Shown here piece after piece: positions 1 to 64,000 of a DNA stretch of 64,000 nt. How positions within the stretch are numbered: the first letter of the stretch is position 1; the number at the start of each line of letters is the position of its first letter. The notes beneath the pieces are model-generated. The model was not told the origin of the DNA. It saw only the letters and a program-made list of their open reading frames with translations, and ran no database searches. Both the position numbers and the translations under genes were made by a program. The stretch covers positions 1-64,000 of the forward strand of contig NIVC01001178.1 in the NCBI GenBank assembly GCA_002269645.1. Reading direction: 5' to 3'. This DNA is from Macrostomum lignano. Lineage: Eukaryota.

Positions 1-38
1 ACAAAGCTATATATTTATGCATATCTGTACGCCCTAGA

Positions 39-396
39 GGGGGCCGTAGCCCAGCGGTAGCGCAGCTGCTCTGGTGTGCCAGCGACCCAGGCTCGATTCC
101 AAGTGCAGTCACATTAATTTGGGGCCGAATTGGAATCTCGGCTTGGCTCTGCTCGTACAATAACGGCCTTGAGGGCCAACCCCCCAAGGCGCAGTGAAGT
201 GTACATGCCTAACAATAATATAAAGTTAGGGCCGCTGTACACTCCTGTGTGAGTGTGTGCCTGCGTATGTATCCGCGCGCTTGTATGCCTGCTCAGGGGA
301 GTCGGCGGAATGGGCAGTAATGCCTCTCGCCGGTTGTGTGACAATGTCGCTTAAAGTGCGCCAGGGTGCACACAACCCTGCCTCTAATAAAAAAAA
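39..396 (+). mobile_element. tRNA-derived SINE, family A, copy 1
   Basis: A box TAGCCCAGCGG and B-box-like GGCTCGATTCC at the 5' end, TAATAAAAAAAA tail. Near-identical reverse-complement copies at 6472-6835 and about 44940-45282. Confidence 0.85.
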
Positions 397-788
397 TCTA
401 TACGTCCGTATAGAAAACGATTCTAGACAACTGGGTACTTAAAATATTGGCATAAACATAAAAAAGTTTCCGACAATAGTAAAGTAGAAAAAGCTGTAAG
501 CAATAAGCATGTCTTAGTGAATACTTTCGGAAAATTTCGGGAATGACAACACCATGCACATTGCTAGTATAAAAGTACGTTTCACATTCGTAACACTAAG
601 ATGGCAGCGGACATTGGGTTAGCTGATTTATCGTAAATAAGAGTGGGAAACAAAAATACGATTGTACATATTAAAAAACCCAAACACCAATCGTCTTCTT
701 CTGTTCTAAATTGGACAGCTCAATTTAAAAAAGCATTAGCGCTATACAGAAAGGCTAGCTACAATGAGATGGAATCTAATTTTTATAC

Positions 789-1220
789 CAGGGTTTTTTA
801 CCACAATTAGTACCCCATGAGGTATTAGTCAACTGATTTGGGGTACTATTTTGCCCATTAATACCCCAGAAAAGGGTACTAATTTTTATCGAGTTCAATT
901 GAAACAAGTTAAGCTTTTTTTAAATTAGCAATTTAATTAAAATTCTGGCTGGCCCGGTATGGGTCTTGTATATCCAGGCACTTGTGTGGTGAGTCAGACT
1001 GTCAGGCTAAAAGGAAGAGAGGGTTGGAAACTTGGAATATATTTGTCAGTCTCGCTCAACCCAACTCTCAGCCCCTAGGACTGGCTCAGCCTTTGGGTGG
1101 GTGGGCCCAAGGCCCTGCAGAATTAGAAATTTCGTGGGGTATTACTCCTCCAAAATGGGGTACTACTTAGAGGCTTGATACCCCAATTCGGGTACTAATC
1201 AGCAGTGAAAAAAAGCACTG
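789..1220. mobile_element. hAT-type MITE
   Basis: Ends CAGGGTTTTTT ... AAAAAAAGCACTG (imperfect TIR). Flanks ttttatac / gtttatac (7 of 8 match as a TSD). Internal subterminal TACCCC/GGGTAC motifs. Confidence 0.65.
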
Positions 1221-1671
1221 GTTTATACCAAGTAGTATAAGCTTTATACTCATGCACACAGCCAGTAGAGTGGCCAAGGTCATGAGGGACTTAGAGTCCT
1301 GACAGGGTCCTGACCTGACAGAAAAGCTGATAGGAACATGACTTTCGAATAGTCAGTGAACAACGCAAGTTTTTATAAGCTTATAGAAACACTGGAGTTG
1401 TATGGACTATAGAAATTCCTATTAATTTTATTTATCCCGCCATTCAGCTACGAGTATACCGACTGTCTCAACACAAAGCAAAGACGTCAAACTAGAAATG
1501 TATTATGACACTCCCTATCATGGAATAAGTTCAAAACTCGGTAGCTCAGTTTTAAAAACTCACTTTAAAGTTTGAGTCTTAGTAGAGCTGAGTGACTTCG
1601 TTAACAGGGAAAAGATGTGCTGTATTGAATAGAAAGATATACTTCTAAATAAATCGGTTTCGGTTATAGCA

Positions 1672-3195
1672 CTAGCAGATAGACACTCGCACTAAAACGC
1701 GATCGTTGCACGACAAGCTGCATATCAGCAGAAAGGAGCTCGAAGATTCTCGGCTGGCGCCACAGCAGCTAATTGACTGCAGAACATACGATACACCACA
1801 GTTAGCACACGTCTTGAGATAGTTTACGCCTAGTGGCACCAGATCAATCACTTTAATCAGTTGTCTGTTGCTGCTAAGAAGTGCAACGCTGCCATTATTT
1901 TCGCAGGCAGCCAGAAATCCAGATCCAATGTCTGCAACGCACAGCACATTTTGACTATTGCTCTGCCAGACTTTTACGCATCTTTTCGTGCTGAGACTCA
2001 TTCGATACACTGCTGACTGGGTGGCCAGTATTAAACTACGACCAGAAACTGTCATATGACGAACATTCGCAGTGTCTTTCGAGAGTTTCATGCTATCCTG
2101 AAGTTCGCAAGTGTCCAGCGACAGGCAGTTTATGCAGCCATCACCGAGAATGTACAGCTTCTCCATATCGTTGACTATGATCGGCATTTCAGCTTGAAAC
2201 TGGACATTGTCAATAGTTCGAAGCTGTGTACCAGCTAGGTCCGTCACAATCAAAGAATTGTTATTACCAAGCATATAGATTTGCTGCTGGTGATTCACAA
2301 GAGCTGCAGACACTAATACAACATTGTTCGATGGCTGATTTCTTTGGCTAAGTACCACGAGTTCGTTGCTATAGAAAGCGATATGCCAGTTCGCACCATA
2401 GTTACCTACTGCAAGTACGCAGGAGCTTGGCAAAGCCTGAAAGCCATTCTGTTGCGTCTTGGAAACCAGCTGAGCGGAGTAAAAAAATCCATCCGTACGA
2501 TTGCAGTTGAAAACGAATTGGATGTAGTTTGTAAGAAGAACATTGGCAGTTGGCACAGCTGACTCCAGCAAAGATCGCATTGCTGCCCCGTCTGCATCCT
2601 CGGCAATTGCAGCTCGAGTCTTTGTCTCCTGCAGCAGCTTCTGGACCAGTTCAACGCTGCTGTCAACTGGATCAGTCCAAGCATCGGAAATGGGAGCATC
2701 CTCAAGTGCGAGTTGCATCTTCTTGCTCAACTGGAAACTTTTAACAAGATCGCCAGACATTTCAGTCCCGTTGATATCTGCTCGAAGCTTTTCAAAGAAG
2801 TGCAACGACTTCAGACTGGCGTCCATGCTGTCGATCTTGGCGTCCAGCCTGCCAATGACGGTACTGCGGCAGCGCTGGACAATCTCGAGAATCTCTTCAA
2901 ACATGTCTGACGCATTGGCTCGGTCGCTGGTCAGCTCGAACAGAGCGCCGCGCGTCAAGTCCATCTGCTCGGCAACGCGGCGCATTGCACCATCGATGTT
3001 CGCCTGACGATAAGAGTAGTAGCTCTCTCGGAATCGATCGGCGTCTCGCTTCAGATGGGCGGCGCACAAGGGCCCGTCCCAGTGGCTGCCCTGACCAGCA
3101 GCGTCTTGGCCACAGTTAGGCAGACTGCAAACATCGTGCTGCTGCTTGTTGTCGCCTTGCTGCTTTCCTGACGTTGCTTTTTTGGCAGAAGACAT
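1672..3195 (-). CDS. Intronless 507-aa protein: degenerate B-box-like Cys/His motif, coiled coil and predicted beta-propeller (TRIM/NHL-like)
   Basis: Long uninterrupted ORF. N-terminal C-x4-C...C-x2-H, then a helical heptad-like segment (about aa 50-230), then beta-strand-rich repeats. The family call comes from architecture only. Confidence 0.5.
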   Translation of the reverse strand: MSSAKKATSGKQQGDNKQQHDVCSLPNCGQDAAGQGSHWDGPLCAAHLKRDADRFRESYYSYRQANIDGAMRRVAEQMDLTRGALFELTSDRANASDMFEEILEIVQRCRSTVIGRLDAKIDSMDASLKSLHFFEKLRADINGTEMSGDLVKSFQLSKKMQLALEDAPISDAWTDPVDSSVELVQKLLQETKTRAAIAEDADGAAMRSLLESAVPTANVLLTNYIQFVFNCNRTDGFFYSAQLVSKTQQNGFQALPSSCVLAVGNYGANWHIAFYSNELVVLSQRNQPSNNVVLVSAALVNHQQQIYMLGNNNSLIVTDLAGTQLRTIDNVQFQAEMPIIVNDMEKLYILGDGCINCLSLDTCELQDSMKLSKDTANVRHMTVSGRSLILATQSAVYRMSLSTKRCVKVWQSNSQNVLCVADIGSGFLAACENNGSVALLSSNRQLIKVIDLVPLGVNYLKTCANCGVSYVLQSISCCGASRESSSSFLLICSLSCNDRVLVRVSIC

Positions 3196-3866
3196 TGTTT
3201 TCGGCTCGTAATCTTAAAAAGAAATGTTTATAGTATTTCTAATATTAATAAAGCGACTCTGAAGAAAAGATATTAACTCTGAGTTGCTGTGAAAACACAG
3301 GGTGGAAGTAAGGACTACTCAAGTAGGACGGGAAACTAAGTTTCTTGGAAAAATAGATTCAAAAAACTCATGAGCCGAGCCGTGCCATTTTTATGGTTTT
3401 TTAGACACAGCACATGTACTATTCATGAATCCTAATTTTATAAACAAAACTCTCTATAAATATCAATAGAGATATAAGAAAGGCAAGGCATATAAAGATA
3501 AACATTAGATTTGCCTCTTATCAAAAGCAATAACAATTTTTGTGCTGAAAAATGAAACCTACTATCTCCGTAATGTATTTTTTCGGATAAACATGCGTCA
3601 AAAAATTTCCTGAAAGCGTGGTTTCCCGTTCTGGGTGGGAGTTGCGGCCTCCACAAACAGTGAACAAGCATTTCAAAATCTACAAAACAGATGCAGCCGT
3701 TGCCACAAGGGGAGTGCCGATGAGATACCCAGGCCAAAGGAGAAATTACTGAGATGTCAATGCTCAGGGAATTGTTAAGATGTCATATTTAATTACAAAA
3801 ATGCATAGGCTGTTCTGCCTATACTTTTCTGCTTTAAACACATCAATTTTTAATAAGAAAATTACA

Positions 3867-4180
3867 GGGGGTTGTAGCCTAGTGGTCAGAGCGTCGGACT
3901 CACGACTTGAAGGTCTGGGGTTCGATTCCCGATCCCACAGGAACAATTTGCGTCCTGGAGCAAGACACTTAACTCTGCATTGCTTCAGTTCACCCAGCTG
4001 TAAAATGGGTGCCAGCATTAGCTGGGGTAATTGAGGCTGTGTGTGTGGCGACCCCCCCCCCCTAGTCCTTGGACTGAACAGCCGTACGCAGCCTTCAGAT
4101 GCGCCGCGCAATAGCTGCGGCTGAGCTGTGCCATTGGGGCAGGTGCAATCCAGCTCGTATTATTACTATGATTTATTATT
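3867..4180 (+). mobile_element. tRNA-derived CORE-type SINE, family B, copy 1
   Basis: A box TAGCCTAGTGG, B box GGTTCGATTCC. Central TCCTGGAGCAAGACACTTAAC...CAGTT...CTGTAAAATGGG resembles the MIR/CORE domain. ATT-rich tail. Further copies at 8652 and 26411. Confidence 0.8.
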
Positions 4181-4655
4181 ACAGTTGCAAGTTGCAGGGC
4201 TTTCTAGAAAAATCCTATTACTTACTTTTTTGCCTATACAATGAAGCCTGGAGTCAAAAAGCCATCATAGACTTTCACTAAAAAATCTAAATGATTTTAA
4301 ATTAAAGAAAATAAAGTAAAACCAAAGCTCCAAAGCTACGACAACTATTGATGTTTAATAACTACCAGTTTATTATCATTATATACACATTTACAACACA
4401 AAAGACAAGGGAAAAATGCAAAATTGATATCAAATGCAAAGAAATAGATACCAAATCTAAGCAGACAAAATTTGAATAATAAATGATTAAAGTTTCAGGA
4501 CATTTAATCCTCAGTTACTTACCAACAGCAGTTTTCCAAAATCACATTACACTCGTATCAGCGTATAAGAACATTTCAGTCATTCAACACACAAGACACA
4601 TTTCTACGGTAACTAGCTACTGTAGGTAGTAAGATAAAAAACTCGAACTAGCATC

Positions 4656-7600
4656 CTAGGTATCCTCTACAGCAGCGCCAGCCAGCGGCATCTCCTGGCG
4701 CCTCCGCTTGAGCAGACTTCGCCGCAGGCGGGCCTCTCGTTTCTCCAACTCTTTGCGTCGACGTTCGTCGCGAAGTCGTCGAAATAATTCCGACAGCAGT
4801 CGGATGCTCTCCAGCTTGCGTTGAGCGGCCACAATGCGACGCTCCTCGGCGGCAATTCGCGCCGCCAGAGCCGCCTCCTCGGCTCGGCGTTGCCTCTCGG
4901 CAGCGCGCTCAGCGGCGCGCTCCAAACGGCGCCGTTCCCGATCGCGCCGACGACGCTCAAGTTCGGCGGCCGCCTCGGCCCGACGTCGGGCGGCTTCTCG
5001 ACGACGAATGGAGCGAAGGGAGAGGCGGCCGGTTCGATCGAAGTCGAGAGTTGGCAGAACCGACAGCGCCGCGGGGGCCGAAGAAGACGAACCGTCGGAC
5101 TGCGTTATTAAAAATAAATTATAAAACACATTAAGTCGTTAAGGTTACATCAAACAAAGTATGTAACCTTAGATGATAGGTCCTAAAACTAAAAAGATTC
5201 CTAAAAGGTTTAAAATGCCGCCACGAGCAACTGACTATTGAAATGAAAATGAAAATTGACTAGGTTTTCGTGTTATTTACACACATCAGCCAGCCTCCCC
5301 CCACAAGTGTGACGATTTAAAAGTCAAAGTCAAAGTGCCGCTTTATACCATTGTATGAGTACGTGTCTGTTATCCACATATTGACGTATTTCACACTTGT
5401 ATACCCGATCCCGATGAAAACGGTACCTAGGCCAAGAAGCCGTTTGAGAGTCGTTGAAGGTAACACAGGTATAAAATAGGAATAGGACTTGAGACGACTC
5501 TATACAGACGATATGTCACGGTACAAGTCGCCAAAAAGTCGTCAAAGTGTCAATTTCAGGCTTTGCTTTTCTTGTCTGCGACTCGGAAACGACTCTGCAA
5601 GAGATAACAATAGGGCGCTTCTACAATGACTTTGGGGCCGTAGAGTTGTATCCAAAGCGTGCAAGAGTCGCTGAGTTGCGTCCGACGTGCATATGTGCAG
5701 CTGTATGAAATAAACGTATTTCGCATTGATATTTATAACAACTCTATTTAGTCTACTTAAGTTAAGTAGACAGTTAAGCGCTATACACAACGACTCTTAA
5801 CAACTTTTTTGTAACTCTAAAGATTTTGCAGTTCACATCATGCGTTCGGGACTCAACAGTTGCCTCTCTGTCGCATTGCAGTCGCTTGAGTCTTTAAAGA
5901 GTCGCATTAGAGTCACTACAGTCATTGGTGAGGTGTGTGCAATGGCTCTAGCGATTCTTGCATACATGCGCAACTGCTGGCCGACCTGGCCGATCTGGCC
6001 ACCGTAAATTGTTGTGGACCAGGGGTAAGTCACAAAAATGCCCAGCCTAAAAAATACAGACGTAGTGCTAATTAAATGACGAAGCATTTAGCCCTTATAA
6101 GACAGTCATAGTTACTCCTGCCGTTTACCCGAAATTGCGTTAGGTTTCTTTTACAGGTAACTTGGTAAGTCGCATGGCCAGTGTAAATCAGGGGGGTTGC
6201 GCATGTATGGATTCTTGTCACGGTAACGTTGTTCTGTATGCTTTGCAGGCTTAAGAGACAATCTTTGCTTTTAACTTAGTAATGCGCTTTAACAAGCAAA
6301 AGCTGAGGACACGACCCCAGCCTCAATAATGATAAGTAGACCTGTACCATCTAAATCATTACTCAATGCGAAAAACAAAAGAATAATGTATAAATCCTTG
6401 TTTCAACCAAGCAAAGATCTTCCTGGCTCGAACATTTGCCTCTTTCACTCTCGCTATTCTTTGATTCGAATTTTTTTTTATTAGAGGCAGGGGGGTTGTG
6501 TGAACCCTGGCGCACTTTAAGCGACATGGGCACACAACCGACGAGAGGCATTACTGCCCATTCCGCCGACTCCCCTGAGCAGGCATACAAGCGCGCGGAT
6601 ACATACGCAGGCACACACTCACACAGGAGTGTACAGCGGCCCTAACTTTATATTATCGTTAGGCATGTACACTTCACTGCGCCTTGGGGGGTTGGCTCTC
6701 AAGGGCGTTAATTGCACGAGCAGAGCCAAGCCGAGATTTCAATTCAGCCCCAAATTAATGTGACTGCACTTGGAATCGAGCCTGGGTCGCTGGCACACCA
6801 GAGCAGCTGCGCTACCGCTGGGCTACGGCCCCCCTTTTGATTCGAATAGATTGTCCGAACCTAACTAAACCACCCAGATAAGAAAAATAGATACTTCAAA
6901 CCCCATGAAAGGATAACCGATCCTCTCCTTAGAACAGATCAAACTATCGGTTCGCCCCAAACAACAGAAACTTATAACAAACTTAAGCTAATTGAAACTT
7001 CGTACTTGGAATATCATAAATATAATCTTGTGATTGCATCATCAGAACAAGGGACACAGTAGTGAGAATGTCCAGAAGACCAAGGAAGGACACCCAAACA
7101 TAACATAACAAAATATTTCGCTACTCAGAAAAGCCCTCACCGAACCGAGCTGTGCCGGCATCAGCAGCAGCAGCAGTTTGGCACCACGAAGCGCGGTCAT
7201 GCACCGCTCGAATCCGGCGCAATCGACAAACTGGACGAAAGCTTCGAACCGGCCCAGAGGACCCGGAGCAGCGGCAGCAGTAGAAGCAGCAGAAGCAACA
7301 GAAGTCGAACCAGATTCCGAATTCAACAATGGAATATCAATTCGTCGAACAGCGCCAAACGATTCGAAAGCCGATCGAACAGCCGATTCAGTTGGCAGAT
7401 CGACTGAAGCGCCGCTGGGCTCAGCAGATTGTTGCGACTGACCTGCTGAGAGGCCTGAGACATCGTCTGAGAACCATGAGCAGGGCAATTGGCCAATACG
7501 AACTGTGTCCGGTCGCTCGCCTGGCTCCATGGCGTCCAGACCCTGTTGACGTATTTGGAAAGCAAAGTAAACATTGACCATACTTATATAGTTTATCCTT

Positions 7601-9595
7601 TGCGAGTTGGGGATGGGAGCTTCAGAAACCTGAGACCCGAAAAATCACAACATCAAAAGCCACTTACCATCATAAACCAGAAATATCATAACATAGAAAA
7701 TCATCTTTTGCTAGAATTTTCGGCGCTATGTTATTTCGGGTTTATGATAACGACCTCTTGCGACAGACGCAGGCACAGTTCACACAGGGTACACAATGGC
7801 CCTGATCGAATTTTTCATTGTCAAGAATGTACACTTTCTGTGCTTTGGGGGTTGGACCTCATGTGCAAGAATCGCATCAAGCAATATCCACGCCAATGTT
7901 TCGCAAGCCTTGAATAGCAGAGAATCGAATCCGGGACATCTTTGGCGAATTTGACTCGCAATTTATTGTCTCAATGCTACCAAAGCGTTCATAAAAAGGG
8001 TTCATCAGAACAGCTCAACTCGGGCGAAGACAAATGACGAAATTCAAGGCTTTTATTTTCAAGTTCCTTATTATCTGTAGTTTGTACTCGTATTTTATGA
8101 AACATTAATATAATTTCGTGATTGCTTGGGATTTTTAGGTTGAGGCTTAAAAATGTCAAGCGTAAGGACTTTTACACAATGTGACATCCAGCAGGTTTTC
8201 ACTTTTTGGAATCCTAAATTCAGACCCAGGATACAACAAAAAGACAATGTAATTCTGATTCATGAAAATATCCAGCCGACATAAACTTTGAATCAGAGAC
8301 CGAGATAAAGGAGCTAAATTGAACGCTTGACGACCGCCTGGTACGAGATATGGCGATAAGAATTAGCCAAGCGTAAGAGAAAACACACGAGAGAGAGCTC
8401 TACGAAAAAAACACCTAAAGTCGACTGACCGATAAGGCAGTGGCGCTACAGCGAGTGCTGCTTCTAGACCAGATACGGCTGTATGATACCCAGTCCTGCT
8501 GATAATGGCTGAAAGAAAGCCCCAAAGAAATGCGTTTTAACTTTTAATCTCGAAGCATAAGGGATCCAAGGGGTCCAGTAACTTTAGCGCTTCATGTTAG
8601 GGTTAAGTTTGACACCCATGTTTTTTGGCCCATCCTCACATGACAATAATAGGTTGTGGTCAAGTGGTTAGAAGAGCGTCGACTGAAGAAGTCTGAAGAA
8701 GACTGAAGAAGAAGAAGTCTCACGATTGAAAGGTCCGAGGTTCGATTCCCGATCCCACTGGAACAATTTGTGTCCTTGAGCAAGACACTTAACTCTGCAT
8801 TGCGTCAGTTCACCTAGCTGTAAAATGGGTGCCAGCATTAGCTGGGGGGTGTGTGTGGCGACCCCCCAGTCCTTGGACTGAACACAGCCGTACGCAGCCT
8901 TCAGATGCGCCGCGCAATAGCTGCGGCTGAGCTGTCGGTTGCAAATCTGCCCATTAGGGCAGGCGTAATCAATTGTTATTATTGATTGTAAAACATTGCA
9001 GCGACTCAAAAAGACAAAACTTTTCAAGGGCCTTGACCTCACAGATTAACGCTGCTTCTCGTCCATATCATAGAAACCCTTTGGAGTCACTTTTGGATTA
9101 CATTTTCCTATATGAATGGCTATTGCCCACTAAAAATAAATTAATTAAAGCCATAATTACATGCCCAAATACTCACCTCCGCGTCCCTAAAGAACGCTTC
9201 CCAATTGTATTTGGTAGGGCACGGCGGCTTTAATTGCACAGCCCGCACTCTCAAGAAGTCAGAAAATCCGGCCAGTTTAATTCGGCCTCCGTCCAGCTGT
9301 TTGACAGCTCCGGCCAGAGCTCGGCGATTGGGCAATTCGCAGTCGAGTCGAATCACGGACAAACTGGATGTCTGGACGCGCAGGTGGCTGAGCTGATGAG
9401 GCTTAGCCATCGATCGCAGCTGCTCCATCACCTCCCAGTTGGAGATAGAGCGGCATTTGTCGGTGAGCTGGGGCAGGTCCACTGCGATGCCTAAACAGGC
9501 GGCTGGCTTCAGGCAGAGCCGCAGCTCCGGGCACAGAGGCACAGCCTCAGTAGCGTCATCGCAACGGGTCACTACGCCAGCGCGGGGCGGTTGAA
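4656..9595 (-). CDS. AKAP17A: A-kinase anchor protein 17A (SFRS17A/XE7) homologue; exons 9177-9595, 7141-7542, 4656-5099; start codon unresolved
   Basis: Motifs EAVPLCPELRLCLKP, SISNWEVMEQLR, IKLAGFSDFLRVRA, WEAFFRDA|GLDAMEPGERPDTV match the AKAP17A N-terminus. These are followed by an RRM-like segment and an E/R-rich coiled coil. GT-AG junctions are phase-compatible. Confidence 0.88.
5404..6223. mobile_element. Non-autonomous DNA element rich in GACTC/GAGTC motifs (hosts the hAT MITE at 5961-6209)
   Basis: Both ends (CCCGATGAAAACGGTA; GCGATTCTTG..TCACGG) recur in reverse complement at 60267-60708. Superfamily not determined. Confidence 0.6.
5961..6209. mobile_element. hAT-type MITE, CATACATGCGCAAC family, copy 1
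   Basis: Perfect 14-bp TIR CATACATGCGCAAC / GTTGCGCATGTATG and exact 8-bp TSD GATTCTTG. Confidence 0.9.
6472..6835 (-). mobile_element. SINE family A, copy 2 (AKAP17A intron)
   Basis: Reverse complement of 39-396 with a poly(A) tail. About 12-bp TSD TTTGATTCGAAT on both sides. Confidence 0.88.
7760..7995 (-). mobile_element. Diverged SINE sharing a central segment with family A
   Basis: ATGTACACTTTCTGTGCTTTGGGGGTTGG resembles ATGTACACTTCACTGCGCCTTGGGGGGTTGG of family A. The minus strand has a different tRNA-like head (GGTAGCATTGAG...GGATTCGATTC). Confidence 0.45.
8652..8985 (+). mobile_element. CORE-type SINE, family B, copy 2
   Basis: Same body as 3867-4180, with a GAA-rich expansion inside the tRNA head. 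Confidence 0.8.
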
Positions 9596-9699
9596 CTGTG
9601 CAGGGGATTTGAAGGAGGGATCATTGTCAGTGATGGGAAGTCGATGTTAGTCACCCATAGGTAAAGTAACTGATTGAGTTACCTCATTATCTAGAAAAG

Positions 9700-10420
9700 A
9701 GACATTCTTAATTGAATTTAGTAGTAGAAGACAAGACGCATGATTAAGTTTACCTAGAAGAGGCACCTGATTGAGTTTACCTGGAAGAGGCACCTGATTG
9801 AGTTTACCTAGAAGAGGCACCTGATTGAGTTTACCTGGAAGAGGCACCTGATTGAGTTTACCCAAAAGAGACATCTCATTGAGCTTTCCTGGAATAGAGC
9901 CACTTGATTGAGTTTACCTGGAAGAGACACCTTATTGAGTTAACCTAGAAGAGACATCTGATTGAGTTTACCCGAAAGAGACATCTCATTGAATTTACCT
10001 GGAAAAGAGATACCTGTTTGAGTTTACCAGGAAAAGAGACACCTGTTTGAGTTTACCTGGAAAAGAGACACCTGTTTGAGTTTACCAGGAAAAGAGATAC
10101 CTGTTTGAGTTTACCTGGAAAAGAGACACCTGTTTGAGTTTACCTGGAAAAGAGACACCTGTTTGAGTTTACCTGGAAAAGAGATACCTGTTTGAGTTTA
10201 CCTGGAAAAGAGATACCTGTTTGAGTTTACCTGGAGAAGAGACAACTGTTTGAGTTTACCTGGAAAAGAGACACCTGTTTGAGTTTACCTGGAAAAGAGA
10301 CACCTGTTTGAGTTTACCTGGAGAAGAGACAACTGTTTGAGTTTACCTAGAAAAGAGACACCTGTTTGAGTTTACCTGGAAAAGAGACTCCTATTTGAGT
10401 TTACCTAGAAGACACCTGAT
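9700..10420. repeat. Minisatellite, about 28-29 bp unit GAGTTTACCTGGAAAAGAGACACCTGTTT
   Basis: Visible tandem array just upstream of the first AKAP17A coding exon. Confidence 0.9.
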
Positions 10421-11023
10421 TGGGTTCACTACTAGGCACTTAATGAGTTACTAGAAAAGGGAAACATAATTGAGAAAAATTAATTGAATTTGCTTTCAGC
10501 AATTGTTTTCATCAAATACGAGTATACACAGTAATAATAAAATAACTATCAGATATGGCTTTATTATATATTATATAATAATAAGATTATCTTTTGTATA
10601 ATAGTCTACAAAAGTAAATTTAAGTTAAAAAGTTAAGTTTTTGATATTTTATTTTAGTTAACTAAATAATAATCAACCTATGCCTAGACCCAGAAACCAA
10701 CAATACTTAATATATTTAAATGTGATGTTGATTTAAGGAAAGGTTACTAAACAAGATATTCAAAGAAAAGGACAGAGATTTACCTAAACAAAAAATGGGG
10801 AATTATATAACATATAGAGATTAGTGATTTGATCCTCAAATCTTTGTAATACCAAAAATTAGAAAGAAAAGATTTATTCTACTATTAATGTTCTTCTTAG
10901 GCTAGACTTACAACAAAATTTTTTAAAATATTAGATACTACTAATAAGAACTAAAATGCTGTTTATAATTCTAATAGTACTACTTTCAATAAACATAAAA
11001 ATCCCTACACAACCTTGGTGGCC

Positions 11024-11319
11024 ATACATGCGCAACAGTCGGCCGAGTTGGCCAATCTAGCCAACCGATTTGGCGACCAACCAAGGAAGTCACAAAAATT
11101 CCCACCCTAAAAACACCCAAGTAGTAGTACTAAGTAGCTGACGAGGCATTTTGGCTTAATAAGAGAGTCATAGTTACTCCTGCCGTTTACCCAAACTTGC
11201 GTTAATATTGCTTTACGGTTTTTTTACATGCAAGTTGCATTTTTGGCCAAAAACTACGTCGCATTTTTGTTAAAACTAAGTCGCACGGCCGACCGAATTT
11301 TGGAGGTTGCGCATGTATG
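11024..11319. mobile_element. hAT-type MITE, CATACATGCGCAAC family, copy 2
   Basis: Same 14-bp TIR, exact 8-bp TSD TTGGTGGC, internal similarity to 5961-6209. Confidence 0.9.
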
Positions 11320-13386
11320 TTGGTGGCATAATAACACTAATAAAACATTTGTATTAGCAGTTAGAAATAGAGACCAATTACTTTATAGATAGCCATGACA
11401 GGTTTTTAGGTGCCAAATGTATACAGACTATTGAGTGTTTACTTGCTATTTTTAAAGTTCATAAATAACAATTTATTATTGTTTCCTTATTGTATCCTAT
11501 ATAGTGTATTCCTGTTTATTATATTGTTTATAGCAGAGGTATAGATATATAGAAACTTATATGCTATTGTCAAAGCTACCCCCTATTTCTAAAGCTAACT
11601 AGCCTATCATTAATGTTTTTTTTGCTTCAAATTTGTGATATTATCTTTATGTTTTACAATAAGCAAAGCTTATTTAACTTTCCAAAAATTAAGAATCACA
11701 CAAATTAAGAATCATATACAAGCTATATATGCACTTACAATAAAAAGCCTTTATATATATTTGGCACTACAAAGGCTATCACTGAAATGGATGGCCTTTA
11801 AATGAATATCACTAAAGAAACTATAACTCCTAGAAATTTAAAAGACAAGGGTTTTTGATTGTAGCATAAAGGCATTTTGGTACTAGGCATTTTGGACAAT
11901 ATCTAGTGCAAATCAATCTTGCAATGTTTATGATGATATAATGCAAGGAGGGAATGTAGGATTACATGAAAAAGGGAGTGTGGGATACTTATAAGAGAGA
12001 TATGAGAAACAGATTAAAAAGAAAAATGTAGGATACACAGCAAGAGATGCAAATCATATATAGAGGAAGGGAATAAGGTACATATGGGGAAAATAGAAAT
12101 ACAAGAAAAGGGGTTCTAATGCAGATCTAACCTATGCAATAGTCAATAGAGATAGATTTAGGCATATAAGTACAGTAGTCTTTGGTACAATTTATTCTAA
12201 AAAAGCTAAAAGCCTTATTGCAACATTAGTAGCAATGACCAAGGTTTAAATTTAAGTTAGCTCTATAAACAATACAATGGAGATTGGTAAATGTATTAGA
12301 ATTTATTATAAAAGCTTTTTTCATTCAAAATAAAAATAGCCCTAAAAGCATTGATCAAATATTATGTTTGATAAGCCAAGGATTATTGCACCTGGATAAA
12401 CAAAGATTATTGCACTAGCCATGACATGGATTATTTCATTAGGCCTACTCCATTAATGCAATTATTGCATTAGTGGAAGAAATATTGGCACTAGCAACTT
12501 GTTGTCTAGTGGATACTTGCTGTCTAGTGTTGCATCCCGGTGGAGTCTTCAACAGGTGGTGTTGCGTCGCAGTCGCGGAGTCCATGGTTTTGATTAGTAG
12601 TGTTGCAACACTATTGCAGTTGTCAATTGCCACAATTAATAAACATATAGTCAGAAACCATATTTGGGTAAGATATCAAACCATATTCCGGGTTTTTGTT
12701 AACATAAATATTGTTATGTCAAGAGATGAGCTTCTTGTAATTTTTTGTTTTATCTTGTTATTTTTCATTTCAATTTACTTTTATGTCATTTACAATATAA
12801 CATGTGAATAGACAATATTTGCTGTTGCGGACTTGAAGTTAAAGTTTCTTGTTCTCCAGTTTTGATTATGACATTTGTTTTGCTAATGACAAACATTAAG
12901 AATTGAGTGAATTGAACTCAGATGAAATGACTGCTGGGCCAGCTGCTAGCCTGCTATGAATTATTAAAAACAAGTAACAAGTAATACTTGTTAGTTACAA
13001 TGTATGCGCTGTTTTTTAACTGCTATACCTTTGTTGTTTTACTTTTTATTGTTTTTTAATTTCATTTCTTTTTCCACGAAATTGAATGGAATACTTTTGT
13101 CCCTCACTCCATGGTCTTAGGAGTGAATGGCAGAATGGGAATTGTCATTTTAAGTGAATGCTCTCCCCTCTCACCCCCCCTGGTCATTTGGTCAACAAAC
13201 ATTGGTGTTGCGTCACCAAGTCGCATCACACCCCCAGTCAACAAAATTTTGAGGGCACAATTTTGGCACCCATTTTGTGTGTCCATGGGTTTTTGAAACT
13301 TATTCCAATAGGGTCTGTAAGATACTTGCTATTTGCAATTGTTTACTATTTGTTTACTATAATTGTATAAATATGTTACAATACAA

Positions 13387-14008
13387 TAGTGTTCCGCTAT
13401 AGCCGTAAATATGGTAAAATAGGTGCCTATGGCAGCTATGGATATACCTACGGTAGCTAGCTGCTCTTATGGCTACGACTACTGAAATATGGTAGTTGCT
13501 GTCACATTCCGTAGATTCCCGTAGCCGTAGTTATTATTGTTAAAAATTGAAAAAATATTAGAAACAGGTAGAGTAAAACAAATATACTTTTAGTAAACTG
13601 TATTATCAACCTAGAAACTTATAAAATATACCTAAAAAAGTACAATAAAACACTAGCAAACTCTAATTTTTATTAATGTGAAAAAGTTTAGTGTTAGTAC
13701 TTTCAATAACAACTAAGTATTGTTGCTTTGAAAAAAGACAAAATATAATCTTACAAAGACAATTAGGCCTGTGTTTCTTTTATTTTCTAATTTAATTTGC
13801 AGTTGTTTAAGCACTAGGTTATCTTCTTGATTCAAAATATTTTGTTTTTTAGACTTTTTGTTAAAACTACGGCTACGGCTATGGGAACTACAAGAATATT
13901 GTAATTTCGGGGTCCCTACAGCTACGGAATATGGAGAATTGGAGTAAGCCCTAGTTTTGCTTACGGCTAGGGCTACAGTACATGGACCCTCCTTATGGTG
14001 GAACACTA
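13387..14008. mobile_element. hAT-type non-autonomous element
   Basis: TIR TAGTGTTCC / GGAACACTA, exact 8-bp TSD CAATACAA, subterminal CCGTAG/CTACGG repeats. Confidence 0.85.
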
Positions 14009-14058
14009 CAATACAAAAGTAAAAAAATCATAAAAAATAGCCAATTCTTATTCTAATT

Positions 14059-15637
14059 TAGTGATGGACCGAATGTCAATTTTGCAAGTTTCCTAAACTG
14101 AATCTAAATATACAAAAAAATTCTGAATCCAAATTTAAATATCCAAATATGTTTTCTACTGTAGATAAAAGCAAAAGGTAAACAGCAGGAGTAACTATGA
14201 CACCTTTCTATGACGAAAATGCCTTATCATCTAATTATTAATCCTATTAGTGCTATACATATATTACTGACAAGATTCAATCTAATCTCAAGCTCTATCT
14301 AGTATCTGAATTGAATTAAACTTACAATTGAACTCAATTCCTTTAATTTAATCTAACTAATTCCAATTACTAATACTAACTGATATTACATTTGTGCAAT
14401 TTGATAACTTTACCATGTATAATGCATGTTAAAGACCATTGCATTTGCATTTTGAAAAAAGTGATGATTAAACTTAAACAATAATTTCTGCAATTAAATG
14501 TTTCTACAACTTTAGGTTAAATGCCTCAAAGGTCCTAAAGTTAAATAACTTTACTTATTAACACTTTTTAATAATATACATTGCTGCAAAAAAGACAATT
14601 GAAAAAACAAACAATATTACATTAAGTTTGTGTTCTTATTTTGTAGTAGTGCTTCAATACTGTACGAATTTTTAACAATAAAGGTATGATTTCTTAGAAA
14701 CCAAACTTGTGCAAAATATTAGATAAATATTTTGTTTAAATGCATTGAATGTATTTGTTTTACCATAGTGAATATTTTGTTTTATGGCATGAAATAAGTT
14801 GGAATTATTTTTTGTTTTAATTATATGGGGAGGAACCACTATATATAGGAGCTGTTTGAGTCAAAATATAACCAACTGTCTGTGACTTGTGAGCAAAACA
14901 TTGCAAACAAAATAGCAGTTCAACCTATATATTTCAAAGTCTTTTGAGTTTAATAGCGACTTATTCATTTACAAAAGCTGAGAGCAGTACCAAAAAACTT
15001 GCTAAGAGAGGGAATTGGGACTAATTCTTGGAGATATACTAAGAGAGATGCTGTGACCCTCTAGTCTTGATAAATGCCCAATTAGGACAATTTACTAATA
15101 CATATACTAATACTAGACTGCTCAGGCCATAAGCTACCAGAACCTTATCAGAAAGGCCATAAGCTACCAGAACACTACCAGAAACACTACTAAGAACGCT
15201 ACCCAGAAATATTCAAATGAAATTCTAAGAAGATTTAGAAGGCAAGATTTAGTGTCAGCAGTAAAAATATAATAGAGGAAATTATAAACCTGTAACAACT
15301 TTGGTGGCAGCTTGTAGGATATTTAATAAACACTAGCATCAATAGTTAGGAGTTTAGAAAGATAGAGCCAAAAGGCCTGTCATAGCTAGTGGCATTTAGT
15401 GGGATTAAAATTGACAAAATAGGAGGCAAAAAGCCTGTCACAATTTTTCTAATTGACCTTTTTAAAAGTTGTATTTTTTTTACAATAGCATAATTTTGTT
15501 TAGGTTTTTTTATATTTGGAAGCACATTTGGAATTTTAGAAAATAAAATTTCCGAAACAAAAACATTTGGACTTCTAAAAAAGTGACACTCTTTTTTAGA
15601 TTCGGAATCTGAATCAAAATATTTAGATCCATCACTA
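14059..15637. mobile_element. hAT-type non-autonomous element (about 1.6 kb, no ORF)
   Basis: TIR TAGTGATGGA / TCCATCACTA and exact 8-bp TSD TTCTAATT. Confidence 0.85.
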
Positions 15638-17366
15638 TTCTAATTTAATTTTAATCTAAGACCAAATTGTATTAAAAAGATGTTTTAAAGGCTTTTTAAC
15701 AAGATCTGTATCTTATTAAAATCTTAATTAAAATAACTTAATTCTAAAAATAATTAGATTACATAATTAATAATTTAATAAATAAACATGATTTTTAAGC
15801 TTAATATATACAAAAGGTTTATTTTATAATGCAGATTTAATACTTGATACTCACATTCCTTCATAGTTATTCTGGTAGCTTCTGTGTCTTTTCTTTGGTT
15901 AGCCATAACTAGTAGTATAATAGCCTTATCTTATAAATATAATTATTTTTTTTAATTTCTTGCCTCAAAGTAAGCCTTTAACTTGATCACACAGTGATAC
16001 TCAAAAACATAATAAATATATTTGCCTTACCATAGTCTATAAAAAATATTGCACTTAGTAGCTACCTTTTAGGCCTACACAAGCAATTCAATTTTAAATT
16101 ATCTACTAAGCCATACACTATCTATACAATTAAAAATTATAATTAATATTACAATTAATTAAAATTTAAAAAATGCAGCGATCTTTCGACGTTCAGATTA
16201 GTCCAGTGATGTTAGTTTACTGTTTCGTAAGTGACCTAGGCACTCCAGCCCTAGCTATAAGGATGGTCAGGTTAATATAGGCCTATTGAAGATCTATTAA
16301 AAAACTTGACCTTAGGTTTTGTCAAAAAGCTAAATATTAAATAGTTCTAAAGTCTGCTTTCTTTCAGCAAATTAACTACGCTTAGATTAAATAATATAGG
16401 GCTAGACGCATATATTTTTAATAGTTCTTTGTACCCTCGAGAATGGCAATTAGATCGTTTTCACGAGCGGTGCGTTTGAATTGGAACCAAAACCCTGATT
16501 TTTCGGTTTGCAGCGTTATTTATATTTTTGATAAAAATAAAACCCGTCGGATTCTGCACTTGCATATGAAAGGGGAGAGGGATTTTACCTTGAACGTATA
16601 ATGAAGCAAAGTAAATTTCTTTATCTAACTAACTAATATTAACAGTTAGTCGCAGAAGTCGTCGAGCAACGCTGAAATAGCCTAGCTACTCTAATAAGTC
16701 CCTCTCTTGAACTCCAAATTTCATTAAAGGTAGACTTTCTCTGTCATGATGTTTTATTATAATTATAACTATATACATGTATTTGGACTGGAATAGTTGT
16801 TTCAAGTTATACATTTTTAAATTAATTCATATTCGTTGTGCTTTCATTTTTTCAGCAATAAACCTCAAATGCAAATTCCTCCCTTTCTTTTATTTGTTTA
16901 TATCTTCATTTTAGTAGGGGTTTTCCGGTCTACAGTTGCAGTTTTCCTGTTGACAATATTCAATTCTGATATCCACGAGGCCTCAATTGATTTTTACAGG
17001 TAATAAAATTCCGTAATATAATACTTTCTGTGCCATTAGTTTTGAATGAATGACCTAAAATAATATTTTTTAGCTTAATTGGTCTCTGTCTACCTGTCGT
17101 GTACTGTATAGTAGAAGCGTAAAAATTTCTGGAAACGTAGCGACACGACACTGTGAACATTATTTATTTTTACTGGTTAATTCAAGCAATATGTAATATA
17201 TATGTTGTTAATTCTCACTGCTAAAAATCCGCAGTGAGAAATGCCCCTTCTGCCTCCTCCGGTGTCGAGAATGCGGAGCAATCTGTGAATGCCCCGCCTT
17301 TACTCAGGACAGGCTAACCTACCTCGGCCCAAATCCGGACCTCTTCGACGTTTTCAGGCCCGAGAA

Positions 17367-18650
17367 TCTCTGCCATCGCCGCACTGCTGCACCATCCGAC
17401 GGGCAAGGGCGTCCCATTTGACTGGACTTCGGAATGCCAGACGGCTCGACGAGCTCAAAAAGGTGCCTAATTAGTCCTCCGATCCTGGTGAACCCGGATT
17501 TCACCAAGGAGTTCTCAGTCTTCACGGATGCCAGTGGCAGCGGAGTCGGTGCAATTCTGATTAATCAAGGCGAGGCGGTGATCGAGTTCTCAAGCCGCGC
17601 GTTCAATTCAGCTGAGAAGAAATACTCTGCAACAGAAAAGGAGTGCCTGTCCATTCTGCACGCATTCAAAGTTTTTCGCCACTATCTTCTCGGCAAGCAT
17701 TTCACGGTGCACACGGATCACTGCCCGCTCACCTACATCGATTCACAGAGAGTTGACAGCTACGGCAGGCTAGAACGATGGCGTCTGCTGCTTTAAGAGT
17801 TCGACTTCACCGTCAAGTACCAAAGAGGCGTTGAGAACACAGATGCTGACCCGCTGTCCAGACTGCACGGCCAAGAAGTTGCAGCTACGCAGCCGACTCC
17901 GGAAATCGACACTGAAGAGCTCAAAACTGCGCAGCGACAGGACCTGGAGCTCAGCGAGGTGATTCAGCTGGTGATGGACAAGGACGCAGAAATTGCACCC
18001 AGATGGCGGGCAGGACCACTGCAGCAACTTGACAGAATCTGGAAGAAGCTGAAGCTGGATGATGACGGTGTTCTACTGCGCAAGTTCAATAACCCGGACG
18101 GCCTGCGGGAGGTTCCAGTGGTGCCAGCGCGGCTTCGACAACAGTTTTTGACCAACGCTCACGAAGGTCTGGGAGGTCATTTCGGAGCCGAGAAATGCTA
18201 CCGCACACTGAAACTGACCGCGTACTGGCCCGGCATGGCTGAAGACATCGTGCAACACTGCCAGAGTTGTTCCGTCTGTCAGGAGAAGAAAGCGGGTTCG
18301 CGGACCAGCGCGCCGCTCGGAGAACTGCCAATCGGCTCGCCGTGGGATTCTGTGGCTATCGACATCGTCAAGGTAGTGCCATCATCGTGCGGCAACAAAT
18401 ACCTGCTGGTTGCTCAGGATCAATTTTCCAAGTACCTGACGGCCGTGGCGATTCCTGACAAGACTGCTGAGACTACTGCTCGCGCCTTTCTCTCCATCTG
18501 CTCCCAGACTGGACTTCCCCGAGCCATCCACTCCGATCAAGGACCGAATTTCGAGTCTCAGCTTTTTCAAGACACTCTGCGAGGCCTGGGAGTCATGAAG
18601 ACAAGAACAACGGCTTACAATCCCAAAGACAACGGATTAGCAGAGTCGGG
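17367..18650 (+). mobile_element. Ty3/Gypsy pol relic: RT connection, RNase H and integrase (HHCC plus DDE core), truncated
   Basis: GKGVPFDWTSECQ; FSVFTDASGSGVGAIL...YSATEKECLSIL...FTVHTDH; in-frame TAA at about 17794 then EFDFTVKYQRG. Integrase H-x4-H...C-x2-C, WDSVAIDI, IHSDQGPNFES, TTAYNP..NGLAE. No LTRs seen. Confidence 0.9.
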
Positions 18651-20482
18651 CAACAATTCAGTGCAGTCAGTCGTATCTCTCTGCCTTGGTCTACATAAGT
18701 ACCCGACGTTTAGTAAAAATACGTGAAAAGGCGAAAGAATTACAAAGCATAATTTTTTTGCGCACCGCATCGCGAAATCTGAGAATAGTGGAGGTAAAAG
18801 GTGAAATAGAGCAGCTAGAAAGAATTTAGAGAGCTCGAACCATCAGGCCGCATTGCGTTTGTGAAGTTTCAAAGGACCTAAGGGCCAGAGAGCCTGGGAG
18901 GCTTCGCGAGCAGAAGTTTGCTGTCCCCTGGTGAACAATTACACCATGTACAAGATAAAATTCCGCGTGCTTTTTATATTTTATTCATAAACCAAAATAC
19001 AAATTATTATTAATTTCTAAATAATACTTATACTACTTACTACCAGCGGGACAGCGCCAACCCAACAGTAGAATCAGGAGGAGGGGTGCAAAGACTGCGG
19101 CCATCCTGACCACTAGCCAGCGACAAAACCCGAGTGTGCACGCGCAAAAAGATACTCCAGCCAGGCATCCAGAGTCCCCATGTCTCGGAAGAGGGCTTCC
19201 ATGTTGGAGCGAGTCTTGGCAGCTAATTTACCAGGGGCGAGTCTCGTATCAAAGAACTTGCAAAGGGCTGCAAGCCACAAGGCTTTTTCACTACCCAGCT
19301 CTATTGAGCCCAAGTCAAGGGGTTGGAGAGGGAGCAGCACAGAGCGGAGACACCGCGGACTCAGCCGGTATTCCCCGATTCGGGACGAACTCTTCCACAG
19401 GACACCAATTCACTGTCAGTGATCACTGTCAGAGACACAATAATCAGGGAGACAACCAGAAGAGCCAGCAGATGGACCAAGGGAGTGGATGGAATTCTCA
19501 GAGGTGAGATCGTAACTCCAAATTTCTGGAATGGCTCATGACCAAAAGCTAAAAGCAAGGGATAAAAACATGGACCTCTGGGGTCATGTTTTATCACCCA
19601 ACCTCTGGGGCTCCGCCTCCCAGGGCTGGCATCAACTGGGCTCTACCGAACACTTTTGTGAATGGTCGTCTTTCCTTTGCAGGGCGGGTGCGACCAGGGG
19701 GCTCAAGCCTCGATCTAGTAGCCACTCCACAGTTCAGAGTCACAATCACTCCAGGTACACCCCCCCCCCTAAACCAAGGCAGGGCCGAAAAAACAGATGA
19801 GGGCACTTAGAGATTAAGCTACCCGAAGGGCAGGTCAATTGGATTGCGCACAGCCCGAGAAATGCCGGTGTCACGTCCTTAAAAAAATTCTGCCTTGTTT
19901 TATTCGGCTGGATGAAAGAAGACGACAAACGTATTTGGCCAAATACTTTTCAGTTGTTCAAACTCATTCGGTCATCTTGAATTCTCTCACAGAGCAGAAA
20001 CTATCTTATACCTTATTTTATTTGTCTTGAAATATTCCGACAACATTGCCAGTAGACAATAAATTATTACTGCAAAGTACATTGCAACTAAAAGACAACA
20101 ACAATCCAGAACTGAATGAAGTACTCGTACACAAAATCAGTCAATTCATTTTATAATATTATAAGGCTTGATGTGAAAAATAAATGAACCGTAAATAGTT
20201 AATTTAGCCTGTCCTTTGGATAAATCCTGCACAATTTACAAATATACACAAAGAAATTACGAGCATATGTTGAATAACCAAGCTTCCTTATCGATTGAGT
20301 CCTACGAGCTTTCTAAATCTCCCATTAAGTTGACATTGGTCTAAAGCACAAAGCTTCTAGTAAGTCAAGTTAGAAACCTTTTTTAGTCTCCAGTTCATAA
20401 CTTCATACCAAGCATCTCGATTATTTTAATTAGAAGCCTGAAACTACTGTCTAATAATAGAAATTTAAATTCTTTAAATCAC

Positions 20483-20875
20483 CTATTTGTGGTGGTATTT
20501 CTTCAGGTGGCGGCCATTGATCGCTGTAGATCGCCCCTCGAGTCTGTACAGGTTGCTGCTTAGGACACGTTCGACCATGTAAATCTTGGCGCACCAAGGT
20601 GTCTTCAGTTTTCCGCCTTTCCGATCGTCGCGGACAAAGTTCCGCAGCAGCACCTTGTCTCCGACTTTGAAGCTGAGGCTGCTAGCAGACGCCAGACGCT
20701 GCTGATGGTACTGCTGCATAGCTTGCTGCGCCTGACGGATGAGTCGACGCATCAACTCAATGGTCCGTCCACGTTCTTCTGACTTTCTCTCTACATGACG
20801 AATCGTGACGTCACCGACCATGGCAGCGTCTGCTGGTCCGATGCTTTCATGGCGGAAGTCGATAAAATAATGCAT
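20483..20875 (-). mobile_element. Stand-alone Gypsy/Ginger(GIN)-like integrase C-terminal (GPY/F-type) module
   Basis: FKVGDKVLLRN...RKGGKLKTPW..IYMVERVLSSNLYRL...N.RHLKKY, preceded by a Q/R-rich helix. No catalytic core upstream on this strand. Confidence 0.6.
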
Positions 20876-21376
20876 CCAAAGTTATCAGCCGAATACTTTT
20901 CTGCCTAGGATAATGGTTGGCATAACACCGGGGCAAAAACAGTCAGAGACCGTCTTTACGACTCATTACAGCATATAAACTTTTGCACCAAATTTGCCAA
21001 ATCATTTTTTAAATTATAGTCAGAGCACGTTCATGTATATTTTTTCCGTGCCCTCTGTCGATCAAAATACCGAATTTAAATTTACGAGAATAAATTTATT
21101 TGGTATCAAAATAATAAAAATACTGACAGAATGTCGATCATACCTATGTATACAATTAGCAAACATTTAGACATTAAATTAAACAAATTAAACAAACTGG
21201 TATACATAGCATACATTTAGCAAATAAGTACACACTTTTATCATTGCTGTTTGGTTGGTTGCAAGTCAAACAAATTATATTAGCAAAAGTAAAATATTTT
21301 GGAATCACCGCACGCAGCGTTGTATGTACAGTCCTGGGTTCATATAGAGTCAGAATATTAAGTGTAATTATATTCA

Positions 21377-24300
21377 CTACTGATGAATGTACTTAGGTCG
21401 AACAACGAAGTTAACAAGAGTCTCTTTGTAAGCGTCCCAGTTGTAGTAGGACTGCAGCTTCTCGTTCAGACTCTCCAAAGTAGGGAACATTTGAATCTGC
21501 AGAGGAGGACGTTATATTTGGATATTATGATTAAGGTGAATTATGAAGGAATTTGCCTGTCAGGGGAGTGGGGAAGGGTCCTTGGGAGGCGTCGGCGCCG
21601 GACAACAACGCAGGGCACCAGTGCCAGAGGCTGCACCATCGGGGGGGGGCGTCATCGGCCGGGGGCACCATAATTCAAAAGGCAGGCTATCAGCTATCAC
21701 CAAAAAAGGGCGCCAGCACCAGGGGCGCCAGCACCAGGGGCGCCAGCACCAGGGGCGCCAGCACCAGGGGCGCCAGCACCAGGGGCGCCAGCACCAGGGG
21801 CGCCAGCACCAGGGGCGCCAGCACCAGGGGCGCCAGCACCAGGAGCGCCAGCACCAGGGGCGCCAGCACCAGGGGCGCCAGCACCAGGGGCGCCAGCACC
21901 AGGGGCGCCAGCACCAGGGGCGCCAGCACCAGGGGCGCCAGCACCAGGGGCGCCAGCACCAGGGGCGCCAGCACCAGGGGCGCCAGCACCAGGGGCGCCA
22001 GCACCAGGGGCGCCAGCACCAGGGGCGCCAGCACCAGGGGCGCCAGCACCAGGGGCTTTGACACCAGGGGCGCCAGCACCAGGGGCTTCGACACCAGGGG
22101 CGCCAGCACCAGCAGGGGCGCCAGTGGCGGGGGCAGCAAGCAATTAAAGGGGTCAAATCTAGTTTTACTATGTAGTGGGCACGCCCCCTTTCCCCCATCT
22201 GGCTACAACCGGTCACCTAGATAGTGTCACCTAGATAGTGTCACCTAGATAGTATCACCTAGATAGTGTCACCTAGATAGTGTCACCTAGATAGTGTCAC
22301 CTAGATAGTGTCACCTAGATAGTGTCACCTAGATAGTGTCACCTAGATAGTGTCACCTAGATAGTGTCACCTAGATAGTGTCACCTAGATAGTGTCACCT
22401 AGATAGTGTCACCTAGATGTATTCATCCTTTAGAACTGCAAATGCAACTGACAATTTAATTTCTCGTTTGAGAATACATCTTGATATATCATTTAGTTCC
22501 TATGCTCACCTCGCGTCGAAGCAGCTGATAGTACTTCTCAGTCATGTGCTTCAGGAAGAATTCTTTGTTAATGAGGATGCACTCGGCTCCCATGGATACG
22601 AGTGTAACTCCCGTGGTGCCGCCGAACACGCGAAATGCGATGGGTTCCAGGCCCTGCAGGAGTTTGTTTTAAATTTTGCACAGATTTTCGAAAAAAAGGT
22701 TTACTGCTTTAAACCGCCTCCCAAGTGCTCAACCGGCCGTTCTTAGCCTTACTCATAGACTGTGTACAGTCTCAGTCATAGATTGTTTACAGTCTGAGTC
22801 ATAGATTGTGTACAGTCTGAGTCATAGATTGTGTACAGTCTGAGTCATAGATTGTGTACAGTCTCAGTCATAGATTGTGTACAGTCTGAGTCATAGATTG
22901 TGTACAGTCTGAATCATAGATTGTGTACAGTCTGAGTCATAGATTGTGTACAGTCTCAGTCATAGATTGTGTACAGTCTCAGTCATAGATTGTGTACAGT
23001 CTGAGTCATAGATTGTGTACAGTCTCAGTCATAGATTGTGTACAGTCTCAGTCATAGATTGTGTACAGTCTGAGTCATAGATTGTGTACAGTCTCAGTCA
23101 TAGATTGTGTACAGTCTCAGTCATAGATTGTGTACAGTCTCAGTCATAGATTGTGTACAGTCTGAGTCATAGATTGTGTACAGTCTCAGTCATAGATTGT
23201 GTACAGTCTGAGTCATAGATTGTGTACAGTCTGAGTCATAGATTGTGTACAGTCTGAGTCATAGATTGTGTACAGTCTCAGTCATAGATTGTGTACAGTC
23301 TCAGTCATAGATTGTGTACAGTCTGAGTCATAGATTGTGTACAGTCTCAGTCATATATTGTGTACAGTCTGAATCATAGATTGTGTACAGTCTCAGTCAT
23401 AGATTGTGTACAGTCTCAGTCATAGATTGTGTACAGTCTGAGTCATAGATTGTGTACAGTCTGAGTCATAGATTGTGTACAGTCTGAGTCATAGATTGTG
23501 TACAGTCTCAGTCATAGATTGTGTACAGTCTGAGTCATAGATTGTGTACAGTCTCAGTCATAGATTGTGTACAGTCTGAGTCATAGATTGTGTACAGTCT
23601 CAGTCATAGATTGTGTACAGTCTCAGTCATAGATTGTGTACAGTATTGGCGCACTTGCATGTGCTTTGGAGTCAGCGCAGTCATTGCCATCCTGAAATTA
23701 TGGTTATTAGTGCCAGCACCAGCGCATGCTTAAAGACAATTCACCGCGAACTCACAAAGGTATCCCGACGTTGCAGCACTTTCAGCTGAATGTACAGCTT
23801 GCCAGAAGGTCGGGCAACAACCCGCGGCAGTGACTGGCCGACACCACCCCTGTCACCGCTTTTCGGCTCGGGCAGACAGTCCCGTTGCATGAATTCCAGG
23901 TAGCGCTGATCATCCGTGTCCTGCTCAACTGGGTAGCTGTCGCACATTCTCTGCCTGCTGCGCAGTCGCGGTATTGTTGAAGCGCACGGCTGCAGGTCCT
24001 TCATCACCAGGCAGTGTCCGGATTTCACAATCAGGACGGAATCGGCCGAGTTGCTGTCCCGGCAGAGCACGATGCCTTTTCTGCGAGTTCAAATGATAAG
24101 CTTTGGGGAATAAACCATGTAGAGTTCTTATCCCCCTGATATTTGCTGCTACTCAGTTTCTTGCTGTGCTCACGACGTCCTTTAGGGGCATCTAGTATGG
24201 GATACATTTTAGCAAACTAGCAAACATTTTAGCATCTTATGACCTTTGTGAGGGCTTTTAAGAGGTTGTGGATGCATTATAAATTTTAATATTTATATGC

Positions 24301-27300
24301 ATTCCGGTCTTGATGTGCATCTTTTGCTGAGGTTATTTGGGGGCTTTAGCACCAGGGGCTTTAGCACCAGGGACTTTAGCACCAGGGGCTTTAGCACCAG
24401 GGACTTTAGCACCAGGGGCGCGAGCACCAGGGGCGCCAGCACCAGGGGCTTTAGCACCAGGGACTTTAGCACCAGGGACTTTAGCACCAGGGACTTTAGC
24501 ACCAGGGGCTTTAGCACAAGGGGCTTTAGCACCAGGGACTTTAGCACCAGGGGCTTTAGCACCCGGGACTTTAGCACCAGGGACTTTAGCACCAGGGACT
24601 TTAGCACCAGGGACTTTAGCACCAGGGACTTTAGCACCAGGGGCTTTAGCACCAGGGGCTTTAGCACCAGGGACTTTAGCACCAGGGACTTTAGCACCAG
24701 GGGCTTTAGCACCAGGGACTTTAGCACCAGGGGCGCCAGCACCAGGGGCGCCAGCACCAGGGGCGCCAGCACCAGGGGCGCCAGCACCAGGGGCGCCAGC
24801 ACCAGGGGCTTTAGCCAACCTACTTCAAACCACACGCTTACACTCACTACTCACCTAAAGTAGGCAAACATGCACACTTTCGGATTGTCGTATGGCAGCT
24901 GGTCAATCGGCCAGCCATTTAGGGTTGTTATCTCGCGAAGGAAGCTGATATGCTCTGGCTCGTCCTCGGATTCCAGATTCATAAATATGTCGATAAAGTC
25001 TTCGCGACTCACGGCGAGCAGTTCCACCTCGTCTTTGCAATAAACGGTTGCGCTGCGTTTTCCGCCGTAGAGAAGCGCCAGCTCCTGGTTGAGTTGCGTC
25101 AGGTTTTACGTTGATGCAGCTGTCTGCGATCTAAGCTGAGAAATTTTTACATCTATCTGAGATCTATCCAAGATCTATCTAAGATGTATATGGGATCGAT
25201 CTACAATCTCTCTGAGAAATCTTGAAGATATATCGATTTTATGCTGGGGGGGGGACAAAGTACATGTACTTTCAACATGTACATGTACATGAGTAAGTTC
25301 CTAAATTCCTAAATTCCAGTATTTTGAGAATCGGTGTTGTCTGCGCTCATTTTGGCGTCGCAGGCACTCATCTTAGCGCTGCAGGCACTCATTTTAGCGC
25401 CGCAGGCACTCATCATAGCGCCGCAGGCACTCATCATAGCGACACAGGCACTCATCTTAGCGCCGCAGGCACTCATCTTAGCGCCGCAGGCACTCATTTT
25501 AGCGCCGCAGCAGGAACTCATCTTAGCGCCGCAGCCACTCATCATAGCGCCGCAGCAGGAACTCATCATAGCGCCGCAGGCACTCATCTTAGCGCCGCAG
25601 GCACTCATTTTAGCGCCGCAGGCACTCATCTTAGCGCCGCAGGCACTCATTTTAGCGCCGCAGGCACTCATCATAGCACCGCAGGCACTCATCATAGCAC
25701 CGCAGGCACTCATCTTAGCGCCACAGGCACTCATTTTAGCGCCGCAGGCACTCATTTTAGCGCCACAGGCACTCATTTTAGCGCCGCAGGCACTCATTTT
25801 AGCGCCACAGGCACTTATTTTAGCGCCGCAGGCACTCATTTTAGCGCCACAGGCACTCATCTTAGCGCCGCAGGCACTCATCTTAGCGCCGCAGCCACTT
25901 TTTTGGCGCCCTGAAGATAAATCATTGATTTTCATAACGGGTCACAAGGTGGAATGGGGTGGACAAAGCATAGGCATGTCCCCCATAGCTTTTACTGGGG
26001 GGACACTTGTCCCCTGTCCTCCCGGTGGCAACACGCCCCAGCTAAAATCTATTTAAATGTATGAAAATCTATCTAAGATCTATCCTAAATCTATTTACGA
26101 TGCATGTAAGATGTGTCCAAAAACTAGCAAAAACGACTTACGCCGAAACTTTCGCCTTTTCTAAGAAATGCCACAGTTTTATTGAACGGTTCGCCTGTTG
26201 GCTTCTTGAGAGCGACAGACACCGCGGCTGAAATATTTGATTTATTAATATCGGTTGCTGTGGAAACACACAACATTAAATACGAGCGTATTATCAAATA
26301 AACTTACTCGTTCCGGATATTATGAAATAAAAGTTAAGAGCGTTGTGTCCTTGACGAATGATGACCTGATTTGCGTTGAACCTGCAAGTAGGGGAAGTTC
26401 GAATTTTTTGTGCAACCGACAGCTCAGCCGCAGCTATTGCGCGGCGCATCTGAAAGCTGCGTACGGCTGTTCAGTCCAAGGACTGGGGAGGGGGGGGGTC
26501 GCCACACGCACCCTCAATTACCCCAGCTAATGCTGGCACCCATTTTACAGCTGGGTGAACTGAAGCAGTGCAGAGTTAAGTGACCTGCTTGAGGACACAA
26601 ATTTGTTGTGGATGTACATGTAATGTAACTCCGGTCTTAATGCGCATTTTTTGCTGAGGTTCTTCACATGGGCTTTAGCACCAGAGGCTTTAGCACCAGG
26701 GGAGCCAGCACTAGGGGCTTTAGCACCAAGGGCTTTAGCACCAGGGGCTTTAGCACCAGGGGCTTTAGCACCAGGGGCTTTAGCACCAGGGGCTTTAGCA
26801 CCAGGGGCTTTAGCACCAGGGGCTTCAGCACCAGGGACTTCAGCACCAGGGGAGCCAGCACCAGAGGCTTTAGCACCAGGGGAGCCAGCACTAGGGGCTT
26901 TAGCACCAAGGGCTTTAGCACCAGGGGCTTTAGCACCAGGGGCTTCAGCACCAGGGGCTTTAGCACCAGGGGAGCCAGCACTAGGGGCTTTAGCACCAGG
27001 GGCTTTAGCACCAGGGGCTTTAGCACCAGGGGCTTCAGCACCAGGGGCTTTAGCACCAGGGGAGCCAGCACTAGGGGCTTTAGCACCAGGGGCTTTAGCA
27101 CCAGGGGCTTTAGCACCAGGGGCTTTAGCACCAGGGGCTTTAGCACCAGGGGCTTTAGCACCAGGGGCTTTAGCACCAGGGGCTTTAGCACCAGGGACTT
27201 CAGCACCAGGGGCTTGTTCCAGGGATATTGTTCCAGTGGGGTCGGGAGTCCGACGCTCTAACCACTTGGCTGCAACCTCCTAGGCTTCTGAAGTACTAAT

Positions 27301-29792
27301 AAAAATAAACGAAAATGAAACTCACTTCTCATACCAGCCCACTTTGACTAGGGACTGCTTCATATTGGTTGGAAACTCCGAGAATGCTTCAACTGCAGTC
27401 TGCAGACTGACCATGGCGGTGTGCAGCATCTCCTTGGTGCGCAGGAACGGATGCAGACGGAGAATCTCCTGAGCCTCGGGGCTGAGCGTCATCTCTTTCT
27501 TAGCCTTGTAGTAGGACAGCTGGAAGTTCAGCTCATCGCTTTGGGAGTCTTGGGCCAAGCTGCTGGCGATGTCTGAGAATGTCATCATGCGCTGCTGGTT
27601 CTTGCGAGTCTGCTCTCTGCAAAGATGTTTAGTTCCAATTGAAATTCGCCCTATTTATGAGTACCTAGCAATCAGTTTTGTCTGATCAGTTCTATCTTCG
27701 CCAAATTTTTTTTCACGGAAAGTCAAGACAAGGTCGTCGTTGAGACAAATTAACAAGTAGGCAGATCCAACATGTAGGTAAAATTTACTGATTCATATCC
27801 AGGGGCGTCGCCATGGATTTTATGGTGGGGGGACAAAGCCAAGAATTCTACATGGACATTATTTTCTGAATCGGTGTTGTCGGCGATCATTTTGGCGCTG
27901 CAGGCACTCATTTTAGCGCCGCAGGCACTCATTTTAGCGCCGCAGGCACTCATTTTAGCGACGCAGGCACTCATTTTAGCACCGCAGGCACTCATTTTAG
28001 CACCGCAGGCACTCGGTTTAGCACCGCAGGCACTCATTTTAGCTCCGTAGGCACTCATTTTAGCGCCGCAGGCACTCATTTTAGCGACGCAGGCACTCAT
28101 TTTAGCACCGCAGGCACTCAGTTTAGCACCGCAGGCACTCATTTTAGCACCGCAGGCACTCAGTTTAGCACCGCAGGCACTCATTTTAGCACCGCAGGCA
28201 CTCAGTTTAGCACCGCAGGCACTCATTTTAGCACCGCAGGCACTCATTTTAGCACCGCAGGCACTCAATTTAGCTCCGCAGGCACTCATTTTAGCACCGC
28301 AGGCACTCAATTTAGCTCCGTAGGCACTCATTTTAGCGCCGCAGGCACTCATTTTAGCACTCATTTTAGCGCCGCAGGCACTCATTTTAGCACTCATTTT
28401 AGCGCCGCAGGCACTCATTTTAGCGCCGCAGGCACTCATTTTAGCACTCATTTTAGCGCCGCAGGCACTCATAAGAGAATACCATCATAGTCACTGATCT
28501 ACTCACTCCTTTGTTGTGCAAGCCTTGATGAGAAGGTTCACCGTCTTCACTGCTCGTCGCATCCGGTTCAGCGGCTGCAGAAGAGAGTAAATGCCGAATT
28601 TCAAACTGCTACGCGAATTCAGAATCGGTGTGCAACAAAAACTTACCGTCATGTTTTTGTACTTCTTCTTGTGCTGGTGCAGCTGCTTGGCCGCCTGTCG
28701 GAGCGACTCGCGCGACAAGTCGATTGGCGCGCCGAAGGCGGGAGCTCCAACATCGGCAGCGGAGTCCTGCCCGACTTCCTCTTCCTCATCTGGAGCCGGT
28801 TTGTCTTTCTCGCCCAGGAAGGAGAAAGTGGAAATCTCCGTACCTTCATTGTCCTCGATTTTCCTTGTGAAATCCGCCATCGCCATCTTCAGCCCCGGCT
28901 TCTTGCCGCCGGCCGGACCTGCCGTCGCCTGCGGCTTCTCAACGCCCGCTCGCTGCGCGGTGACCATCTCTAAGCAGCTGCGGCAGCTGGAGCCGGAGTC
29001 CGAGTCTTCGGCGCCTTCATCCGTTGCCGCTGGTTTGCTCTCGGCTGCTTCAGCAGTGGGGGATGCCGCACTCGACTGCGGCTGGTCGGAGTTTCTGCGA
29101 GCTGCCGCTTTCTCGCTGGCGCTGACTTCGTCGCCGCTGTCAAGAGCCTCGTCGCCGAATGAGGACCCGGAGATGTTGCCGCCGACGCCGCCGCCTGTCA
29201 CCGCCAGCAGCTGCATGCCGGTCGCGGAGCCCCTGGCTGACGATGCGTTCGCCGTCTGCATTCTCAGTCGAGCTCTGGCGCTCTTGGCCTGGAAGTTTCG
29301 CGCTGCCCGGGCCGCCAGGATGCGCTGAAACTCCAGAGCCGACTGCGGACGCTGCTGCTGCAGAGGTCGCTGGAAGAACGGAGCCTCGGCCTCGGCTGTG
29401 GCCGCTCGCACCCGCTCGAGGCGTTGCAGCGTCTCCGAGCTGGTGACCAGTCGCGAGAACAGGCGTCTCTCGACGACACGCGCGCTCTGAGCCCGCTCGC
29501 GCGGGTCGCTCGGCTTGCCGTCTTCATTGTAGAAAATGGCCGGCGTCTCAGTTCTCGCAGCAGATGATGATGGCAGCAGAGGCGACTCTGCTCCGGACAA
29601 TGTCGTGCGATGAACCAAAGCGGTGCGCGGCCGCCTCCTGCGAGTCTCGCCAGCTCCAACCAGATGACAGTCTTCATTGCCGCTGTCGTCGCTGCTAGAA
29701 ACTCTGTTTGGTTTTGCTTGGCGGCGTTTGACAAACAGGCGTCGTTCGACGTGTCTTGGCCGACGAGTGGCCCGCGTTGCGATGGCGCTCAT
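21377..29792 (-). CDS. Cyclic-nucleotide-binding domain protein (CNBD2-like); exons 28647-29792, 28507-28574, 27326-27616, 26308-26381, 26142-26227, 24855-25084, 23756-24080, 22510-22653, 21377-21496
   Basis: All GT-AG junctions are phase-compatible; total 2484 nt (827 aa plus stop). cNMP motifs VIIRQGHNALNFYFIISG, FLRKGESFG|ELALLYGGKRSATV, plus a second degenerate domain (DTFGL...LVSMGAECILINKEFF). Confidence 0.85.
21709..22120. repeat. 15-bp minisatellite AGGGGCGCCAGCACC
   Basis: Tandem array in the last CNBD intron. Same family at 24345, 26670, 55870 and 56577. Confidence 0.95.
22212..22417. repeat. 14-bp minisatellite GTCACCTAGATAGT
   Basis: Near-perfect tandem array. Confidence 0.95.
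22755..23643. repeat. 23-bp minisatellite GTGTACAGTCT(G/C)AGTCATAGATT
   Basis: Fills a CNBD intron. Same family at 39700-40225. Confidence 0.95.
24345..24812. repeat. 15-bp minisatellite (GGGGCTTTAGCACCA / GGGACTTTAGCACCA / GGGGCGCCAGCACCA variants)
   Basis: Tandem array in a CNBD intron. Confidence 0.95.
25345..25895. repeat. 21-bp minisatellite GCAGGCACTCATTTTAGCGCC
   Basis: Tandem array. A second array at 27890-28470 shares its left flank. Confidence 0.95.
26411..26607 (-). mobile_element. 5'-truncated CORE-type SINE, family B, copy 3
   Basis: Reverse complement of the family B body, lacking the tRNA head. Confidence 0.8.
26670..27212. repeat. 15-bp minisatellite GGGGCTTTAGCACCA family
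   Basis: Tandem array in a CNBD intron. Confidence 0.95.
27890..28470. repeat. 21-bp minisatellite GCAGGCACTCATTTTAGC(G/A)CC
   Basis: Tandem array in a CNBD intron. Confidence 0.95.
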
Positions 29793-30704
29793 TGCGGCTC
29801 GTTGTTGCTAGAGAGAGCAGAGCCAGGTATTGTAGACAACAGCTCCTAAACAGCTCGTTGCCTGACCATCTTTTTATTAATCTCTCTATACGTTGCCTAC
29901 TCATGCCCTAACCCTTCCCTCTCCATCGCTTCGGTCTCAATTGCTTGTGCTGCTGTCTGTGGCTGTCTAAAATGCAACAAATGTTTTTCTGTTATTGTCT
30001 CTTTTCTTCTCTCCGGTAATTTTCTTGTGCGCAAGTAAGCGATCTAAATACTCGTAGCTTTGCTCCTTTAGACTGTGCCGGCAAGCTCGGGTTTACCTCA
30101 ATTTCCAACCCCTCTCTGCTCGGCGCTTTTTTTCTAAATAGAAATTAACCAACCCAACCCGTACTCAACTTTGAAGCACCGGCGGCGGGGTAATGTGGCG
30201 CTCACTATTCTAGCATTCCTAAAGCGTAGCAACGAGATGAATATGTTAGTATGAGCCTATTGTCTCACTATTGGCATGCATTTGCTGAAAAAACATCTCC
30301 ATTTCACTACTTCAATACCCTTTGAAAAGTAGTATAATGAAAAAAACGTTTTTAGCTACGATTCTACAACTAATTATAACTGCATGCGTTGTCAATGGCA
30401 ACCGTTGCACCTGCTTTCAATTTAATTGCTGCTGGCTTCCAGAAGCAGAGACAGAGACAGCAGTGTCACTTCAGCTGGCCTGACTCATGAGAGGTTCTCA
30501 GAGCATTTTAATTTACTCATATAAACTCTTTAATAATAACCGGTTCAGGAAAAGTTCCTTATTGAGCTGGGCCAGAAATTTTTGTCTTATCTATAGATTG
30601 ACAGGTGCAAAATGCAGGAAATTAGTCTGACCCTTCTGATACTTCTTACACGTACCTTAAATGTCAGTGAACACATAATGCTACATGTTATTCTCGTCCC
30701 ATTC

Positions 30705-31425
30705 ATCAGTAGGTACCTGACTCCCCAACATCAGTGGGTACCTGACTTCCAACCATCAGTGGGTACCTGACTCCCCAACACTCAGTGGGTACCTGCTGAC
30801 TCCCCAACACTCAGTGGGTACCTGACTCCACAACACTCAGTGGGTACCTGACTCCCCAACACTCAGTGGGTACCTGCTGACTCCCCAACACTCAGTGGGT
30901 ACCTGACTCCCCAACACTCAGTGGGTACCTGACTCCCCAACACTCAGTGGGTACCTGACTCCCCAACACTCAGTGGGTACCTGCTGACTCCCCAACACTC
31001 AGTGGGTACCTGCTGACTCCCCAACACTCAGTGGGTACCTGACTCCACAACACTCAGTGGGTACCTGACTCCCCAACACTCAGTGGGTACCTGCTGACTC
31101 CCAACTCTCAGTGGGTACCTGAATCCAAACTCTCAGTGGGTACCTGCTGACTCTCAACCATCAGTGGGTACCTGACTCCCCAACACTCAGTGGGTACCTG
31201 ACTCCACAACACTCAGTGGGTACCTGACTCCCCAACACTCAGTGGGTACCTGCTGACTCCCCAACACTCAGTGGGTACCTGCTGACTCCCCAACACTCAG
31301 TGGGTACCTGACTCCCCAACACTCAGTGGGTACCTGCTGACTCCCAACTCTCAGTGGGTACCTGACTCCAAACTCTCAGTGGGTACCTGCTGACTCTCAA
31401 CCATCAGTGGGTACCTGACTTCCAG
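30705..31425. repeat. About 26-29 bp minisatellite CAGTGGGTACCTG(CTG)ACTCCCCAACACT
   Basis: Tandem array between the divergent CNBD and tetraspanin genes. Confidence 0.92.
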
Positions 31426-31809
31426 TGACACCTCTACAGTAACCTTCCTTGCTCACCAAAGAAGGTTGCAATGCATTTGAAAATTTATTAAACTCAACAT
31501 GAAATCATGGGATTTAGCTCACTCTATATCTTTCTGTCTATGCGTAACCCTGAAACTCAAAAAAATCAAAATAGACTTTGTAAATCAAACACAGACAGGT
31601 AGTCCATTAAGCGATCCCCAGGGGCTTAAAGGGCTTGACTTTTTCACCATTCTGTAGTTGGGCATTACCGCATTAACCACTCACTACAACTGACGGAGTA
31701 ATTTTAGACTCAATTATATATATAGCTAGACATTGTCTTTGAGAACCGATTCAAGCTACAGATCAAGACTGTCTAACCTGGCAGATTTTACAGGTCTCTC
31801 TTAACAGAC

Positions 31810-33320
31810 ATGACACTTCCTCGAAGGCGATGCAGCAGGGCCTCTCGAGCCAGCCTTCGCAGCGCCGCAAAGGCCGCGGCAATGGCCCTGAACACCACTG
31901 CGGCGTTCTTTGCCGTGGTGGTTCTGTCAGCTGGTGCCCTGGTTGGCAGCTCGGATCCCAGCACAGTGACGGCGCACATCTGGACGAAGGTGAAGCAGCT
32001 GCCGAAGTGAGTTGACTGGGAGTGAGCACAGGTGACAACTCGGGTTTAAGAAGCTCCAGAGAGTGACAACTCGGGTTTAAGAAGCTCCAGAGAGTGACAA
32101 CTCGGGTTTAAGAAGCTCCAGAGAGTGACAACTCGAGTGTAAGAAGCTCCAGAGAGTGCTAACTTGGGTTTAAGAATCTCCAGAGAGTGCCAACTTGGGT
32201 TTAAGAGGCTCCAGAGTGTTTCAACTCGGGTTTAAGGGGCTCCAGAGAGTGACAACTCGGGTTTAAGAAGCTTCAGCGAGTGACAACTCGGGTTTAAGAG
32301 GCTCCAGAGAGTGACAACTCGGGTTTAAGAAGCTTCAGAGAGTGACAACTCGGGTTTAAGAAGCTTCAGAGAGTGACAACTCGGGTTTAAGAAGCTTCAG
32401 AGAGTGACAACTCGGGTTTAAGAGGCTCCAGAGAGTGACAACTCGGGTTTAAGAAGCTTCAGAGAGTGAAAACTCGGTTTGAGAAGCTGAGGAAGTGACT
32501 AAGCAAGGGTTCAAGACTCTGGGAGTACCGAATTGGGTTTTAAAAACTCATGGGTGGATGAGTTATTAAAATGTTCAAAAATTGCCGCTAAAAGCCGGCT
32601 CCATTAAACGAATTCCTTCATCACACCAACAGATACTCGGTCTACAGCGGACTGCACTTCACCGCCGACACAGCCTATCACACCTGCTTCTCCCTGCCGG
32701 CCAACAGCCTCGCCCTATTGGGCTTCGGCGGCCTCGTGCTGTCCTGCTCGGCGGTGGCCGCGGCCGCTTGCGGAAGTCGTCGAGCTCTGCAAGCTCACTC
32801 GCTGGCCTCAGCTGTCTGCCTGCTGGCTCTGCTGGGCCTTCTCGTTGCTTTATTCGCCACAGACTTGCAGAGTCGAGCTCGGAGCAGCTTGCAAATCGAG
32901 GTGCTCAGTTGGACAGCCGCTTACACGGCTGGCGGATCGTCTGCAGTCGTCAACTCCACGACCGCGCCATTCGGCAGCGCCCTGCTGGACTATCTGCAGA
33001 TGACTCAGAAGTGCTGCGGGTGGACCAACCATTCAGACTATCCAGCTAGCGTTGTTGTGCCCGTTACCTGCTGCCAGCTCGATCCGGACCTGATGATACC
33101 TACTACGGTTGCCTGTCAGCTCGGCACCAATTCTACTCACGGCTGGTACAATACCGGCTGCAGTAAGCTGTTTGACGATCTGCTGGTTCGGTACCTACCG
33201 CAGGCGGTCGCCGCTGCCGCCATGCTGCTGATATCCTCGTTGCTGGTTGGCCTCATGGCCTGCCTGACGGTGGCTAGTCGGGACTTTGTGCGAGAGCTTC
33301 GTGAGGCGGCACTGGAGTGA
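31810..33320 (+). CDS. Tetraspanin-family protein; exons 31810-32006 and 32648-33320 (289 aa)
   Basis: Four hydrophobic segments. Large extracellular loop with QKCCG, DY, TCC and GC motifs. Phase-2 junction AA|gtgagt ... tctacag|C. Confidence 0.85.
32033..32490. repeat. 31-bp minisatellite GTGACAACTCGGGTTTAAGAAGCTCCAGAGA
   Basis: Fills the tetraspanin intron. Confidence 0.93.
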
Positions 33321-33543
33321 AGAGGACTGTCCAGTTACAGACACAGATGCTGCAGATGGAGACAGAGAATTCACTTGGTAGCGGAACCCAGACTTTTATA
33401 TAAATGTTGAACTGCAGTGAACGACTCATTGTAGATTTATAGGTGATAGCGTCACTGCGTGACTAATTGTTGATGACCAGGTAATCATGTGTCTTATTAT
33501 AGATCACATGTGATCGTGCACATTGTGAATCACATGTGATCAC

Positions 33544-33730
33544 GTGACTCATTGTGGATCACATAGGATCGTGCGTGACTCATTGTGGATCACATAGGAT
33601 CGTGCGTGACTCATTGTGGATCACATAGGATCGTGCGTGACTCATTGTGGATCACATAGGATCGTGCATGACTCATTGTGGGTCACATAGGATCGTGCGT
33701 GACTCATTGTGGATCACATAGGATCGTTGT
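33544..33730. repeat. 31-bp minisatellite GTGACTCATTGTGGATCACATAGGATCGTGC
   Basis: Tandem array 3' of the tetraspanin. Confidence 0.9.
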
Positions 33731-34594
33731 GGCTCATTGTAAATCACAAGTGATCATGTGACTCATTATTGGTCACAGCTAGAGGATCGTGACAAATTAT
33801 GAATCATAGGTGATCATATGGCTCATTGTGGATCACAGGTGGATCATGCAACTAATGATAGATGACAGTCTATAACAAATCGGGCTCGCGAAAATTTATA
33901 GAAAACATGTGTTTAATTGATGTGTCATAAAATTTGATATTTTTTGTTTCTTGCAACTCTAATTTTAATACTTTGTATGAAATTTGTAAATCGCTAGCCC
34001 AAAAATTCAAACAAAATTTTCTGACGATGCTACTTATACTAAATATAATAGTAGCATTATAAATACATTTAAAACTGTATTCCTCATAAAAATCTTACAA
34101 AACTATCGGCTTTGCTCACCCAGCCTTTTCAAACATTTATCTCCGAGTTTGAAACGAAACGCATGTGCTATCTAAGTACTATCTAAGATCGAGTGTACTA
34201 AACCAAAGTTCTCCACAATCTTACTCAAAATACACGGCCACTAGCTTGAGCATTGCTCAAGTAAAAAGATAGAAAGTCAAATCGAAGCGAGTGTGTGCTT
34301 CTATTAAATTAATGCAATTCCAACCAACTATATGCGGCATTTATCGAGCAAAAGAACTGCAGAATTTCCAAACACCAATATTTTCACAAATAAGAAATAA
34401 TTCATTGCGCCATTCAGCATTGAAGCGAATAGATAGATTGGTTATTAATGTGATAAAACAATGAAAAAAGGTACTATGAAGCGAAATAGACTTGATCAGT
34501 TACTCGGGAGAACTACAATACAGATAGTATGAAGGCCACGGTTAATGTGCGGTCAAGATATTGAATTAGCAATACGTAAAGATTGATTACTGAC

Positions 34595-35980
34595 TCAAGC
34601 GGTCTCAGTAACGGCCTGAGCAGCAGCAACTAGATCAGCCTCCTTCTTGGTTTCCTGATGATGCTGACAGCAGGCCGTCTTCAGCTTGTCTTTTATACCA
34701 CGGACCAGATCCTCCTCCTCAGTGGTGGTCTCGTGCGCGTGCTGCACCAGCATCTCGTTGCCGCGGGTGACGCCCCAGTTGTCCGGCTTGCTCATGGCGG
34801 ACGAGTACGGCCGACCGCTGGCCGGGTTGAGGTTCTCCCAGTACTCACGGTTGGCCCGGGCTCGAACCCACGGCTTCGTGTGCATCTTGAGGCCGCCGCC
34901 CCAGACAACGTGCTTCTCAGAGCCGGCTGGGAATCGCCCCCGCTCGGCGGCGAGCTCCTCTGCAACGGCGCGGATGTGGTAGGGCTCGAAGCCGCAGCAG
35001 CCGCCGATGAAGCGGACACCAAGGTCGTAGGCCTCCCTGGCGTAGCGGTGCATGTCCCAGCGGTTGCAGATCCTACTCTCCAGAGCGAATGGGAACTCGG
35101 GCAGGTCAATGAAGCCCTGCTTCCCAGCATCCGGAGTCATGTAGGCCAACGGCTGGCACATCAGGTAGGCCTTGAGATTCTCGCGTTCCAGAGCTTCCTT
35201 CATCAGCTTGATCGCTTCCAGGCTGACGAACGGATCGTAGTGGCAGTTGACGCCCACGATTTTGGCACCAGCGCGAGCCATACGGATGGCACAGTGGCCC
35301 GCGGAGTTGCCGTGCATGTCGCCTTGCGGTCCGATGCACATGCTGCAGGCCACGGGCAGTCCGGTCTCCAGCCCGACCTCGATGGCCCACTCCGCCTCTT
35401 CGACGTGCTCAAAGTACTCACACAGAATGAAGTCGACACCTTCGTCTTTGAAAGCGCGCATCTGGCCTCGGAAAATCTCCTTGGTGTCCTCCTTGCTGGC
35501 GCCGCTCAGGTAAGTCGGGGTCTGGCAGACACCGCCGAGGAACAGGGCGCCGCCCTCCTGGGCCACCTCGCGGGCCACCCGACAAGCGGCAGCGTTGATG
35601 TTTGTGCACTGGCAAAATTAAAAATGAAATTTCGGTATTCCAACGCTCACGAGAGGATTGCTGAGATGGCAAGGTTCAAGTGGGATGCTGGTGTCTTCTG
35701 CACTTACCCCGAATTTCTGCGATGCAGTGTTGCCCCGGTTGGAAAGCTTGTCATCGCTGGCGTAGAAGGTGAACGCCTGCATCACATCAGAGCCGGCTCT
35801 GAGAAACTCGCGATGAAGCTGACGCACAGCTTCCGGATGCTCGACCACCGCTTCCGGTGTCCACGGCCCCGCCTTGACGTAGCCGCGCTTCTCCAGGGCG
35901 AACACGAAGCCGCCGTCTCCGATGACAACCTCGCCGTTGTCAAGCCGCTCCATAATGCCGCGTCGCTCGATGGTGCCCAT
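34595..35980 (-). CDS. BHMT: Betaine-homocysteine S-methyltransferase, copy 1; exons 35708-35980 and 34595-35608 (428 aa)
   Basis: [61 protein letters not shown] (zinc cysteines), [10 protein letters not shown]. Single 99-nt GT-AG intron. Confidence 0.97.
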
Positions 35981-36964
35981 GGCTGCCGTTGGTAGAATTC
36001 TGCTAGAGAATGCTTCGTGGAAATTGGAAATTGCTTCTTCTTTCCAAGCTTTTGGTTATGGAATTTTTAGAGCGCGTTGGAATTTTCCTATTTATAGACG
36101 CGGTCATTTCCGGCGACCTTGGCGGCTGGGGGTGGGGAAACCCCCGATTAAAAGCCGGTTTTTGCCGAAACCGGTCCAGTGACATTCCAGACCGGCAACC
36201 GGTTTTGCCTTTCCAGGACGATCTGATAATTATTGCGAAATCGCGTGCACCAAGGTCGCAGATGCGTTGCTGTTTTTGTCACACCGCCCGGTTGGGTTGG
36301 GCAGGCGTTCTGGATTGGCCAGCTATTTCTATTGAGAAAAGGCTCAGGCGGAGAGGTCACGAGAGTCACGTGATTGCAAGAGGCAGCTAAAATCGAGGGG
36401 TGGAGCTCGGAAGAGGCGAAACTTGAAGTTGCAAATAAAGTTCTGTCGGATTGTTAATTCAGACAGTAGAAAATGTCACGTGACTTAATGTACGTTGAAA
36501 TAGGCTACGCCCTTATCAGCAGTTTCTTGTCTCTCGAACAGTAACTTAGTTTATTTGTCAACAAAGGTAGTTAAACCTGGTTAGAACCAGTTAAAGCCAC
36601 TTGTGTTCTCGCAATTACGAAACTTTTGCTAAATTGGAATTTTCCTTAAAACATAAAATATCATTTTCATTCAACTGGAAAATCTACCGAGGTTAGAAAA
36701 TTCCGCTTGAATTGTTTTCTTCTATAGGAAATTTCTGCAGCCTTCATCTGAGCCTGTCCTGCAGCCAAGAGCCAAGAGGTCAAGATGCTTAGTTGTTCGA
36801 AGATTAACAAATCTTTAGCTTGGGCGACTAAGGCTGGAAGATTAACATCTTCTTGGCCTGCATCTGTCAGGTGAGAATATTGAGAATTATGAATTTCGAT
36901 TTTATGCCTCTCTTTTAAAGTTTGTGTCATAAATTTGTAGTTAGGGTAGTGTGCAGCAGTGTGT

Positions 36965-37860
36965 TTCAGAGCCACTCATCACGGTGACCCCATGATGGTG
37001 ACCCGTCACGTTGACTTCCTCGCGGTGACTCAATCACAGTGGTTTTATCACGGGGACTCCCATCATGTTGACTCAATTACGGTGAGTCTATGATGTTGAC
37101 CCATTCACGGCGACTCCATCACGGTGACTCCATCATGGTGACTCCATCACGGTGACTCCATCACGGTGACTCCATCACGATGACTCCATCACGGTGACTC
37201 AATCATGGTGATTCCATCACGGGGACTTCCATCACGGTGACTCCATCACGGTGACTCCATCACCTTGACTCAATCACGGTGACTCAATCTCGGTGACTCA
37301 ATCTCGGTGTTTCAATCACAGTGACTCCAAGATGTTGACCCATCACGGTGACTTCATCACGGTGACTCCATCACGGTGACTCCATCACATTGACTCCATC
37401 ACGGTGACTCCATCACGGTGACTCCATCACGGTGACTCCATCACGGTGACTCCATCACGGTGACTCCATCACGGTGACTCCATCACGGTGACTTCATCAT
37501 GGTGACTCCATCACGGTGACTCTATCACGGTGACTTCATCACGGTGACTCCATCACGGTGATTCCATCACGGGGACTTCCGTCACGTTGACTCAATCATG
37601 GTGATTCCATCACGGGGACTTCCGTCACGTTGACTCAATCATGGTGATTCGATCACGGGGACTTCCATCACGTTGACTCATTCACGGTGACTCCATCACC
37701 TTGACTCAATCACGGTGACTCAATCTCGGTGTTTCAATCACAGTGACTCCAAGATGTTGACCCATCACGGTGACTTCATCACGGTGACTCCATCACAATG
37801 ACTCCATCATGGTGACTTCATCACGGTGACTTCCATCACGGCGACTCCATCATTTTGACC
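36965..37860. repeat. 14-bp minisatellite GGTGACTCCATCAC
   Basis: Tandem array in the BHMT1-DMGDH intergenic region. Confidence 0.92.
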
Positions 37861-38149
37861 CAATCACGGCACCTCAGCACTACTACATGAACCTGTAGTT
37901 TGAGATGAGAACCATACACAATTCATTGAAATTTCTTTGCCTATCAATTTTAAGAACAGAAATTGAAAATGATTACAGGTGAAATATTCTTTTCAAAAGG
38001 TGAATTAGGTAAACAGAGACGCCACCTCATTCTGTTTGGCGCCTTCCATTTCAGCCTGTTTGCAATGCATTGAGTCATTCGGTGCCCCTTGAGTCATTCG
38101 GTGCCCCTTGAGTCATTTGGCGCTTTTAGGGGTTGGCGTCCCCAATGAA

Positions 38150-38885
38150 TCCGCCATTTGGCGCCCCCCATCGAATATATTTGGCGCCCATATATATATT
38201 TGGCGCCCCCAATGAATCAATTTGGTGCCCCCATTGAATCTATTTGGCGCCCCTATTGGATCTATTTGGCCCCCCTATTGGATCTATTTGGCGCCCCTAT
38301 TGGATCTATTTGGCGCCCCTATTGGATCTATTTGGTGCCTCCATTGGATCAATTTGGCGCCCCCATTGGATCAATTTGGTGCCCCCATTGAATCTATTTG
38401 GCGCCCCCATTGGATCTATTTGGCCCCCCTATTGGATCTATTTGGCGCCCCTATTGGATCTATTTGGCGCCCCTATTGGATCTATTTGGTGCCTCCATTG
38501 GATCAATTTGGCGCCCCCATTGGATCAATTTGGCGCCCCCATTGGATCTATTTGGCGCCCCTATTGTATCCATTTGGCGCCCCTATTGGATCTATTTGGC
38601 GCCCCTATTGTATCTATTTGGCGCCCCTATCGGATCTATTTGGCGCCCCCATTGGATCTATTTGGCGCCCCTATTGGATCTATTTGACGCCCCCATTGGA
38701 TCTATTTGGCGCCCCTATTGGATCTATTTGGCGCCCCTATTGGATCTATTTGACGCCCCCATTGGATCTATTTGGCGCCCCTATTGGATCAATTTGGCGC
38801 CCCTATTGGATCAATTTGGCGCCCCTATTGGATCTATTTTGGCGCCCCCATTGGATCTATTTGGCGCCCCCATTGAATCTATTTT
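38150..38885. repeat. 22-bp minisatellite TTGGCGCCCCTATTGGATCTAT
   Basis: Tandem array; it produces the spurious repetitive ORFs at 38158-38916. Confidence 0.93.
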
Positions 38886-39352
38886 AAGCGCACAAATTTC
38901 GGTTATTGCATGCTGATTCAGGTCTGAACTTCACATAAACATAAACTTGGTCACAGTCACAATCTTGAATATGCTTGAAATTATAATAGCGATATTTTTC
39001 CAGGCACGTATGTTAGTGTTTACACCCAGCTGTGCAACAGACTGTGCGTGTGTGTGTTGACAGAGCCCCCGCATGAGCTGCGCTTGTTATGAACTTTTTG
39101 GGTGCAATCCATATTTTCCCTTGTTTCTATTTTTAAGTTCTAATAGAAAAATGGCATATACTGTTTTCTCAAGTATGGTTAGTCTCACTTTCCTAGAGTG
39201 ACTCACATTTAACCTTGGCGAGCAACTTCATTTAAACAAGATTTAATAACTTTGCCATTACGGCTATAATTTTTGTTTTGGTTCTATCAAGTTCTGTCCA
39301 GTTTGTTCAAGTTTACTTGAACCGAAATGACTGAATGAGTAAACACACGGAA

Positions 39353-39370
39353 AACCGGTTTAAACCGGTT
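39353..39370. promoter_or_regulatory. 18-bp palindrome AACCGGTTTAAACCGGTT (tandem Grainyhead / CP2-type site) upstream of DMGDH
   Basis: Perfect palindrome, identical to 55484-55501. Fits AACCGGTT x2 and CNRG-N6-CNRG. Function is inferred. Confidence 0.55.
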
Positions 39371-39699
39371 CTTCTGCTGTCTGCCGCAGCCAACTCTTGC
39401 CCCCGTCTAGTGGGCTGCTGACTTGTACAGGTTTGAGATTAGTCAGAGTGGCCTTGAAGTTCTGGGGGGTGTGGACGCGCAGGTCATGTGATCTGTCTTT
39501 TTTTGCTTTCTTCGAAATACTACTGTGTAATCTAGGTAAAAGTAGTATAGTGCTTGAAATCCAAATATTTTAAGCTATTTTTTATTTCTTCTCTTAGTTT
39601 CTCCTGTAGCTCAATTTGGCATACCTACTCAAGGCTGCAAGTGTTGAGTAAAAAAATTGTGTTGAGTAGTGTTAAGTAAAAATAATAAGTGTAAAATTT

Positions 39700-40225
39700 A
39701 TAGCCTGTGCTCAGTCTTAGTTATAGATTGTTTACAGTCTCAGTCATAGACTGTTTACAGTCTCAGTCATAGATTGTGTACAGTCTCAGTCATAGATTGT
39801 GTACATTCTCAGTCATAGATTGTGTACATTCTCAGTCATAGATTGTGTACATTCTCAGTCATAGATTGTGTACAACAGTCTCAGTCATAGATTGTGTACA
39901 TTCTCAGTCATAGATTGTGTACATTCTCAGTCATAAATTGTGTACAACAGTCTCAGTCATAGATTGTGTACATTCTCAGTCATAGATTGTGTACAACAGT
40001 CTCAGTCATAGATTGTGTACATTCTGAGTCATAGATTGTTTACAGTCTCAGTCATAGATTTTGTACATTCTGAGTCATAGATTGTTTACAGTCTCAGTCA
40101 TAGATTGTGTACATTCTGAGTCATAGATTGTTTACAGTCTCAGTCATAGATTGTGTACATTCTCAGTCATAGATTGTGTACAACAGTCTCAGTCATAGAT
40201 TGTGTACAACAGTGTCAGTCATAGA
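39700..40225. repeat. 23-bp minisatellite GTGTACATTCTCAGTCATAGATT
   Basis: Same family as 22755-23643; ends about 50 bp before the DMGDH ATG. Confidence 0.93.
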
Positions 40226-40273
40226 CAGCACTGGTCGTGGGACGATGTCACGGCAGGGTGTAAAGAATATTTA

Positions 40274-43200
40274 ATGGAAATGTTCATTCTCAGTAGTGTC
40301 AAAAGCATCAGTTGTTCTACATTATCCTACCCTCGCAGGGCTCTCTCGTCTTCCACAGAGCAGCAGCGCCAGCATCCTCTGTCCAAGCGATCGAGCAATG
40401 AAGCCGAAGTTGTAATCATTGGCGGTGGCATTGTGGGCGTCAGCACTGCTTACCATTTGGCTAAGGCCGGAGTTAAGGATGTTGTTCTGTTGGAGAAATC
40501 TGAACTTACCGCCGGTTCTACTTGGCACGCTGTGAGTAGCGTGTTTAGCGTATCGTCGATAAAATTGCTGACAAAATGTTAAATAAAATATTGAATTTTT
40601 GTTACTTTTATCTCTGTGAATTATTTTACTTCAAAAAAAGACAGTTATGTTGATTTTATCTCGCAGTTAAGTGTTCCATTCCTTTGTAACAGCTCAGTGC
40701 CATTCCTTTGTAACAGTTCATTGCCATTCCTGTGTAACAGTTCAGTGCCATTCCTGTGTAACAGTTCAGTGCCATTCCTTTGTAACAGTTCATTGCCATT
40801 CCTGTGTAACAGTTCATTGCCATTCCTGTGTAACAGTTCAGTGCCATTCCTGTGTAACAGTTCATTGCCATTCCTGTGTAACAGTTCATTGCCATTCCTG
40901 TGTAACAGTTCAGTGCCATTCCTGTGTAACAGTTCAGTGCCATTCCTGTGTAACAGTTCAGTGCCATTCCTTTGTAACAGTTCATTGCCATTCCTGTGTA
41001 ACAGTTCAGTGCCATTCCTGTGTAACAGTTCATTGCCATTCCTGTGTAACAGTTCAGTGCCATTCCTGTGTAACAGTTCATTGCCATTCCTGTGTAACAG
41101 TTCAGTGCCATTCCTGTGTAACAGTTCAGTGCCATTCCTGTGTAACAGTTCAGTGCCATTCCTGTGTAACAGTTCAGTGCCATTCCTGTGTAACAGTTCA
41201 TTGCCATTCCTGTGTAACAGTTCAGTGCCATTCCTGTGTAACAGTTCATTGCCATTCCTGTGTAACAGTTCAGTGCCATTCCTGTGTAACAGTTCATTGC
41301 CATTCCTGTGTAACAGTTCAGTGCCATTCCTGTGTAACAGTTCAGTGCCATTCCTGTGTAACAGTTCATTGCCATTCCTGTGTAACAGTTCAGTGCCATT
41401 CCTGTGTAACAGTTCAGTGCCATTCCTGTGTAACAGTTCAGTGCCATTCCTGTGTAACAGTTCAGTGCCATTCCTGTGTAACAGTTCAGTGACATTCCTG
41501 TCTGACAGTTCAGTGCCATTCCTGTCTAACACACAGAAAATGTTCTATAAAAACTGTTTCCCCACACGCAGGCCGGCCTCACCACATTCTTCCACCCGGG
41601 CATTAACGTGCGCCGCGTCCATTACTACAGCATGCAACTGTACTCTCAGCTCGAGGCGGAGACTGACCAACCAGTGGGTCTGCACACTCCAGGCTCCCTG
41701 CGCCTCATCACTACGCCGACTCGCATGGACGAGGCCCGATATCAGATGTCCAGGGCAGCCTGGTGCCAAGCCGAACAGCACCTAGTCGGACCGGAGAAAT
41801 GCTTGGAATTGTGTCCACTGCTCAACATGAGCACAGTGCTCGGTGGGATCTACAACCCTGGAGATGGTCACATCGATCCCTACTCGGTCACAATGGCGCT
41901 AGCCGCCGGGGCGCGTAAGTATGGCGCCGAGCTGTACCAGAACAGCCAGGTACGCGCCACAAGTCAGGACTCAAAAGGTATCTGGACAATAGTGACCGAT
42001 CACGGCGAACTCAAATCCAAGCATCTGGTCAACGCGGCTGGATTTCACGCTCGTGACGTTGGAAAACTGTCGGGATTGGACCTGCCAATCATTCCGGTGC
42101 ATCATCAGTACGTCATCACCAAAGCTGTGCCTGAGGTGGTCCAATTGAAGCGAGAGCTTCCTGTACTGCGCGACTTGGAAGCCTCCTACTATCTTCGCCA
42201 GGAGAAGCAGGGCCTCTTAGTGGGGCCGTACGAGTCTGCGGAGAACATGATGCTCTGCACTGACTGGTACGATAACGGGGTGCCGGACTCGTTCGGTAGG
42301 GAGCTGTTTGAGCCGGACCTTGGCCGAATCATGCCTCACCTGGAGCGCGCCATGGAGATGGTGCCGGCGATGCAGAACGCCGAGATTCAATCCGTCATAT
42401 CCGGGCCGATCACCTACAATGCGGAGAATGCCGGACTGATTGGCCCGGTGGAGGGGCCGCTGAATTATTGGTTGCTAGGCGGCCTTGGTTACGGCATAAT
42501 CCACGGTGGCGGCGTTGGCAAATACGTGGCGGACTGGATTCGTACTGGCGAACCGCCGTACGATTTGATTGAGCTGGACGCTAACAGGTATGGCAGAGTT
42601 TGGGGTCGGCAATTGCATGTTTAGACTGGGGAAACTGTGTGTTGAGATTGGGCAACCGTATCTTTGGAGTGTGGGTCAACCGTGTGTTTAAATTGGGCAA
42701 CCGTGTCTTTGGAGTGTGGGTCAACCGTGTGTTTAAATTGGGCAACCGTGTCTTTGAATTTTGGGTCAACCGTGTCTTTGAATTTTGGGTCAACCGTGTC
42801 TTTGGACTGGGGCAACCGTGTCTTTGGACTGGGGCAACCGTGTCTTTGGACTGGGGCAATCGTGTGTTTAGACTGGGGCAACCGTGTGTTTAGAATGGGG
42901 CAATCGTGTGTTTAGATTGGGCAACCGTGTCTTTGGAGTGTGGGTCAACCGTGTCTTTAGAGTGGGGCAACCGTATCTTTGGAGTGAGGCAACCTTGTCT
43001 TTGGATTTTGGGTCAACCGTGTCTTTGGACTGGGGCAATCGTGTGTTTAGACTGGGAAACCGTGTGTTTAGACTGGGAAACCGTGTGTTTAGACTGGGAA
43101 ACCGTGTGTTTAGACTGGGGCAATCGTGTGTTTAGACTGGGGCAATCGTGTGTTTAGACTGGGGCAATCGTGTGTTTAGACTGGGGCAATCGTGTGTTTA

Positions 43201-46200
43201 GACTGGGGCAACCGTTTCTTTGGACTGGGGCAACCGTTTCTTTGGACTGGGGCAACCGTGTCTTTGGACTGGGGCAACCGTGTCTTTGGACTGGGGCAAC
43301 CGTGTCTTTGGACTGGGGCAATCGTGTGTTTAGACTGGGGCAACCGTTTCTTTGGACTGGGGCAACCGTTTCTTTGGACTGGGGCAACCGTTTCTTTGGA
43401 CTGGGGCAACCGTTTCTTTGGAGTGGGACAATTTAAAAGTCAGGGCCGCTATACGTACACCTTGTGTGACCGCTTACCTTTATACGCATCCGTGTGCGTG
43501 CTCCGGGATGAGCGGATCGATCGTCGAGCTGCTTGACTTTTCGCTTTTGCCCCAAAGCGAGCCAACTACCCATCCGACAGGTACGGCTGGTGGGCCGACC
43601 GGAGCTACACGCACGCGAAGAGCCGCGAGACCTACGGGCTGAATAACGCTGTCGGCTATCCCAAGGAGGAGCGATTCGCCGGCAGGCCAACGAAACGCGC
43701 TGCTCAGACCAGCGCCCTGTACGACGAGTTGAAATCGGCCGGTGCCGAGTTTGGCTTTCACAACGGCTGGGAGCAGCCGCACTGGTTCGGCTTGACCGAG
43801 GAGGAGCGACGCTACGAGCCTTCTTTCCGACGAGGGAACTGGTTCCCAGCGATGCAGCGGGAATGCGAGGGAGTGCTGAACCGGGCTGGCGTTATGGATA
43901 TTACGCCATTTTCAAAGTTCGAGATTTCTGGTATGTGGCGTTAGGGTTTGAACTAGTGTCACTCTGAATCTGCTAATGTGTCACTCTGAATCTGCCAATG
44001 TGTCACTCTGAATCTGCCAATGCGTCACTCTGAATCAGCCAATGTGTCACTCTGAATCTGCCAATGTGTCACTCTGAATCTGCCAATGTGTTACTCTGAA
44101 TCAGCCAATGTGTCACTCTGAATCAGCCAATGTGTCACTCTGAATCAGCCAATGTGTCACTCTGAATCTGCCAATGTGTCACTCTGAATCAGCCAATGTG
44201 TCACTCTGAATCAGTTAATTTGTCACTCTGAATCAGCCAATGCGTCACTCTGAATCAGCCAATGTGTCACTCTGAATCAGCCGATGTGTCACTCTGAATC
44301 AGCCAATGTGTCACTCTGAATCTGCCAATGTGTCACTCTCAATCTACCAATGTGTCACTCTGAATCTGCCAATGTGTCACTCTGAATCAGCCAATGTGTC
44401 ACTCTGAATCAGCCAATGTGTCACTCTGAATCAGCCAATGTGTCACTCTGAATCTGCCAATGTGTCACTCTGAATCAGCCAATGTGTCACTCTGAATCAG
44501 CCAATGTGTCACTTCGAACCAGCCAATGTGTCACTCTGAATCTGCCAATGTGTCACTCTGAATCAGCCAATGTGTCACTCTGAATCAGCCAATGTGTCAC
44601 TTCGAACCAGCCAATGTGTCACTCTGAATCTGCCAATGTGTGACTCTGAATCAGCCAATGTGTCACTCTGAATCTGCCAATGTGTCACTTTGAATCAGCC
44701 AAAGTGTCACTCTGAATCAGCCAATGTGTCACTCTGAATCTCCGAATGTGTCACTCTGAATCTCCGAATGTGTCACTCTGAATCAGCCAATGTGTCACTC
44801 TGAATCAGCCAATGTGTGACTCTGAATCAGCCAATGCGTCACTCTGCATCTGTCAATGTGTCACTCTGAATCAGCCAATGTGTCACTCTAAATCTATAAT
44901 TGTCACTCTGAATGTCTGAATGTCACTCGTTAGATGCAGGAGGCCGTGTGCACCCTGGCGCACCTTAAACGACATTGTCACACAACCGGCCAGAGACATT
45001 GCTGCCCGTTTCGCCGACTCCCCTAAGCAGACACACAAGCGCGCGGATACGTACGCAGTCATACGCACAGGCACACACTCACACAGGAGTTTACAGCGGC
45101 TCTTTTATCGTTAGGCATGTACACTTCACCGTGCCTTGGGGGTTGGCCCTCAAAGGCGTTAATTGCACGAGCAGAGCCAAGCCGAGATTCCAATTCAGCC
45201 CCAAATTAATTTGACTGCACTTGGAATCGAGCCTGGGCCGCTGGCACATCAGAGCGCCACGCTGGACCACTGGGCTCCGGCCTCAGTTCTGAATCTGACA
45301 GTTGTCCAATGGCCAGTCATTAGAATCCATAACCATAATCCAAGAAATATTGTTTTTCACTGGGTTTTCTCATTGCATTCAAAATATCAAGGTTTCCAAG
45401 CAGAATGCATCCAACAAGACCAACCCTCAAAAATTCTCAACAAGGCCCTCGAGCCGGAGAATTCCTGGACCTGGTGACTGCAAACCGACTGCCCAAAGTG
45501 AACCGCACCTGCATCACGCACATGCTCACGCCAAGGGGCCGAGTGTTCTCTGAGATGACTCTGACTTGCTTGCCAGCCGATGATGGCCAACAGAAGTTCC
45601 GGGCCCTGACCGGTTCCGGCTCTGAGATGCACGACCTCATCTGGCTGAAGGACTGGCGACACAAACTCCGCTTCCAGGACGGCGTCAAGATCGACAACGT
45701 CACGGATTCGATCGGCTGCCTGTCTGTAGCCGGTCCGCTGTCCCGTGAAATTCTTCAGTCGTTGACCTCGGAGAGCCTCGATGCGGGGTCTTATCCGTTT
45801 CTGCAGGCTAAGCAGCTGCAAATTGATGGAGTTGACTGCTTGGCCATCAGAATATCCTACACAGGAGAGCTGGGCTGGGAGCTCTACTGTGGGATCGGAG
45901 AGCTGGCCAGGCTGTACAAATCCATCTGGCGGTGTGGACAGCCGCTCGGTCTGGTGAACTTCGGCTCGTACGCGATGAACTCGCTCCGGCTGGAGAAAGG
46001 GTTCGCCATGTGGGGAGCCGAGATGAACTGCGACACTGGCCCATTGGAGGCTGGCCTCGGCGGCTTCATCAGGCTGGGAAAGTCTGCAGATTTTGTTGGG
46101 AAAGCTGCCGTGGCGGAGGCGAAGCTGAAACTGCAACAGGATGGAGCCCGTCAGTTGAGGATGCTGCGAGTTGACAGTGTTGACGTGGATCCTGAAGGCA

Positions 46201-47767
46201 ACGAATCAGTCTGGTTGGACGGCAAGGTGAGCAAACCGTACCTGGTTTTACTTATTTCATAGATTATCGAACAGTTTATAGTAAAATATGAAAACGAGTT
46301 AACCTACGTAAAAATAAAATCATCGTTCCTCTAAGTTTGGAAGTTATACTACTTTCTATAAGTAGGTTGTAAATGTAAACATGTAAATAGCTATTTGATT
46401 GGGAAATGAAACACGGTATGTAAAATATATAATTACAACTATTATATATTGAATAACCCTGCCCATTCCACTGTCAGTCATGTACACTGTGTAACCCCTT
46501 AACAAACAAAAAGTATGATAATTACAGACAGATTAAAAAGTAGGGTTTCCTTGGATTCTCAGAATCGTGCGTTCGTTTGATGTGGCAATGACGCAGTGGC
46601 ATTGTTATTAACGGAGTACAGTGGTCTATTGTTTCATACATGTAGCTAACTAATTTCCGGGCATTAATCAAATCATTTAACTGATTGGTTGGAACAGAGC
46701 AACTGAACAAACTGCTATTGTACCAGTATTCCATTCTTCATGCGGTACAATGCAGAATTCCCTAAGCTAATCTATTCTTCCTACTTTAGTAAAGATTATT
46801 AAAAGCTGCTCCAATTCATCTGACTTCCTCATAGAGGCATTAATCTTGTATTTGCATCATATATACCGGTAGATTTGTACTTTAGTGTACGGTAATATAG
46901 AGATATATATATAATCGGTAAACCTTAGCAAGGGCCTTGATACATGAATGATGTGTAACTTTTACATGTACGTTTAAATCGTGAAACTTTTTGTGCAAAA
47001 CTTTGAGTTTAAATCTTACCAAATCTCTATTCTTCTGCCTAAATCAACCTAAATCTAGATTCATCTACCTGAATCTAGACCCATCAAACTAAATCTAGAC
47101 CCATCAACTTAAATCTAGATTCATCTATCTAAAGCTGGACTCATCAACCTAAATCTAGACCTATCTACCTGAATTTAGATTCATCTAACTAAATCTGGAT
47201 TCATCTACCTAAATCTAGATTCATCTAACTAAATCTAGATTCATCTACCTAAATCTAGATTCATCCAACTAAAGCTAGATTCATCTACCTAAATCTAGAC
47301 CTATCTACCTGAATTTAGATTCATCTAACTAAATCTAGACCCATCAAACTAAATCTAGACCCATCAAACTAAATCTAGACCCATCAAACTAAATCTAGAC
47401 CCATCAAACTAAATCTAGACCCATCAACCTAAATCTAGACCCATCAAACTAAATCTAGACCAATCAACCTAAATCTAGACCCATCAAACTAAATCTAGAT
47501 ATATCTACCTAAACCTTCGCAATAAACCACCACTCAAACCCCTAAAAGGTGGTCGGCAACACGACATCCGGTAGCTACAGTTTCAGCCGCGGTCACGGAC
47601 TCGCCTTTGCATACGTGCCCGCCAGCCTGGGCGCCGGCACCCAGCTGGAGGTGGATCTTCTCGGTCGTCGCGTCCCGGCAGTGGTGCTGTCGAAACCACC
47701 GTTGCTGCCGGAGCAGGCGAGAAAGAAGAAACCCGAAGCGGCATCCGTTGGTTCGAGTCAGCAATGA
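40274..47767 (+). CDS. DMGDH: Dimethylglycine dehydrogenase, mitochondrial; exons 40274-40531, 41572-42587, 43581-43930, 45445-46226, 47549-47767 (874 aa)
   Basis: FAD motif [10 protein letters not shown], covalent-flavin motif [10 protein letters not shown]|[22 protein letters not shown], and a GcvT folate domain ([19 protein letters not shown]). Exon total 2625 nt is in frame. The last two acceptors are AAG. The N-terminus is Ser/Arg-rich like a presequence; exact start uncertain. Confidence 0.95.
40665..41530. repeat. 24-bp minisatellite CAGTTCAGTGCCATTCCTGTGTAA
   Basis: Fills DMGDH intron 1. Confidence 0.95.
42620..43425. repeat. About 22-bp minisatellite GACTGGGGCAACCGTGTCTTTG
   Basis: Fills DMGDH intron 2. 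Confidence 0.93.
43955..44915. repeat. 22-bp minisatellite GTGTCACTCTGAATCAGCCAAT
   Basis: 5' part of DMGDH intron 3. Confidence 0.95.
44940..45282 (-). mobile_element. SINE family A, copy 3 (DMGDH intron 3)
   Basis: Reverse-complement similarity to 39-396 along its length. Confidence 0.82.
47040..47515. repeat. 20-bp minisatellite AAATCTAGACCCATCAAACT and variants
   Basis: 3' end of DMGDH intron 4, ending close to the acceptor. Confidence 0.9.
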
Positions 47768-49080
47768 TCTGGATCACGATAGTCATTGTGGTTCATGATG
47801 ACGATTAGAAAATTGATTGTGTACAGATAGAGATAGATTCGTGATTAGATTGGGATATAAACATGATTAGATTGGAATACAATCGTGATTATATTGGGAT
47901 AATCGTTATTAGATTTCGATATAATCGTGATTAGATTGAGATAGAATCGCGATTAGTTTTAGATAGAACCGTCATTAGTTCGCTGTTATTAGGATTCATT
48001 GTAGATATTGACAGGGATATGTTATAATGTCACTTCGTTAAGTACGACCTTTTGATTGATTTATTTCTTTTACCAAATGTTTGTTTCCTAATTATAATGT
48101 AAATCTTCCATCGGACTCAGTCCGGAAATTCTCGTCGCAAAATATGTTCGTTCAATAGTTTATCTATAAGATCTATAGATAAAAATAGATTCGTGGGTTA
48201 ATGTATTTATTAGGGTAAAATTCTGTCATTAAATGCCCTTGACAGAAACTGGTGCAGATTTGATTTATTTTTTGTTTAATTTATTATACTTTTAAAATTG
48301 TTTATAGAATTTGGATTTTGCTTAATCTTGTTCTCATTTTTCAGATCTCTCAGTAATTTCGGTTGCTGCCACGTAGTGCGAGGAATCATTGATTTAGTAA
48401 ATTTTTATGCTGTCTTTATTAATTAATAAATATTATGTTATAAGCAATCTTTTGTAAAATGATCCTGATTAGTAATGCGCATTCTAATAAATTAAATTTA
48501 CATACCAATAGCTACAGTTCTCGTCGTAAATACCTTTATTTTTTTAAATACATCCTTATTTATTGCCGGTGTGTGTTCGTAAAACTGTGCTTTTTCCGGC
48601 TTGAGAATAATTTAACACATTTTCTAATGTTAGTTAAAGGTTTGAAAAAATTAAATTTAAAATAAGGGCAAAGTTTTCAATGTGGACGAAACAAACAGGG
48701 TTTTTTTAAATTTCACTTATTTATTTTGCTGTGGGGTGGCAGCCGTACAGTCTGAAATTTTACTTAGCTTTATACTGGACGTCTATAGAACTAGTAAGGC
48801 TCGCAGTTTAATGTTGACTGGAGTAAATTGAAAGCAATAATGAATAAGTTCTTTATAGCTAATGTCTAAGAAATGATGAAAAAATTAAAACTGTCAGAAA
48901 CGTTTTAGCTTACTGCGTTTTAATTTGCAAAATTATTCTTGTAGAGTAGAATGACCTTTCTCGACACTTTTCTATCATCGATTTACTAAGACTTCGTGTT
49001 TGAATTTCGCAGCAGCCATAATTATCAATGAGGAAGATGACAATGAAACAAATAAAAAGCAAATGGTTGATTTATTTTTT

Positions 49081-52000
49081 CTATTTCTTCCTCATCTGCT
49101 GGCCCAGCTGCTTCACTCGATTGTCTTCCTCTTCGGTGGTCTCGTGCGCGTGCTGCACCAGCATCTCGCTGCCGCGGGTGACGCCCCAGTTGTCCGGCCT
49201 GCTCATGGCGGCCGAGTATGGCCGACCGCTGGCCGGGTTCAGGTTCTCCCAGTAGTCCCGGCCAGACCGGGCTCGAATCCACGGTTTAGTGCTCATTTTC
49301 ATTCCGCCGCCCCAGGCGATGTGCTTCTCGGAGCCGGCTGGGAATCGGCCTCTTTCGGCGGCGAGCTCCTCGGCGATGGCGCGGATGTGATAGGCCTCGA
49401 AGCCGCAGCAGCCGCCAATGTAGCGGACGCCAAGGTCGTAGGCAGCCCTGCCAGATTTAAAATATACCGATTTTACTACTTATTATACTACTGCTGATTC
49501 TAATATAGACTTGCGAAATCGCTTCTGTTGCACTGCATGCTGGTTTAAAACAATTGACAATTTTAATCCAACAATTTGAAGCTTCAAAAAGTATGAATTA
49601 GACTAATGGTGAATTGATTAGACTAATAGTGAATTGATTAGACTAATGGTGAATTGATTAGACTAATGGTGAATTAATTAGATTAATGGTGAATTGATTA
49701 GACTAATGGTGAATTTATTAGACTATTGGGGCATGGTTTAGACTAATAACGCATGAATTAGACTAATAAGGCGTGGATTAGACTAATAACGCATAAATTA
49801 GACTAATAAGGCATGGATTAGACTAATAAGGCATGGATTAGACTAATAAAGCATGGATTAGACTAATAAAGCATGGATTAGACTAATAAAGCATGTATTA
49901 GACTAATAAAGCATGGATTAGACTAATAAGGCATGGATTAGACTAATAAGGCATGGATTAGACTAATAAAGCATGGGTTAGACTAGTAAGGCATGGATTA
50001 GACTAATAAAGCATGGATTAGACTAATAAAGCATGGGTTAGACTAATAAAGCATGGATTAGACTAATAAAGCATGTATTAGACTAATAAAGCATGGATTA
50101 GACTAATAAGGCATGAATTAGACTAATAAGGCATGGATTAGACTAATAAAGCATGGGTTAGACTAATAAAGCATGGATTAGACTAATAAGGCATGGATTA
50201 GACTAATAAAGCATGGATTAGACTAATAAAGCATGGATTAGACTAATAAGGCATGGATTAGACTAATAAAGCATGGGTTAGACTAATAAAGCATGGATTA
50301 GACTAATAAGGCATGGATTAGACTAATAAGGCATGGATTAGACTAATAAGGCATGGATTAGACTAATAAAGCATGGATTAGACTAGTAAAGCATGTATTA
50401 GACTAATAAGGCATGAATTAGACTAATAAGGCATGGATTAGACTAATAAGGCATGGATTAGACTAATAAGGCATGGATTAGACTAATAAGGCATGGATTA
50501 GACTAACAAGGCATGGATTAGACTAATAAGGCATGGATTAGACTAATAAAGCATGGATTAGACTAATAAAGCATGTATTAGACTAATAAAGCATGGATTA
50601 GACTAATAAGGCATGGATTAGACTAATAAGGCATGAATTAGACTAATAAGGCATGGATTAGACTAATAAGGCATGGATTAGACCAAAGGACAATAAATGT
50701 AGATTCAACCTGTCTCACCTAGCGAAGCGGTGCATGTCCCAGCGGGTGCACAATCGACTCTCCATGGCCAAAGGAAACTCGGGCAGGTCGATGCAGCCCT
50801 GCTTCTCAGCATCCGGAGTCATATAGGCACGGGCTGGCACATCAGGTAGGCCTTGAGATTCTCGCGCTCCAAACCAGCCTTCATCAGCTTGATCGCTTCC
50901 AGGGTGACAAACGGATCGAAGTGGCAGTTGACGCCCACGAGTTTCGCACCAGCGCGAGCCATACGGACGGCGCAGTCGCCCGCGGAGTTGCCGTGCATGT
51001 CGCCTTGCGGTCCGATGCACATCGTGCAGGCCACGGGCAGCCCGGTCTCCAGCCCGACCTGCGGCGGGGGGGCGTTGTTGGTTGGCTAGATTAGCAATCC
51101 ATTATCACGTACTTTAATTTCCTGATTTGGCTAGATTAGCAATCCATCATCGTGTACTTTAATTTCCTGATTTGGCTAGATTAGCAATCCATCATCGTGT
51201 ACTTTAATTTCCTGATTTGGCTAGATTAGCAATCCATCATCGTGTACTTTAATTTCCTGATTTGCCTAGATTAGCAATCCATCGTGTACTTTTATTCCTT
51301 ATTTGGCTAAATTAGCTATATATCGTGTACTTTTATTTTCTGATTTGGCTAGATTAGCAATCCATCATCGTGTACTTTAATTTCCTGATTTGGCTAGATT
51401 AGCAATCCATCATCGTGTACTTTTATTCTCTGATTTGGCTAGATTAGCAATCCATCGTGTACTTTTATTTCTTATTTGGCTAAATTAGCTATATATCGTG
51501 TACTTTTATTTCTTATTTGGCTAAATTAGCTATATATCGTGTACTTTTATTTTCTGATTTGGCTAGATTAGCAATCCAATACAGCCTGCAATTTTATTAA
51601 TAATTTGGATCAGTTTGTGGATAATTTGAAAATGCTAGTCCATGGTCGAAACCAATGCCAAAAATGAGGTCTGTTCGAACTGTTTCGACCATAGACTAAC
51701 ATATTCTTTGCAATTTTTTTAACACCGAGTCGAGTATCTTACCTCAATGGCCCACTCTGCCTCCTCAACATGCTCAAAGTACTCGCACAGCACCAAGTCG
51801 GCTCCTTCGGCCTTGAAAGTCTGCATCTGGCCACGGAAGATGGCCTGGATTGAAGCTTTGTCACCGCCGCTCAGGTAGGTCGGAGTCTGGCACACTCCGC
51901 CTAGAAACAGGGCGTCACCTTCTTGAGCGACCTCACGAGCAATGCGACACGCGGCGGTGTTGATGGCGGTGCACTGAAATTCAAGGGGGGTTGACTATAT

Positions 52001-52941
52001 ATTAGCAATCCATTCTATGGGTTTGATAGATTAGCAATCCATTCTATGGGTTTGATAGATTAGCAATCCATTCTATAGGTTTGGCTATAGATTAGCAATC
52101 CATTCTATAGGTTTGCTAGATTAGCAATCCATTCTATAGGTTTGATAGATTAGCAATCCATTTTATAGGTTTGATAGATTAGCAATCCATTCTATAGGTT
52201 TGATAGATTAGCAATCCATTCTATAGGTTTGCTAGATTAGCAATCCATTCTATGGGTTTGATAGATTAGCAATCCATTCTATGGGTTTGATAGATTAGCA
52301 ATCCATTCTATGGGTTTGATAGATTAGCAATCCATTCTATAGGTTTGATAGATTAGCAATCCATTCTATAGGTTTGATAGATTAGCAATCCATTTGGGTC
52401 ACTTGGGTCACTTAATATAAGAAGGATCATACAGAATTTTCAGCGTTGTGAAATTTCGATCTTATGAATCCCCTCCCATCCATTTTATTAATATGAACGC
52501 CAGTTTGAGCTAAATTACTAACGATCTGAAAAAAGTTTTACAAACAGTTTAGTAGAAAGAGTCGAATCAAAAAGTGTGAGGCGAAATCAAAGAGCTGTTT
52601 TTGTATCTCTCCAGATGAAGCGTTAAAGCAGATTGCTCAAGCGTTCTCATGTGCTCAAACTCTAAGTCTCACCCCATACTTTTCCTGAGCCGTGTTGCCT
52701 CTATTGGAAAGCTTGTCCTCGCTGGCATAGTAAGTGAACGCCTGCATCACATCAGAGCCGGCTCTGAGAAACTCTCGATGCAGCTGCTTCACAGCTTCCG
52801 GGTATTCGACCACCGCTTCCGGTGTCCACGGCCCCGCCTTGACGTAGCCGCGCTTCTCCAGGGCGAACACGAAGCCGCCGTCTCCAATGACAACCTCGCC
52901 GTTGTCAAGCCGCTCCAGAATGCCGCGTCTTTTGTTTGACA

Positions 52942-52942
<1 letters not shown>
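49081..52942 (-). CDS. BHMT: BHMT copy 2; exons 52673-52942, 51743-51973, 50719-51058, 49081-49447; apparent 1-bp deletion near 50830 (pseudogene or sequencing error)
   Basis: Same BHMT motifs as copy 1. Exon total 1208 nt is one short of a multiple of 3. CAGCCCGTGCCTATATG here versus CAGCCGTTGGCCTACATG in copy 1. Confidence 0.85.
49595..50685. repeat. 20-bp minisatellite GCATGGATTAGACTAATAA(G/A)
   Basis: Fills BHMT2 intron 3. Confidence 0.95.
51080..51580. repeat. About 45-bp minisatellite TTTGGCTAGATTAGCAATCCATCATCGTGTACTTTAATTTCCTGA
   Basis: Fills most of BHMT2 intron 2. Confidence 0.9.
52000..52395. repeat. 29-bp minisatellite GTTTGATAGATTAGCAATCCATTCTATAG
   Basis: BHMT2 intron 1. Shares the core AGATTAGCAATCCAT with the intron 2 repeat. 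Confidence 0.92.
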
Positions 52943-52985
<43 letters not shown>

Positions 52986-52986
52986 G

Positions 52987-53049
<63 letters not shown>

Positions 53050-53050
53050 G

Positions 53051-53149
<99 letters not shown>

Positions 53150-53170
53150 GTGTCTGTCTGTGTGTCTGTG

Positions 53171-53259
<89 letters not shown>

Positions 53260-53272
53260 GCCTGTCTGTCTG
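52943..53272. repeat. (TGTC)n / (GACA)n microsatellite abutting the BHMT2 start codon
   Basis: On the minus strand it reads ...GACAGACA-ATG. Confidence 0.95.
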
Positions 53273-53976
53273 CTGATTTTCCGCACTATCAGTCGCAGCT
53301 GTTGCATATATATACCCACAGCTACTCCGTCCAAATGAAAACCAGTTCCAGCTGGTTTTACAATCAAACTTATCGATTCGAAACTTTTTCTTAAGTTGAC
53401 CCAAGAAGTCTGAGCATTGGAAAAGATTCGAGATTTCTGAGAGCAGCTTATCGTGAAACCTAGTAAACATGGCTTCCTACCCTCGTCAAACCCGCAATTC
53501 AGGTTCCACATTTCTCTAGTCCAAGGAGTTCCGAAATTTTGCATCGGAATCAAAATTAATTTTTTTCATTGAAAATAAAACAACTCTTTGTTTTAATAAG
53601 CTGTATTCAAACTCACTGTCTCTTTACATCGCGAGATTTTAAATTAATCAATCGAATTTTCAAATCTATTTCTGTAGATTAACATTCCAGATCTGTTAGT
53701 TAACGCAGTCCTTGTTCAGCTTTAGTCTAGATTGTAAAACAATTTTGTGACTTGGTCATTATCTGTGAGTAAGCTGCTAGGGGGTAAACTAGGGGGGGGG
53801 GTACGTATTAAACACCTGAGAAATTCTCACGCAGTTCCTCAGCTCACGCTTTCGATACGTTGCGCCACGAAACTCGCTTTGGCTCAGTTTGGGGCGTTCA
53901 CAGACAATTTCTGTGTTTGTGTTATATGAATTGAGGGCAGATTTAATGATACAGTAGTTGATAAAACTGCTTTCTG

Positions 53977-54975
53977 GGTGCTGAGGTCACTGGGTGCTGA
54001 GGACACTGGGTGCTGAAGTCACTGGGTGCTGAGGACACTGGGTGCTGAGGACACTGGGTGCTGAGGACACTGGGTGCTGAGGACACTGGGTGCTGAGGAC
54101 ACTGGGTGCTGAGGACACTGGGTGCTGAGGACACTGGGTGCTGAGGACACTGGGTGCTGAGGACACTGGGTGCTGAGGACACTGGGTGCTGAGGACACTG
54201 GGTGCTGAAGTCACTGGGTGCTGAGGACACTGGGTGCTGAGGACACTGGGTGCTGAGGACACTGGGTGCTGAGGACACTGAGTGCTGAGGACACTGGGTG
54301 CTGAGGACACTGGGTGCTGAGGACACTGGGTGCTGAAGTCACTGGGTGCTGAGGACACTGGGTGCTGAGGACACTGGGTGCTGAAGTCACTGGGTGCTGA
54401 GGACACTGGGTGCTGAAGTCACTGGGTGCTGAGGACACTGGGTGCTGAGGACACTGGGTGCTGAGGACACTGGGTGCTGAGGACACTGGGTGCTGAGGAC
54501 ACTGGGTGCTGAGGACACTGGGTGCTGAGGACACTGGGTGCTGAGGACACTGGATGCTGAGGACACTGGGTGCTGAGGACACTGGTTGCTGAGGACACTG
54601 GGTGCTGAGGACACTGGGTGCTGAGGACACTGGTTGCTGAGGTCACTGGGTGCTGAGGACACTGGGTGCTGAGGACACTGGGTGCTGAGGTCACTGGGTG
54701 CTGAGGACACTGGGTGCTGAGGACACTGGGTGCTGAGGACACTGGGTGCTGAGGACACTGGGTGCTGAGGACACTGGGTGCTGAGGACACTGGGTGCTGA
54801 GGTCACTGGCTGCTGAGGTCACTGGGTGCTGAGGTCACTGGCTGCTGAGGTCACTGGGTGCTGAGGTCACTGGGTGCTGAGGACACTGGGTGCTGAGGTC
54901 ACTGGGTGCTGAGGTCACTGGGTGCTGAGGACACTGGCTGCTGAGGACACTGGGTGCTGAGGTCACTGGTTGCTA
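53977..54975. repeat. 16-bp minisatellite GGGTGCTGAGGACACT
   Basis: Tandem array downstream of the extra BHMT exon 1. Confidence 0.95.
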
Positions 54976-55072
54976 AGGAGCTCCATTTTGAGGATATTCT
55001 GCAGCTGAAGATTTAAGGGGAAAGACAGAAAACCAAAATAATATCAAAAGCCACTATCAGCCACAAACTCAC

Positions 55073-55342
55073 CCCGAATTTCTGCGATGCAGTGTTGCCC
55101 CGGTTGGAAAGCTTGTCCTCGCTGGCATAGTAAGTGAACGCCTGCATCACATCAGAGCCGGCTCTGAGAAACTCGCGATGAAGCTGCTTCACAGCTTCTG
55201 GGTACTCGACCACCGCTTCCGGTGTCCACGGCCCCGCCTTGACGTAGCCGCGCTTCTCCAGGGCGAACACGAAGCCGCCGTCTCCAATGACAACGTCGCC
55301 ATTGTCGAGCCGCTCCATAATGCCTCCTCGTTTGTTCGACAT
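55073..55342 (-). CDS. BHMT: Third copy of BHMT coding exon 1 only (alternative first exon or truncated paralogue)
   Basis: [32 protein letters not shown]...SQKFG followed by an intact phase-0 donor GTGAGT. No further BHMT exons before 52942. Confidence 0.85.
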
Positions 55343-55483
55343 GGTAAATGATGAGGCTGGTGCTGGGACTCTCTGGTGGATTCTGAACTTTTCGAGTGGC
55401 GCGGATTGTTTGAAATCGGGCTATTTATATCCACTTACAGCCGAGTTTTGCGCCTGTCTCTCTCTCTCACCCCTCGGTCTCGG

Positions 55484-55501
55484 AACCGGTTTAAACCGGT
55501 T
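55484..55501. promoter_or_regulatory. 18-bp palindrome AACCGGTTTAAACCGGTT about 140 bp upstream of the extra BHMT exon 1
   Basis: Identical to 39353-39370. Confidence 0.55.
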
Positions 55502-55869
55502 CTGTTTAACTATTTTATTGACCGATAAAGTCAAACGCTCCTGACCTAGATAGGGCCACGTACCACCGACTCAGTTGGCCATGGAGATCTGCAAGAATTG
55601 ACAATATATGAGACTGCAACACAGCATCGATTGGTTAAATAAAGCTTGATTTTCAGCAAACCAATTGCTAGACTCAGACCTCCATGATGACTCTCTCTGG
55701 AGACTTTGACATGCCGCTAGACTTGCTGCAATATCTATGTTGTCAATGGAAAATACCTGGCGAGGTAACTCGCCGCTAAAAATGTAACTCAGGAAATGGA
55801 AAATTCTAAAAATTGCAACCGTAAACATAAAGGTCAAATCTTAGATTCCGTTCTTTAATAAGAAATAAT

Positions 55870-56060
55870 TAGCACCAGGGGCTTTAGCACCAGAGACTTT
55901 AGCACTAGGGGCGCCAGCACCAGGGACTTTAGCACCAGGGACTTTAGCACCAGGGGCTTTAGCACCAGGAGCGCTAGCACCAAGGACGCCAGCACCAGGG
56001 GCGCCAGCACCAGGGGCGCCAGCACCAGGGGCGCCAGCACCAGGGGCGCCAGCACCAGGG
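55870..56060. repeat. 15-bp minisatellite, GGGGCGCCAGCACCA family
   Basis: Short array of the dispersed family. Confidence 0.9.
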
Positions 56061-56576
56061 TTGCCATTGCTTAGTCCAGCCTATTATGGAAGTCAGCAGC
56101 CGCCACTGGAAAAAACAATGAAGAGGAGAGATGAGAGGGCAGAGGAACGCGGCTGAGGGAACGGGAGTGAGGGCTGCAGGACCGAGAAAGATAAAAGAGG
56201 GAAAAAGTGCATGAGGAAAGAAAACTTGGCGATAAAAGCGATGCCGGCTGCACCAATTTATAGGAAATCAGTTTGGTGAGAATTTCAGGCTATCAAGACA
56301 GTCAGCACACAGTATACTTCAAAAAGTACAACACTGGCATCAGAACGGTATCATGAAAATTTCATTTTTTAGTTCTAGTCTATCAGGTACTCAGCTGTTT
56401 TAGCACTCTGCCACAACTGCATTAAAGGGAATGGAATTTTAATGCATTACCTGTGACCAAAGTCCAAATTTTTATGTGCTCCTGTGCATGTATGCTCGTA
56501 TGATGATAACATCTCTCTCAAGCATCTTGACAAATGAGGGACTAGTAAAAGTATATGGCTTCCACTTCTGCTGGCC

Positions 56577-56912
56577 ATTCTGGTGCTGGCGCCCCTTGGT
56601 GCTGGCGCCCCTTGGTGCTGGCGCCCCTTGGTGCTAAAGCCCCTTGGTGCTGGCGCCCCTTGGTGCTGGCGCCCCTTGGTGCTAAAGCCCCTTGGTGCTG
56701 GCGCCCCTTGGTGCTGGCGCCCCTTGGTGCTGGCGCCCCTTGGTGCTGGCGCCCCTTGGTGCTGGCGCCCCTTGGTGCTAAAGCCCCTTGGTGCTAAAGC
56801 CCCTTGGTGCTAAAGCCCCTTGGTGCTAAAGCCCCTTGGTGCTAAAGCCCCTTGGTGCTAAAGCCCCTTGGTGCTAAAGCCCCTTGGTGCTGGCGCCCCT
56901 TGGTGCTAAAGC
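56577..56912. repeat. 16-bp minisatellite CCCTTGGTGCTGGCGC / CCCTTGGTGCTAAAGC
   Basis: Inverted, +1-bp variant of the 15-bp family. Confidence 0.92.
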
Positions 56913-57818
<906 letters not shown>

Positions 57819-58005
57819 GCAGCAATTGTGCACAACAACATCATAATCAGGAAGGTGCTAGATGAATGCAGCAAAAGTACAATGCAAGCTGACTAACTTT
57901 AATTAAAGTATCATTTTACGAAACAAAGAAAAGCAAGTAACTACGAGTATAGAGCGCAATAGTAAGATGGAGTCTTTGTTCGATGCCTGATAGTCTTTGT
58001 CTTAT

Positions 58006-58614
58006 TCACTGGTCACCCACGCTGGAGCCAAACAGCTGCCCGAAGACGCTGTCCCGGTCCTCTGTAAAGAAATAGTCGTTCATGCTGGCTATGTAGGATC
58101 GCCTGTCCAGGGTCTCCTCGAATTCATCGCAGAGCAGCTCGAACAGAGGCTCGGAGAACTCCAAGGGCACATTGAAAGCCAGCAGAAGAGTCTGAGCTTC
58201 ATCCAAAACCAAGCGATTGTCCCTATTCGAGTCGCAGGCGGTGAACATGTCAGACCAACAGGACAGCCAGTCTTTCCTCAATTGAGCCGCAGAGGCTTCG
58301 TCTTTGAGTTTGGCTTCAAATTCTGACACGAAAACTTCCGGAACAATTTTCCCGTCACGCTGCATCATGCCGAGCAATCTCGTCAGGGCGTCTTTGAACA
58401 GCGCCTTGCTCTCCTCACTCAGCTTGTCTCGCATGAACTTCAGCCAGCCGTTGAAGGTGGCCAAAATCTTCTCCTGATCGCTCTTTGTTCCATTGTGCGT
58501 CAGTTTCTTCACGAACTCGACACACTTGGCTTTCTGCAGCGGCCCGACAGCCGGCTTTGGAAGGCTGTTGAGTATGGAGTCAAAGTCTTGCTGCTGCGGC
58601 TTCTGGGCGTCCAT
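58006..58614 (-). CDS. EF-hand protein, sarcoplasmic calcium-binding protein (SCP/calexcitin)-like, 202 aa, intronless
   Basis: Canonical loop DSNRDNRLVLDE and degenerate loop RDGKIVPEVF. SCP-like C-terminus YFFTEDRDSVFGQLFG. Confidence 0.7.
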   Translation of the reverse strand: MDAQKPQQQDFDSILNSLPKPAVGPLQKAKCVEFVKKLTHNGTKSDQEKILATFNGWLKFMRDKLSEESKALFKDALTRLLGMMQRDGKIVPEVFVSEFEAKLKDEASAAQLRKDWLSCWSDMFTACDSNRDNRLVLDEAQTLLLAFNVPLEFSEPLFELLCDEFEETLDRRSYIASMNDYFFTEDRDSVFGQLFGSSVGDQ

Positions 58615-59341
58615 CTGCTTAGAATTGGCTCAGTCGCGGGTTTGGCGGTGAATTTTAGCAACTTGGCATCGCCGTTAACTGCAGAGCCTGTGTACTATAA
58701 GAACAGCATGACGGGGTTGCTGCACTGGGTTGGGCTGAAATGATCTACCCCCAGTTAATATGCTGCAGCCAACCATCAACCCTTTGCTTTCTCTCTCTCT
58801 CTCTCTCTCTCTCTGGGTGTCCCTCTTCTCTCCCTGACGCCTGAGACTCAACTGTACAGCAGGTGAGGCACAATACTAATAATCTGGACTTTATAATTTT
58901 ATCTAACTCAGAGTTGAACTCATGCGGCTACTGAGTTAATCTACATTGACGAAGATTTGTGTGAAAGAAAAGAATGAAAGATCAAATGCAACGTTCTGTC
59001 TCGTGTCAGGTCACTCAACCATCATCTGAACGAAGTGGACGAAAAGTTTTTCTTTTCTATCCATTCATTTTATTTTAAAAAGTCATTGAGTACATGAAGG
59101 GTAGAGGTAGGGGCTTTGAGTGCTGGCTGGTCCAAGGGGGTTGAGTCGTTGCCCCTAGCAACCAGATAGAGCGGATCGGTGAAGGGTGAGAGACAGCCCT
59201 GCGAACGCACTATGCCAACAATAGATAGACTCAGAGCTGTGACATGAGGCCTGAGAGACACTGTGGGGAGGGAGGCAAGAGACCGCACGGAGAAGACAAA
59301 CCCCAACCCCTTTTTACTCAGTCTGTACCCTCCCCCAAAAG

Positions 59342-60265
59342 GTGTACGTACACTTGCCTGTCAAATTGCAGAAAATTTGCAGAAAGACATTCATTTCTGG
59401 ACGAATGTTAAGAACTGTTATTGCTTTTTGCAAGGCGAAATTGGCGTTGATACCGATGTACACATCATGGAGAAAGTGGAAGAATTCTTCAGAGAAACAT
59501 CAGCATAGCGAAAGCAGCAATCAGTGCAGCACGCTGATCGTCCCTGCAACGGTGCCTCGATGGAGTTTCCCAGCCGAGCTCATTCAACAGCAGCCTGCAG
59601 TTTCTAAGGACTCTTCGACACCGAAATGCCGTCAAGTAAAGCCGGCTTGGCCAGATGCTGCGGCAGTTCAAAAACGTCTCGCTGACGGATTTGAACGTCT
59701 ACTGAACACCCTGCTGATGCTTTTGAAGCCAACATTACGCACCTGTGAGGCGCCTGCGGCGCTCACCCGAGACGATCTGCTGTCGGTTGCGGAGCTTTCG
59801 TCCACCCAACTCGGCCTGACGAGGATCCGACGACGTCAGCTGAGCCGCCTTGCCGACGAGCTGTGGACTCTCCTGGTGAGCCTCACTGACGTGTCGGACT
59901 TGGAGGCGTCGAAGAGACCGACTGCTCCACTGCCCATCACTGCTGCATCGTTGCGCTCCGGTCTGAGCAGACGAGTTCAAACCCGATTGGACTTTTTCAC
60001 TCTGCGACGAAGTCTGTTGCGTCTGGCCGCCGACCTGTTCACGCTGCTGTCCGAGCCAGGCGTGCCCGCGAATTGGCCGGCAAGGCTGCTTGAGGCTGTG
60101 CAGTTCTCGGAGTCGGCAAGCCCAGCCAGCGGTCTGCAGTTCGTCGAAGTTCGAACGGCTCTGGTCGATGCTTCTCGGTCAGAGGGAAACAGAGCGGGCA
60201 CTCAGTTTGATGGCAGGTGGCAACGGGACACCTGGATGAGACTGGTGCACGCTCAGTTCTTCTAA
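59342..60265 (+). CDS. Hypothetical protein (GC-rich helical ORF; true start probably at or after about 59450)
   Basis: Open frame of 307 codons. The part from about 59600 on has exon-like GC content and Leu/Arg/Ala-rich helices. No family recognised. Confidence 0.45.
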   Translation: MYVHLPVKLQKICRKTFISGRMLRTVIAFCKAKLALIPMYTSWRKWKNSSEKHQHSESSNQCSTLIVPATVPRWSFPAELIQQQPAVSKDSSTPKCRQVKPAWPDAAAVQKRLADGFERLLNTLLMLLKPTLRTCEAPAALTRDDLLSVAELSSTQLGLTRIRRRQLSRLADELWTLLVSLTDVSDLEASKRPTAPLPITAASLRSGLSRRVQTRLDFFTLRRSLLRLAADLFTLLSEPGVPANWPARLLEAVQFSESASPASGLQFVEVRTALVDASRSEGNRAGTQFDGRWQRDTWMRLVHAQFF

Positions 60266-60266
60266 T

Positions 60267-60708
60267 CCGTGACAAGAATCGCTAAAAGGTCATTGCAAAC
60301 AACTTAGTAGTGACTCTGGCGACTCTGGGCGACTCTGGTGACTTTTTAGTGACTCAAACGATTTGTAATGCGATGGAGAGGTGACTGCTGAGTCACGAGC
60401 GCGTCACGTGAGTTGCAGAATCGTAAGAGTCGCGAAAAAGTCGTTTAAGAGTTTTTGTGTTAGAGCTTAACTGTCTACTCAAGTAGACTACATCGATCGA
60501 GTTTCTAAAAGTGCAAAATGCGATTCTAATTAATGACGCAAATGCGCTTTAGCCGCAACTCAGAGTCGCATGAGAGTCGTTTCAAACTGACTTTTAGATG
60601 ACTTTTACCGTGACATCTTGTCCTTTTAGTTAGAGTCAGTTAATTCGTTTTTTTTCCATTTTACCTATGGTACCTGCAACGACTCTGATGGCTACCGTTT
60701 TCATCGGG
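60267..60708. mobile_element. Second copy (inverted, shorter) of the GACTC-rich DNA element at 5404-6223
   Basis: Ends CCGTGACAAGAATCGC and TACCGTTTTCATCGGG match 5404-6223 in reverse complement. Confidence 0.6.
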
Positions 60709-61681
60709 TACCTTCTGGACTAAGCAATCATAATCAAAGTTCTGTTTAAAAATCCAACGAGCTGATCAAACGGAGCTCGTCTTAGTATTCGTTTTAAATG
60801 TGCCTAATGCTTTCAGTTCCAACTCGTGGCTCTGTATTGGTCTGTATTTGCACCCGTAGCTCTGTCCTGTAACCGAGAACTGTGCATTTTATTGAAAGAA
60901 ATATTGAATTTTATATACGCTAATAGGGTTGTGTTTCATCGCTGTTCATAGTAGGTTGATGTACAATCTTTTACTTGATAACTAAGTAAACTTCTAAGCG
61001 TTCTATTATATGTACTTTGGTCTCTGAAAATTTTGTCAATTTATTTGAATTTGTTATTATGACTAATTGATGCCATTGATTATGACTTTAGCTTGTAGGA
61101 AAAAAAAACGTAAAGAGTGCGTTAAAATTGAGTTTAATAGAAACAAAAGCCAAAAAAGACCGAGAAAGTCAACAGCCCCAACTTTTTCAGGTAGTTAAAA
61201 ATGAAAGATACAGGTATAGAACACTTTTTTGCATTTCCGTTACTCTAGGAAGTCTAGCTGCATGTAACTACTTACTTCAGTAGCTAAAAAGGACTTTTTG
61301 TCACTTTTTCAACATTTTTACCGTAAAAACTATAAGGCTGAATTAAAATGTTACATAGAACATGTAAAAAAACTTCTGACCTACCTATGAAAATTTTGAG
61401 CACTCATTTTGAATGGAAGCTGGCGAAGAAAAAGTCAAAAAAACTGCATAGAAGTGACACCGATGGAAGCCAAAGCTTAAAAAAATTCACGATCCATAAT
61501 CTGCTTTTTGTATAAAGTGTACTTTGAATAAAATTCACAAATGGCTACTTATCAAAGTAGCCATACAATAGCGTGAGCTTTCGTTTTACCGAGACTTCAG
61601 TTAGTTAACAAACTATGGAAATTTCCAAAAATTTAAATGAAGTAAGCAAATGATTTCCTAAACCGTAACTTTTTAAGAACT

Positions 61682-62105
61682 GTCTAGTTTGTGAAGGGTC
61701 TAGTCTGTAAAAGGTCTAGTTTGTGAAGGGTCTAGTCTGTGAAGGGTCTAGTCTGTGAAGGGTCTAGTTTGTGAAGGGTCTAGTCTGTAAAATGCCTAGT
61801 TTGTGAAGGTCTAGTCTGTGAAGGGTATAGTTTGTGAAGGGTCTAGTCTGTAAAATGCCTAGTTTGTGAAGGTCTAGTCTGTGAAGGGTATAGTTTGTGA
61901 AGGGTCTAGTCTGTGAAGGGTATAGTTTGTGAAGGGTCTAGTTTGTGAAGGGTCTAGTTTGTGAAGGGTCTAGTCTGTCAAGGGTCTAGTCTGTGAATGG
62001 TCTAGTTTGTGAAGGGTCTAGTTTGTGAAGGGTCTAGTTTGTGAAGGGTCTAGTTTGTGAAGGGTCTAGTTTGTGAAAGGTCTAATTTGTGAAGGGTCTA
62101 GTTTG
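61682..62105. repeat. 16-bp minisatellite TGTGAAGGGTCTAGT(T/C)
   Basis: Tandem array 3' of the C2-domain gene. Confidence 0.92.
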
Positions 62106-62166
62106 TAAATTGTTCAGGTTGTGAACTGCATAGTTTGTTAAGCTCGAAAACAACAAATAACAGTTC

Positions 62167-63876
62167 TCAATTGCTAGGCGGATTGAGCTTCAATTTCCAC
62201 AACCTGCCGGTGCTTCTGCTGCCCTCGGACTCCAGCACGCCCCACACCTGCCGACAGTCCTCTCTCTGGCTTAGCCGGCTCAACTCCACCCAGCCAACCT
62301 GCCAACTCTTTCCCCGCCTGTTCACCAGCTTCACTATCACGCGAATAGCGGCGTCCTTGATGCTGGTGTCAGCTGGCAGGGAAAACGTGACCCTGTGCCG
62401 CCACTTTATCCGGATGGAGCCTCTGAGCTCCCCCGGAGTGTCCTGAGTCTTGCTGGTCTCTCTACGTCGATCTCGAATCAGCAGCACAGCTTTGGCTCGA
62501 AATGTCAGCCGCTGTTTCGAATGGCCGCCCTGGAAGACCGGCGGGACCGGCATCTTGCTGCAGTGGATTAGCCGGAGCCGGATTAGCCCGCGACCAGATC
62601 GGGCTAGCAGGTATCTGAGACCGAACTTGATGCTGCCATGGGTTAGCTGCTTGGCTGGATCGAACACCTGGATTTGCGTGTTGGATAATCCTGTGTTATG
62701 TATACTGTTGGGGTGTATATCCCTCGAAGAGAATCCCTGGAGATGAAAGTTGGGGAATCCTTTGCGAGAGTAGCTGGGGAATCCCTCGCGATATTAGTTG
62801 TGTGGAATCCCTTGCGATGGTAGTTGGGGAATCCCTTGCGATAGTACTTGGGGAATCCCTTGCGATAGTAGTTAGGGAATCCCTTGCAATAGTAGTTAAG
62901 GAATCCCTTGCGATAGTAGTTAGGGAATCCCTTGCGATAGTAGTTGGGGAATCCCTTGCGATAGTACTTGGGGAATCCCTTACGATAGTAGCTAGGGAAT
63001 CCCTTGCGATAGTAGCCAGGGAATCCCTTGCGATAGTACTTGGGGAATCCCTTACGATAGTAGCTAGGGAATCCCTTGCGATAGTACTTGGGGAATCCCT
63101 TGCGATAGTAGTTAGGGAATCTCTCTCGATAGTAGATGGGAAATTCCTTGCGATAGAAGTTCGGAAATCCCTCGCAATTTAAGCTACAGAATTCCTCGCT
63201 GTAGTCGTTAGGGAATCCCTTGTTATAGTAGTTGGGGAATCCCTTGCGATAGTTGGGGAATCCCTTGCGATAGCTGGAGAATCCCTTGCGATAGTTTGGG
63301 AATCCCTCGCGATGGTAGACGAAAAATCCATCGCAATAATAGTTAGGGAATTCCTCGAGAGTGAAGTTGTGAAATCCCTCGCCATAGAAATTCGGAAATC
63401 CCTCATGATAATAGTTGGGGATCCCCCAACATAAGCTATTGGCACCTGCAAGCTTTTCCACATGGTCAGGCCGTACTGCAGCTCTCGCTGATCAAACTTG
63501 GACAGCAGCAAGACAGTCTCTCCCAGCGTGGACCGAAATCCGGTCGACTGCTCAACGTTGAGCACTCGAAAACGCAGTCGACTCGACCGGATATTGCCCG
63601 GCGGAAAGTTCTCAACTAGAAAGGTTTGCATCCACACTGGCTGGTTGCTACCCGGAACACAGCGAGTCTCAGCTGCCGGCAGGGCCTCTTCATTGTTGTC
63701 CGAGTTGAAGAAGATCTCACAGATCGGGTTGGACTCCACAGGGAAAGCGTCGGCGTGAGTCACCTGCTGTTGCGTCAGCAGCTGCTCCGCGCGCACCACG
63801 TGTAGGACCAGACGCTGGGCCGGCTCGTCGTATTGAACGCCTAGCAACAAACGCCCGTGCGAGCTGCTGCGCTCCT
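62167..63876 (-). CDS. Tandem C2-domain (synaptotagmin-like) protein, last two exons 63446-63876 and 62167-62667; 5' part lies outside the window
   Basis: C2A: GRLLLGVQYD...LVLHVVRAEQL...PVWMQTF...LGE. C2B: GSIKFGLRY...VGWVEL...W. In-frame CAG|GTG junction. The calcium-binding Asp residues are not evident. Confidence 0.75.
62740..63425. repeat. 24-bp minisatellite GGGAATCCCTTGCGATAGTAGTT(A/G)
   Basis: Fills the C2-gene intron; it produces the spurious repetitive ORFs 62643-63461 and 62802-63182. Confidence 0.92.
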
Positions 63877-64000
63877 CTGCAAGATGGTGGCGTGGAGGAT
63901 CACGCGTAAGCGCGCATGAAACAAGCGCGCAAAAAGCAAGCGTGCAAGAAACAGACGCGCAAAAAATAGACGCGCAAAAAAACTGACGCGCAAGAAACAG

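Follow-up and report, generated by a model that had tools for sequence, protein, structure and literature searches.

A head-to-head pair of BHMT and DMGDH genes in Macrostomum lignano, most likely of bilaterian age

Genes of the locus

The window analyzed here, a 64-kb stretch of DNA from the flatworm Macrostomum lignano, is collinear with contig NIVC01000293.1 of assembly GCA_002269645.1 (~96–98% identity) and contains BHMT-A on the minus strand, DMGDH on the plus strand, and a second BHMT gene, BHMT-B, lying tail-to-tail with DMGDH. A preliminary description had proposed a BHMT/DMGDH cluster in a presumed flatworm; the guess at the organism was correct, and every piece of the cluster is present where it had been placed. 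BHMT converts betaine and homocysteine to dimethylglycine and methionine, and DMGDH, a mitochondrial flavoenzyme, converts dimethylglycine to sarcosine, with the methyl carbon passed to tetrahydrofolate. No further betaine-pathway gene was found in the 64-kb window when flanking ORFs were checked against Pfam; these comprise tetraspanin-like and AKAP17A-like sequences, a retroelement integrase, and ORFs that match no Pfam family. The M. lignano reference annotates the BHMT and DMGDH genes merely as hypothetical proteins.

BHMT-A is organized into two minus-strand exons, exon 1 (35708..35980, with the ATG at 35980 and a GT donor) and exon 2 (34595..35608, with an AG acceptor and PF02574, ending at the stop codon), separated by a 99-nt intron. 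The intact product of 428 aa equals the reference annotation in length and is identical to M. lignano BOX15_Mlig031806g1 (P0103) at 423/428 positions. Its homocysteine-binding S-methyltransferase domain, the catalytic barrel (PF02574), scores 162.9 bits over profile positions 1–282 of 283, and residues 5–401 align without large gaps to residues 9–404 of rat BHMT (1umy, 626 bits), the C-terminal region included. In the columns aligned with rat and human BHMT, the Zn-ligand motifs VNCH and GGCCG show no differences, and the zinc-binding cysteine triad (human Cys217, Cys299, and Cys300) is conserved. Domain, zinc motifs, and full-length collinearity together predict BHMT-A to be a betaine–homocysteine S-methyltransferase.

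DMGDH comprises six plus-strand exons. Exon 1 (36785..36870) supplies the ATG and a GT donor, with the reference coding start at the homologous position L001:9196; exon 2 (40339..40531, AG acceptor at 40337–40338) encodes the dinucleotide-binding motif GGGIVG and the sequence STWH; exon 3 (41572..42587), flanked by AG and GT splice sites, encodes the remaining DAO domain and matches human DMGDH at 451 bits. Exon 4 (43581..43930) carries FAO_M and the beginning of GCV_T, exon 5 (45445..46226) the GCV_T folate-binding domain, and exon 6 (47549..47767) GCV_T_C and the stop codon. The gene is intact, and joining exon 1 to position 40339 yields exactly the annotated length of 881 aa; all introns in the BHMT-A and DMGDH models are canonical GT–AG. 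DAO, FAO_M, GCV_T, and GCV_T_C occur in this order in the protein (Pfam, 223.5, 52.2, 207.9, and 65.5 bits, respectively). By inspection, the basic N-terminus encoded by exon 1, MLSCSKINKSLAWATKAGRLTSSWPASV..., which is free of acidic residues, resembles a mitochondrial presequence.

BHMT-A and DMGDH had initially been described as head-to-head about 4.3 kb apart. The orientation holds; the spacing does not, as the small upstream DMGDH coding exon brings the ATG-to-ATG distance to 804 bp, and the 4.3-kb gap is mostly DMGDH intron 1. This shared region (35981..36784), bounded by the two ATGs, is 98% identical to the reference haplotype and collinear with it without gaps, and is presumed to be a bidirectional promoter. 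Two GTCACGTGA E-box palindromes (36365–36373 and 36475–36484) lie 110 bp apart in the middle of the region (36365..36484) and are both retained in the reference haplotype; the 64-kb window has five matches at four places, where 0.25 would be expected. They were not found in the equivalent intergenic regions of the five other species carrying the pair (see below) and were therefore rejected as a conserved promoter feature; any role for them is speculative. Likewise, a comparison of all six species turned up no sequence motif that their intergenic regions share.

BHMT-B and its spare first exon

BHMT-B lies 1.3 kb from DMGDH on the minus strand. The distal exon 1 (55073..55342), used in the reference annotation, has the same sequence as the reference copy and aligns with the beginning of the reference protein (P0105), which also matches exon 2 (51743..51973); exon 4 (49081..49447, stop codon at 49081–49083) is 100% identical to P0105 residues 281–402. 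P0105 itself has 402 aa, a PF02574 match of 154.1 bits, and both VNCH and GGCCG. Relative to the reference, a single base is missing from exon 3 (50719..51058; GG to G, ~50828–50830), a deletion that shifts the frame after "...QPV". Restoring one G recovers P0105 exactly, and apart from the deletion the exon is identical to the reference (L002) across the whole aligned stretch of ~380 nt; the frameshift in the window reflects a null allele or else a mistake in the assembly.

A further first exon (52673..52942, minus strand), with an ATG, an open frame, and a GT donor, sits within intron 1 of annotated BHMT-B, immediately after a (CAGA)n run. It differs from the distal copy at 24 nt (13 synonymous and 6 non-synonymous codons) and is present and intact in the reference contig. 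The second BHMT and "third exon 1" of the preliminary description both exist, but the exon so labeled serves annotated BHMT-B as its first exon, and it is the proximal copy that is spare; this copy could be usable as an alternative first exon. Misassembly was rejected as the source of BHMT-B and its extra exon, since both occur in the reference contig, which is distinct from the window in sequence and in repeat copy number.

BHMT-A and BHMT-B share 83.6% amino-acid identity, compared with 62–71% to Lingula and mink, and group together in a neighbor-joining tree, apart from the BHMT of other animals. Judged from sequence, BHMT-B and mammalian BHMT2 are products of separate duplications, that of BHMT-B having occurred in the flatworm lineage. 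BHMT-B would have arisen by a later local inverted duplication, outside the ancestral unit, and afterwards gained its duplicated first exon. Flanking homology between BHMT-A and BHMT-B, sought to define the duplication unit, was not found beyond the coding sequence.

The pair in other animals and related systems

A microsynteny survey, as the preliminary description had proposed, was run on 10-kb flanks around BHMT or DMGDH in 11 other animals, a span at which looser linkage is indistinguishable from loss. It placed BHMT next to, and divergent from, a DAO–FAO_M–GCV_T–GCV_T_C gene in five further lineages beside M. lignano: the brachiopod Lingula anatina (gap ~570 bp), the annelid Capitella teleta (3.8 kb), the priapulid Priapulus caudatus (~930 bp), the amphioxus Branchiostoma belcheri (~120 bp), and the bird Falco (~350 bp). 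The M. lignano reference assembly shows the same divergent BHMT/DMGDH pair (~800 bp). In Lingula, Priapulus, and Branchiostoma the BHMT neighbor is ~55–59% identical to flatworm DMGDH, on par with human DMGDH, and an intron after ...STWHA is common to the neighbors in all five other species. No divergent pair was seen within 10 kb in Diadema (sea urchin), Saccoglossus (acorn worm), or Fundulus (killifish), nor in the sea anemones Actinia and Exaiptasia; given these lineages, the constraint on adjacency can be broken. Duplications at the locus occur elsewhere too: Fundulus has BHMT in tandem, and amphioxus has three copies of DMGDH.

The mammalian DMGDH–BHMT2–BHMT cluster (human 5q14.1; mouse Bhmt/Bhmt2/Dmgdh) resembles the flatworm locus in having both families adjacent together with an extra BHMT, and human DMGDH and BHMT2 are presumably head-to-head as well. 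The position of the extra gene differs: the extra copy of mammals, BHMT2, separates DMGDH from BHMT, whereas flatworm BHMT-B lies beyond the DMGDH 3′ end and is inverted, and the neighbor-joining tree indicates independent origins. Mammalian BHMT2 is marked by deletions relative to BHMT; none of this type were seen in BHMT-A (by alignment) or BHMT-B (by inspection of P0105), both of which are full-length and BHMT-type. In mouse, Bhmt, Bhmt2, and Dmgdh have enhancers in common and are co-regulated (PMC11801372).

Ancestral gene pairs conserved in 5′–5′ orientation, closely spaced and co-expressed, form a known class, exemplified by HSPE1–HSPD1 and HADHA–HADHB (Irimia et al. 2012, PMC3514665). 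Like them, BHMT and DMGDH are non-paralogous and divergent, with mostly <1 kb between them and functionally linked products, and they are adjacent across phyla (Platyhelminthes, Brachiopoda, Annelida, Priapulida, Cephalochordata, and Vertebrata, divergent in 6/6). Unlike HSPE1–HSPD1-type pairs, they do not encode one complex; their products are consecutive enzymes in the cytosol and the mitochondrial matrix, respectively. The pair is a further, putatively co-regulated example of this class and no novel type of system. Bacterial bhmT, dmgdh, and sardh (SAR11, Roseobacter) represent the same pathway and enzyme families (PMC3160333), and in SAR11 strain HTCC1062 they occupy separate, non-adjacent locus numbers (PMC3160333). 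Bacterial clustering, where present, takes the form of an operon, in contrast to the presumed bidirectional promoter of the animal pair, and there is no evidence that the latter descended from a bacterial cluster. No description of cross-phylum BHMT–DMGDH linkage was found in the full texts searched, and the pair may be listed elsewhere; a paper on BHMT/BHMT2 evolution mentions neither DMGDH nor synteny, and the supplements of a 49-genome survey contain neither gene name.

Identity, age, and maintenance of the pair

Whether the two genes encode consecutive steps depends on the identity of the plus-strand gene, as Pfam domains do not tell DMGDH, SARDH, and PDPR apart and an orthologue of sarcosine dehydrogenase or PDPR would not act directly after BHMT. 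The chance of this is minute. The protein scores 1053 bits against crystallized human DMGDH (5l46) and is identical to it at 57.9% of the 819 aligned positions, which contrasts with the roughly one-third identity between DMGDH and SARDH; the next PDB family is bacterial DMG oxidase (318 bits), and the PDB matches include neither SARDH nor PDPR. Every named animal homologue matched is DMGDH, although no animal SARDH occurred among the homologue-search matches, all <600 aa, and a carp match with 38% identity was a DMGDH garbled by frameshifting. The flatworm protein and human DMGDH share STWHAAGL at the aligned position, and its histidine aligns with His91, the covalent 8-alpha-FAD attachment residue of the human enzyme (PMC5082570). 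The gene also holds the position of mouse Dmgdh beside BHMT, as does the four-domain gene of the same architecture in Falco. Four-domain architecture, FAD histidine, best match, and position all point to DMGDH, and the best-match and positional evidence speaks against SARDH or PDPR, in agreement with the original naming.

The distribution of the pair makes an origin in the bilaterian ancestor most likely: the orientation does not vary among the chordates, the ecdysozoan, and the three spiralian phyla that carry it, which favors common ancestry over convergence. The initial suggestion of an ancient bilaterian cluster therefore holds for the head-to-head BHMT|DMGDH pair, present in six lineages, and not for the second BHMT, a lineage-specific duplicate. 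A tie to osmolyte handling, also raised in the preliminary description, may exist. Independent pairing in flatworms and other animals could account for the absence of the pair within 10 kb in two cnidarians, two ambulacrarians, and one teleost; it is nevertheless very improbable, as the same orthologues are divergently paired in six lineages drawn from deuterostomes, ecdysozoans, and spiralians alike, and six origins are far less parsimonious than one origin and a few losses. An ancestral pair might also have been kept passively, a short intergenic region offering few harmless breakpoints, without selection for co-expression. The gaps of ~120–930 bp in 5/6 lineages, the loss or loosening of the pair in several lineages, and the lack of a common intergenic motif are compatible with passive keeping, which we regard as unlikely on other grounds: most ancestral neighbors were scrambled over such time, the Capitella pair persists despite its 3.8-kb gap, the genes are consecutive in the pathway and co-regulated in mouse (PMC11801372), and conserved pairs are enriched for 5′–5′ orientation and co-expression (PMC3514665).

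We consider it probable that BHMT and DMGDH form an ancestral bilaterian pair around a bidirectional promoter, kept by selection for co-expression, with BHMT-B a later flatworm duplicate. The 804-bp region would act as that promoter and co-express two consecutive pathway steps, and selection for co-expression would have held the pair together. Dimethylglycine inhibits BHMT, and the need to remove it is a plausible reason for DMGDH to be made alongside BHMT. A broader reading can be entertained only tentatively, at somewhat less than even chance: a bilaterian-age bidirectional-promoter unit may have been selected for more than half a billion years for matching product-inhibited BHMT with DMGDH, the locus being a place where dosage is repeatedly tuned through local duplication (mammalian BHMT2, Macrostomum BHMT-B with its spare exon 1, BHMT in Fundulus, and DMGDH in amphioxus), and the block may reach JMY in Lingula and human.

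The pair brings no new enzyme or pathway to light, nor a new kind of genomic element. Consecutive metabolic enzymes physically paired across phyla have few examples in animal genomes, and this pair connects a methionine-salvage step in the cytosol with the mitochondrial reaction that clears its product and feeds the folate pool. Positional orthology derived from it helps to name flatworm genes annotated as hypothetical. With 0.1–0.9 kb between the genes in 5/6 lineages, it offers a small, clean test case for bidirectional-promoter function kept while the sequence turns over, and the transgenic tractability of M. lignano makes a test of promoter conservation feasible in this flatworm.

The divergent BHMT-A/DMGDH pair in M. 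lignano

The BHMT–DMGDH cluster proposed in the preliminary description was confirmed, with BHMT-A, DMGDH and a second BHMT (BHMT-B) all modelled in the window; the gap size and first-exon assignment required correction, and a frameshift in BHMT-B was added. BHMT-A, on the minus strand, consists of exon 1 (35980-35708) and exon 2 (35608-34595), with a 99-nt GT-AG intron between them. Its intact 428-aa product shares 423 residues with the reference protein P0103 (BOX15_Mlig031806g1) and aligns with rat BHMT from residue 5 to 401 (626 bits); in that alignment the VNCH and GGCCG zinc-ligand motifs are unchanged.

DMGDH lies on the plus strand and comprises six exons (36785-36870, 40339-40531, 41572-42587, 43581-43930, 45445-46226 and 47549-47767) with GT-AG boundaries at every intron, encoding 881 aa. 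The small exon 1, missed in the preliminary description, was placed from the homologous coding start in the reference annotation, and its inclusion reproduced the annotated protein length exactly. The basic N-terminus that it encodes, devoid of acidic residues, is as expected for a putative mitochondrial presequence. The DAO, FAO_M, GCV_T and GCV_T_C domains occur in order along the protein, which shares 57.9% identity with human DMGDH across 819 positions (1053 bits) and retains the histidine aligned to the one carrying covalent FAD in the human enzyme (PMC5082570).

An interval of 804 bp (35981-36784) separates the BHMT-A and DMGDH start codons; most of the 4.3 kb first estimated for this gap is DMGDH intron 1, of which 61% is minisatellite. 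The E-box palindrome GTCACGTGA gave five matches at four places in the window (33540, 36365, 36475 and 60403) versus 0.25 expected from shuffles, and two of these places (36365 and 36475) fall inside the intergenic region.

In the Macrostomum lignano assembly GCA_002269645.1, the annotated reference contig NIVC01000293.1 (~189–231 kb) is collinear with the window at roughly 96–98% nucleotide identity and differs in repeat copy numbers, so the window represents the same locus in another haplotype, homeologue or assembly. The preliminary description was thus right to suspect a flatworm. P0103 is 98% identical to the large BHMT exon of the window, and P0105, the reference BHMT-B protein encoded on the same 575-kb contig, matches the other BHMT copy.

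The sequence is eukaryotic, with 14-45-bp minisatellites crowding its introns. All long introns of DMGDH (36871-40338, 40532-41571, 42588-43580, 43931-45444 and 46227-47548) and BHMT-B (49448-50718, 51059-51742, 51974-52672 and 52943-55072) are 35–86% tandem repeat, the repeats differing between introns and some arrays beginning ~30 nt or less from the splice donor. The BHMT-B introns also hold a 4-bp (TGTC)n run that adjoins a spare exon 1, and the 99-nt BHMT-A intron contains no tandem repeats. Elsewhere, a tetraspanin-like ORF (32718-33320, plus strand; PF00335, 52.8 bits) lies downstream of BHMT-A, at a place where the reference annotation calls no gene. Retroelement ORFs with integrase zinc-binding and rve core domains (17434-18726, plus strand) are probably a Ty3/gypsy-type fragment, and two exons of an AKAP17A-like RNA-binding-domain gene (7042-7581 and 9141-9572, minus strand; PF25015) are also present.

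Structure and origin of BHMT-B

BHMT-B runs tail-to-tail with DMGDH on the minus strand, with exons at 55342-55073, 51973-51743, 51058-50719 and 49447-49081. An extra BHMT exon 1 does exist as previously described; in the annotation, BHMT-B starts with the distal copy (55342), and it is the proximal one (52942-52673, minus strand) that is spare. Each copy has its own ATG, open frame and GT donor, and the reference contains the two of them. Between them, 24 nucleotides differ, affecting 13 codons synonymously and 6 non-synonymously, a pattern suggesting that the spare exon has been under purifying selection; it may provide BHMT-B with an alternative first exon.

Exon 3 in the window is one G short of the reference sequence, the rest of the ~380-nt aligned stretch being identical. 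The frame is thereby lost after ...QPV, before the Cys-Cys zinc ligands are reached, and restoring the missing G yields P0105 exactly; the 1-bp deletion reflects either a null allele or a fault in the assembly.

Neighbour-joining analysis placed BHMT-A, BHMT-B and the transcript-sized sequence P0104 in a single clade, separate from the sequences of all other animals. Since BHMT-A and BHMT-B are also 83.6% identical, versus only 62–71% for each against the Lingula and mink proteins compared, the sequences identify BHMT-B as a duplicate that arose within the flatworm lineage, independently of mammalian BHMT2. No flanking homology between the two genes survives to delimit the duplicated segment. 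BHMT-A exon 2 (34595-35608) aligns as a single block with the spliced BHMT-B exons 2–4 (49081-51973; 85% nucleotide identity over 896 nt). Introns 2 and 3 of BHMT-B, near residues 168 and 282, do not coincide with the positions common to other phyla (about 155, 205, 265 and 342); either introns were lost from BHMT-A with a 3' bias or BHMT-B gained two.

Microsynteny across animals

Genes called within 10 kb of BHMT or DMGDH were surveyed in other animals, each locus also being checked by tblastn with the flatworm proteins. A divergent BHMT/DMGDH-type pair was found in Lingula anatina (gap ~570 bp), Capitella teleta (3.8 kb), Priapulus caudatus (~930 bp), Branchiostoma belcheri (~120 bp) and Falco (~350 bp). 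The BHMT neighbours match flatworm DMGDH at ~56% (Lingula), 59% (Priapulus) and 56% (Branchiostoma) identity across HSPs, on par with human DMGDH, and an intron directly after ...STWHA is common to these genes and flatworm DMGDH. No DMGDH-like sequence was seen within 10 kb of BHMT in Actinia tenebrosa, Exaiptasia diaphana, Diadema antillarum, Saccoglossus kowalevskii or Fundulus heteroclitus, which at this flank limit differs from being unlinked.

The preliminary description had offered an ancient bilaterian cluster or convergence, and the divergent pairs across six distant lineages, including the flatworm, support the former. Much the simplest account is that the pair arose once before the protostome–deuterostome split and loosened later in some lineages. 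Sampling of Cnidaria covered two sea anemones, and the pair could also predate the Bilateria.

Individual loci vary in their surroundings. In Lingula, the second gene downstream of BHMT (locus 17146-20832) is JMY-like, and human JMY adjoins BHMT, with intergenic SNPs labelled 'BHMT JMY' (PMC12389381); the conserved block may therefore extend as DMGDH-BHMT-JMY. Three DMGDH-like copies (12879-21843, plus; 29400-23530, minus; 32769-42539, plus) stand beside a single BHMT in Branchiostoma belcheri, indicating that amphioxus amplified DMGDH locally and not BHMT. Fundulus heteroclitus carries tandem BHMT genes (4121-7346 and 10001-12027), with DMGDH absent within 10 kb.

Co-regulation or passive retention

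In all six lineages, the genes for two successive steps of betaine catabolism point away from each other across a short region. BHMT is inhibited by dimethylglycine, which provides a reason to couple it with DMGDH. The intergenic region may act as a bidirectional promoter that would match BHMT and DMGDH expression, and selection for such matching may have kept the pair together. The clustered Bhmt, Bhmt2 and Dmgdh genes of mouse have common SPIC/NANOG-bound enhancers and shift expression together (PMC11801372), and conserved 5'-5' pairs with short gaps form an established class in which co-expression is enriched (PMC3514665). As the main alternative, the pair may have been retained passively, since short gaps are seldom broken. 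The GTCACGTGA E-boxes were not found in the intergenic regions of the other species; the flatworm pair of E-boxes is nonetheless statistically unusual.

Supplements to the main microsynteny surveys aside, no account of deep BHMT–DMGDH linkage was found in the literature searched. The BHMT/DMGDH pair adds a neat new case to a known class, the conserved 5'-5' gene pairs, rather than representing a novel type of system.

What the first reader, a model, noticed from the sequence alone, without database searches (positions are those of the whole stretch)
39353..55501. Identical 18-bp CP2/Grainyhead-type palindrome upstream of DMGDH and BHMT: candidate shared regulatory element
Seen: AACCGGTTTAAACCGGTT occurs exactly at 39353 (about 900 bp 5' of the DMGDH ATG) and at 55484 (about 140 bp 5' of the extra BHMT exon 1), with unrelated flanks. 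Half-sites sit upstream of the other two starts: AACCGGTT at 36197 within a CCGG-rich cluster (36150-36205), AACCAGTT at 36585 (BHMT1 side) and AACCAGTT at 53340 (BHMT2). Known: Grainyhead binds AACCGGTT and TFCP2/LSF binds CNRG-N6-CNRG, which this palindrome fits exactly. Inference: the pathway genes are co-regulated by a CP2/GRH factor.
Basis: partly seen in the sequence, partly recalled or inferred. Interest (0 to 1): 0.7.

Follow-up and report, generated by a model that had tools for sequence, protein, structure and literature searches.

The report
Shared palindrome in flatworm BHMT–DMGDH cluster
Two identical 18-base palindromes that look like ideal binding sites for a Grainyhead/CP2-type gene regulator sit in the flatworm Macrostomum lignano's cluster of betaine-breakdown genes; they probably are real control sites, but nothing yet shows that they are specific to this pathway.

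Summary
AACCGGTTTAAACCGGTT occurs exactly at 39353 and 55484 and nowhere else, even with 3 mismatches (0.02 expected). The shared stretch is 20 bp, its flanks are unrelated, and it shows no transposon features. It is the longest true orphan exact repeat in the window.

The window is Macrostomum lignano contig NIVC01001178.1:1-64000. The gene anatomy needs correcting:
- The annotated 881-aa DMGDH starts at 36785, only 805 bp head-to-head from BHMT1. Copy 1 therefore lies in DMGDH intron 1, not 5' of the gene.
- The "extra" BHMT exon 1 is the first exon of BHMT2 in one annotated copy of the locus. Copy 2 lies 54 bp upstream of a TATAAATAG box.
- The only other TATAAATAG in the window is BHMT1's. 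It has GRH-like octamers 56-100 bp upstream.
- A degenerate copy of the BHMT2 module lies 50 bp upstream of a TATA-like box before DMGDH.
- The AACCAGTT "half-sites" are at chance level on their own.

The motif fits the published GRH (AACCGGTT) and CP2 (CNRG-N6-CNRG) consensus sites. Factor binding, regulatory effect and pathway specificity are all untested, and no genome-wide count was possible. All three assembly copies keep the sites, but they are too similar for that to mean much. Five other phyla share the BHMT-DMGDH head-to-head pair without the motif. Verdict: a plausible, ordinary candidate transcription-factor site, a new member of a known kind.

The parts
39353..39370 (.). 18-mer copy 1 (AACCGGTTTAAACCGGTT; identity with copy 2 runs to 39372). 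It sits in an 827-bp unique island (38885-39711) between two minisatellites, inside DMGDH intron 1. No TATA box lies about 50 bp away on either side.
55484..55501 (.). 18-mer copy 2. With its flanking bases it is a perfect 20-bp palindrome, GAACCGGTTTAAACCGGTTC (55483-55502). It lies 142 bp upstream of the ATG of the distal BHMT2 exon 1 and 54 bp upstream of that exon's TATA box.
55421..55429 (-). TATAAATAG box of the distal BHMT2 first exon, 79-87 bp upstream of the ATG at 55342. A GA-repeat (about 55453-55469) lies between it and the 18-mer.
55013..55342 (-). Distal BHMT exon 1 ([18 protein letters not shown]…), shown here as the ORF; the exon proper ends at the GT donor after …SQKFG. It is the first exon of the annotated 402-aa BHMT2 (P0003) in copy NIVC01000293.1.
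36153..36204 (.). Cluster of GRH-type octamers in the BHMT1/DMGDH bidirectional promoter: AGCCGGTT (36153), AACCGGTC (36169), ACCGGC (about 36190) and perfect AACCGGTT (36197). They lie 56-100 bp upstream of BHMT1's TATA box.
36088..36096 (-). TATAAATAG box of BHMT1, 108-116 bp upstream of the ATG at 35980. It is the only other TATAAATAG in the window.
36550..36602 (+). Degenerate copy of the BHMT2 upstream module, in DMGDH orientation. Bases 36550-36598 align to the minus strand around 55530-55486 (36 of 42 aligned bases identical, one 6-bp gap). It includes a degenerate 18-mer, AACCAGTTAAAGCCACTT (36585-36602, 5 mismatches), 50 bp upstream of ATAAAATA (36653-36660).
36785..36870 (+). DMGDH exon 1 (ATG at 36785, GT donor after 36870). 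It splices in frame to 40339 and gives the 881-aa product, the same length and CDS start as annotated in the two other assembly copies.
36871..40338 (+). DMGDH intron 1. It is mostly three minisatellites (36977-37852, 14-bp unit; 38156-38884, 22-bp unit; 39712-40225, 23-bp unit) and contains 18-mer copy 1.
40339..47767 (+). DMGDH exons 2-6: 40339-40531, 41572-42587, 43581-43930, 45445-46226, 47549-47767. All introns are GT-AG.
34595..35980 (-). BHMT1 coding region (ATG at 35980), head-to-head with DMGDH at 805 bp between start codons.
49081..52942 (-). BHMT2 body plus the proximal duplicate of exon 1 (ATG at 52942). A (TGTC)n microsatellite lies directly upstream (52943-53272), and this copy has no TATA box and no motif. 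Other gene models use this proximal exon (P0246; the 603-aa model on the window's own contig).
30538..30545 (.). Lone AACCGGTT about 746 bp upstream of the ATG (29792, minus strand) of a cNMP-binding-domain gene. It is kept in copy NIVC01000254.1 and lost in NIVC01000293.1.

Best explanation
The 18-mer is most likely a composite high-affinity binding site for a Grainyhead/CP2-family transcription factor. It consists of two perfect AACCGGTT palindromes one helical turn apart (CCGG-N6-CCGG), so it could hold two GRH-type dimers or one CP2-type tetramer.

It appears to belong to a promoter layout reused across the betaine/dimethylglycine gene cluster of Macrostomum lignano: a GRH/CP2-like element about 50-100 bp upstream of a TATA box.
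- BHMT2, distal first exon: the perfect 18-mer lies 54 bp upstream of TATAAATAG.
- BHMT1: three octamer-like sites lie 56-100 bp upstream of an identical TATAAATAG.
- DMGDH: a degenerate copy lies 50 bp upstream of ATAAAATA.
- A second perfect 18-mer sits in DMGDH intron 1, where it would act as an intronic enhancer or at an unmapped alternative start.

Shown: the sequences, positions, enrichment, lack of repeat context, and gene models. Inferred: that a GRH/CP2 protein binds, that binding changes transcription, and that the three genes respond together.
For: - Only two matches in 64 kb even with up to 3 mismatches, against 0.02 expected.
- Unrelated flanks and no TIR or longer repeat. It is the longest true orphan exact repeat in the window.
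- Exact AACCGGTT occurs at 4 loci against 0.82 expected.
- TATAAATAG occurs only twice in the window, both at BHMT promoters and both with the motif 54-100 bp upstream. By my arithmetic the chance of that joint placement is about 5e-5.
- The BHMT2 module's best non-self match in the whole window, apart from copy 1, lies in the 805-bp BHMT1/DMGDH intergenic region, in DMGDH orientation and at the same distance from a TATA-like box. It scores 32, no shuffle of 1000 reaches that, and the next unrelated hit scores 25.
- The motif matches the published consensus sites: GRHL dimer AACCGGTT and CP2 tetramer CNRG-N5/6-CNRG (PMC5829564).
- All motif sites inside the cluster are identical in the three assembly copies of the locus, while the lone octamer outside the cluster is lost in one copy.
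Against: - There is no binding, accessibility or expression evidence.
- The three copies are 96-100% identical around the sites, so their retention says little.
- No transcription start is mapped, and the three annotated BHMT2 models disagree on the first exon.
- Copy 1 has no TATA box nearby and lies 2.6 kb inside DMGDH.
- LSF-type CP2 factors are reported to prefer CTGG/CCAG half-sites and not to bind a GRH site (PMC3348937), so the subfamily is unclear.
- I did not check whether M. lignano has GRH or CP2 genes.
- The flank-only part of the DMGDH-side similarity is barely above background (26 against 25).
- In six other species the region upstream of BHMT shows no enrichment of the motif (5 found, 3.2 expected).
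Confidence: 0.5

Rival explanations
1. This is a generic promoter or enhancer element, not a pathway-specific one. AACCGGTT-type sites, including the tandem form, may be common near many M. lignano genes because CP2-type factors are broadly expressed. Their presence at BHMT and DMGDH would then say nothing about a dedicated betaine-pathway regulon. The genes' coordinated expression, if any, would come from the ancient shared bidirectional promoter.
For: - A lone exact octamer lies about 746 bp upstream of an unrelated cNMP-binding-domain gene.
- CP2-subfamily factors are described as ubiquitously expressed.
- BHMT and DMGDH are head-to-head in Lingula, Capitella, Owenia, Priapulus and Lytechinus without the motif. 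The pairing therefore predates the element and does not need it.
- No published link between BHMT/DMGDH and GRH/CP2 was found.
Against: - Within the window the tandem 18-mer occurs only inside the cluster.
- No octamer match (one mismatch or fewer) lies just upstream of the other ORF starts I checked by eye (3195, 58614, about 59400) against the list. This was not a systematic check.
- The lone outside octamer is not kept in all copies.
Confidence: 0.27
2. The two copies have a neutral mutational or mobile origin. They could be small-scale products such as a tandem duplication of a 10-bp unit (AACCGGTTTA|AACCGGTTCT), an excision footprint with duplicated 8-bp target sites, or a short ectopic conversion tract between the paralogous BHMT regions. 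In this reading they have no regulatory role.
For: - The 18-mer can be read as 8 bp + TA + the same 8 bp, or as a 10-bp direct repeat.
- It contains TTAA and TA, the target sequences of piggyBac and Tc1/mariner elements (read directly from the sequence).
- The locus carries duplicated BHMT exon 1 copies and many minisatellites, so local rearrangement is active.
Against: - Two independent events would have to give the same 20-mer.
- There is no flanking homology, no TIR and no element body at or near either site.
- A conversion tract of only 20 bp would be unusually short.
- The precise placement 54 bp upstream of a TATA box, mirrored at BHMT1 and DMGDH, is not expected from a footprint.
Confidence: 0.1
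3. The palindrome is the binding site of a different, unidentified factor, or a structural element such as a cruciform-prone 20-bp palindrome. Its resemblance to GRH/CP2 sites would then be coincidental.
For: - Copy 2 is a perfect 20-bp palindrome.
- The shared module with the DMGDH promoter extends about 30 bp beyond the 18-mer (TTTATCGGTCAATAAAATAGTTAAAC), which suggests additional or other factors.
- Flatworm transcription-factor specificities are largely uncharacterised.
Against: - The match to the GRH octamer is perfect, twice over, and the spacing equals the CP2 rule.
- From my own knowledge, no other widely conserved family has this consensus. Myb, ETS, E-box and AP-2 sites do not fit.
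Confidence: 0.1
4. Pure coincidence of two identical 18-mers.
Against: - Expected 0.02 matches even with up to 3 mismatches.
- It passes a look-elsewhere control over all exact repeats in the window.
Confidence: 0.03

Closest known systems
Grainyhead/GRHL response element (AACCGGTT, bound by a dimer)
   Same: Each half of the 18-mer is a perfect AACCGGTT palindrome. The C and G positions reported as most critical are present. The sites lie in a promoter-proximal position or a first intron, as with many GRH targets (PMC5829564, PMC3348937).
   Different: Here two octamers sit at a fixed 10-bp centre-to-centre spacing and share the central TTTAAA, which is not the canonical single-site form. The neighbouring genes are metabolic enzymes of methyl-group catabolism rather than epithelial-barrier genes. 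No binding has been shown.
CP2/LSF/TFCP2 tetramer site (CNRG-N5/6-CNRG)
   Same: CCGG-N6-CCGG fits the rule exactly, with half-sites one helical turn apart on the same face. CP2 factors act at TATA-proximal promoter elements.
   Different: The published LSF half-sites are CTGG/CCAG, and LSF was reported not to bind a GRH site from Ubx (PMC3348937). The perfect palindromy of each half is a GRH-type feature. The subfamily is therefore undetermined.
[quoted passage not shown]
   Same: The same metabolically linked genes are clustered, including a BHMT duplication next to DMGDH (PMC6557678). The head-to-head BHMT-DMGDH pairing is also present in five invertebrate phyla examined here.
   Different: The flatworm BHMT duplication is probably independent of the mammalian one; this is inference. 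No GRH/CP2 control of the human cluster turned up in the literature search.
Transposon excision footprint or MITE terminus
   Same: A short palindrome that can be read as a duplicated 8-bp target with a 2-bp filler and a central TA/TTAA.
   Different: There is no element body, no TIRs beyond the palindrome itself, no flanking homology and no other copies in the window.

Membership tests
Grainyhead (GRH/GRHL) binding site | Sequence match to the consensus AACCGGTT | tested here: met
   There are two perfect octamers per 18-mer at both loci, plus one at 36197. The consensus is taken from PMC5829564.
Grainyhead (GRH/GRHL) binding site | Bound by a GRH-family dimer in vitro or in vivo | not testable with these tools
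   This needs EMSA, DAP-seq, ChIP or CUT&RUN with the M. lignano protein.
Grainyhead (GRH/GRHL) binding site | A GRH orthologue exists and is expressed in the organism | not tested
The family is reported from fungi to animals, so presence is likely, but that is inference.
CP2/LSF/TFCP2 tetramer site | Two CNRG half-sites separated by 5-6 bases | tested here: met
   CCGG-TTTAAA-CCGG is present at 39355 and 55486. The stricter CCRG-N6-CCRG pattern gives 12 strand-matches against 4.36 expected, and 4 of those 12 are these two palindromic sites.
CP2/LSF/TFCP2 tetramer site | Half-sites of the CTGG/CCAG type preferred by LSF | tested here: inconclusive
   The perfect copies have CCGG, not CTGG or CCAG. 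The degenerate DMGDH-side copy has CTGG…CCAG (36575-36592). The literature says LSF does not bind a GRH site.
Shared cis-regulatory element of co-regulated genes | Present in the promoters of all genes said to be co-regulated, at comparable positions | tested here: met
   GRH-type elements lie 54, 56-100 and 50 bp upstream of TATA or TATA-like boxes of BHMT2, BHMT1 and DMGDH. The DMGDH copy is degenerate, and the transcription starts are predicted, not mapped.
Shared cis-regulatory element of co-regulated genes | Rare elsewhere in the genome, or enriched at the pathway's genes | not testable with these tools
   No M. lignano genome collection is searchable here. The attempt to sample the genome through transposon proteins returned no M. 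lignano contigs.
Shared cis-regulatory element of co-regulated genes | Conserved in orthologous promoters of related species despite diverged flanks | tested here: inconclusive
   The only material available was three near-identical M. lignano copies (96-100% identical) and distant phyla. In six distant species there was no enrichment (5 against 3.2). No other Macrostomum genome was reachable.
Transposable element, MITE or footprint | Similarity extends beyond the core into a repeat family, or TIR/TSD structure is present | tested here: not met
   Flanks are unrelated, no other copies exist in the window, and the only inverted repeat is the palindrome itself.
Conserved bidirectional gene pair (BHMT-DMGDH) | Head-to-head orientation with a short shared intergenic region, conserved across phyla | tested here: met
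   The start codons are 805 bp apart in the window. The gap is 572 bp in Lingula, 3.8 kb in Capitella, 1.7 kb in Owenia, 0.9 kb in Priapulus and 4.4 kb in Lytechinus. DMGDH is not adjacent to BHMT in Actinia.

The most novel reading that the evidence does not exclude
In Macrostomum, a Grainyhead/CP2-family factor may have been recruited as a dedicated switch for betaine and methyl-group catabolism. It would act through tandem perfect sites placed on an ancient bilaterian BHMT-DMGDH bidirectional pair and on the duplicated BHMT2.

Betaine is an osmolyte, M. lignano lives in the intertidal zone, and GRH/CP2 factors control epithelial barrier and osmoregulatory programmes in other animals (that last point is from my own knowledge, not checked here). 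The element could therefore couple salinity or barrier state to osmolyte breakdown. That would be a metabolic regulon for a factor family best known for epithelial genes.
Probability: 0.12. Interest if true: 0.6.

Novelty: new member of a known kind. Interest (0 to 1): 0.3.

Why it matters
If the 18-mer is a working GRH/CP2 site, it would be a compact, sequence-defined control element for M. lignano, a transgenic flatworm model in which few promoter elements have been described. It would give a testable case of one factor coordinating three linked enzymes of choline, betaine and methionine metabolism.

The corrected anatomy also matters for anyone cloning these promoters. BHMT1 and DMGDH share an 805-bp bidirectional promoter, and BHMT2 has duplicated first exons. 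The head-to-head BHMT-DMGDH pair seen in five further phyla gives a simpler and older basis for co-expression, which any claim about the motif has to be weighed against.

As it stands this is a reasonable hypothesis, not a discovery.

Tried and rejected
1. Genome-wide background. I tried to sample M. lignano DNA through the Gypsy-type integrase ORF at 17959-18726. The exact look-up found nothing, and the last protein search returned no M. lignano contigs. No frequency estimate outside this locus was therefore possible.

2. DMGDH protein search to reach SARDH or DMGDH paralogues in M. lignano. It returned no M. lignano hits.

3. Look-up of my spliced 881-aa DMGDH to find transcript contigs and a 5' end.

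4. Paralogue footprinting.
- The upstream regions of the three BHMT exon-1 copies show no blastn similarity beyond the ATG.
- A MAFFT alignment suggested a conserved block between motif and TATA box, but its Smith-Waterman score was not above shuffles (1784 of 2000 shuffles scored as high). I rejected that block.

5. Conservation among the three assembly copies. All sites are kept, but the flanks are 96-100% identical, so this is uninformative.

6. Cross-phylum test. The regions upstream of BHMT in Lingula, Capitella, Owenia, Priapulus, Lytechinus and Actinia have 5 octamers with one mismatch or fewer, against 3.2 expected. One exact AACCGGTT lies 186 bp upstream of the Actinia BHMT. This is not significant.

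7. A 17/18 match inside the Capitella DMGDH gene looked striking. It is the coding sequence for the conserved peptide NWFKPV, so I rejected it as regulatory evidence.

8. TE or MITE reading. No supporting structure was found.

9. Literature. There is no hit for the 18-mer itself. No M. lignano promoter-motif study mentions it. No link between BHMT/DMGDH and GRH/CP2 was found. The flatworm grainyhead search was unproductive.

10. Rfam and tRNA scans of the window found only a tRNA-like SINE piece, unrelated to the finding.

Full report
**Source and observation**

The window is eukaryotic. It is bases 1-64000 of contig NIVC01001178.1 of the Macrostomum lignano Mlig_3_7 assembly. A 202-aa gene at window 58006-58614 is found at exactly those coordinates in that record. 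The BHMT ORF is 98% identical to an M. lignano protein.

The 18-mer AACCGGTTTAAACCGGTT is present exactly at 39353 and 55484. These are the only matches even with up to 3 mismatches, against 0.02 expected. The identity runs for 20 bp. The flanks are unrelated, and the only inverted-repeat structure is the palindrome itself.

As a look-elsewhere control I listed every low-copy exact repeat of 16 bp or more in the window. All longer ones belong to dispersed SINE-like repeats, so this 20-mer is the longest true orphan.

Exact AACCGGTT occurs at four loci against 0.82 expected. The AACCAGTT "half-sites" are at chance level (3 against 2.62), and so are one-mismatch octamers as a class (25 against 18.6). 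The exception is a tight cluster of three within 52 bp at 36153-36204.

The assembly holds two further copies of the locus: NIVC01000293.1 (L001, L002, L011) and NIVC01000254.1 (L003). In both, the annotated DMGDH product is 881 aa, and its CDS begins about 800 bp from the BHMT1 start codon.

I rebuilt that model in the window. The exons are 36785-36870, 40339-40531, 41572-42587, 43581-43930, 45445-46226 and 47549-47767. Every intron is GT-AG, the reading frame is open, and the product is exactly 881 aa.

It follows that:
- BHMT1 (ATG 35980, minus strand) and DMGDH (ATG 36785, plus strand) are head-to-head, 805 bp apart.
- 18-mer copy 1 lies in DMGDH intron 1. It sits in an 827-bp unique island between two of the three minisatellites that fill that intron.

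The "extra BHMT exon 1" (ATG 55342) is the first exon of the annotated 402-aa BHMT2 in copy NIVC01000293.1. A second, proximal exon-1 copy (ATG 52942) is used by other gene models (P0246). It is also used by a 603-aa model on the window's own contig that reads through a (TGTC)n microsatellite. A third model splices the distal exon to BHMT1. Which first exon is really used cannot be settled without RNA data.

**Promoter architecture**

TATAAATAG occurs only twice in the window, both times on the minus strand:
- at 36088-36096, 108-116 bp before the BHMT1 ATG;
- at 55421-55429, 79-87 bp before the distal BHMT2 ATG.

18-mer copy 2 ends 54 bp upstream of the BHMT2 box. In the BHMT1 promoter, AGCCGGTT, AACCGGTC and the perfect AACCGGTT lie 56, 72 and 100 bp upstream of its box. 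With four octamer loci in 64 kb, I estimate the chance of both boxes having one within about 110 bp upstream at roughly 5e-5.

Outside the motif and the TATA box, the two BHMT promoters show no significant similarity.

The 51-bp stretch consisting of copy 2 and its distal flank (minus strand 55534-55484) has its best non-self match in the window, apart from copy 1, at 36550-36598. That match is on the plus strand, which is the DMGDH orientation. It has 36 of 42 aligned bases identical with one 6-bp gap and scores 32; no shuffle of 1000 reaches that, and the next unrelated hit scores 25.

That segment ends in a degenerate 18-mer (AACCAGTTAAAGCCACTT, 5 mismatches), 50 bp upstream of ATAAAATA at 36653, which is 125 bp before the DMGDH ATG. 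The flank-only part of this similarity is barely above background (26 against 25), so I rate this third copy as suggestive only.

Copy 1, in the intron, has no TATA box about 50 bp away on either side.

**What the motif resembles**

Published work gives AACCGGTT as the GRHL consensus, bound by dimers, and CNRG-N5/6-CNRG as the CP2 site, bound by tetramers (PMC5829564). LSF is reported to bind CTGG-N6-CTGG and not a GRH site, while GRH binds LSF sites weakly (PMC3348937).

The 18-mer is two perfect GRH palindromes with centres 10 bp apart, and it reads CCGG-N6-CCGG. It therefore meets the sequence criterion of both subfamilies. The palindromic halves lean toward GRH. The spacing, and the CTGG…CCAG form of the degenerate copy, lean toward CP2.

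Whether M. lignano has and expresses such factors was not tested. I found no paper linking BHMT or DMGDH to GRH/CP2, none mentioning the 18-mer, and no M. lignano promoter-motif study that covers it.

**Conservation**

All cluster-associated sites are identical in the three assembly copies. The lone octamer at 30538, about 746 bp upstream of a cNMP-binding-domain gene, is lost in one copy. Local identity around the sites is 96-100%, so this carries little weight.

BHMT and DMGDH are also head-to-head in Lingula, Capitella, Owenia, Priapulus and Lytechinus. DMGDH is not next to BHMT in Actinia. Humans have a BHMT/BHMT2/DMGDH cluster (PMC6557678). The regions upstream of BHMT in those six species show no enrichment of the motif (5 against 3.2 expected). 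The gene pairing is therefore ancient, and the motif, as far as I can see, is specific to the Macrostomum lineage.

**Verdict**

- Most likely (about 0.5), the 18-mer is a functional GRH/CP2-type site within a repeated "element, about 50 bp, TATA box" promoter layout, with a second copy acting from DMGDH intron 1.
- The main rival (about 0.27) is that such sites are common in M. lignano promoters and say nothing specific about this pathway. The older shared bidirectional promoter would then be enough to explain co-expression.
- A neutral footprint or duplication origin (about 0.1), a different factor or structural role (about 0.1), and coincidence (about 0.03) are less likely.

The finding is a sensible, testable hypothesis of an ordinary kind: a candidate transcription-factor site. 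I classify it as a new member of a known kind, with interest about 0.3.

Noticed in passing
window 34595-55342; L004, L005, L006, L008, L009: BHMT and DMGDH are head-to-head neighbours in M. lignano and also in a brachiopod, two annelids, a priapulid and a sea urchin (gaps 0.6-4.4 kb). DMGDH is not next to BHMT in the sea anemone Actinia. Together with the human BHMT/BHMT2/DMGDH cluster, this looks like an ancient bilaterian divergent gene pair.
   Followed up: partly
L005 4350-4367 (Capitella); L006 3494-3511 (Owenia); L004 1537-1554 (Lingula): The conserved DMGDH peptide NWF(K/D)PV is encoded by a sequence that mimics the 18-mer. Capitella has AACTGGTTTAAACCGGTT on the coding strand, a 17/18 match. 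M. lignano's own DMGDH has NWFPAM at this position. I take this to be a coding coincidence, but it is an odd one given the gene involved.
   Followed up: partly
window 52655-52942, 55013-55342 and 35618-35980: There are three copies of BHMT exon 1, 93-94% identical in nucleotides with no similarity upstream of the ATG. The three assembly copies of the locus carry three different BHMT2 gene models: 402 aa from the distal exon; 603 aa reading through a (TGTC)n microsatellite as a 'TDRQ' repeat; and a 427-aa chimera splicing the distal exon to BHMT1 across DMGDH. This indicates alternative first exons, annotation artefacts, or both.
   Followed up: partly
window 1-64000 compared with L001/L002 and L003: The window is one of three copies of this locus in Mlig_3_7. 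It looks mosaic relative to the other two: 100% identical to NIVC01000293.1 around 39353, but 100% identical to NIVC01000254.1 around 36197. That fits recombination or conversion among homeologues or haplotypes, or assembly mixing.
   Followed up: no
window 36977-37852, 38156-38884, 39712-40225, 40664-41531, 42600-43440, 53974-54979, 56913-57818 and many others: The window has a very high load of minisatellites and microsatellites with 4- to 24-bp units, often hundreds of bp long. They fill introns and intergenic DNA and produce long spurious ORFs. Arrays related to the 23-bp-unit array in DMGDH intron 1 also lie at about 22753-23642.
   Followed up: no
window 42-396, 6472-6830, 44975-45200; also 3868-3937, 4039-4129, 8849-8935, 26468-26507: There appear to be at least two dispersed short repeat families. 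One region carries a tRNA-like segment (Rfam tRNA, 33.7 bits, at 3868-3937) that ARAGORN does not call as a tRNA gene. These are probably tRNA-derived SINEs.
   Followed up: no
window 17434-18726 and 20483-20875: These are remnants of a Gypsy-type LTR retrotransposon (RNase H and integrase ORFs, broken). The closest database relatives are only about 40-45% identical, apart from two short, partial 88-96% matches, one of them an M. lignano UniRef entry.
   Followed up: partly
window about 55453-55469 (written for the minus strand): A GAGAGAGAGAGA tract lies between 18-mer copy 2 and the BHMT2 TATA box. It is a possible GAGA-factor-type promoter element.
   Followed up: no
L007 9815-9822 (Actinia tenebrosa): An exact AACCGGTT lies 186 bp upstream of the sea-anemone BHMT start codon. 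It is a single hit and is not significant across the six species examined.
   Followed up: partly
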